DNA of 48,292 nt, filler included, from Jimgerdemannia flammicorona (GCA_003990765.1; 2 parts of 2 records of this genome joined end to end with filler, not necessarily neighbours in it); one strand, 5' to 3'. Shown: positions 1 through 48,292, counted from the first letter of the whole stretch. Program-made: numbers and translations. The notes: generated by a model from the sequence alone, not told the origin.

Positions 1-984
1 TTTTTTAGTTACACAATCACCAGCGCCATCAACTTCACCATCAAGTTTGCTGCCCCAGATACTGCCCAAATATTCTTCAAGACAATCTTTCAAAATTGTG
101 GTCTTCCAAAGATCATGATTAGCAATTGAAATACAAAATTCACAAGTCATTTCTGGCAGATATTGTTCAAGATACTTGGAGCCCAATAAGCTCTAAGCAT
201 AGCATACTATCTACAAACTGATGGATAAACTGAGTGAGCAAACCAGACCCTTGAGCAGATGCTAAGAAACTATGTTTCTTACAAATAAGATAACTGGGAA
301 CAATATCTTATCTTTATGGAGTTCACCTATAACAACTCAGTACAAGTCTCAACAGGCTTCACACCTTTCAAGTTACTGTATAGTCAAGATATACAAACTC
401 CATCTAGCCTACTTGCTTAAGTTGAGAAAGAACTTTCTAAAGTTCCTACTACTCAAGATCTCATTAATAATATAGTCATAATGATTCAAGTTGCCAAAGA
501 TAACTTACTCAAGGCCCAGATACAATAAACCACATATGCTAATACTAAGAGACAGAAGATCAAATTCAAGATTGATAATCAAGTACTCTTATCTACTATA
601 AACCTCAATTTGGTATCCCAAGTCAACTGTTCCTCCAAGAAACTTCAAGTAAGATACATTGGTCTCTATGAGATACTTGAATAAGTATCTCCAGTAGTAT
701 ATAAGTTAATGCTACCACAAACTATCCATATCTATATCTCTCTGCTCAAGCTATACTATAATAGTCTATACAAGTATCTAAACTAGACTCCTCAGCCATC
801 AGCACCTCTTTTTATTAATAGTTACATTGAGTATAAAATAGAGAAGATTCTTGATAAATATATACATTACAATTATACTGAGTATCTTGTCAAATGAGTA
901 GACTATCCTAAGTATAACAGTACTTAGAAACTTATTAGAAATCTCAAGAATACTCAATGAGCTCTTTATGAATATAAATATTGA
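1..984 (+). pseudogene. Degenerate Ty3/Gypsy (chromovirus) integrase C-terminus plus chromodomain, truncated by the window start
   Basis: Frame-1 translation with stops gives GLPKIMISN..FTSHFW..AYYLQTDG*TE*ANQTLEQMLR..YNNS..STGFTPF (integrase core) and KLQVRYIGLY (GPY/F-like). At ~829-960, EYKIEKILD..EYLVK*..ST*..NL is chromodomain-like. Confidence 0.85.
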
Positions 985-1014
985 GAATAATATTCTCTTT
1001 CAAGAGAAAGAGGA

Positions 1015-1416
1015 TGTAATAATCCTCTATATTTTATTTTACTTTTGCTGAATTATCATCTTTTTCTTTATTATATTATTCAGTAGAATATTTCAGAATA
1101 GCTTAGAATAGTATAGAATTACTTAGTCATTTGTCAAGAATCTGTTTCTCAAATAGTTCTACTAAGATTATATCAATTACTAATTAATACTTAGTAACTC
1201 TCTATAATGTTTTACTAAGTTTTACCAAGTATGACTTATTGCTTAGTATCTAGCTTAATAATGTTCTATCTGTTTCTTCTTTATTCTATTTCTCTTATAT
1301 AAATACTTTCTCAAAATACTTTAATAAAGCTCTGTCTAGTTAGTTATTATATATTTACTTAAATCTTCTAAAGGTAATTAAACTTCTCAAGTTCTATTCC
1401 TTAAAATCTCATTATA
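1015..1416 (+). repeat. 3' LTR of the chromovirus relic
   Basis: Polypurine tract AAGAGAAAGAGGA (1002-1014) is directly followed by TGTAAT. The putative end ATTATA (1411-1416) is the decayed inverse ATTACA. The partner LTR is outside the window. Confidence 0.6.
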
Positions 1417-2020
1417 TATTTATATTTATATATTTGCTAGTATATAGTCTAAGTCTTAGATTTTATTTAGCTTAACTATATTGAAGCACTCTTATAATTT
1501 AATAAGCATAATTATTCTCTATAATATATATATTTATTACAAAAAGACCTTCTATAGATCCTGTAGATATAGTGGTAAATAAGGCCAAAGTTAGTATAGA
1601 TAGAGTCAATAATGTAGGCAATAATAATAATAACAAGATCAGCAAATCCAAACTCAAAATCAATATAATAATAGCTAATCAACTAAGTATGATAATTACT
1701 ATAAATACTGTAGCAAGTATGGACATAGAAAGTACTATTATTATTACTGAAAATATAATAAGAATAGTGGTAAAAATATATAAGCAATAATGTAGAGACC
1801 AGTATTAGTTTGGGATAATAACTCAATATATCAATATATGACTTATACTATCTCATTAGTTTTATGTCATTTATCAGTAATGTGATCTATATAACTTTAA
1901 TAAAAATGACCTCTTTACAACAAAGTTTTGTTTTCTGACAATAGAGGATAGGATCACAGCTTGCTTGAGACATATATCTCTACTTTTATTTTTTAGTGAC
2001 AACATCTAAATAAATAATAG

Positions 2021-2154
2021 TTCAATCTTTTGTAATAATTTTAAGAGGTATGATGAGTTCAAAGGGAGAAAAATGAACCTTAGGAAAGATTTTTGATTCA
2101 AAGAATATATATTTGAGTGAAAAGAAAAGAAACATACAGTAGAAAAACTAGCCC
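2021..2154 (-). repeat. Split direct repeat B2 of the Ngaro-type element
   Basis: TTCAATCTTTTGTAATAA...GTAGAAAAAC block is repeated at 2421-2555. Confidence 0.9.
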
Positions 2155-2184
2155 CTTATATATATATGTAGAGAGGGAGGATAG

Positions 2185-2422
2185 TAGAAAAAGTGAGTAC
2201 AAATATATATAAAAGCAAATATGAATATATATTATGGCATAAAGCATAGCATATAGTACATAGAGTACTGAATTAGATAGTATTTAGTAAAGAGGACCAA
2301 AAAAGAAAATATATATACATAATGCAGCCCAAAATAGAAATAAGATATATAGCACCAAAGACCTAAATACCCAAGACATTCCTATATCCATTGACCTATA
2401 GACTTGAATGAGTCCCCTCATT
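2185..2422 (-). repeat. Split direct repeat A2 of the Ngaro-type element
   Basis: 238 bp, colinear with 17301-17538 (TAGAAAAAGT...CCCCTCATT), differing mainly by transitions. Confidence 0.9.
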
Positions 2423-2555
2423 CAATCTTTTGTAATAAATATCAAGAGATATAATAAGTTCAAAGGGAGAAAAAAGAACTCTGGGAAAGATTTTTGATTC
2501 AAAGAATATATATTTGGGTGAAAAGAAAAGAAATATATAGTAGAAAAACCAGTCC
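2421..2555 (-). repeat. Split direct repeat B1 of the Ngaro-type element
   Basis: Copy of 2021-2154 that abuts A2, forming the B-A (circle-junction-like) joint. Confidence 0.9.
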
Positions 2556-2799
2556 AAATAAGTATTGTGTGACCTAATGTGGGGGAAGTATGAATGAGGA
2601 AGAAAGTATTATATGATCTGATATAGGAAAAGTAAGAATGAGAAAGAACTGACACCCAAAGAAAAGTAGGAAAGTGTAGGCAGAGAAGATAAGATAATAC
2701 TGCAAGCAATGTGATATCAGAATAATGTGGAGAGTACACAGTACTCTGTGTTAATAGCTGGTGTTGCAGGCCCATATACAGTAAGATATACTTTACTGA

Positions 2800-3812
2800 T
2801 TAACTGATATCATAGATATGTAATTAGAAATATCAGTAGCTAAGAGAAGTGGCTGAGTGAGAGAGGCCCAAAGATTACAGATATGAGATATGGGTATGTG
2901 AATATATTCTTAGAATGCCATACTTGACCAGTGCCCAAGTATTTGAATTTCATAGTCTGACAGACCTGCTACAGCAGTATCTGATATAGTACTGATCCAA
3001 AAACTATAGCTGACATAGAGAGCCAGATTGAGTCCAATGTGCAGAAGTAGAGACTGAAGATAGAGAATAAGGTAGGAGTGAGAGAAGGGGCAGCTCACAG
3101 AGCATATGAATAGAGGGACATCTGCTAGATTTGGGGTGGTGAGAAATAGAAGACAAAGTAGAGATATATATAATGCGTAGTGTGTTTGGTGCCATTTTGA
3201 TGATAAACAGAGTACAGCTCTGTTAGAAGGAGTCTATTTTTGAGGCAGGTAGAGTCAGAGTGATGTGCATAGGGTCTATAATATGAGAGTAGAAGGCTAT
3301 ACAGCTTCAAGAAACCTAGAAGGAGGAATCAAATGGACAATCTCATATAAACTCACCCAATCTCAGAAATCTGATATAGGCTAGAGATATCACTGCTGCC
3401 AGATTGAGGTCATTATAGTCTTGCAGACACAGAAGGGCCAGAAGCTGTCATAAGATACTGATGGTAATTGGGTGCCAAGAACAAGCTGGCCATATACCCA
3501 GTCATCATTTGATACTATGTATAACTCGGGGTAGCTGTTGAAGGCCCATAAAAGGGTTGACAAGACTAGAGCCAATGTGAAGAGACCAAATAGCTGAGAG
3601 ATACTGCTTGATAGTAGTGGGTTACAGGTGCCATAAGGTAAGATAACAGACCCAATGCATCAGCACCAGCTCAGATGTAGGTAGAGTACTACTAGAACTA
3701 CAGTTACTATAGAGGGTATAGAAAACTACATTGTTCCAAAGAATATAAGCAACATATAGACTTTACCAGTCCAAACTATAGAAATAAGACAATGATGGAT
3801 AGAAGCATGGCA
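2800..3812 (-). pseudogene. Tyrosine recombinase of the Ngaro-type element (degenerate; ends approximate)
   Basis: ORF 2910-3098(-) reads YVSYSFWISTISDTAVAGLSDYEIQILGHWSSMAF. This is a decayed form of the DIRS YR box-II motif (GHSFRIGAAT..G....IQ.LGRW.S.AF..Y). Confidence 0.85.
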
Positions 3813-3827
3813 TACAGATAATACTAA

Positions 3828-5480
3828 TTATTGTTGGGTATATCTGTATATAGTGGGTGAGATGGTGGAAGTAAGAGATGTCAGAGCAGGACAAAGTGTC
3901 AGTAATGTTGTTATCAGAGATAGAGATATATATAGTGCAAAGTTGAAAAGCATATGATACAATGAGAAAATAAAGTTAGTAAAGAAGCTTGAGTAGAAGA
4001 GGGTTGTGTATAGTGTCTGAGTTGATAATGGCAATGACTGCTTGATTATCTGTATGAAGAAGGATCTGACAGAAAGTCCACTGAGTACTCTAAGTAGCAG
4101 TGGCCACCACAATAGCATAGAACTCTTTGAATTGAATATCATATGATATTAGGGTAGAGGGCCATATAGCTGAGAACCACAATCCTTTATAATATATCCT
4201 AAAGCCTAAGTTACTGCTGGCATTAGTCCATAGATAGACATCAGGCAAACTAGTCCACTTAACTGGATGAATGACTGAAATATCATTCCAAAGCAATAGG
4301 AAAGCTAGCCACTACTAAATATCAGTATAGAATATATCAGATAAAGAGATATAGAAGTTAAAGTTGCTAGAGAGCAGATCAATGAAATGCTGGAAAAAGG
4401 GCCATTCTGGCAGAATGATTTTACTAGTAAAGGCCAAGGAGCTGATGAGGAATTGAAGTTGAGGCCTTATACAAGATGTCTACATAGACCACTGATGAAG
4501 AAGCATTATTATAGCATCAAGTTTGCCTATAGAGAGACAAGCTTCTATCATAACTGAATCAAGCTCAATACCTAGAAAAACCAGAGATATCAACAGCCCC
4601 TCAACCTTCCACTCTTGAATAGACTAGCTAAGGTCTCAGCTAAGGGATAGAAATGATTGAAGGTTGGTAGATGCTGCCCCAATAACTAGTGCAGAGATTA
4701 GCAGAAAGTCATCTATATAATATATGAGAGCCTAGAGACTATGCTGACATATCATCTATGTGAGGAGCTCAGTAAAGAAGTTAAAGAGAAATGGTGAGGA
4801 AGACATGTCAAAAAAAGTGAAACAGTCAAAATAGAACAGACCCAACCATTCAAAATCAAGCAGCTCTCAATCAGCAGAGTAGATGAGTATGTGGTAATAG
4901 GCATCAGCAAGATCAATCTTCAATAGCAGATAACTTTAGCTGAACTGGCAGATTAGGGTCAATATATTGTTGAAACAAACATAGAACAGCATAAAGGCAT
5001 CATGATCAATGTCTGTATTTACTGATTCACTGCTGTGAGGTTAGAATAGGTTATGAATATATCACTAAGTGATGGTAGAATTTTTTTTAGCCACTATGCT
5101 GAGGGGGGATAAGTAGAAGTTAGTGAATAGAGAGACTGAAAATGGACTACAGACTCAATCTGCCATGAGCTCCTGTATGATGTCCAAGATAATAGCATTT
5201 GGATGGTCTAGAGCAGAATGGTAGTTGTGAGCCAAGAAGTGGTACTGAGGGCTATTAAAACTAAGAAGTATACCTTAAGTGATAGCAGTGATAGCAGACT
5301 GAGAGATGGACTAATCAGGATAATGTTGGAGTTTATATGTACATATAGTGGAGTAGAGAGTAGTAGGTAATGGTGGAAATCTCTGTAGAATAGCCTGAGC
5401 AGCATCATCAGGCAGGTGGGGTGGGTGGAGGAATATAGACAAGCAGAGTGGGTAGAGAAATGCAGGCAAGTAGAGTGGGA
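3828..5480 (-). pseudogene. RT/RNase H of the Ngaro-type element (degenerate; start approximate)
   Basis: Minus-strand KIDLADAYYHILI..ELLDFEWLGLFYFD..SSSPFLFN (~4770-4920) and YYIDDFL (~4705-4725). RNase H motifs WTNASSNLGF..WF...W..IQFKEFYAIVVA (4090-4296) and NNITDTLS (~3890-3915). Confidence 0.88.
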
Positions 5481-5555
5481 GCAAATTTCTTGGGCCAAAA
5501 AAGCAGATTCTATAAACAGTGAGACCACAAATAGTCTTCACTACACCATATATAG

Positions 5556-6940
5556 TATGACAAACCAGAACATACCACTTGAATTATAACTTAGCCTGAT
5601 GATATAAATATATAGCATAGTAACCAGTAACCATTGCTGCAGAAAGCTATATAAATAGCCAAACTACTGGATAAGGTATACTTGTATAAGACCTATACAT
5701 CTGTATAAGATCTACACACCTGTGTAAGACCTACACACCTGTGTAAGACCTACACACCCATGCAAGACCTGTATACTTGCCATAAATAGTAATCTATAAT
5801 TAGCAATGTAGTAACCAGATAGCAACCAATTTGTATAAATTATCTCAGAGACAAGAGTGAATAAACCTCAGTCTGAAATATAAACCAAAGAAGTCTCTAA
5901 AGATCGAGCATTGGTCCCCTTTCTACTCCAGTCTACTTTCTGATACAAAGCTTGAAGATTTTGCCACCAAGTTTGAGTGAAGAACTTCACTGCCTTTGGA
6001 ATTATTGGTATGCTTGCCAGATAAGCCTAAAGAACTCAAGTTTCTGCTGTCTAAGAGAAAGCTGCCTTGCTTAAGCCAGTTTCTGATACAACTTCATAGT
6101 GATCCATTCATGCAAATGAAGCCAGTCTTTGACACAACTTTGCTAAGAGACCCTTTCTAAGAAGCTGCTAGCATATTTCCCAGTTGAAGCTGCTGATTCA
6201 GGAAGAATCTGCACCATTGTATTTTCAGAAGAACCCACTAATTCAGGAAGAATCTGCATCATCTGGGTTAATTCTCAATTGAAGCCACAATTTTCAATTT
6301 ATATACATTCTCAGTTGAACCTACCAATTCAGGAAGAATTTGTACCATCTGAGTTATTATTCCCAGAAGAGTCCAGTTCACACCATCTAAGTCTCTATGA
6401 CATCCAAGTCATTTGTTCCCAGTGAGCCTGAGTTATTGAGTCATCTGCTGCCAGCACAATTCCCAGCAACATTCAAGAACCTCACTGATTTAGGAGAATC
6501 TGCACCAAATTGAGTTATCAGCCAGATTACTAGATCATACTGTATAAGGAATCCACTTGTGCTACACAAGATCATCACCCAGAAATCACATACTTTTGGA
6601 AATTGTTGTGCTACACAGAGATTGCCCGTCACTTAAGAAGGAGAACTGCTAAATTGCTAGACCATCATGTATAGAGATTGTCATACTATATATGAAATTC
6701 TACTAATTCCCAGTTGACTCAAGAAGGAAAAGACATACAAATCACTGCTATACCTAGAGAACAGTTCAAATAAGGAAACCGCTCACAGATATCTAGTTTT
6801 GACTATTATACCACTAAACACCAAGGACCTCAGGAATCTTAGAACATTTTGTTGCTTTTTGACAAAGTAACTGGGGGCTCAAGCCAAACTAATCAACTCC
6901 CAACCTTGTAATTTGCCTCCATTGAGCCAGGTACATTATA
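5556..6940 (+). repeat. 5' LTR (1,385 bp)
   Basis: TATGACAAACCAGAA...ACATTATA is colinear with 14500-15864. Contains ~20-bp tandem repeats (ACACCTGTGTAAGACCTAC, ~5680-5780) and recurring ATTCAGGAAGAATCTGCA motifs. Confidence 0.95.
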
Positions 6941-6942
6941 TT

Positions 6943-6960
6943 TGGGGGCTCAACTGAGAA
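6943..6960 (+). promoter_or_regulatory. Primer-binding site, tRNA-Pro-like
   Basis: TGGGGGCTCAACTGAGA lies 2 nt after the LTR and resembles the tRNA-Pro PBS TGGGGGCTCGTCCGGGA, differing mostly by transitions. Confidence 0.75.
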
Positions 6961-7291
6961 GATTTCAAAATCAATATGACTTTTCAGCTCACAAGAACCC
7001 ACAGTCAAACTAGATACATTTGATATAACACCAATCTCTACCACTATAGGAGAACTAGTTATCACCAGCATTTGGACAGGAAGAGAAGTAATCACATCAA
7101 GACTTACCAACTACCCAGTATCAGAAGAATCCCAACCAGAACTAGAAGGCAGTACAGCCTGAAATCCCCAACCAGATCAACCAGACAACACAGGTGGCCC
7201 TGTTGGAGATTTCAAAGAACTTGCGCAAGAACTAGAAGATTGTATTACATAAGCCCAAGATCTTACAGCCAGACACCCCATATCAGTTCCA

Positions 7292-8835
7292 TTGATCTCA
7301 TCAATAGAACCTTTACCACAAGTCCTTGCAGAATTAGAAGTCACTCCTACAAGAATACCTAGACTCATTTTACTTCACCCAAGGACCAGAACATCATCCT
7401 CAAGATATCCAAGCACCTCCATCTCCAGTGACAGCTCAGAAAGTAAAGCAGAATCAGAATCTGGACCAGAATCAGAATCAGAAGAAAGTGATGATGAAAT
7501 GGCCACCTTATTGCCAACCTTTACAGGATACTCAGAGAAAGATCCCAGAGAATTCCTTGATGGAATTGAAGGAATCACAGCTCTGAGGAACCTTTCAGAT
7601 GAAAGAAAAATCGTGATCTACAAGGCTCAGCTCAGAGAACCAGTCAGAGGAATTTTCCACTGAACAGTAAATGACCCAAATTCAGAACTGGTAAGACAGA
7701 TACAAGCAGTGATATTTTATGAGCTAGAATATGAGGCCATGGTCCACTGGCTCATTGAAAAGTATGCAGGAAATGAAACCCATCACAAGGCTCAAGAATT
7801 CATCATGGGGATGAAGATGAAGCTTAGAGAATTGTCCAGAGCCTTCTTCACAAGAATCCAGAAGAGAATGTATGCTGCTGGGTTCAATGCCACCAATCAG
7901 GACATCATAGGTCCAATGACTTTCATGAATGGAATTTCCCTGAACATTGCCCAGCATGTCCACACCCTAGGCATTAGAAGGTCTGAAGAGCAGATAGATG
8001 TAGCCCAAGAATTCTTTGATGTCAGACAAGGAACTACCTAGAGTGATTATGATAAGAAAGAAGATAAAGAAGACATTCTGGTCAAAGCCCTACAAGGACT
8101 CCTTCAAGGATAAGAAAGATTCAAGGAAAGAAGGCCAGTAAAGGAAGGAAAGAAGGACAGAAGTAAAATCTAAGACCTCAGCTCCAAGTTGGACTGATTG
8201 GTTGGATAGATTGAAAAACTCACTATATGCAAAAATCGAAGCTACAAAGACAACAGAGGATATCCACCACAGAGGAGCCAAGGTACCCACCAGGAGATAA
8301 TAGGAATTAACAGCGAGAAGAAAGAAGATACCCTATCCAAGACAGAGCCCAAGTTCAATACTTTCACTGTGGATAATTCAGACACTATGCCACTGAATGT
8401 GATAACAAAAGAAGTGACTGAAGGGACTCAGAACCATCAAACTGAAGAAGTGATACTCAGTATAAGAAGACTGAAGCCCACTCTATTGAAGATTTTGAGG
8501 AGGCAAGCAACAGTGAAGACTACAGTGATCTGGACTTGTACTCTACCAAGGTTACCACCTGAAAAATGGTCTACCCAGCAGAGAAAAGGAAAAGACCTAT
8601 AGGAAGGCCATCCATAAATATCAGCAGAAGAATCATCCAAGAAGAGAACAAAGAACATAAGGAGAAACAAGTAGAAACACCTTCCTGGACTTCTTCACCT
8701 TTTGTCCTCAAGACAAATGAGCTGCTACTAGAAGATAAAGAAATAGAACAAAAAGAATGGGAACCTGCTGCCCCAAAGCCCAAGAAGAAGTACACCCTAA
8801 AGACCATGCCCAGAGACATCTACAATGAAGCCTGA
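7292..8835 (+). pseudogene. Gypsy gag (degenerate; true start may lie further upstream)
   Basis: LPTFTGYSEKDPREFLD is capsid-like. There is a decayed CCHC knuckle VQYFHCG*FRHYATEC at ~8350-8400. Confidence 0.8.
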
Positions 8836-9019
8836 TAGAAGATTCAAGAAGCAAAAATGGAGGTTCCCCTTCTGCAGTTCCTATAACTAATATCAGCTAA
8901 AGTCTGAAACAAACTGTTGAGAACCACCAGGTCTAGTACTGGCCAAGTTTCAATCCCACAGCAAGAACCAGTTTCTATCCCTATCCAAGCAGCTGAAAGA
9001 CATGTCAGCACCTACCTAC

Positions 9020-9350
9020 ATAGAGACATTGGAGGACAAAAGGAAAAATCCTCATAGACACTGGAGTAGCTGTCTGTATCATTGCCAAACAATTCCTAGA
9101 TACCCTCCAATGGCCAATTGATGGACCATCCAACCTCAGCATTATAGTAGCAGATGGAGCCTGAACTCAACCCCTTGAAGAAGTATGAAATATCACTATC
9201 TCTCTTGGACACATTCAGTTCTCCATCCTAAAAGCTGTTGTCACTGAAGCTATCACTTATGACATAATTCTTGGCACCACTGGATGAAGAAAATGAATAG
9301 GGTTGTTGATATTGGTCAATAAGTACTTAAGTTTAACTACCAAGGCAGGA
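9020..9350 (+). pseudogene. Gypsy aspartic protease (degenerate)
   Basis: ILIDTGVAVCII active-site motif (~9048-9083) and YDIILG (~9258-9275). Confidence 0.85.
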
Positions 9351-10660
9351 AGTATAGAGTCAAGGTGACCAGCTATAAGCAATTGAAGAAGAAGAAGGTC
9401 ACTATTCAGGAAGAGTATACCAGCAGTGAAAAGTCTACTATAGAGGAGAAAGAAGAATCTGAAGATGAAAATGACCCCAGACTCAATCTCCAAATTAATC
9501 TGGTGGATGACAGACTAGAAGATAATGTGTGGGCTAAGAACACCATCTCTATTACCATCAGAGCAATTGAAGGAGAAATCAAAGAATGCCCCATCTGCCT
9601 CAAGAGACACAAGTGTTCCAAGCATTCCTCCAAGATCATGGGAACAAGAAAATTGCCTGGCACAGCCTGCTCAGAGTGCAGAAAGAAGAAGAAGAAATAC
9701 AGACATGCTCCAGAAATACCTGCAACTGAAGCTGCAGAAGTACAAGTAATTTGGGATCAAGAATCATCTAAGGAAGAAGAAACTCCTGACCAAGAAGTTC
9801 CTGAACAAGAAGCACCTGAAGCGGAAGAAGTCTCTGAACTCATTCCCTGGGATAATTCTCATTGGATACTCCCTGAAGATAATGACCCTTGGAATATGGA
9901 AGAAGGACTCAGTACAATTACCATTATCCCCAAGAAAGAAACTTACTAAGAAAAGGCTTTTTGGCTAGGAAGATGCCCACATCAAATGGTCTTCCACTCT
10001 CCCTGAGACTACTGTTATCAGTGTCATTTACTAGACCAACAGGAGAGATAAAGATCCCAGAGACCAGAACTCCCAAACACAGTTGTACAGTCAACCACCT
10101 TCCAAGAAGTTACCACCAAGTTGTAAAGCTGATTCAGAGGACAAGGCCACTTCACCTAGACAGAAGTATACCCCTTATCTACTCTTCCACCAATCTATGA
10201 CCAAGATGGGTACCAATTTCTGAGACAACAAGAAATCAGCAACTGGGAATATCATTTCTGAGTAATGGGATATTGCAATCATAGAAGACACCCTGACTGC
10301 CAAGACTGCAGACATCAGAAGATTCACCTCAGTCATGATGTTGCAATCTATACTTTGAAGAGAGGAGATAACAGAGGCCATATCCAAAAGAGCCAGACCA
10401 AGAAGCCAGGAAGAAGAATCCTCAAGATCTATGATTTAGGAGAAGACATTCTAGCTCTCATCAGACATGCAATCTGCTAAGGATAGGCAGAAGATACCAC
10501 CAACTTCATGGAAGCCCTAGACCCTACAGGAAGAAGAGGAATCAACTATCTCCAAGACCCCTCCACTGGAGCCAGATGGCCACACCTCAACCTCAGAGCT
10601 TGGAGGCTCTCTGCTAGTGGAGCTTCAGCCTTAGGAAAGCCCAAACTCAGTAAGGATATT

Positions 10661-11067
10661 GCCCAGTATGCCCTGCTGCATCCCAAGGCCAAACCCCCAA
10701 CCAAAGCCCACCCAGAAGATGTAGGATATGATCTTCACAGTCTGGTGATGAATCTATCAAGCCTGGAAAAACCTTCATGATCAGAACTGGATTAGCCATG
10801 CAGCCACCCCAAGGAGCTTATATCCAACTGACCTCAAGGTCTGGACTTGCCAGACAAGGAATAACTGTAGAAGGAGGAACCATTGACCCAGGATATACAG
10901 GCGAAATCAAGGTTATCCTATACAACAGCAGTGCAGAATGGTACTGAATCATTAGAGGACAGAAGATTGCCCAAGCAGTCTTCATAAAGGTCAGAACTCC
11001 ACAATTACAGGAAGTATCTGAACTGACTGAAGGAACAAGACAAGCCAAAGGATTTGGAAGTTCAGAT
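10661..11067 (+). pseudogene. dut: Retroelement-borne trimeric dUTPase (one frameshift, stops)
   Basis: All five dUTPase motifs occur in order: VGYDL, TSRSGLA, GGTIDPGYTGEI, GQKIAQ and RQAKGFGSS. Confidence 0.92.
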
Positions 11068-11479
11068 AAGAAGGAAGTACATCTCCTTCAAGTCAATCAC
11101 CTCAAATGTTCCCCAGCAAGTGTACCAGCAACTAGTCAGGCTGTACAAGAATCTTATCCTGGAGCCTAGAGAACAAACTACCTTCGAAATCTTTGCACCA
11201 CCCGATCCCAGAAACCTTTTCTTTGAACCTGAGGAAGATATCCCACACCTGGACATAGAGGAATATATATTCTCTGACAAGATAAATCCAGTACACTCCT
11301 GAGCAACCAACCAAAGTTGGGAGACCATCATCTTGCTGAAAGGAACCATCATAGGACATCTGGTGTCTTTTCTCAACTGAACTCATAGGGAAGTTTATGA
11401 ATTAAACCTATTGGAAAATAGCAAAAGGTCTCAGAAGAAAGGAAAGGCCCCTCTGCGACCCAGGAGATAGTGAAGCCTT

Positions 11480-13960
11480 CCACCAATATAGGAGAAGAAT
11501 TGACACCTCAACAACAGTAACAACTAGTGGAACTTCTCAACAAATATCAAGATATCTTCACCACTGATTATAGCAACCTGCCATATAATCCATCATATCA
11601 CCACAGTATAAATACAGGAAATGCAACACCCATCTGACAGAAATCCTACAGAATGCCCCATCACTTAAAAACATTTGAAAAAGAGCATATTCAAGAACTA
11701 TTAGACAATGGAGTCATCCAACCCTCTACCAGCCCCTGGGCCAGCCCTATACTTATTGTACTAAAGAAAGGAGAATGGAGACTTTGTGTAGATTACAGGA
11801 AACTCAATTCAGTCACTGAAAAAGATACCTATCCTTTGCTCAGAATTGATGATCTTTTGGATCAGCTACAAGATGCCAGATACTTCAGTAGTATGGATCT
11901 TTTCACAGGATTTCACAAGATCTCCATATACCCTAAGGACATTTAAAAGACAGGCTTTCTTGCTCTAGGAAAACTGTTTGAATATCTCCAAATACCCTTT
12001 GGACTTTGCAATATATCCCCCACCTTTCAGAGGATGATGAATTCAGTCTATACCCCCTTGATCCACCACTGTCTGATTATATACATGGATGATTCCAACA
12101 TCTATTCAGCAAATTTTGAAGAATACCTGCACCACCTAGAGGAATTCTTCAAGCTCACCTGCAAAAACCACTTGAGACTGAATACAAAGAAATGCTACTT
12201 TGGAAAACAGAAACTTGAATTTCTTGGATTCATAGTTTTGAAAGAAGAACCCATGCAGATTCAAAGAAAACCAAGAAGATCAACAATTGGCCAGTACCTA
12301 AGACCCCAAAGAAAACACTATCATTCCTGATGCTAGTATCCTACTACAGAAGGTTTATCAAGGATTTCACTCAAATTTCTGCCCCAATCTGAATCCTTCT
12401 CAAGAAAGAAGTACTATTCAAATAGACAGAATCATAAGAAAAAGCCTTCAAAGAACTCAAGAACTATATGACTACAGCACTAATTCTTGTGTACCCCAAT
12501 CTACAGAAGCCATTTATCTTATACACAGATGCTTCTAAAGATGGCCTTGGAGCAGTTCTAGCCCAAGAAGGACCTGATCAACAACACCATATGATAGCTT
12601 ATGCAAGTAGAGCTATCAATTAGTAGCAGATGAACTATGGTAGCACTAAACTGGAATACCTTGCAGTTATATGAGCAGTCACCCTGTTGAAACATTATCT
12701 CATCAGAAAAAGGTTCACCCTAATCACAGACCATATAGCCCTTAAATGGCTATTCAACTTTAAGGAACCCACTGGAATCCTAGTCTACTGGATCCTTATT
12801 CTTCAGGATTATAAAATCACTATCATTCACAAAGCAGAGAAAGCCCACAACAACATTGATGTACTTTCCCACCAACTCTAATGAATCAGAAGACAGGTGT
12901 CCTGAGGAACTACACCCTAAAGGAAACTCCTCAGACTATCAAGGCACAAGAAGATCTCATCCAAAAAAAACATCAGAAAGCCCACTAAGGACAGGTAAAT
13001 ATAGAAGAGAAGCTGTGAACAACACACTAACATTGGCCCAATCTCAGAATACAAGTCTGGAACATACTCAAGAAATGTAATACCTGCCAGAAGTACTAAG
13101 GAAGAAAGAACTATCAAGCATCATTGCAACCAATTGTACCACCAGACAACATCTTTCAGAGATGGGGAATAGATGTAATTGGACCTCTACCAGTTATACC
13201 AAGAAGAAAAAAATATATTCTTATATTTGTGAAACATCTGACCAAGTGGCCCAAGGCTTTTCCAATAGAAATCACAGATACCTTAACCATTGTAGACCTT
13301 CTCTATAGACTCACACTCTGATATAGACCTCCAGAAGAACTCATCTCTGACCAAGGCACAGAATTCATCAATAGCATAATTACAAGCTATATCCAAATTC
13401 ACAAGATTCACCTCAAATGGACCACATCATACTACCTTCAGACCAATGGTATGATAGAAAGAATGAATCAGACCATCAAGAAAGAACTTGCCTAAGTCAA
13501 TCCTACCAATTGGGACCTCTGCTTACCTGAGATCCTATGGGAAATTCAGAACACCCCTGCTGCCTCCACCAAACAAAAGCCATTCAAAATGATATTTGTT
13601 AAGAAAACCAGAACTGCTGACTATAAGAATCTCAAAGACCTCCTTAAGAAGATAGAACAGTTATATAATCAAGCTCAAGGTCAGATTACCAAAGTCCAAG
13701 AAAGACAAAAGAAGTATTATAATCAGAAACAGAAGGATCAGGAGATCAAGATTGGAGATCAAGTACTAGTTTGGAGAAGCATGATTGAAATAAATTTTGC
13801 TGCCAAATTGGAGCCCAAATGAGAAGGACCTTATCTTGTACACAATATGAGAGGAACCAGCATCTATTTAAGAAGTATGGATGGATGAACCCTGAAGACA
13901 CCAGTGCACATCAATTATCTCAAGATATACCTTTCCCCACATCATGAATCAGAGAGTTGA
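11480..13960 (+). pseudogene. Gypsy RT-RNase H-integrase (degenerate)
   Basis: RT: SPWASPILIV..WRLCVDYRKLN, PFGL, YMDD. RNase H: LYTDAS..GLGAVL, TDH.ALKWL. Integrase: HHCC (H..AH..CNTCQ), WGIDVIGPLP, SDQGTEF, QTNGMIERMN and GPY. Confidence 0.95.
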
Positions 13961-14459
13961 CAACTGCCTTCAAACCCTTGTCCTTAGCTCATTTCAATCA
14001 CTGCTGGTTCCCCTACCTCAATTCTGAGAAGTCAATGGGAACACTCTCCAGAAGATCCAGATCTATCAAGAGAATCTTGTCCTGGTCAGACAATTGCTAC
14101 AGGTCTACCAACTCCAGACCCATTATGCAATTGGAGAACAATTGCAGAACCTTCCAGTCCCAGAACAAACATATATCTGAAGCACTACAGGACCATCAAG
14201 AAGAGATGTTACTGCTGCAGACAGGCTCTATACTCTCTACAAATGTAACCCTGCAGCCTTATTACAAGTACAATTCTTCTGGTGAGATGCATATAGAATG
14301 AACTCAGCCACCTACCTGAGCATCATTAATGCTGTCTAAATCCTATTTCCAGAAGAAGAAGAAGAACTCTTGGAATGGAGCAATCATGGTACAGATGATG
14401 AAGATGATAAAATAGATATTTATGCAGAAGATGCTTACCCACACTGAGATAATAACTAA
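13944..14459 (+). pseudogene. Candidate extra ORF (~170 codons, several stops) between integrase and 3' LTR
   Basis: An ATG at 13944 overlaps the end of pol. It reads MNQRVDNCLQTLVL...LQTHYAIGEQLQ...AADRLYTLY...EEEEELLEWSNHGTDDEDD. The internal stops I read are TGA/TAA, consistent with transitions. Confidence 0.45.
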
Positions 14460-14499
14460 AGGATAGTCTGAGAACAGACCATTCTTTAGTGAGGGCTGA

Positions 14500-15864
14500 T
14501 GTGACAAACCAGAATATACTACCTGAATTATAACTTAGCCAGATGATGTGAACACATAGCATAGTAACCAGCAATCATTGCTGTAGAAAGCTATATAAAT
14601 AGCCAAAGTACTAGATAAGATATACCTGTATAAGACTTACACACCTGTGTAAGATCTACACCTGTATAAGACCTATATACCTATGCAAGACCTACACACT
14701 TTCTATAAATAGTAATCTATAATTAGCAACATAGTAACCAGATAGCAACCAATTTGTATAAATTACCCCAGAGATAAGAGTGAATAAACCTCAGTCTGAA
14801 ATACAAACCAAAGAAGCCTCTAAAGATTGAGCATTGGTCCCCTTTCCACTCAGGTCCACTTTCTGATACAAAGCTTAAAGATTTTGCCACCAAGTTTGAG
14901 TGAAGAACTTTGCTGCCTTTGGAATTATTGGTATGCTTACCAGATAAGCCTGAAGAATCCAAGTTTCTGCTACCTAAGAGAAAGCTGCCTTGCTCAAGCC
15001 AGTTTCTGATGCAACTTTGCAGTGATCCATTTATGCAAACAAAGCCAGTCTTTGATGTAACTTTGCCAAGAAACCCTTTCCAAGAAGCTGCTAGCACATT
15101 TCCCAGTTGAAGCTACTGATTTAGGAAGAATCTGCATCATTGTATTTCTAGAAGAACCCGCTGATTCAGGAAGAATCTGCACCATCCAAGTTAATTCCCA
15201 GTTGAAGCCACTATTTTCAAGTTATCCACATTCCCAGTTGAAGCCATTGATTCAGAAAGAATTTGTGCCACCTGAGTTATTATTCCCAGAAGAGCTCAGT
15301 TTATGCCATCTGAGTCTCTATAACATCTGAGTCATTTGTTCCCAGTGAGCCTAAGTTATCGAGTTATCTGCCACCAGTACAATTCCCAGCGACATTCAAG
15401 AACCCTGCTGATTTAGGAGAATCTGTGCCAAATCAAGTTATCTACCAGATTACCAGATCACACCACATAAGGAATCCACTCACACTATACAAGATCATTA
15501 CCCAGAAATTGCATACTTTTGGAAATCATTATACTATACAGAGATCACCCATTACTCAAGAAGGAGAACTACTAAATTACTAGACTATCACATACAGAGA
15601 TTGTTGTGCTATATACGAAATTCTACCAATTCTCAGTTGACCCAAGAAGGAAAAGATATACAAATCATCACTATATCCAGAGAACAGTCCAAATAAGGAA
15701 ACTGCTTGCAGATATCCAGTTTTGACTATTATACCACTAAACACCAAGGATCTCAGAAATCTTAGAACATTTTATTGCTTTTTGACAAAGTAACTGGGGG
15801 CTCAAGCCAAACTACATCAATCCCCAATCTTGTAATTTGCCTCCATTGAGCCAGGCACATTACA
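14500..15864 (+). repeat. 3' LTR (1,365 bp)
   Basis: TGTGAC...ATTACA with canonical TG..CA ends; matches 5556-6940. Confidence 0.95.
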
Positions 15865-17260
15865 ATAGACATGAGTATAAGAACAGTTCTTCTGCTGACA
15901 GTTCAGATTCTTTGTGGGAAATCTATTACTGGTAATACCATTATAGGCATAGTATGTAGGATAGCTCACTGTACTATCCCCCATGTAAGAGGTTGAGCCT
16001 TTGGTGGGACAAGAGGACCATAGAGAACCATGAAGCCTAGATAGCTTAGGAGCAATCATCAGTATTCAGGGATATTGATATAGACTAAGCACTATAAATA
16101 AATCAGAGTCATGGTAAGCCCATAAGTGATATCAGGTTGGGGAGATACTGTTATTTGCAATCTCTGCTAAGTACTTAGTATAAAAGGAGACATGATAGTC
16201 AAGCAGAAGGGTGATGTAGAGAGTAGAATAAAGTCAACAGTATAGGTAAAGAATAGAGTAGGTTTAGTGAGCTCAGGATAAGTATTCTAAAGGATGCTGA
16301 AATAACTAAAGAGTAGAGTGAGAAATGCTGAGACATCTAAGAGATCCTTAATAATAGATGGAGGCCTCTGCAGAATGACTCTTATGCCAGAGTCATTAAT
16401 TGTTTTAATGAATTGAGCCCTGGGAGGAGAGCCAGAAGACATGACATTATGCTCCAGAAACTGGCCAAGAGAAGTAGTAGAGAAGGATTTGTTGATGACT
16501 ACTATTAAGAGATATTGGTTGACATGAGCATACTTGAGTGAGAGGTTGACACCATGAATGATAGTTTGGAAGATGGCAGCAATGGGTACAGTAATGGGGA
16601 CAGCAGATAGAGGAAAGAACTTACCCTATAGATTACCAAGTAGACCATGAGAGCTGGGGGGAGTAGAGAAAGGAATTACTGTTGACAGAGAAGGCACAGA
16701 GATGATAGCCACTAATAGAGATATGGTGGTACAATCTATAAATAATTAATTTATGATGAGGATAGCAGAATTGCTAGAAGGGTGGATCTTGATTGTCAGA
16801 GTCAAGGCTGGGGTATTAATAATAGTTGTAGCTGGGTATACATAGAGTAGGTAGAGTAGCTTGTCAATGTAGCAGTTCTAGGCAGAAGTATGTTCTTGTA
16901 GCATAATGATGCTGGCCTCAAGGGAGCTGACAGAAGAGAGCAGCAGAGCTGCTAATATAGACTGCTCCAGAGTAGGAGATTATGCTCAAACAGAGGCCTT
17001 GGACATCACATAGGTGGAGAGCCATGAAGAACATTGGGGGGAAGCAGAAGTTGCTTCTTCTGGCAGATTTTCAAGATATAAAATCAGAGTACTGATATTG
17101 GGATTATCATCATCATTGGAGTTATCTTGTAAAAAGTAGAGTACATGTTCAATAAAAGAGATATTGTAGTGGAATGGGCAGGACACAGAACCAAGGTCAT
17201 GTTGCCCTTTAGACATGTTGGAGGCAGTCATGTCAGCATAGAGGGCAGGAGTTGATGGCA
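15865..17260 (-). pseudogene. gag-like ORF1 of the Ngaro-type element; its C-terminal zinc finger continues at 5551-5510 across the Gypsy insertion
   Basis: Lies between A1 and RT. Joining the flanks across the insertion gives in-frame NCQQKNCSYTHVY|IWCSEDYLWSHC, a decayed Cys/His finger. Confidence 0.7.
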
Positions 17261-17300
17261 AGCACCATCAAGGTAGAGTGTGTAGAGAATATGATGTAAT

Positions 17301-17538
17301 TAGAAAAAGTAAGCACAAATGTACATGAAAGTGAATGCAAATGTACATTATAGCACAAAGAGTAGCATATAGTACATGGAGTGCTGAATTAGATAGCATT
17401 CATTGAAGAAGACCAAAAAAGGAAATGTATGCCCACAATGCAGCCCAATACAGAAATAAGGCATATGGCACCAAAGACCTAAACACCCAAGACATTCCTG
17501 CATCCATTGACCTGTGGGCTCGAACGAGCCCCCTCATT
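17301..17538 (-). repeat. Split direct repeat A1 (5' end) of the Ngaro-type element
   Basis: Matches 2185-2422. Contains a perfect hairpin GGGCTCG-AA-CGAGCCC (17516-17531) just inside the terminus. Confidence 0.9.
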
Positions 17539-18655
17539 GAGTAGATGTATACAATATCATAAAGTGCAAAAATCCAATCAAAACCACTATGTATGATTCG
17601 AGACAACGTTTCCAACAGGAAAGTTCGAGATATTTAAGTTGATTCACTTGCGAATTTATTCGAAATGAAGCATTCTTCCCATACATATAGCTACACCGTG
17701 CTCTGCAATATCTAGTCATGACAGGCGATCAAGTAGACTTCCCGAAATAATACAAAATAGGAAAAAATTCAAAGTTGTTAGAGGCGATAGTAATTCGAAC
17801 TTATGCACTCTCATGGATACGGCCCATTGTACAAACCAACAACGAGCTCCCAAGTCCATGCTATCCACCAAGAAACCCAAAGGATAAATTGCGTATGGGT
17901 CTTAAGCCGCTGATCTCGGGACGTGAAATTTCCAATGCGAAAGAGGCTCTGGAGGAAATGAAAGTTGGAGGAAAAGTGGCTCGCGGAATGACAAACAACT
18001 GAACACCGTGTTTAGTGCAAAATCGGCGAAATATTAAGGTGGTTTGAAAAGGCTTCACTATAACAATCAACCCGCGTGTGGCCTGATTAATAATTCCACG
18101 AAATGTTCAGAAAAATTTTGCGATCCTTGCATTAGGAGTACAGGTGGCCAGGAATGTAAAACGTATGACAGGAGGTAAGCCTCTCAAACACACGTGACCA
18201 ACGAGCTGACCCCTTCCATTTTTTTTAACCGCAGGTTATCCAGTGGCTTTTGTGTGACTGCAATACCGGAGTTTTTGACGCCAGCCAGCCAGCCAACTTG
18301 CAATAGCCGACAGTTTTAACCATGCGTATGGCCCAAACCAAAAACACTCGCCAAGTTAATCACATTCTAAGGATACGATGTATCTACCGTCCCTGGATGG
18401 CAATATCCAACCTGAAGGGAAATGGTAAACTCCGTACCCGCAGGTCCGGGGTTGCAGATCAAGCCGAGTATCAATGCATGGCATGGCTATTTTTACATTG
18501 TGCATTTACATCTTAGAAGGCATTGGCTAAATCGATTCGGCGCCGTTATGGGAGAGATAGCTAATAGTCTATGGTCAAACACCACAACAAACCAACGAAA
18601 TATTTTCAAATCAACATTGTATGGAAGGAGATACTTTAAAGAGGAAACAAAAGCG

Positions 18656-18890
18656 GCCTGGCGGAGCCGAATTACTAGCATCTCCAATGAATGTTTTAAT
18701 AGTCATAATTCTTTTTTTGAGTTTGATTTCCTAACCCAATTTCCCGGTGGCATTCTCGTTCCCCAACACACCTAATTTTCCCCATGATATTAACTATCAA
18801 AATGCTCGCGCCGACTCAAGAAATCTATCGCCATCTAGCGGCGACCCCCGGCCCCATTTAACTGTTTATTTGCCCAGTCAGAATCAAGTT
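18656..18890 (+). repeat. Diverged direct repeat, copy 1 (upstream of the BTB gene)
   Basis: Shares GCCTGGCGGAGCCGAA, TCAAAATGCTCGCG and CTGTTTATT..GTCAGAAT blocks in the same order with 20975-21149. Confidence 0.7.
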
Positions 18891-19232
18891 TAAGGAACGA
18901 ACCTCAAATTCGATAAATTTCTCAAATTCGATAAATTTCTAGCAACGAATGTAATTGCAATGGTAGGAAGATAGCGAACGAATTTATGTTTTGATATCAT
19001 ACAAACTGTCCATGTAAACAATCCATATCAGCCTGCAGTGCCGACCGCACATGGATGCAATGTATTGAGTTGGACACATCGCCATGATTTCTTCGCAGGT
19101 GGTCAGGTGATTTAAAGCCTAACGGCCTCCAAATTTGTCAAACGCTACAGATCAAAATAGAATAGGATTCGTTCCACAGCCTTAATCACACCGACAACCC
19201 CAAACAAAACACTTTCTCTCGCTTTTATAAAC

Positions 19233-20738
19233 ATGATCGACAGTGGTCTTAGCCTTAAGGACGATATCGCCTCCATCTGGAAGGACCCAACCTACCACGA
19301 TGTGACCATTGTCTGCGCCGACGGTGTCGAGCTGAGTGCATGCCGTGCTCTACTGGCTTCAAGGTCTGCCCGATTTTGATTTTTTTTACATAGATTAGTT
19401 ATGTCGGTCGTTTTTCGTGATAAATTCCACACATCTGATTTCATATAATCTTTTAAAAGATGCCCAGTCTTCAAGGCGATGCTGTACGGCAACATGCGAG
19501 AAGGTTCTTCTAAACGCGTCGTCCTCAACGACATCACTTCCGCGGTGCTCAACATCGTCCTCAGCTTCATTCACACTGAAACCATCGACAACACAGTTGA
19601 AATTTCCATCGCGGTAGGAATATACCGCGCAGCAAGCTTCCTCCTACTTCCCAAGCTCATGAAGATGGTACTGGAGTGCGCGAACGACCTCGCTGATTTT
19701 GGTGTCGCCTCATCGCTTCTCAACGAAGCCGTCACCACTATCCCCTGGAGCGAAGCCAACAAGGACCTCTACGACGTGCTCCTCAACCCCTTCTGCGCTC
19801 ACAAGCTTGCCATCGGTGAGCTGTCAGACCTCTCCGAAGAGTCCCTCGAGCTGCTCCTCACAAAGGCAGCTACTCTTTCCACGCCAGAGCACAACCTATT
19901 GCTCTGTGTCGTCGACTGGGTCTGGAGACGCAACAAAAACACGCCGTCGCCTTCAGAGCGCCGTGCTGTTCTGCATGACATCAACGATATGGTTGCGGGG
20001 TGCGACGGAACTGTCCGACTTGGAAACGGCGCATCACGCGCTTTGCTGCTCAAAATGATGAACCATCTTGACCTCACGCTCGTCTGCCCACATCGACTCA
20101 AAGCCCTTACGAAGGCAGTTGACACGTTTACGGAAACCTCTCCACATTACATGGCGTTTTGCCATCACGCTTGCAAGAACACTGTATGCCCTACGGGTCA
20201 TCCGTCCGTAAGTCGCGGAGAGGCGAGTCACAATGTCAATCTCCAGTGGGATCCATTGAAAATCGGTTCTCATGTGATCGTTTCGGAAGATGGCCGGGTT
20301 GTGGAGCTTGCGTCGGGGGCCTCGGGCAAGACAGCACGGCTTTCCGTTCCCGGAACGAAGGTTCACAACAATCTATGCGAATGGGACATTGTCGTTGAAT
20401 CTGTTAGTAGTAACCAAGACCTCTGCGAGATTGGGCTCATAGGAGAGGAATTCGCAAGTTTTGAAAAGATTATGCAATTCCAGCCATCTGCGTGGATTTT
20501 CCAATCGTGGGATAACAACCAGCGTACGATGGTAGGAAGAAATGAACGCAATTACGGCAAAAAAATTGGAAATGGCGATGTCATTACCTTGCATTTAAAC
20601 CTAAATGATCATACCTGTGCCCTTTCGATCAACGGAATCAATTACGGGACAGCCTGGAGCAATCTCCCCGACAAGGTGTATCCTTCTGTCACTTTACGTG
20701 ATGGATGCAAGTATCGGATAAAAGATCATCGAGGTTGA
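19233..20738 (+). CDS. BTB/POZ plus C-terminal SPRY/B30.2 (concanavalin A-like) protein, 469 aa; exons 19233-19363 and 19460-20738
   Basis: Removing a GT..AG intron (19364-19459) gives 1,410 nt in frame: YHDVTIVCADGVELSACRALLASR|CPVFKAMLYGNMRE (BTB). The C-terminus has WDIVVE..IGL..GDVITLHLNLNDHTCALSINGINYGTAW..LP..VYPSV (SPRY-like). CpG content is normal. Confidence 0.92.
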
Positions 20739-20974
20739 ATGAAGAAGTCATGAATGGTTAACTTAGCAATATACATACTGTCATTGTTCTGTACCAATGT
20801 CTATCTAAAATTTATATGTTGCAGCTGAAGCACTTTAAGTAGTACTGTTAACAAAGCGATGATTGAATAGTATCAATAAATTTCCTTATTTTTCACTTCA
20901 CATTTGATCCAGAATAAGAGACTTCAAAATTCAATCGCAGTACAAAATATCTTGACCCATAGGCGCTAAAGACT

Positions 20975-21149
20975 GCCTGGCGGAGCCGAACGCTAGTATC
21001 TCCAAAACATGTTTAAATCGTTAGGTCCGTGCCCAAATTTCCTATGGGCCTCTGTTCCCCAGCTCCCATAATGTTAATTGTCAAAATGCTCGCGAAATCA
21101 ATCGCAACCCCTGTTCCTGTTTATTGTCCCGGTCAGAATTAATTTCAAT
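20975..21149 (+). repeat. Diverged direct repeat, copy 2 (downstream of the BTB gene)
   Basis: See 18656-18890. Confidence 0.7.
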
Positions 21150-21151
21150 GC

Positions 21152-21187
<36 letters not shown>

Positions 21188-21337
21188 ACTCTGGAATGTG
21201 TCGTATGACCTTTTTTTTTGCGTCCCCCAGAGCCTCTGGGTAGTCGACGGATTTCAGGACGTTTCGCTCGGAATGTAAATTTTGGCTTCCGTCTGGTGAA
21301 TGAAAAATGCCCCTGAGTGTTTTTACTATCTGTCGTT

Positions 21338-21385
<48 letters not shown>

Positions 21386-21388
21386 TAA

Positions 21389-21426
<38 letters not shown>

Positions 21427-21855
21427 GCTAAACAACATGAAACGTTATTTATTTATTTATGTAATTACACATTTTTATTGATATTACATGTTAAATTCTT
21501 TTACGTCATAGAAAATGATGATGTTGACACAAGCCACAAAATTTCATATAACATTTATCGAGTTGTAAATCCCAACACTCCCACTCAACGAGATATCCAT
21601 GTATAATCCAAATAACCGATAAGTCTGAGATGTAGAAGAAATGCAGATAATCTAAAGAAATATAATACTCTAATATCTGGAGGATTTTCACCATTTGAAA
21701 ATTTAGGTGTAATATCTAGAATGGTATTGTACTTAAATATATAAATAAAGTAATAAAGGAGAAATTATATAAAGAGGTATATTTGCCAGATACATTGTTC
21801 AAATTTGACTCTTGGAAGAGATTTCACCACTGTATCTCAGTTATAAAGTATCAAT

Positions 21856-23590
21856 TATTGAAATTACTAGTAAATATTATATAAGTTAGAAAATTAAAAA
21901 TATTATTACAGTATTATTACTTATACTTTAATTTTGTCATTTCTGATTACTTGTTATAAGAGATATTATATAATTATTATAAATATTATAATAGAGATTA
22001 TTTGGAATTTCTTTAACTTAATAGATATATTTATTAGAGTTATAGTAGACTTATATTATATATTATATTATTACTTAGTTGAGAATATAGAGTGAGAAGA
22101 AGAAGGAGTATTGTTTATTTATTCCAGATAGTATATATTTATATGTTGAGTAACATAGATCAAAAGAATGATATAATTCTAAGAATTATATATATAAGCC
22201 ATATTATCAAAATATCAAAATAATAAGAATTTCAATACTTCTGCTCAATGAGATAATATACAAGAATGCAATATAAGCAGAAATGTAATGTAACTAAATA
22301 ATAACTGCAAAATGACTGCAAATGTACTAAAAGAATACTAGTGAAAATAAAGGATATAAATAGATCTCAATAATAGAAAAACTCAAATATAGAAGAAGAA
22401 GAAAAAAAAAAAGTAAATAATAATACAATATAATACCTAAAGATAGAAATATAGAAATATGTATTATATTGTTTTTTTGCTTCCTTTTTGTTATTATAAA
22501 ATGTTCTGTAATTGTTATTTACTAGTATATATATAGTTTTATTACTGATATATAGTTTATTATAAGACTCATTTCTTTAGTATATTGCTTGAATTTAGAT
22601 CTCAGAAGAGCTTTAGTAAGTAAATCTATAATTATATACTCTATAGAAATTCTAAGTATATAGTTCTGATCTCTATATATTCTCTTATATAATAGTATTG
22701 TATACATATCAATATATTTAATTTTGCTATAATGAAAGAATTCTTTACCATAGTAATCATAGATTGATTATTTTAATAAATGAGTATAAAGTATTATTTC
22801 TGATTAAATCTGAGTTTCTTTAATAACTGATATAACCAAATAGCTCTCTTTATTGCTATAGATAATATTGTTACTAAGCTCTACTTATATGTTTGTCACA
22901 AAATAGCTTCTTTGCTATTTAATTAAAAGAAGTATCCAGTCATAGATTAGTAATCATCTATATCTCTAGTTCAATATGCATTACATATATATCAGATAGT
23001 TATATATCATTCTTATTTTAGTTATTATTATCATTACTCTCACTCAATCTACTAATGGTAAATATATAGTAACCATACCTTTAATATATCTGAGAGTTCT
23101 TTTAATAATACTTTAATACAAATTATTATAGTAGAATAAGTACTATACTATCTTATTTATAGTATATGAAATATTAGGTCTTATTTTAGTATAAGTTATA
23201 TAAGGGACCCAACTGCTTACTAATAGAGAATATTGATATAGTTTTTGTTGTTATTGGTCTTGGATATAGTATTGGGCTTTTTTAATTTTACTGAAGTTTT
23301 TATAAAAGTATTTACTGACTTATATTCATTTATATTGAATTATTTATATTAAAATATCTTAGTTATAGTAACTCAATATATAGTTATATAGCCTGACTAT
23401 ATCATTATATAAATATTATCAATATATATAAAAGTACATAAGTTATCAATAAACAATTACTGCTTCTTCTCTCTACTCTTCTCTAAGTATTCTATATATA
23501 AATATCACTGGCTATACTATCAGATTGATTGTAGAGATAGAAATTTTCATGCAAATTTTCTATTCTTTGATCTCTTTGAATTGAAAATTA
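21856..23590 (-). mobile_element. Ty1/Copia relic: RT-RNase H 3' part plus 3' LTR (21856-22237); upstream end approximate
   Basis: Minus strand gives YIDNI (YVDD-like, ~23415), AVGSLI, SKIKYIDI (RTKHIDI-like) and DLLTKAL. A decayed PPT TTGAGCAGAAG precedes the LTR, whose ends are perfect 10-bp inverted repeats TATTGAAATT/AATTTCAATA. Confidence 0.8.
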
Positions 23591-23599
23591 TGAGAGATA

Positions 23600-24098
23600 A
23601 CAATATAGTGATCCAGTGACTTCTGGATAGTAGTTGAGAAGAGGTTAGATATCATATAGAGAGGGGATAGTATGAGAGGTCAGTGGGAGGATTTGTGGGA
23701 TAGATTGGTGAGAGGGATTGGGAAGGAGTAGCTTACTTTAGGGTAGATACTGGCTATATAGGTGGGGTTGGCAGGGTACTGATTGTTTGTGTTTAAGGAT
23801 GGAAGACATCTGGGATTAGAGATACAACTATTGCAATGAGAAGGATTGATGAAGGATACTCTGATAGGTTGGTGGTATGGTTGGAGACTACAGAGTAGTT
23901 GATGGTATTATTTAGTAAAGAGAATATGTAGATAGAGTGGGAGGAGGATTGGGGTCATAGGAGACAGGGTGGTTTTTAAGTATGAAGGGGTGGAGGGGGG
24001 GAGGGGGTTCTACTATAAGGATTGGGTAGTGAGAGAAGATAATGTAAATTTATATATAGACTAGTAATAAATAGCAAAGTCCAAGTAACTATAAAAAA
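23600..24098 (+). mobile_element. Diverged 3' end of an L1/Tx1-like LINE (start approximate)
   Basis: Its tail TAGACTAGTAATAAA..AGTCCAAG..ACTATA(A)n resembles the LINE 3' ends at ~35580-35652 and ~42617-42670. Confidence 0.65.
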
Positions 24099-24198
24099 NN
24101 NNNNNNNNNNNNNNNNNNNNNNNNNNNNNNNNNNNNNNNNNNTTAATTAATTAANNNNNNNNNNNNNNNNNNNNNNNNNNNNNNNNNNNNNNNNNNNN
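24099..24198. other. Artificial gap/contig spacer
   Basis: 44 N + TTAATTAATTAA (stops in all six frames) + 44 N, exactly 100 nt. Confidence 0.95.
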
Positions 24199-24524
24199 GT
24201 TGATTTGAATCAAATCTGGATTTAATTTATCATATGACAATTTAATTCAAATCTTAAATCCAAAGCCATCTGAATCAACTTAGATTAATCTGAATCACTC
24301 CATCTGAATCACTCTATCTGAATCACCTATCTGAATTACTCTATTTAAACCATCCTATCTGAATTACTCAATCAGAATTACTCAATTCAAATCACTCAAT
24401 CCAAATCACTCAATCTAAATCACTTAATCCAAATTATTCAATTTAAATCCTTCAATCTGAATCTTCATCTAAATTTTCCATATGACTCATATGTCAGACA
24501 TATCTATATATATATGCAAATATA
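24199..24524 (+). repeat. Near-identical duplicate of the hAT left subterminal region (36025-36350)
   Basis: 326 bp colinear, with about five substitutions found by eye; contains ATCTGAATCACTC-like repeats. Confidence 0.9.
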
Positions 24525-25274
24525 ATATATATATATATTTTTTATTATAAAATGAGTAGATAATAGCAGAAGAGTTTAGAGCGAGATGTGATACTGTTAT
24601 GGCGGATATGAAGGTCAGTGGTAAGAGGTCAAGCAGTTATAAACGAAAAGCTTATGTGAATTTTCATGATGGAACAAAAAGTGGAATAAAGTGTTTTCCG
24701 AAGCAAGGTGCAATAGATCTGCAACCTGCCCTCAGTACTACAATATGTGGTGGTCTTTATTCAATTTGAGAAACAAAGTTTGGGTAAATAAAGACATGGA
24801 TCTAACTCCAGAATTCCGGAATCGGATAGGTGCATAAGTACCCGGACCTTGCCCCGATCCAAACAAAGGTCTGAATCGGGCTTTGTCGATCTACACATGT
24901 GATGGGCCATTAAAAACCCGATATAGTAACAATCAGGAAAAGGTACCGGTCACATGATCTAATGTTACATAATCAGTAAACAATGCCAAAAACAGAACTA
25001 GACCAATGATGCAACACGTGTTATCACATGATTGTCACTTATAGGTTTAAAAACCTAAAAATCGTTAGCACCCGAAGGTGCAGGCATCAGGCCTAGAGCC
25101 TTGCGACTGGAGCGGAGTAGAGCCTCAGTACTGGAGCGAGCGAAGCGAGCAGAGGTAGACAGGCATCATGGAGCATAGATATGCAGGCATTAGGCCTAGA
25201 GCCTCATGCCAGAGGTTGTCCGGCAATTTTTTGCATTTTTAAACATCGCACGGCACGTACAAGCGGTACAGTCT

Positions 25275-27281
25275 TCAAGGAGGACTTAGAGCAAAGCTGG
25301 TGTTTGAGACGGCATTAAGAACAGTAAAACCGTTCTTTCAGGCGATAATTGGTCATTGGGTGGTCGCAGGAAAACCAAAACGAAGCAAAGCGGTATATAG
25401 AGTCTTGTTGGGCTGTTGATGTAGCCATTGGGCTGTGTTGTATTAGATGACAAGCAACGGGAGAGGAAAAGCGGAGTGGGGGATGGGGGGGTGGGAAATA
25501 AGGGGAGGAGTGAGAAGTGAAGTTCAGACCTCAAGCCAATCAACCAAACTCAATTGAGCAGTTACAACATCAACAGAGTATCCTTTCCTGTGAACCAGGA
25601 ACTCAGCCAAAAACCGACACTCATCAAGCTAATCACGGCGAGAAGAGCAGAGTAGCGAAAGGCAGCAGGCCTTGTTCACAATGCATAGACAGAGTGTCTT
25701 TCTAGGATGATTGCTCAACCAGTCAACAAACTGAGTACTACGCGGAAACTTAGCAAAGTGGCCTGTGCAGAACGGTGCGACTCAGATTTTCAGGTCTAAG
25801 TAATGGCATAGTCCGGCAGACAAGACTTCCCAATCGATACGATGGTGTGGAGGGTACACGGCAGCAAAGATCAAGGCCAAGTCCATGATCGTGGGCACAA
25901 AGACAATAAGATCATCAATATATCGGCAGAACTTTAGCCTGGCAGCGATGGCTCAGCTGAGCAGATGATCGGGCACTTGCAAGGCACGCAACTCATGAGC
26001 AAAACCAATAAGATTGGCAAGATCCGGAGCACAGTTAGTGCCCATAGCAATACCAGTCACAGAGCAGAAGGAACCGATGGCAGATGTGAATGTTGTATGA
26101 GTCATGACTATGCGGACAAGGCCAAGAATGGCTTCAAGCGGCAAAGAGCCAGGAGGGAAGGCCACCATCGACAAAAAGGTGAGACAGTCGATGCACTCAT
26201 CTAATGTGATCCTGGTGTAGAAGGCGGCAAAATCTCCAGTAGCAACGTATAAACAATCTGACACATCAAGGTAATCCGATCGAACCAATTGAAGCAGTTC
26301 GAGCATATCATGCAGAGGTGAATAATGGGAATAACCCACATTATGGTACAGATGGGCCAACCACAGACGGAGAAAGTGAGATAGGAAACGCGAAATCTTG
26401 GTTATGGGAGAGTTAAATGTACCAATGATAGGGCGCCATGCCATGTGAGCCCCTTTGTGTACCTTGGGTAGAGCGTGAAACATGGGTAGCTTACAATCGA
26501 TGGGCTCCATGAGGTGTTTCCAAATCGGTATGCAATTATGATCGCCGATGCAGAACTCGAGTAGACCAAGAAGGTCTAGCCTCACTGATTCCTTAACGTT
26601 ATCAATCGTAGAGGGATCATTCACGTACGCAGGATCATAAAGGAGGGACCAAAGACCATCGAGATATAGAGCGCACGGTATAATGGCGAACCCCAGATTT
26701 TTGTCAGTAAGACAGACAGTAAAGTCATCATGAGTATGGACGCCTTTGAGAAGGCAGCGGAACTTCTTCGGTATAAGTGCACCGGACACATTCGTCATGG
26801 GTTGGACAGTTTGATTCAAAGTGGCACTCATATGAAACATAATTTGTATATTTTCCATACAGTGCGGCGGTCGCTATCTAGATGGCACCCAGGCAGAAAT
26901 CTCTGGGACATCGTCAGGATTACCCATAGAGGTCCAGAAGGTAGCAAGGTTGAGATGCCATTGGAATGACGACAATGAAATCGGGTCAATGGTACTATTC
27001 ATCAATGCCGACCCAGGGAGAACAAACTTAGGGCCAAAGTTCAGCATATATGTGAGCTCGGGGGTAAGCTAAGGTGGAGGTATATCGATAACAAAGCCCT
27101 CCTCGGTAAACATCCGAAACCGAGGGACAAAAAACTGACTTAATTGAGAACCGGGAAGAGAAGACACGAAGGCAAAATCCTCAATAGGTGTTGAGGCCAC
27201 TACCCTATGTGGAATGGAGACATCGGGGCCAAACCACGCTGCTGGGAAGTCATATAAGACTTCTGGGCTGGGGACCTCTAG
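25275..27281 (-). pseudogene. Penelope-like RT ORF2, left copy (in-frame stops, no frameshift seen)
   Basis: LNFGPKFV, TDKNLG, FHALPKVHK..WRPIIG, TGDFAAFYTRI, GIAMGTNCAPDLANL, RYIDD and HYLDL motifs. No GIY-YIG at either end. Confidence 0.9.
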
Positions 27282-28438
27282 TTTTTTGACGCTAGAGGGC
27301 AGGTATCGCTGGCATTATGCCAGACGACATGACATTTAGTGGCAGTACACTTGTTGTACTGTGGCACAAACGCCCTGGTGGCACTCTTAGATAAGCGGCT
27401 CAAAGTCGACGAGTGGCTGGTCCCGGTGGAAGCAGAGGAAACGGACGGGGAAGGTGAAGCCTTACGCGCTCGCTTGACCCCTTTTACAGAACCCTCCGTC
27501 ACAGCGGGAGCTAGGGAGCAAGGACTCTGGTGGGCCTTCGTAGGCACACCAAGGCGTCCAGAACAGCTACGGCAGTTCGGCGCAACAGAGGCCGAGGTCA
27601 CCTTCACCTTCTTCACCTTTCCCGCAGCCCCCGCAGGCACGGCGGTAGAGGGTAGGGGGGTGGGGACACTCTTTTTCGGTCGGGTGGAACCAGCGGCAGC
27701 AGAAGCAAACATGCATTTGGCACCCGGAGTAACAATCTCGGGGCACTTCCCAAGCTCCTCGACCATGGCTTTGCAGGCAGCGGTGGAAATCCCATCTTGT
27801 AGGGAGGAGGATGCAGGGGCTGTCAGGCGGACGGCAGCAGCAGCGGCTTTGGCAGCGGCAGCGGCGGCGAGATGGCGAGACTGACGCATGACAACGTCAA
27901 AACTATGGAACAAGAACAAGTTTGTCTTGGCCCGGTCAGTGGCAGCGAGGGTAGCGATATTCTTACTAACTCCTTGAGTGATATCAATAGATACACCAAA
28001 AAATTGATGGGTATCGGAAGAACCACCTATGGCCTTGTTGATTTTAGCATGCTGGTCCTTAGCATGCTGGGCGGTGGCATCTTGATCAGACACGGCAGCC
28101 TCAATCGCGGCAGTGGCGTGGCACTTAGCTTCTGCCGAAGCAGTAGTAAGGGCGGCAGCATGCTGTTCCTCAGGTAGGAGGGCAATGGTAGCGGCTACCT
28201 TCTTGGAAGGAGTAAACTTCCAATCGGCAACCTGGGCCCATAAGAACTCGGCGCAGCGTTCCTTCGCGGTGGCAACCTCAAGGGTGGAAAGCACTCTGGT
28301 GCAAGCAGCACGGAAGTAAGTAGGGACCTTGGCAGACGCGGCAGCAATATAGGCTGCAAGGTTGTCGAACTCTGCCAAATCAGCGAAGGAAGCTTTGGAG
28401 ATGGCAGCATCGCCATCTACATTCATATTATCTATCAT
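27278..28438 (-). CDS. ORF1 of the Penelope-like element, 386 aa, uninterrupted; Ala-rich N-half, Cys/His motifs in the C-half; function unknown
   Basis: Open 386-codon ORF with a homologue in the right arm (29655-30815). It ends at the A AAA AAC TAG slippery site overlapping the RT frame. Confidence 0.75.
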   Translation of the reverse strand: MIDNMNVDGDAAISKASFADLAEFDNLAAYIAAASAKVPTYFRAACTRVLSTLEVATAKERCAEFLWAQVADWKFTPSKKVAATIALLPEEQHAAALTTASAEAKCHATAAIEAAVSDQDATAQHAKDQHAKINKAIGGSSDTHQFFGVSIDITQGVSKNIATLAATDRAKTNLFLFHSFDVVMRQSRHLAAAAAAKAAAAAVRLTAPASSSLQDGISTAACKAMVEELGKCPEIVTPGAKCMFASAAAGSTRPKKSVPTPLPSTAVPAGAAGKVKKVKVTSASVAPNCRSCSGRLGVPTKAHQSPCSLAPAVTEGSVKGVKRARKASPSPSVSSASTGTSHSSTLSRLSKSATRAFVPQYNKCTATKCHVVWHNASDTCPLASKN

Positions 28439-28946
28439 GTTGTGTATTATAAAACGAGTAGATAATAGCGGAAGAGTTTAGAGCGAGATGTGATACTGTT
28501 ATGGTAGATACGAAGGTCGGCGGTAAGAGATCAAGTAGTTATAAACAAAAAGCTTATGTGAATTTTCACGATGGAACAAAAAGTGGAATAAAGTATTTTC
28601 CAAAGCAAGGTACAATAGATCTGCAACCTGCCCTCAGTACCGCAATATGTGGTAGTCTTTATTCAATTTGAGAAACAAAGTTCAGGTAAACAAAGATATG
28701 GATCTAACCCCAGAATTCCAGAATTGGATAGGTGCATAAGTACCCAGACCTTGCCCCGATCCAAACAAAGATCTGAATCAGGCTTCGTCAATCTACACAC
28801 ATGACGGGCCATTAAAAACCCGATATAATAACAATCGGGAAAAGGTACCGGTCACATGATCTAATGTTACACAATCAGTAAACAATGCCAAAAACGGAAC
28901 TAGACCAATGATGCAACACGTGTTGTCACATGATTATCACTTATAG

Positions 28947-29146
28947 GTTTAAAAACGCGAAAAATCGCTGGACAACCTCTGATGTGAGGCTCTAGGCCTG
29001 ACGCCTGCGTACCTATACTCTGTGATGCCTGTCTACCTCTGCTCACTTCGCTTGCTCCGGTGCCGAGGCTCTACTCTGCTCTGGTCATGAGGCTCTAGGC
29101 CTGACGCCTGTGCCTTCGGGTGCCGATGATTTTTAGGTTTTTAAAC
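28947..29146 (+). repeat. 200-bp IR-bounded module T at the palindrome centre (other copies 25045-25244 minus, 32849-33048 plus)
   Basis: Bounded by GTTTAAAAACGCGAAAAATCG / TGATTTTTAGGTTTTTAAAC. Contains the internal direct repeat GAGGCTCTAGGCCTGACGCCTG twice and a C(TTCG)G hairpin. Confidence 0.9.
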
Positions 29147-29654
29147 CTATAAGTGACAATCATGTGACAACATATGTTACATCATTGGTCTAGTTCTGTT
29201 TTTGGCATTGTTTACTGATTGTGTAACATTAGATCATGTGACCAGTACCTTTTCCCGATTGTTACTATATCGGGTTTTTAATGGCCCATCATGTGTGTAG
29301 ATCAACGAAGCCCGATTCAGACCTTTGTTTGGATCGGGGCAAGGTCTGGGTACTTATGCACCTATCCGATTCTGGAATTCTGGGGTTAGATCCATGTCTT
29401 TGTTTATCCGAACTTTGTTTCTCAAATTGAATAAAGACCACCACATATTGCAGTGCTGAGAGCGGGTTGCAGATCTATTGCACCTTACTTCAGAAAATAC
29501 TTTATTCCGCTTTTTGTTCCGTCATGAAAATTCACATAAGCTTTTCGTTTATAACTGCTTGACCTCTTACCACTGATCTTCGTATCCACTGTAACAGTAT
29601 CACATCTCGCTCTAAACTCTTCCACTATTATCTACTCGTTTTATAATATACAAC

Positions 29655-30815
29655 ATGACAGATAATATGAATGTAGATGGTGATGCTGCCGTCCCCAAAG
29701 CTTCCTTCACCGATTTGGCGGAGTTCGACAACCTTGCAGCCTATGTTGCTGCCACGTCTGCCGAGGTCCCCGCTTACTTCCATACTGCTTGTACTGGAGT
29801 GCTTTCCGCCCTTGAGGTCACCGCCATGAAGGAATGCCGTGCTGAGTTCTTATGGGCCCAGGTTGCCGATTGGAAGTTTACTTCTTCTAAGAAGATAGCC
29901 ACTGCCATTGCCCTCCTACCTGAGGAACAGCATGCCGCCACCCTTACTACTGCTTTGGCAGAAGCTAAGTGTCACGCCACTGCCGCGATCGAGGCTGCCG
30001 TGTCTGATCAAGATGCCGCCGCCCAACATGCTAAGGACCAGCATGCTAAAATCGACAAGGCCATGGGTGGTTCTTCCGATGCCTATCAATTTTTTGGTGT
30101 ATCTGTTGATATCACTCAAGGGGTTAGCAAGAATATCGCTACCCTCACTGCCACCGACCAGGCCAAGACAAACTTGTTCTTGTTCTGTGGTTTTGACGTT
30201 ATCGTGCATCAGTCTTGCCATCTTGCCACCGTCGCTGCTGCCAAAGCCGCTGCTGCTGCCGTCCGCCCGACAGCCCCTGCATCCTCCTCCCTGTAAGATG
30301 GGATTTCTGCCACTGCCTACAAAGCTGTAGTGGAGGAGCTTGGGAAGTGCCCCGAGATTGTTACTCTGGGTGCCAAATGCACATTTGCTTCTGCTGCCAC
30401 TGGTTCCGTCCAACCAAAAAAGAGTGTCCCCACCCCCCTATCCTCTACCGCCGCGTCTGCGGGGGCTGCGGGAAAGGTGAAGGAGGTGAAGGTGACCTCG
30501 GTCTCTGTTGCACCGAACTGCCGTAGCTGTTCTGGACGCCTTAGTGTGCCTACAAAGGCCCACCAGGGTCCTTGCCCCCTAGCCCCCGCTGTGACGGAGG
30601 GTTCTGTAAAAGGGGTCAAGCGAGCATGTAAGGCTTTGCCTTCCCTGTCCATTTCCTCTGCTTCCACCGGGACCAGCCACTCGTCGACTTCGAGCTGCTC
30701 GTCTAAGAGTGCTGCCAGGGCGTTTGTGCCATAGTGCAACAAGTGTACTGCCACTAAACGTCATGTCATCTGGCATAATGCTGGCGATACCTGCCCTCTA
30801 GCATCAAAAAACTAG
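29655..30815 (+). pseudogene. ORF1, right copy (two premature stops)
   Basis: Same frame and length as the left ORF1. Stops TAA (30294) and TAG (30732) correspond to Gln codons in the left copy. Confidence 0.85.
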
Positions 30816-30852
30816 AGGTCCCCAGCCCGGAAGTCTTATATGACTTCCCGGC
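30806..30852 (+). promoter_or_regulatory. Putative -1 programmed ribosomal frameshift signal
   Basis: A AAA AAC (30806-30812) is in ORF1 phase immediately before TAG. ORF2 is in the -1 frame. A stem GGAAGTC/GACTTCC (30829-30835/30842-30848) follows. The heptamer is conserved in the left arm. Confidence 0.75.
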
Positions 30853-32818
30853 AGCGTGGTTTGGCCCCGATGTCCCCATTCCATATGGAGTAGTGGCCTC
30901 AATACCTATTGAGGATTTTGCCTTCATGTCTTCTCTTCCCGGTTCTCGATTAAGTCAGTTTTTCGTCCCTTGGTTTTGGATGTTTACCGAGGAGGGCTTT
31001 GTTACTGATATATCTCTGCCTTGGCTTACCCCCGAGCTCACGTATATGCTGAACTTTGGCCCTAAGTTTGTTCTCCCCGGGTCGGCATCGATAAATAGTA
31101 CCATTGACCCGATTTCGTTGTCATCGTTCCAACGGCGTCTCAACCTTGCTACCTTCTGGACCTCTATGGGTAATCCTGACGACGTCCCAGAGATCTCCGC
31201 CTGGGTGCCATCTAGATGGTGACCACTGCACTATATGGAAAATATGCAAATTATGCTCTATATGAGTGCCGCTTTGAATCAAGCTGTCTGACCCACGATG
31301 AATGTGTCTGGCACGCTTGTACCGAAGAAGTTCCACTGCCTTCTCAAAGGCGTCCATACTCATGATGACTTTACTGTCTGTCTTACCAACAAAAATCTGG
31401 GGTTCACTGTTATACCATGCGCTCTATATCTCGATGGTCTTCGGTCCCTCCTTCATGATCCTGCGTACATGAATGATCCCTCTATGATTGATAACGTTAA
31501 GGAATCAGTGAGGCTAGACCTTCTTGGTCTACTCGAGTTCTGCATCAGTGATCATAATTGCATGCCGATTTGGGAACACCTCATGGAGCCCATCGATTGT
31601 AAGCTACCTGTGTTTCACGCTCTGCCCAAGGTACACAAAGGGGCTCGTGTGGCATAGCGCCCTATCATTGGTACGTTTAACTCTCCCATGACCGAGATTT
31701 CGCGTTTCCTATCTCGCTTTCTCCATCTGTGGTCGGCCCATCTGTGCCGTAATGTGGGTTATTCCCGTTATTCACCTCTACATGATATGCTCGAACTGCT
31801 TCAATTGGTTCGATCAGATTACCTTGATGTGTCAGATTATTTATATGTTGCTACTGGAGATTTCGCCACCTTCTACACCAGGATCACATTAGATGAGTGC
31901 ATCGACTGCCTCACCTTTTTGTTGACGGTGGCCTTCCCCCCTGGCTCTTTGCCACTTGAAGCTGTTCTCGGCCTTGTTTGCATAGTCATGACTCATACAA
32001 CGTTCACATCCGCCATCGGTTCCTTCTGCTCTGTGACTGGTATTGCTATGGGCACTAACTGTGCTCTGGATCTTGCCAATCTTGTTGGTTTTACTCATGA
32101 GTTGCATACCTTGCAAGCACCCGATCATCTGCTCAGCCAAGCCGTCGCTGCTGGGCTAAAGTTCTACTGGTATATTAACGATCTTATTGTCTTTGTGCCC
32201 ATGATCATGGACTTGGCCTCGATCTTTGCTGCTGTGTACCCTCCGCACCATCGTATTGATTGGGAAGTCTTGTCTGCTGGACCGTGCCATTACTTAGACC
32301 TGGAAATCCGAGTTGCACCATTCCGCACAGGCCGCTTTACTAAGTTCCCGCGTAGTACTCAGTTTGTTAACTGGTTGAGCAATCATCCTAGAAAGATACT
32401 CCGTCTATGAATTGTGAACGAGGCCCGCCACCTTTCACTACTCTGCTCTTCTCGCCGTGATTGGCTTGATGAGTGTCGGTTTTTGGCTGAGTTCCTGGTT
32501 CACAGGAAAGGATATCCTGTTGATGTTGTAACCACTCAATTGAGTTTGGTTGATTGGCTTGAGGTCCGAACTTCACTTCTCACCCCTTCCCTTATTTCCT
32601 ACCCTCCCATCCCCCACTCCGCTTTTCCTCCCCCGTTGCTTGTCGTCCAATACGACATGGCCCGATGGCTACATCAACAGCCCGACAAGACTCTACATAC
32701 CACTTTGCTTCGTTTTGGTTTTCCTGCGACCGCCCAATGACCAATCATCGCCCGGAAGAATGGTTTTACCATTCTTAACGCTGTCTTAAACACCAGCTTC
32801 ACTCTAAGTCCTCCTTGA
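30812..32818 (+). pseudogene. Penelope-like RT ORF2, right copy (~668 codons, in-frame stops only)
   Basis: Track ORFs at 30893, 31298, 31688 and 32414 all share one frame and carry the same PLE RT motifs as the left copy. The C-terminal thumb reads HYLDLEI..KFPRSTQFV.WLSNHP. Confidence 0.9.
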
Positions 32819-33565
32819 AGGCCGCACCGCTTGTACGTGCCGTGCGATATTTAAAAATATGAAAAATCACCGGACAATCTCCGGCGCGAGGCTCTAGGCC
32901 TGATGCCTGCGTACCTATGCTCCGTGACACCTGTCTACCTCCACTCGCTTTGCTCACTCTGGTGCCGAGGCTCTACTCTGCTCCGGTCATGAGGCTCTAG
33001 GCCTGATGCCTGCGCCTTCGGGTGCCGATGATTTTTAGGTTTTTAAACCTATAAGTGACAATCACATGACAACACGTGTTGCGTCATTGGTCTAGTTCTG
33101 TTTTTGGCATTGTTTACTGATTGTGTAACATTAGATCATGTGACTGGTACCTTTTCCCGATTATTACTATATTGGGTTTTTAATGGCCTATCATGTGTGT
33201 AGATCGACAAAGCCCGATTCAGACCTTTGTTTGGATCGGGGCAAGGTCCGGGTACTTATGCACCTATCCGATTCCGGAATTCTGGGGTTAGATCTGTGTC
33301 TTTGTTTACCCGAACTTTGTTTCTCAAATTGAATAAAGACCACCACATATTGCGGTGCTGAGGGCAGGTTGCAGATCTATTGCACCTTGCTTCGGAAAAC
33401 ACTTTATTCCGCTTTTTGTTCCATTATGAAAATTTACATAAGCTTTTCGTTTATAACTGCTTGACCTCTTACCACTGACCTTCGTATCTGCCGTAACAGT
33501 ATCACATCTCGCTCTAAACTCTTCCACTATTATCTACTCATTTTATAATAAAAAAAAAAAAAAAA

Positions 33566-35612
33566 GGCTACAGAAGATAGCCCAGCAAATTATAGGTGGT
33601 GAGCAGAGGGGCTTCATAGGGGGTCAGCTTATTAGAGATAGCACAGCCTAGGTACATGGAGTTATTGAAGATGCTTGAGCCTGTGGACTGAATGGGCATC
33701 TTGTCTTCTTGGACCAGGAGAAGGCTTATGACTGGGTGCAGTGAGTCTGGCTGATGAAAGTATTAGATAGAATTGGGGTTCTGGTCCCATTTTGGTCAGT
33801 GATGGTCAGCCTACTGGAAAGAAGTAGGGCTGCACTTGTATGTAATGAGTATAGAGGGGTAGCATTCTCTCTGGATAGGGGAGTACCCCAGGGGGACCCA
33901 CTGTCTCCCATTTTGTATGCTCTTTCCTTAGAACCTCTAATGGATAGGATCTAGCAGAGGATAGTGGGGCTCTCTATCTATGGAGTTGGCTGGAAAGTTG
34001 GAGCCTTTGCAGATGACATAGTAGTTGGCTTGAGAGTAACTGCGGATGTCAAAGAGCTCAAGAAGACAGTGGAGTAGTATGAGGAGAACTCTGGGGCAAA
34101 GCTGAATTGGCACAAGTGCAAAACAATGGTGCTGGGCAATGGCCTAGTAGGTGGTGAAGTTATTGGAACAATTGTCCTCACTGGAGAGGCAGTGCAGTAC
34201 TTGAGCATCTATTTGTCAGTCTATGGGTCTGTTCTGCCCAGGCTGTGGTAGGAGCAGAGGATTGGAATTTGGGAGGAGGACCTGTGGGGTTGGGGGGGAA
34301 GACACTTCTCTCTGGTAGGAAGGATCTCGATTTTGAATGTATACTGGCTGCCAAAGCTGTGGTATTTGGCTTATCATCTGGACTTCCCAGCCTAGGTAGT
34401 GAAGTAATTGGTGAAGGTGGCCAAGAGATGGATTTGGGCTGGCAGATGGAGTCAGATTGGTTGGGAGACTTTGTCCCTACTAGTAGTGAGAGGTGGTCTT
34501 GGGCTGGTGGACTTCCCCAAAAGACTACACTACTTGAGAGCATGGTGGCTTAGGAGGGTGGTGGAGTTGCATGGAGGGGGCTGGGTTCCCCTGCTGCAGA
34601 AGGTATGGGAGAGGCAGACATCACCAAGAGGCTTGACTGGTGATCTTCTTTCATTAGTTGGGCTTCAGAATACTGTGCAACTGAGATATAAAGGCTTCTG
34701 GTGGAGGATAGCTGAGGGGACACACCACATTGATATTCGCTGGTGAGGGGATGAGGAGGAGAGGGCTTGGGGCCCGGCAATATAGAGATGGGATGGCATT
34801 CTTCTGGAAGGCATGTCTTTACTTGAGTTCAACATTGGTGATAGAATCAAATGCCAAAGGAGACCAGGCCAGGATCTGTGGTCTAGTGGTTAGCAAGGAG
34901 TTGGAATTGGTAAGGAGTGGGACTGACAGAGAGTTTGGACCTGGAGTGCCACAGTGAAAAATTGGATACTGCTGAAGTACTAGGTAGTCTGGTAGTGCAT
35001 ACTGAGGAGGAATATGATGCTTAACTTCTGCTCAGGTCACCTTGTTGTAGGGGGCTGCTTTGACTGCAAGGAGTACCATAATGTAGGGCAGGAAGGGGGA
35101 TTTATGCAGATACCAGAACATTGGCTAGGGGAGTGTGAGGTATTGGGAGACTTTTGGCAGGCCATTGGGGCCTGCTTGGGAGTAAGGCATAGGAGTGATG
35201 ATGTATGGGGGAGGTGGGAGGATCTGAGGGATTGATTGATAGGAGGGGTAGGGGAGGAGTAGATTACTCTAGACTGAGCATTGGCTATTTGGGTTGGGCT
35301 GGCCAGTCACTGGCTATTTGTATTTGAGGAGGAGGGACGACAGAGCTTGAGGAGCTGGCTATCATGGTGGCAGTACCTTATGGAGGATACCTTGACAGGC
35401 TGGTGGCTTGGTTGGGGGCTGCAGGGGGATTGGAGGCACCACTTGGTGGTGAAAATCTATATTCAGAGTGGTGGGAGAGTTGGAGTTGTTGGTAAGAAGG
35501 TGGTCTTTATACATGAAAAGGTGGGAAGGGACCCCCTGATGGGGATCGGATAGTGGGAGGTGATATTGTATACTTATTTATAGACTGGTAATAAAGACAG
35601 AGTCCAAGGGAC

Positions 35613-35652
<40 letters not shown>
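33566..35652 (+). mobile_element. 5'-truncated L1/Tx1-like non-LTR retrotransposon with poly(A)
   Basis: EQRGFI, VFLDQEKAYD, RGVPQGDPLSPILY, AFADD, GGLGL..RAWWLRR and a C-terminal Cys/His remnant. Poly(A) runs ~35616-35653. CTACAGAAG occurs on both sides as a possible TSD/microhomology. Confidence 0.88.
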
Positions 35653-35655
<3 letters not shown>

Positions 35656-36749
35656 ACAGAAGCCCAATCCACCATCACTCTCAAAAGTAATAAGGTAGAA
35701 GAGTTCTGGAATCCCATCCTTGAGAACAATCCTGATCAATTCTTACAAGGATTGATCTTAATATTCTAAGATCCCAGTATCTAAGTCAGACCCCCTCAAG
35801 ATTCCACCTTTATTTCCTACTTTGTAGAGAAGAACCTTATAGATTAAAGAGCCTCTGATCTTCTTACTTCTGTTACTAAACATGATGATATCATCTTACT
35901 AATTAGTGATATGTGCAAAACATGCAAAATGTATGATATATATGAAATATACAAAATGGACAAAATATTTACTGATCTCATTTCCTTCAAAGATATCCTG
36001 ACCTCTAGCTAGTACTCTGAATAAGTTGATTTGAATCAAATCTGGATTTAATTTATCATATGACAATTTAATTCAAATCTTAAATCCAAAGCCATCTGAA
36101 TCAACTTAGATTAATCTGAATCACTCCATCTGAATCACTCTATCTGAATCATCTATCTGAATTACTCCATTTAAACCATCCTATCTGAATTACTCAATCT
36201 GAATTACTCAATTCAAATCACTCAATTCAAATCACTCAATCTAAATCACTTAATCCAAATTATTCAATTTAAATCCTTCAATCTGAATCTTCATCTAAAT
36301 TTTCCATATGACTCATATATCAGACATATCTATATATATATGCAAATATACATATATATATACAAATATACAAACACACATATTGACAAATCAGTCTTCA
36401 ACAGTTTATAGTACTGATGATACTTCAAGTCAAATATTCTCAATAGTTCCACACCTTCTATATAATACTCACTCCAAAATCTAGTAATATTGTACTAAGA
36501 CAGGAGATGATATTATTTGTAACTATTGTAGATAAATTTTTTTTTTAAAAAAAGAAGATGTACCTATGATATAACTAACACTTTGTTTGATATACACATA
36601 ATACTGTTTCATCTACCTCCTAAACTATACAACCAAAAGTTCAAAATACTTAGTAGTTTAACTTTAAATATACATATATTAATATATAAAAGACAAATAC
36701 TCTGATAAAATCAAAAAGAACACAGAGACAAATAAAATCAATATCTAGG

Positions 36750-39000
36750 CTATGGTGGGTATATTTATCCAATTGCCTGATCATTTCTGTACCAATAACT
36801 CCATTTAATCAAAAATATTTAGCTATACTCTTTAGTAGAATTTTGAAATTGGCTCATTCACTGGATTGTATATAGACCAGTCATTTACAACTATTGAGAG
36901 TGATTAATTATATAGCATATTTGGCCTTCTCAAGTATGATTTATATTTGCTAAGTATAGATACTATTTATAAAGATATCCTGGAGGCCTATAGGAAGGAG
37001 TACAATAATCTCTATCAGATACTTCAGATAAAATAAGAGTAGCACTATGATCTTTATAAGCTGAATTATATATATATATTTATAAAGAGCTTACTAATTT
37101 AATCTCACATTTAATAAGTAGAATTCAGCAGGCAAAATTTCATTTATGATTAATATATGGATATTCCCCAATATAATTTTATTTCTAAGCATTACTAGTC
37201 ATTAGATTGATCTTGATTAGCAGCTTAAATCTCTTACTCTTGACTTCATCAAACTTGCTGGCCCTCATTCTGAAGAAAATATTGCAGATACTTTTATTAG
37301 TTGTATCCAGAAGCTTGAAATTACAATTAAGATAAAACAGGAGGGCTTACTATCAGATCAGTATTTTGAAAGAGATCTTAAAACAAAACAGATTTTATTG
37401 ATTATTTATTTTCATATAAATTTGCCAATCAAATATTTTAAGTACAGATTTTGGCTATTATGATAGATAATACCATAAATAACTCAATATTTTTCTAAGT
37501 TTTAATGAGCAGTCTCAAATAGAAAAATATGACCTTCAGTATAGAAAGCTACCATGTGCAATACTAGGCTCACATACTGAATCTCACTGTTCAGGACTAT
37601 CTTATATATATAAATAAAACATTCAAGAGAGGAGGGGTCTTGAGTATAGTTTTCAAGCTATGCAAACTGATTGTATCAGTCCAATTATCCTCACAATAAT
37701 AAGATAAATTTGCTATATAATGTAGAGCAATCAGTTTAGCCCTAAAAGAGCTGATATTGGATGTCTATATATATTAGAACTCAATATTTGCAATAATCCA
37801 GTGCATACTGAAGTTTTCTATAATATGTATCTTTTTTTTCAGTCAGCTAAAGCAACTTATTTTGGATGATTGAAGTTTTTTTTTTTTAAAAAAAAATCAA
37901 AACAAAAAAAGCCAATAGATTCAATGATTACTACTAATAAAGAAATATAGAGTGAGACTATAGGTGAAAGTAAGTGAGATATACTTAGGAATATTGTCAG
38001 AGTTTTGGAAGTAAGTGATAATTACTCTGACTCTACACTTATTTTGTCTACCTCCACACAATATATATAACACCTTATCATATATAACTGCCAGTGTTTC
38101 AATGATTATATAAAGGATATAGTCAAACAAATGACCCTGACAATAAGCTCTGTAATACCAGTATACAATCTTTTGATTGACTAGCTAGAGAACAAGCTCA
38201 AGGATAGGCTAGAGGGTTGTAGTGATTTATAGTTAAGTCTGGATCAGAGAGATACCATAGAGGTTGCTCTAAGCAAGCTCAGAAAATACTACTCCAAAAC
38301 AGATACTGCTGTATACTCAATCAGTATATATATATTAGCATATGATTATTGCCTTTTCTAAAATAGAGAAACCCCTACAAAACTCACTCTCTTTCTCTAA
38401 ATAGTACTAGACCCATACTTAAAACTACAATACTATAAAGATTAGGGCTGGGAGCAATACTATATTGAGAGAACCAAGCAGGCCATAATTGAAATATATC
38501 AGAAAAACTATGTGCTACTGTAAGGTTCTGGCTGAAGTCTAGATAAATATGCTGAGAGATCTCTCCTATTCTACATTTACTTCAGCAGAAAGAGAAAGAG
38601 AGAGCCATCAGTGAAAGAGTTGCTATCAATAGATAAACTCACCATTTACCTTACCAGCAACTATGTGATCCTGCTGGAGAGCATAGAGGTACTCAACTGG
38701 TAGAAGGTGGGTTGTCAGGCAGATAGTTGGTTATGTTGGGTCAATTTAATCTACCAACTTAACTACCATTCTAACCACTGCTCTACTCACTAGGATGTAT
38801 GGCTGCAGCTATATCAAATGAACTTTTCCAGTCTATATGGTATGGCTTGGAACTATCTAGTGATTCCTGCTACCAGTACTCCCATTGAGTGAGTATTCTC
38901 AGATAGGATAGATCTTGTTGCCCCTAAGAAGTGTATACTACTGAATGCTGAGATAATCCAGATATATATATATCTGAAATCTTAGTAGGGCATGGGCTGC
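36750..39000 (+). pseudogene. hAT transposase (degenerate, probably intron-containing)
   Basis: LIHWIV..QSFTTIE, GKISF..IW..FLSITSH*ID, GPHSEENIA, IDNTINN, AHILNLTVQ, LDPYLKL and the dimerisation-domain motif MAWNYLVIPATSTPIE*VFS. Confidence 0.85.
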
Positions 39001-39147
39001 TAAAATTTGGTAGAATCTAGAGTCTACAGATAAGTTAATTGGCCTTGTAGATTATTTAATACTTTAAAAATAAAAAGGAAAAAAAAAACTGAGAACTTGG
39101 CCTAGAGTTTGTAGCCCAAGTGGGACAGTGGTCAGTGGGGTTAGTGG

Positions 39148-39574
39148 TGGTAGAGAGAGTGCACAAAATTTGCAGCCCTCTATTAGCAGTAAGGAGCAGC
39201 CCCAAGCTGTTAGTGTCTGAGTTGGTAGGTAGAGTCAGTAGAGAGAGTACACAAAATTTGTAATTCTCTGCCAACAGTAAGGAGTAGCTTTAAGCTATAA
39301 GTGTCTGGAGCAGGGAGGGTTGGTAGAGGGAGTGAGATAGATGGGAGAAGTGTACAAAATTTGTGACCCTCCACCAGCAGCAAGGAGTACCCTCAAGCAG
39401 TCTGTATCTAGGCTAGAGGGTTGGCAGAGTTAGTAGAGAGAGCATGCAAAATTTGCAGTCCTCTGCCAGCAGTAAAGAGGCAATCCCAAGCTGTCAAGGA
39501 GTCTGAGTCCAGATCAGAGAGTGCTTCTAGCAGTTAGAGGATGCTTCTAGCAGTTGGAGGATACTTCTAGCAGT
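39148..39574. repeat. Four ~85-110-bp tandem units plus three 20-bp units inside the hAT
   Basis: Recurring AGAGAG..CAAAATTTG....CTCT..CAGCAGTAAGGAG, then (GCTTCTAGCAGTTRGAGGAT) three times. Confidence 0.8.
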
Positions 39575-42538
39575 CAAAGTCTACTATAGATTTAGGTCCT
39601 ATTACTGGTTCAGATCCTATAGGTACCCTGGCTCTACACCATAATACTATACCAGTGGCACTATAAGAGCAGAGCCAAGGAGCTGGTAGGGCCTGACATA
39701 ACAGCTATACTAGTACTATAGAAAGAGATACCTAGCTGCCAGCCTAACTCCTCAAAAAAGACTAACCAATCTGCATAAAATGACAACTAAACCCTTATAA
39801 AAGATTATCTAACCCTCACAAAAACTACTCTACTGGCCTTGATGAGCCTATCATCTATTGTGAGTGTAATGACTATTGTATCTGAGCTCTTCTTAAAGGT
39901 GATGATATCATAGTAGTCATGTGATTAGAATAGAACAGCTATGTTGGCTACAAACAGAACCTCAAAACTATAGGTGAGGTCATACTAGACTCTGCTACTG
40001 TCCTCCTAAGTTGGGTCTCTCCTTTCTAGAATATAAAATATTACCAAGGTGATATTGTTGTCTATATGTATGGACAGAGAAATATTATATTTAATATATC
40101 CTAATATGATTTAAGTATATAGTTGGATGAACCCTTAGTCCAGGACTTCATACTATCAGAAAGTGCTAGAGAATATCTATTCTTCATTAAGCCCCAGGAG
40201 TCCCAGCTTGAAAACCTGCCCAAAATGGATAGTATCCAGTTAGTTCTTTTTATATACAAGAGACAAAAACTTTGGGCTGCACCCAAAAAGTAGAGCTCCT
40301 TACCTCATATGGCATACTAAATTGTACCAAAAATGTACATACAGCTGTGCTAAGATCACTATCAAGCTGGTTTGCTATATACTCCACCAACCTACTCAAA
40401 GAACCCCAGATCATAGCTACCATTACTATATAGGCTATATTGTGCTCATATATAGTTTACTCTTTAACAGTACTTTTAAAGTTCTGATAGGGATACAGAA
40501 TCTTATACATCTCTGAAATTATATCAAAAAGAGTATATTGGTGAGAGATTGATTATCTGGAGAGAAAATAAAATAAAAAAAAAGAGAGATAAGTATAGAG
40601 GATTTCAGAACTTCAGAACTCCAGAACCCACTCTTTATCAGTATTGTGGTATATTCAATTCTCATCCAAACCCCCCCCCCCCTTTCTTGCTTTTTTCACC
40701 TCTTTTTTCCTACTATCCAGTATTTGATATAATCCTTATAAACCTCATTGATGTAGTAGTAAAGCTCATCACTATAGAGATTTCTCACCACTATTGCAAC
40801 CACCTCTCTATAATTATTAATAATGATATAGTTCTTTTCATTGTTGAATATTCAGGCTGGTCAATAGACTCCTTGGTTAAGAATAATTGGCTCTAATTTA
40901 AATGTAGACCCCCAAGTCTTGATAGTGATACTGGTACTACTCATGCTGAACATCTTGCCCTCAAACTTCTCTATTTGATCAGATGCTAGATATAGTCAAA
41001 CTTAGGTAACTTTGAATTCTCTCTTTTAATGAAACTGAGCTCTAATCTAAGGGACCAAGATAAGTATGTGGATGGGTTGTATATGGGTGGAATATATATG
41101 GACAAGTTTTATATAAACAGGTTTTGTGTAGACAGAGTTTCATACAGATGGATTGTATGTAGATAAATTATGTACAGATGAGTTATATGTAGATAGATTA
41201 CATGCAGACAGATTATATATAGGTATTATGTAGGTATTTTTAGGAAAGATCACATAAAAATGAAGTTAAATAAAACATAGAGATGGATATTTCAGAAAAA
41301 GAGTATGAGTGAGTAAGTTGTATACTGATAAGTTGTATGAGTTATATAAGATTGCTCATGAAGACTTACTTCTATTTCTTTTGAGATCTCTACTATACAA
41401 TACATTGACTCAATAGCTCAGCTACTAAAGGTATGCCCCATAATGTCTATCAGCCTTTCTTCATCTTGACCAGATATTGTAAATAAAGTTAGCAGATCTT
41501 GCTATAGAGCTATAGATCTTAAGAAAAGCATGAGATAAATTGGATTATACTGGGGGAAATTAAAAAAATAAACATAAGTAAACAAATGATAGCAGAATGA
41601 GTAACCTATATCTACTATCAGCTACTTCAAAAAGGCTATTACATATATAGCTATAAGGTCTGTGAATTCTGAGATCCAAAGGACTATTGTAAGTTATTGC
41701 CAGAATTCTCTTGTATCCCACTATCACCACTATCATTGCTACCACTATTGCCTCTTTAACTCTTAATGAGCAGCTTGTGTGCTGTCTATATGAGAAAGAA
41801 TTTAACATTATCAGCAGAGAGTATGTTTCTACCTAAAATACTCCCTCTTTTGACAATTATTATAAGATAAAAAAATGAGTAACCTGGACTAATATATGAT
41901 TAAGAACTACTGTTTTGTTTAAAAGAACAAAGAAAAAGAACAAAGAAAGAACAAAAGAAGAGAGGAAATAAAAGAAAAGAAAGAATAAAAGAAAGAATGA
42001 TATTATCAAAGTATAGTAGGAAAAAAAAAATAAAGTGAAAAATAAACAAAAGAAAGAGTGATGTAATTAAATATTTCATGTGATCAGTCTAGACAGATCA
42101 ATCTGGATTAATCCAGATTAGATCATAAGACCAATCTAAGTTGATTCAAATCTATTATATAATAAATCTAAATTGAATCTCATCCAGATCAATTTCATCT
42201 ATTCAGAGTATTATTATTTAGTAAGAGGCTCTAATAGGATATAGTTCTTACTCTTAAGAGAGATCTAGTAGTAAGTCTTAGTAACTATCTTTATCTCTAA
42301 TTTATTAACTTCAGAATAGAAGAGGTTCTAGATATCTGAGGTTTGTATAAAATTGAGATTAAAGATTATAAGAAGTATATTGAAAGATTTGATAGATTTT
42401 CTTGATAAGTCTCTATTTATATCTATTCAGATTAGTTCAGGTGAAAATCTGATCCATAGTAAGGTTTTGATAGTATTGACAGATATAGTAACTGATTTTA
42501 TACTTATATATACTAGATTTCTAAGTAGCTAATAGATT

Positions 42539-42670
42539 GGTCTTTATATGTGAAGAGGTAGGGAGAGGCCCCCCAATGGGGATCGGATAGTGGGTGGTGA
42601 TATTGTATACTTATTCATAGACTGGTAATAAAGACGGAGTCCAAGAGACTATAAAAAAAAAAAAAAAAAA
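42539..42670 (+). mobile_element. Extremely 5'-truncated copy (~130 bp) of the same LINE family
   Basis: Matches the last ~115 nt of 33566-35652 plus poly(A). Perfect 16-bp TSD AAGTAGCTAATAGATT at 42523-42538 and 42671-42686. Confidence 0.9.
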
Positions 42671-44216
42671 AAGTAGCTAATAGATTAATAGATCCTTTTA
42701 ATAAGTTTTCAGTAGTTGAGGATAAAGTATCTTAGGTTCTGACTAGTGAGATTAAGAGTCTTAGAGCAAAAGTTCTTTCCTTTCATTACAATTATAATAT
42801 GATCAAAGAGATAGTTTATAAGACTTTAGAGGGATTAGCTTTAGCAAAATGTTTAGTAATTATAGTGAGAAGACATCTTTGTGATTTTCTGAAGTAGGAA
42901 TAATGTTCAATGCTCTTATCTTTTGTCTGGTATTTATATCTTCTTATCATAGTTACTTTATGCTGATTATAACTACTTTCTATTTTAATATATTTCTAGT
43001 AACTATTTTTTTATTCTATTATAAGATAAATAATCTACTGGTATAAGCTAAATATATACTAGTTATGTAGGAATTGATATAATAATACTGAGTTAAAAAT
43101 ATCTTATTTTTGACTTTAGATGAGAAGTTAGTCACTCTGTTAAGGCATTGGCTTTTAGACTATAGACTGAGAGTTTAAATCTAGCCTTATAACTTTTATA
43201 GTTATTGATATATAAGTACTATATATAGTTAGTATAGCTGTCACATATATATTACTTTGGCTTTATATAATCCTCTATAGTTATTAGAGATTTAGGAAAG
43301 TTCTTCAATAGAATAATCTTTTATTTTCTTTAGTAATAATTATATTAAATAGCTAGATATTATAGGTACTGATCAAATTTCTCAATATATTGAGTAAGGT
43401 TTGACTACCTCATTTAGGATGAGGGTCTTAGTATTAGTTTGACTAGCTGAGAGAAGGTTTGAACTCCACTAGTGACTTCTCTTCAGGGAGATTATTAGTA
43501 CTATATCTTTAGTAGATCTTTTGATAGAATATTCTCTAATTAGAAGCTATTACTATTAATAATTTAAGAGTAACAACTCACAGATAGTCAATATATTTCT
43601 CTTTTGCTAGCTATAATATTTGATTATTCCTTTTGAGTTATTCTATATATTGCTTCTTATCAGTATTTATTATTGATATATTCTAGATAATTATAAGTTT
43701 ATTTTTTACTTAATCTCTCATTTCTATTTTAAACTTTAGAGAGGGGTTTTTTTTATTTTTTTAAAAAAAAGAACAGATTCTCATCTACTTGATCACTTAC
43801 TTTGCAGATAAGCTCTAAACTGAATTATAAAGAATGATGAAATAGTAAAGAAGAGATAGCTAAGAGTAGTAAGATATAAAGATTGGTAAAATAGTAAAAA
43901 ATAATAAGAGAGAGATGATAAAGAATAATAAGAGTAAGATGACAAAAAATATATAATGAGGGTGAGATGGTAAAAGATAATGAAGGCAAAGAGTAATGAG
44001 AGTAAAGAATAATAAAATGATAAAGAATAATAAGTATAAAATATAATAAGATATTAAAAGATACAAAAAGATAATAAAGCCACAGCTCATATTGTAACAG
44101 CTTTATAATGACTTTATAGTATACTATAAATTATTCATTAGATATTTATTTATAGAAATATTCATATAAAAATCAATGCTCGATTTTTCTAGTGATTGTT
44201 AGTAATAAACTATATC

Positions 44217-45409
44217 TTTTTTTTTTTTTTATTTAACAGACTCATATCCCGTGGATTTTTATTGGAAGGGAACCTAGACTATATAGGCCAAAACTCTCCC
44301 CCACCACCCACTAAGCACTGCCCCCCCATTAACCTAGGCTAGCTATTATCCAGTAGCTCGACCATGCTAGGCGCAGTAGGGCTGATAAGCCCGCACCTCA
44401 TTCTGCACACCATGCTCTCTCTACCACCAGGGAAAACCCAACCATACGCCAATGACCGAAAGCGCATGCCTGAGAACCCAACATATGTACAAGGCTACAC
44501 CTGAGCTGAATAGAATAGTCCCTACTACCTCAAAAAGAATGATAGATAAATAAAAAACCCTCATCAAAGTACAACACGGTGAGTAGGATCTAGTTCTCTC
44601 AGTTGAGGTGAGTAAAGGACTTATACGTGAGGCAGGAGGAAACCCCCAATACCCCACTACTTAAGCCTGCGGGCCTTGATCACGTTGCTGTATCAGCTCC
44701 TAGTTCTAGTTGAGTACAGCCAAGATGTCTGAAATAGGTAGCCTTGGGCCTCCTGACCCCCCCTGATGACTGGGGCCCAACCCCGCTGACTACCAAAAGA
44801 AGCCGATAGTGACACCTACCACCTAACTGCGCTGCACCAATCAAAAGGCCCCACCGAAGCAGCACCTACCCCAGTCCTAATGACTGCCCCCAGCCTAGTA
44901 CCCTACTGATTCACCATAATCGCCCTTCCACCTATCTGTGACAGCCATCTCCCCTCCCATCCTGACAACACCCAAAAAGCAGTCACCTACACCAGAACCA
45001 CACTCTCCAGGAAGCTCGCCAAAGCCAGAGGGCTCCACTACAGGCACTGAGGACCTGCAGGTAACCTATACTGAGCACTTGATACTCAAGGTCGACTGAC
45101 TCCCTATATAGTCCAAGACACACCGAGACAACTCCTTGTTGGCAACGGCAAAAGGAAGAAGGCGCTGCACCAAAACGGGTACACCCCAGATGCAGCTGAA
45201 GGCACCAGAATCCACGAAAAAGTAGAGGAAGCACCGATCTGATACTAATAAAGGAGCAACTTATCACTATTGCCCTCCTCCCACCATGCCCCTGCAGGCA
45301 CAGCAAACCAACCCAAGGTAGAGGGGGTAATATTAGAGGAAAGGGGACTCAGAAGGTCGCCTACTAAACCTTGTGACCAGTAAGGTAGCAGAGAAAGGAG
45401 CTGGTGATG
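44217..45409 (-). mobile_element. 5'-truncated degenerate LINE of another L1-like family
   Basis: Poly(T) at 44217-44230. Minus-strand GDLLSPLSSNI is QGDPLSP-like. Flanking TSD AACTATATC at 44208-44216 and 45410-45418. Confidence 0.7.
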
Positions 45410-45531
45410 AACTATATCCTTAATAATATTATTTGGGAAAATGAGGCGTAGCGAATGATGATGACGTAAGAGAAATAGCAGTCCCCATTCATCTTGATAA
45501 AGTGCGTCTTCCTGATTGTCGTACCAATACC

Positions 45532-47627
45532 ATGGCAGAGAGTTCACAACCCCCCACCGATGGCAACGAGAAACCCATCTCCATCACCGTTTTCACGGGG
45601 TTCCTTGGCAGCGGTGAGTTGCTTTGGATGTTATGAAATTTGTGGTTTTGGGCTACCTTGTTTTGAACATGTTTGTGCTAGCTAAAGCTTCGTAAACTAA
45701 GGGTGCGAAGTGCTTTCTGAAAGGGCCTCCAAATCGTCTCGAGCATTCGGCCGTGTCGAACGAGTTTTTGTTTTTGTTTTTTTTTTTCTTGTTTGTTTGC
45801 AAAGATTATTTATTGTACGGAAGTCTCATGCCACTGAGGAACCAATCTTTGACATGTAGGCAAAACAACCATCATCCTCTCCTTATTGAAACGGCTACCC
45901 AAGAATTACAAACTTTGCATTCTGAAGAATGAGTTCGGGGATGTGGAAGGTGCCAACCTTTCATCTTTGTGAGATGGGATTTGTACTTTGCGTATGATCC
46001 GTGCCAAAAGTAATATCACCAAATCTGGGAAATTCTTACGTTGATTCAACACACTTCAGTTGACAGCGAGCTCGCGCGAGAGACCAATATTGATGTGCAG
46101 GAGATGCTGAACGGGTGCATGTGCTGCGTGCTAGTTGGGCAGATGAAGCTTGCGCTTTTGGAGCTGAAAGGTAGGTGAAGGAGCGTCACTTTGTGGCAAA
46201 GTGATGTGAATGATGTCTCATGCAAGCAAATGACGAAGACAACGCACCACATATATATATTTTGTATCGTTTCTCCTATGCCGCTCACGACCACACTCGA
46301 CACTCTGCAACATTCACAGGCAAGTATCATCCCGATAGAATAATCATTGAAACGAGGTACGCGATATATATATTTCGCAATTCACTGGAAAAACATCAAT
46401 CAAGAATGGTATTCATTGCTATGCCTCTTTTATGCATAATTTATTATTGACATTTTTTTTTCTTTCTTTCTTCACGCCATCAGTGGGTCTGCATTTCCTG
46501 GTAAGTGCCTCCTCTGTAATGCACGTATTACATACCAGTTCAAGCTTTTAAGCGGAGAACCACACAAACTTTCAACAATGTCTCGCACCATTATCAATTG
46601 GCTTGTAATCGTAGTTAAACATTAATGGATGAGCGCTCGTTTTGCAATGTTCATGATCCACATTTTGATTCTTATGATGTCCCCTATTCTCGTGCACTTT
46701 GCTTCCAAGCTCCGATCGCATGGCAGATCCGCCAGCTGGCCTCTGACGGCTTCGTCCTCGACTCAATCGTGACCGTGGTTGATTGCGCCAACTTCACGGG
46801 CTACGAGGACACGAGCTACACGGCCAAGATGCAGGCGCAGTACACTGACGTGATATTATTGAACAAGCACGAGCTGGTAAGTGTGCACCTGTTAAAGGGG
46901 GATGTGCGAGATGGAGATTCTTTTGAGGAAGGATTGAGCCTTTGCGCATTGGGCCGAGTTTTTAGGCCATCGTTATAGAGGGCACAAATTATACGGGCCT
47001 GAATCATGAATTTCCCCGGATTTCATATATCTCCTCCTCCAGGTAACCGAACGCCAGTTCGACCTCGTTCTCGACCACGTCAACGAACTCAATACGGACA
47101 CACCCAAAGTCCGCTGCGACCCGCACGGCTCCGTATCACCCGACCTCATTTTCGGGCTCGACACGCGGCTCTTCGAGACACAGTATGAGCGCACGCACGT
47201 TGTCGACGAGCTGCTCGGCACCGGCACCCACGAACACGAGCATCTCGAGGGCGACAATGGGAGGCATCAGGAGAACGAGGTTGACCTTATCCAGGTGATA
47301 CGTCGGGTTGGACAGGGCGAAGCCCTAGCGCGCGACGAATTCGAACGGTTCTTGGGCACCTTGTCCAAGGAAGACGTGTACCGACTCAAAGGATTCGTTC
47401 GGCTGCGCGAAGATAAGGCTGAGACGTTATACATTGTCAATCACGCCTTCGGACGGCATACGTTGACGCGCGTTAGGAATGAGGAAACTTTGGATCGCAC
47501 CAAGGAAGTGCTAGTGAAGGTGACAGTGATGGGACAGGAGCTGAGGACGTACGAGCAGAGGGTGAGGCGCGGGTTGATAGGAGATGATGAAGGTGAGGTG
47601 AAGGTTGTGCTGGCGCACCGGCATTGA
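45532..47627 (+). CDS. COG0523/CobW (ZNG1-like) G3E GTPase metallochaperone, 362 aa; exons 45532-45613, 45860-45949, 46060-46170, 46320-46356, 46484-46500, 46710-46876, 47043-47627
   Basis: Six GT-AG introns give 1,089 nt in frame, with FTGFLGSGKTT (Walker A), NEFG, GCMCC, IIETSG (Walker B), LLNKHE (G4), a His-rich linker and YRLKGF (CobW_C). Confidence 0.93.
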
Positions 47628-47950
47628 CAATAATAAAACTGAAGCCAGAAAGCGGAAAAAAAAAAAAAAAAAAAAGCCACAAAAATATCCATTGAAGATT
47701 TAATTCCTTCCCTGCTTTTTCTCGATTACAATTATACCCAACTCAACCTTGAGGCGTAAAAAAGAGTAGTGCTATTTTAGATGCAGAAATTTCATTGATT
47801 TCTTCATGTATACTTGCTGCTTTTAGTGTGACGAATTTTATGACCATTAAGAATATTAATGAGACGCCCTTAAAATTGACTGCGCTATCTCATGACATGG
47901 AGGCTTTGCATAATATGCATAATGCATAATTTGTTTGATCCTTTTTCGTA

Positions 47951-48292
47951 TTAAATGCACGGAATCGGTCCACAATCGCGTGAAACTAAGTGCACGATGA
48001 ACACCGACTGTTTATTGGGTTGACTCACTCAGCGTCAACATAGACTTACAGCCCCAGGGTCTCGGAGCGGTACGCCACGTTCGTATCCTTTCATGTGATA
48101 CTCGTGTGGTTCTAAATTGCCGCTCGCAGCCAGATGCGCTAGAAGAGGCAGTTCATATCGTCGATCTAGGCGCGTACAAACTTCGTCGTCATGATATCAA
48201 TTTGCAGAAAAGGAGCCAATGTATGCTCTTACTTAAACCATGGGAGATCTTCAAAGCGTTCCTGGTGAGGGCTTTTTCGGCCACTCAAAAAA
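47951..48292 (-). other. Possible 3' exons of a convergent host gene, truncated by the window end
   Basis: CpG-normal sequence with GTAAG donors. It can be spliced to ..ALKISHGLNRRYELPLLAHLAASGNLEPHEYHMKGYERGVP.., but no family was recognised. Confidence 0.25.

Follow-up and report, generated by a model that had tools for sequence, protein, structure and literature searches.

A head-to-head pair of decayed, endonuclease-less Penelope-like retroelements in Jimgerdemannia flammicorona and its possible origin at a chromosomal break

Introduction

Penelope-like elements (PLEs) of the Penelope/Poseidon, Neptune, Nematis, Naiad, Chlamys and Hydra clades encode a GIY-YIG endonuclease domain, placed C- or N-terminally. 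PLEs with this endonuclease carry inverted 5' copies beside their pseudo-LTRs, and the inverted junction shows a palindrome or an overlap, an arrangement described as a hallmark in the available portions of PMC8557442 and PMC3846280. The latter source gives, for the inverted junctions of endonuclease-bearing Penelope, a 15-bp overlap in Pen2a_Av from Adineta vaga and palindromes of 18 and 38 bp in other copies, and its accessible text reads these overlaps and palindromes as self-priming. In the available part of Craig et al. (PMC8557442), the tandem and inverted arrangement of PLE pseudo-LTRs is considered very likely to result from the cleavage properties of GIY-YIG, and the accessible text of PMC3846280 states that endonuclease-deficient fungal PLEs do not share the pseudo-LTR and inverted organisation. 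Coprina and Athena, which lack the endonuclease, have been published as lying at chromosome ends in head-to-tail order, with telomeric caps and hammerhead motifs; for Coprina-1_Alen from Ascochyta lentis, terminal direct repeats of up to 422 bp are reported in the accessible part of PMC13159263. Inverted structures are also known from L1, where the available text of bioRxiv 10.1101/2024.12.14.628481 attributes them to priming at both sides or to fold-back. Here, we analyze a locus of this general kind in a window of 48,292 nucleotides, the whole stretch of DNA under study.

Results

Structure of the locus

The locus consists of two full-length but decayed copies, arranged head to head, of a Penelope-like retroelement that is terminally redundant and polyadenylated, has two ORFs and lacks an endonuclease. 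The copies and their surroundings are laid out as follows (positions in the window).

23683-24098: old LINE fragment; the scaffold gap begins within its poly(A)
24099-24198, no strand: scaffold gap or linker, N44-TTAATTAATTAA-N44, 345 nt left of the palindrome
24199-24535, plus strand: left flank F1', a 98% direct duplicate of 36025-36362, ending in a (TA)n run at the left-tail junction
24538-24543, minus strand: A6 tail of the left copy (T6 on the plus strand)
24544-28956, minus strand: left arm, one 3,902-nt unit plus 5' pseudo-LTR, decayed
28947-33549, plus strand: right arm, a 710-nt pseudo-LTR followed by one 3,902-nt unit; the portion mirroring the left arm is 29137-33549
33550-33565, plus strand: A16 tail of the right copy
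33566-35662, plus strand: right flank, GG followed by an older 5'-truncated poly(A) LINE (33577-35653)
36025-36362, plus strand: F1, second copy of the left-flank sequence, whose (TA)n run passes into unrelated sequence

An inverted repeat was detected between 24538-28963 and 29130-33555 (4,426 nt, 91% complementary), and blastn of arm against arm gave 91.24% over 4,429 columns. The strict boundaries, with arms at 24544-28956 and 29137-33549 around a 180-nt centre at 28957-29136, agree with a preliminary description of this DNA as a palindrome with mirror-symmetric arms; the symmetry holds for the coordinates, but the 9% divergence between the arms was absent from that description. Both outer ends stop at a common last nucleotide, ...TTTTATAAT, which is followed outward by the A-tail (A6 on the left, A16 on the right). 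In the two internal copies, 7 nt separate the TTTTATAAT position from the ORF1 ATG. Reading both ends thus bore out the shared terminal nucleotide and outward tails that had been reported, and the statement that the outer ends lie 7 nt short of the ORF1 ATG position corresponds to what is seen in the internal copies.

The left and right flanks of the palindrome are unrelated, and the left flank is not an inverted copy of the right. Taken together, the same end nucleotide, the unequal A-runs and the unrelated flanks indicate that both outer junctions are RNA 3'-end junctions. A 9-nt target duplication, CTACAGAAG, encloses the LINE in the right flank, with its copies at 33568-33576 and 35654-35662; at the palindrome itself, neither a short target duplication nor a 30-40-bp tail was seen.

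We also considered a 2.8-kb target duplication in which 33566-36362 would be repeated at the left. This candidate was rejected, as a purine/pyrimidine diagonal scan found only the match of 23683-24098 to 35214-35621. These two LINE ends differ by many transversions and are therefore old, separate copies.

Coding regions and reverse transcriptase

Each arm carries two ORFs.

27278-28438, minus strand: left ORF1, 386 aa, intact, Ala-rich
25356-27314, minus strand: left ORF2 (RT), low end placed by mirroring the right arm; translation covers 25632-27314
29655-30815, plus strand: right ORF1, broken by stops, end placed by mirror mapping from the left arm
30779-32737, plus strand: right ORF2 (RT), 653 codons interrupted by 4 in-frame stops, with a terminal stop that the left arm shares

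The left ORF2 has 4 in-frame stops in the 561 codons read. The ORF2 product shows DKN, LPKVHK and YIDD motifs and a thumb. These motifs are taken here as PLE motifs, in part following PMC13159263. A match to RVT_1 was obtained in the left copy only (E = 3.2e-5, 24.2 bits, under the cut-off of 29.6), and the RT has 1,873 relatives at E ≤ 1e-3, some of which (P0006, P0045, P0069) combine RT and GIY-YIG. The atlas neighbours of the unaltered window ORF are PLE-like and come from rotifers and cnidarians, with DUF8422 in 15-74% of cluster members. In an RT tree, which holds no named Coprina or Athena reference sequences, the element falls in a 6-row clade (SH-aLRT 99) without GIY-YIG, and a separate 9-row clade contains all 3 GIY-YIG rows. 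On sequence grounds, the RT belongs with Penelope-like RTs; the Penelope-like identity proposed earlier is thus supported by the RVT_1 match, the relatives, the tree and the motifs. ORF1 (P0001) matched no Pfam family and no homologue in a word-indexed search, and comparison with ORF1 of the tandem relative L015 revealed no similarity.

Endonuclease and chromosomal setting

The preliminary description had noted the lack of a GIY-YIG domain, and likewise none was returned at E ≤ 10 when all three sense frames of both arms were searched for the domain. In both arms, the ORF2 stop lies 108 nt ahead of the terminal repeat, leaving no coding room for GIY-YIG, and in alignments P0004 and P0014 end where the ORF2 C-terminus does. 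The closest relatives are likewise without GIY-YIG. The non-telomeric setting that had been claimed also held: genes lie on both sides of the element (19449-20735 and 46619-47624), and the telomeric pattern TTAGGGTTAGGG, allowing up to 2 mismatches, occurs once in the window where 3.84 matches would be expected, and far from the element, in a search covering the TTAGGG type of repeat.

The element resembles Coprina and Athena in having no endonuclease, two ORFs, DKN, RT and thumb in ORF2, and terminal direct repeats, and it resembles Coprina in that one of its closest relatives is fungal (P0016, from the glomeromycotan fungus Racocetra fulgida). In contrast to Coprina and Athena, compared here by description, it shows no detected telomeric repeats or hammerhead, has genes on both sides and poly(A) 3' ends, and is arranged head to head.

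Pseudo-LTRs, centre and junction

Terminal direct repeats of about 0.5-0.7 kb (524 nt left, 710 nt right) are present in each arm at a spacing of 3,902 nt, so that the following repeat copies and junction features can be distinguished.

24544-25244, minus strand: copy A, 3' terminal repeat of the left copy
28440-28956, minus strand: copy B, 5' pseudo-LTR of the left copy
28947-29656, plus strand: copy C, 5' pseudo-LTR of the right copy, 710 nt
32846-33549, plus strand: copy D, 3' terminal repeat of the right copy
28957-29136, plus strand: centre, 180 nt of pseudo-LTR in the sense of the right copy, about unit positions 3203-3382
28947-28956, no strand: junction microhomology of 10 nt, GTTTAAAAAC, common to both arms and pairing with 29137-29146

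The centre is not foreign DNA, the right pseudo-LTR being longer than the left by an extra 186 nt. The coordinates given earlier for a 180-bp spacer therefore stand, but a separate spacer does not exist: the centre is the right copy's own pseudo-LTR sequence. The 10-nt exact microhomology sits within an imperfect inverted repeat of 19-20 nt that is present in every pseudo-LTR copy, and the 180-nt centre is the loop of a stem-loop belonging to the element. Copy D, when folded on its own, is predicted to form the same long-range stem. Neither the pseudo-LTRs nor this element-internal inverted repeat, which accounts for the centre, figured in the preliminary description.

Both parts of the PLE hallmark are present: each arm has pseudo-LTRs from a copy of more than unit length, and the upstream pseudo-LTR abuts an inverted 5' copy across a junction that bears an overlap or palindrome. 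In its direct pseudo-LTRs, its head-to-head copy beside the upstream pseudo-LTR, its inverted junction on a short overlap or palindrome and its insertion at a simple repeat (here (TA)n, at the left junction), the locus is like the endonuclease-bearing Penelope elements (Penelope/Poseidon, Neptune, Naiad, Chlamys). It differs from them in that GIY-YIG was not detected and two ORFs are found instead of one, and in that a complete second element, pseudo-LTR included, takes the place of the truncated stub that forms their inverted partner. It further differs in having A-tails at both ends and no short target duplication, 30-40-bp tail or hammerhead in view. The head-to-head arrangement, treated as unprecedented in the preliminary description, has precedents, since inverted pseudo-LTR structures are published for endonuclease-bearing PLEs in the accessible portions of PMC8557442 and PMC3846280.

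Searches with the Rfam hammerhead families gave no match over 23500-34500 (E ≤ 1) or, at the looser threshold of E ≤ 10, over 28400-29700, where, with about half of the CpGs lost, a decayed motif could escape. A CTGATG...GAGGC stretch in the centre was rejected as a hammerhead, as the other three copies show its origin from CCGGCG by transitions.

Divergence of the arms

The ungapped alignment of the arms over 4,426 nt contains 389 mismatches, which comprise 386 transitions and 3 transversions and lie mostly at CpG. Changes private to one arm number 203 on the left and 183 on the right, and the stop codons differ between the arms. The overwhelming share of transitions, mainly at CpG, indicates that the arms were near-identical at origin and decayed independently afterwards. 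Pairwise divergence among pseudo-LTR copies A-D is 5.4-8.3%, and the within-arm values are 7.9% and 6.2% (41 differences on the left and 32 on the right over 517 columns). Within-arm pairs are no closer than between-arm pairs, so the pattern is star-like.

At 174 CpG sites, CG is kept in one arm, and only 38 sites have the TG/CA pattern expected of strand-specific miscalls in a single molecule; on these counts, methylation miscalls in a fold-back read were rejected as the source of the arm differences. The raw figure of 151 changes in CpA context is inflated, as 38 CpG sites mutated in both arms contribute 76 of them, two per site.

Discussion

The anatomy, the microhomology at the junction, four repeat copies of equal age and the lack of a detected endonuclease domain are observed; a chromosomal break, the order of synthesis and the fold-back are what we infer. 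Our tentative preference, held at less than even confidence, is for one endonuclease-independent event at such a break, with a cDNA strand switch or fold-back at the element's stem. Reverse transcription of one RNA would have begun in its poly(A) tail, primed by the minus-strand 3' end at 33566, and the cDNA would have been extended across the unit into the 5' pseudo-LTR. Once past the outer stem limb (about unit position 3193), the cDNA 3' end, GTTTTTAAAC, may have snapped back to anneal with the inner limb's complement, located 180 nt behind it, whereupon the polymerase would have copied its own cDNA outward as far as the tail. The free end would then have been joined to the other break end at the (TA)n run and filled in, a join that is an extra, unobserved step, and both arms would subsequently have undergone independent C-to-T decay, mainly at CpG. 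Such an event would resemble endonuclease-independent L1 insertion and twin priming in the use of pre-existing DNA 3' ends by the RT and in microhomology at the inner junction. Unlike L1 twin priming, in which one RNA is primed at its tail and internally to give a 5'-inverted, truncated insertion with one poly(A), the locus has two full-length arms and two outward tails.

The loop reads in the sense of the right arm, the one with the longer tail; because the tail of a fold-back copy cannot exceed that of its template, this favours the fold-back. The count of just 3 transversions between the arms and the star-like divergence of the pseudo-LTR copies also speak for it, as does the self-priming reading of the inverted junctions in endonuclease-bearing Penelope (PMC3846280). 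Slippage can shift tail lengths, so that A6 being shorter than A16 argues only weakly. The fold-back is further set back by its being read from a single decayed locus, with the scaffold gap 345 nt to the left masking the context. The 98% duplicate of the left flank, 2.5 kb right of the element, is not predicted by a simple fold-back model.

It is possible, though rather unlikely, that two RNAs were used in one event, each 3' end of one double-strand break priming cDNA on a poly(A) and the 3' end of the right cDNA annealing through the 10-nt microhomology to the left cDNA, followed by fill-in and ligation. The geometry is that of a two-ended break, with the plus-strand 3' end on the left, the minus-strand 3' end on the right and a T-run after each on the primed strand; tails of independent length would be expected, and the microhomology and equal copy ages fit as well as they do a fold-back. 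However, two rare endonuclease-free primings at one break are required, intramolecular snap-back at the same stem should be kinetically favoured, and the longer tail on the loop-bearing arm is not predicted. A single event of either kind, fold-back or two-cDNA, is probable, and the endonuclease-free, break-primed origin suggested in the preliminary description is compatible with the anatomy in both forms.

Two separate insertions, in which the cDNA of a second copy was joined by microhomology to a break at the 5' end of a resident copy, appear improbable. Endonuclease-less elements need breaks, a structured AT-rich stem could be fragile, and the decay pattern (41 versus 32 differences in 517 columns) is too coarse to date the arms apart; nevertheless, the break must coincide exactly with the resident's 5' boundary, within-arm and between-arm divergence are indistinguishable, and only 3 transversions separate the arms.

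We regard an assembly artefact, whether through a chimeric read of fold-back type or through two dispersed copies wrongly joined, as very improbable, despite the nearby scaffold gap and the statement, in the available part of PMC8557442, that tandem and inverted PLE structures trouble assemblies. The near-identity of the arms followed by independent decay counts against it, as do the 389 differences with their private mutations (203 and 183) and different stop codons, the 174 CpG sites with CG kept in one arm against 38 of the TG/CA pattern, and the stems, whose 10 exact shared bases are too few to mislead an assembler.

Large palindromes seeded by short inverted repeats are known from yeast and cancer. 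The least probable origin is such a DNA-level palindrome formed after normal insertion of a monomer, by fold-back priming or replication template switching at a break near a short inverted repeat, because even though fold-back junctions are known at L1-induced break ends (accessible text of bioRxiv 10.1101/2024.12.14.628481), flank would have been carried along, whereas both arms end at the poly(A) site, the tail lengths differ, the flanks are unrelated and the left flank is not an inverted right flank.

Rather than a new integration route, the locus looks like a variant of the published head-to-head pseudo-LTR structures of endonuclease-bearing Penelope. We found no description in the literature of a head-to-head dimer of an endonuclease-less PLE, although supplementary figures or tables of PLE copies may already show inverted copies of this kind. 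Whether the dimer is a regular integration product at internal breaks in this fungal endonuclease-less lineage, made by RT fold-back at the conserved pseudo-LTR stem-loop, is doubtful. If it were, the inverted and pseudo-LTR architecture of PLEs would stem from the RT with its RNA and not from the GIY-YIG endonuclease. A PLE without endonuclease that has this architecture, sits away from telomeres and carries poly(A) would oppose the statements in the available portions of both PMC8557442 and PMC3846280, would implicate the RT together with a stem-loop of RNA/cDNA as the cause, and would also show that endonuclease-less PLEs settle away from telomeres via breaks. As the evidence is one decayed locus, this is a lead for now and not a result.

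Distant relatives on metagenome contigs showed inverted repeats in 0 of 22 cases; the count argues only weakly against the fold-back, since inverted junctions are places where assemblies from short reads tend to break. Direct repetition of more than one unit was found in 14 of the 22, which suggests head-to-tail arrays or circles.

Structure of the dimer

A repeat search found an inverted repeat in the window whose arms (24538-28963 and 29130-33555; 4,426 nt) are 91% complementary across a gap of 166 nt, and blastn aligned arm to arm at 91.24% over 4,429 columns. Once the A/T runs and the 7-10 imperfect inner nt are excluded, the arms are 24544-28956 and 29137-33549 around a centre of 180 nt, which recovers the palindrome boundaries of the preliminary description. 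Both arms end outwardly in ...TTTTATAAT. On each arm the ORFs read away from the centre, so the copies are arranged head to head. The earlier observation of a head-to-head dimer is confirmed and sharpened. The main features are as follows.

19449-20735, BTB/SPRY ORF, left of the dimer
24099-24198, linker N44-TTAATTAATTAA-N44, whose start falls within the poly(A) of another, old LINE fragment
24538-24543, left tail, T6 on the + strand, directly outside the left arm
24544-28956, - strand, left copy of the element
28440-28956, pseudo-LTR of the left copy, about 0.5 kb, shorter than the right one
28947-29656, 710-nt pseudo-LTR of the right copy (+ strand), followed by the full unit to 33549
33550-33565, right tail, A16, directly outside the right arm
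46619-47624, CobW-like gene, right of the dimer

The element and its missing endonuclease

ORF1 (386 aa) is intact in the left copy, and Pfam and homology searches returned neither a family nor a homologue for it. Its C-terminus in the left copy (27281-27380) has a C-x4-C-x4-H-x5-C spacing that, judged by residue spacing, could be a degenerate zinc knuckle; Pfam gave nothing significant for this Cys/His stretch. ORF2, queried as a read-through translation with X at stops, matched RVT_1 in the left copy alone, and weakly (E=3.2e-5; 24.2 bits against a cut-off of 29.6). It carries the motifs DKN, LPKVHK...RPII, the motif-A aspartate, GIAMGTN and YIDD. A full-library search gave 1,873 relatives at E<=1e-3 and only 4 at E<=1e-30, the best being 43% identical.

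The element had been described as an endonuclease-less Penelope-like element (PLE), and this holds: a search of both arms in all three sense frames at E<=10 found no GIY-YIG domain. The two arms share the ORF2 stop codon, which lies 108 nt ahead of the terminal repeat, and the ORF2 C-terminus aligns with the ends of the related proteins P0004 and P0014. GIY-YIG was present in 2 of the 65 best full-length ORF2 matches scanned and in none of the 28 best, and also in P0006, a relative from the first search. In a midpoint-rooted reverse transcriptase (RT) tree of 73 rows from a quick search, with several long branches, both arms formed a clade without GIY-YIG (SH-aLRT 99) with P0004, P0014, P0015 and P0016, the last a public protein from the glomeromycotan fungus Racocetra fulgida; the three GIY-YIG rows fell in a separate clade of nine. 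An Rfam search found no hammerhead. The non-telomeric setting noted earlier was also borne out, since no telomere-type repeats were found and the BTB/SPRY ORF and the CobW-like gene lie on either side. The element is a PLE without endonuclease that ends in poly(A) rather than in telomeric repeats.

Pseudo-LTRs and the central junction

Inside each arm are direct repeats 3,902 nt apart, pseudo-LTRs that the preliminary description overlooked while placing the arm boundaries correctly. Since the right pseudo-LTR is longer than the left, the 180-nt centre, which does exist, is not a separate spacer but the extra length of the right pseudo-LTR. At the boundary between pseudo-LTR and body the order is TTTTATAAT, 7 nt and the ORF1 ATG, with no A-run. 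The absence of an A-run there means that the RNA template was longer than one unit and terminally redundant, rather than a junction of two tailed RNAs.

Alignment of the four repeat copies revealed an imperfect inverted repeat internal to the element, with limbs of 19-20 nt near unit position 3193 and near 3372-3392 that have a 10-nt exact core in common. The head-to-head junction falls exactly on this core: GTTTAAAAAC at 28947-28956 is part of each arm and base-pairs with GTTTTTAAAC at 29137-29146. The stand-alone 3' repeat of the right arm (32846-33549) is predicted to form this long-range stem too (MFE -72.4 kcal/mol, z = -2.65), and the stem is absent from the MFE structure of the more mutated 3' repeat of the left arm (24544-25244).

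Divergence between the arms

An ungapped comparison of the arms gave 389 mismatches, 386 transitions and 3 transversions, with 203 changes found in the left arm only and 183 in the right only. Sites with CG in at least one arm were CG/CG at 94, CG/TG at 92, CG/CA at 82 and CG/TA at 7, and 38 further sites had TG in one arm against CA in the other; these counts agree with each arm having lost about half of its CpGs independently. After the 76 positions of the 38 doubly hit CpGs were reassigned, about 264 of the 386 transitions were CpG-derived, about 75 were in CpA, 38 in CpC and 9 in CpT. This near-pure transition pattern, about two thirds CpG with a smaller CpA > CpC > CpT part, suggests either cytosine methylation directed at repeats or a RIP-like process.

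Repeats in the J. flammicorona genome undergo CpG erosion. In 2-kb bins over the whole window, most repeat DNA had a CpG observed/expected ratio of 0.00-0.06, against 0.63-0.75 for the PLE arms and 1.03-1.16 for the two gene-bearing stretches. Given these ratios and the near-pure transition divergence, the dimer is younger than the neighbouring repeats, and its arms were practically identical at origin. Pairwise differences among the four repeat copies are 5.4-8.3%, with one transversion in all, and repeats of one arm (7.9% and 6.2%) resemble each other no more than repeats of different arms do. This star-like pattern indicates that both arms are of one age.

Origin of the dimer

Both outer junctions join an RNA 3' end to DNA, and the primed strand is + on the left and - on the right, an arrangement that matches the two 3' ends of a single break. 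The PLE most likely entered through such a break. At the inner junction, synthesis switched strands on the stem carried by the element itself, and two versions fit the data. We tentatively favor fold-back of one cDNA, in which a single cDNA primed on the right would snap back once the outer limb had been copied, would copy itself out to the tail, and would then be captured by the left break end. A single priming event suffices for fold-back, which also accounts for the loop lying in right-arm orientation. On this version the copied tail (A6) should not exceed the template tail (A16) in length. Somewhat less probable is that two cDNAs, one per break end, annealed via the same 10 nt.

Two separate insertions are improbable, because the second would require a break exactly at the 5' end of a resident copy. 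There is little to recommend an assembly artefact, which the arm-private mutations (203 left, 183 right) contradict. Its chimeric-read form is excluded: miscalls specific to each strand of a single molecule would have left mainly TG/CA pairs, yet one arm is intact at 174 sites. We give least credence to palindrome formation at the DNA level, for which a duplication of the flank is expected and is not seen.

Comparison with other PLEs

Passages of Craig et al. (2021, PMC8557442) describe endonuclease-bearing (EN+) PLEs as typically having pseudo-LTRs and an inverted, 5'-truncated copy adjoining the upstream pseudo-LTR, an organization ascribed there to the endonuclease. Passages of Arkhipova et al. 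(2013, PMC3846280) report overlaps or palindromes at the inverted junction, read as self-priming, together with a microsatellite target bias, and state that fungal and protist endonuclease-deficient PLEs are without the pseudo-LTR/inverted organization. The head-to-head form is thus already known for PLEs; what is new is full-length arms with two poly(A) tails and no endonuclease, where the inverted copy of EN+ PLEs, as portrayed in those passages, is truncated. Of the earlier interpretation, an endonuclease-less, non-telomeric element most likely entering through a break stands, but a new integration route does not, head-to-head being a known PLE hallmark. The main texts of the open-access papers searched nowhere describe an endonuclease-less PLE as a head-to-head dimer. 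The weight of this dimer depends on a genome-wide census of the family.

As outlined in part of its source (PMC13159263), Coprina-1_Alen is likewise a fungal endonuclease-less PLE with two ORFs and direct terminal repeats (up to 422 bp); it is located at telomeres, between telomeric repeats, whereas the J. flammicorona element is non-telomeric and poly(A)-ended.

Distant relatives (23-31% identical to the query) came from 22 metagenome contigs. Twelve had ends that overlapped exactly in direct orientation, one had 99% direct repeats one unit apart, one (L015:1-11146) held 3.5 perfect tandem units of 3,196 nt, and eight had no such direct repetition; inverted repeats of at least 40 nt occurred in none of the 22. 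Each L015 unit encodes a 273-aa ORF and a 659-aa RT ORF without GIY-YIG. In four metagenome loci scanned, no Rfam family reached the gathering score. Head-to-tail seems to be the common form among these relatives, whose endonuclease-less PLE-like RTs are assembled into what look like circles or head-to-tail arrays of about 3.0-3.6 kb.

Flanks and surroundings

No short target duplication surrounds the dimer. On the right, the A16 tail is followed by GG and a 5'-truncated poly(A) LINE (33577-35653, with A38) that has a 9-nt target duplication, CTACAGAAG, on either side; a CpG ratio of 0.06 indicates that this LINE is older than the dimer. On the left, the tail adjoins a (TA)n run closing a 337-nt AT-rich stretch (24199-24535) that is 98% identical, in direct orientation, to 36025-36362, 2.5 kb right of the dimer, where the (TA)n run continues into other sequence. 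What precedes the left duplicate, and its leftward extent, are hidden by 24099-24198, which resembles a linker placed between contigs rather than a gap of measured size. The duplicates differ at 5 positions over 24199-24524 (1.5%), against about 2.8% non-CpG divergence between the arms, so the duplication could be as old as the dimer. We infer that one repair event may have produced both, the duplication arising as a long target duplication or by templated synthesis.

The same LINE family has three 5'-truncated copies (33577-35653, 23683-24098 and 42538-42672), and the many transversions between them mark the family as old. Besides the 9-nt duplication, one of about 14 nt is clear around 42522/42674. 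A decayed RT at 11638-12327 (+), matching RVT_1 in two adjacent ORFs (E=7e-15 and 4e-7), lies within a long CpG-free repeat region with internal 1.4-kb direct repeats (5558-6938 and 14502-15862) and may belong to an LTR-type element.
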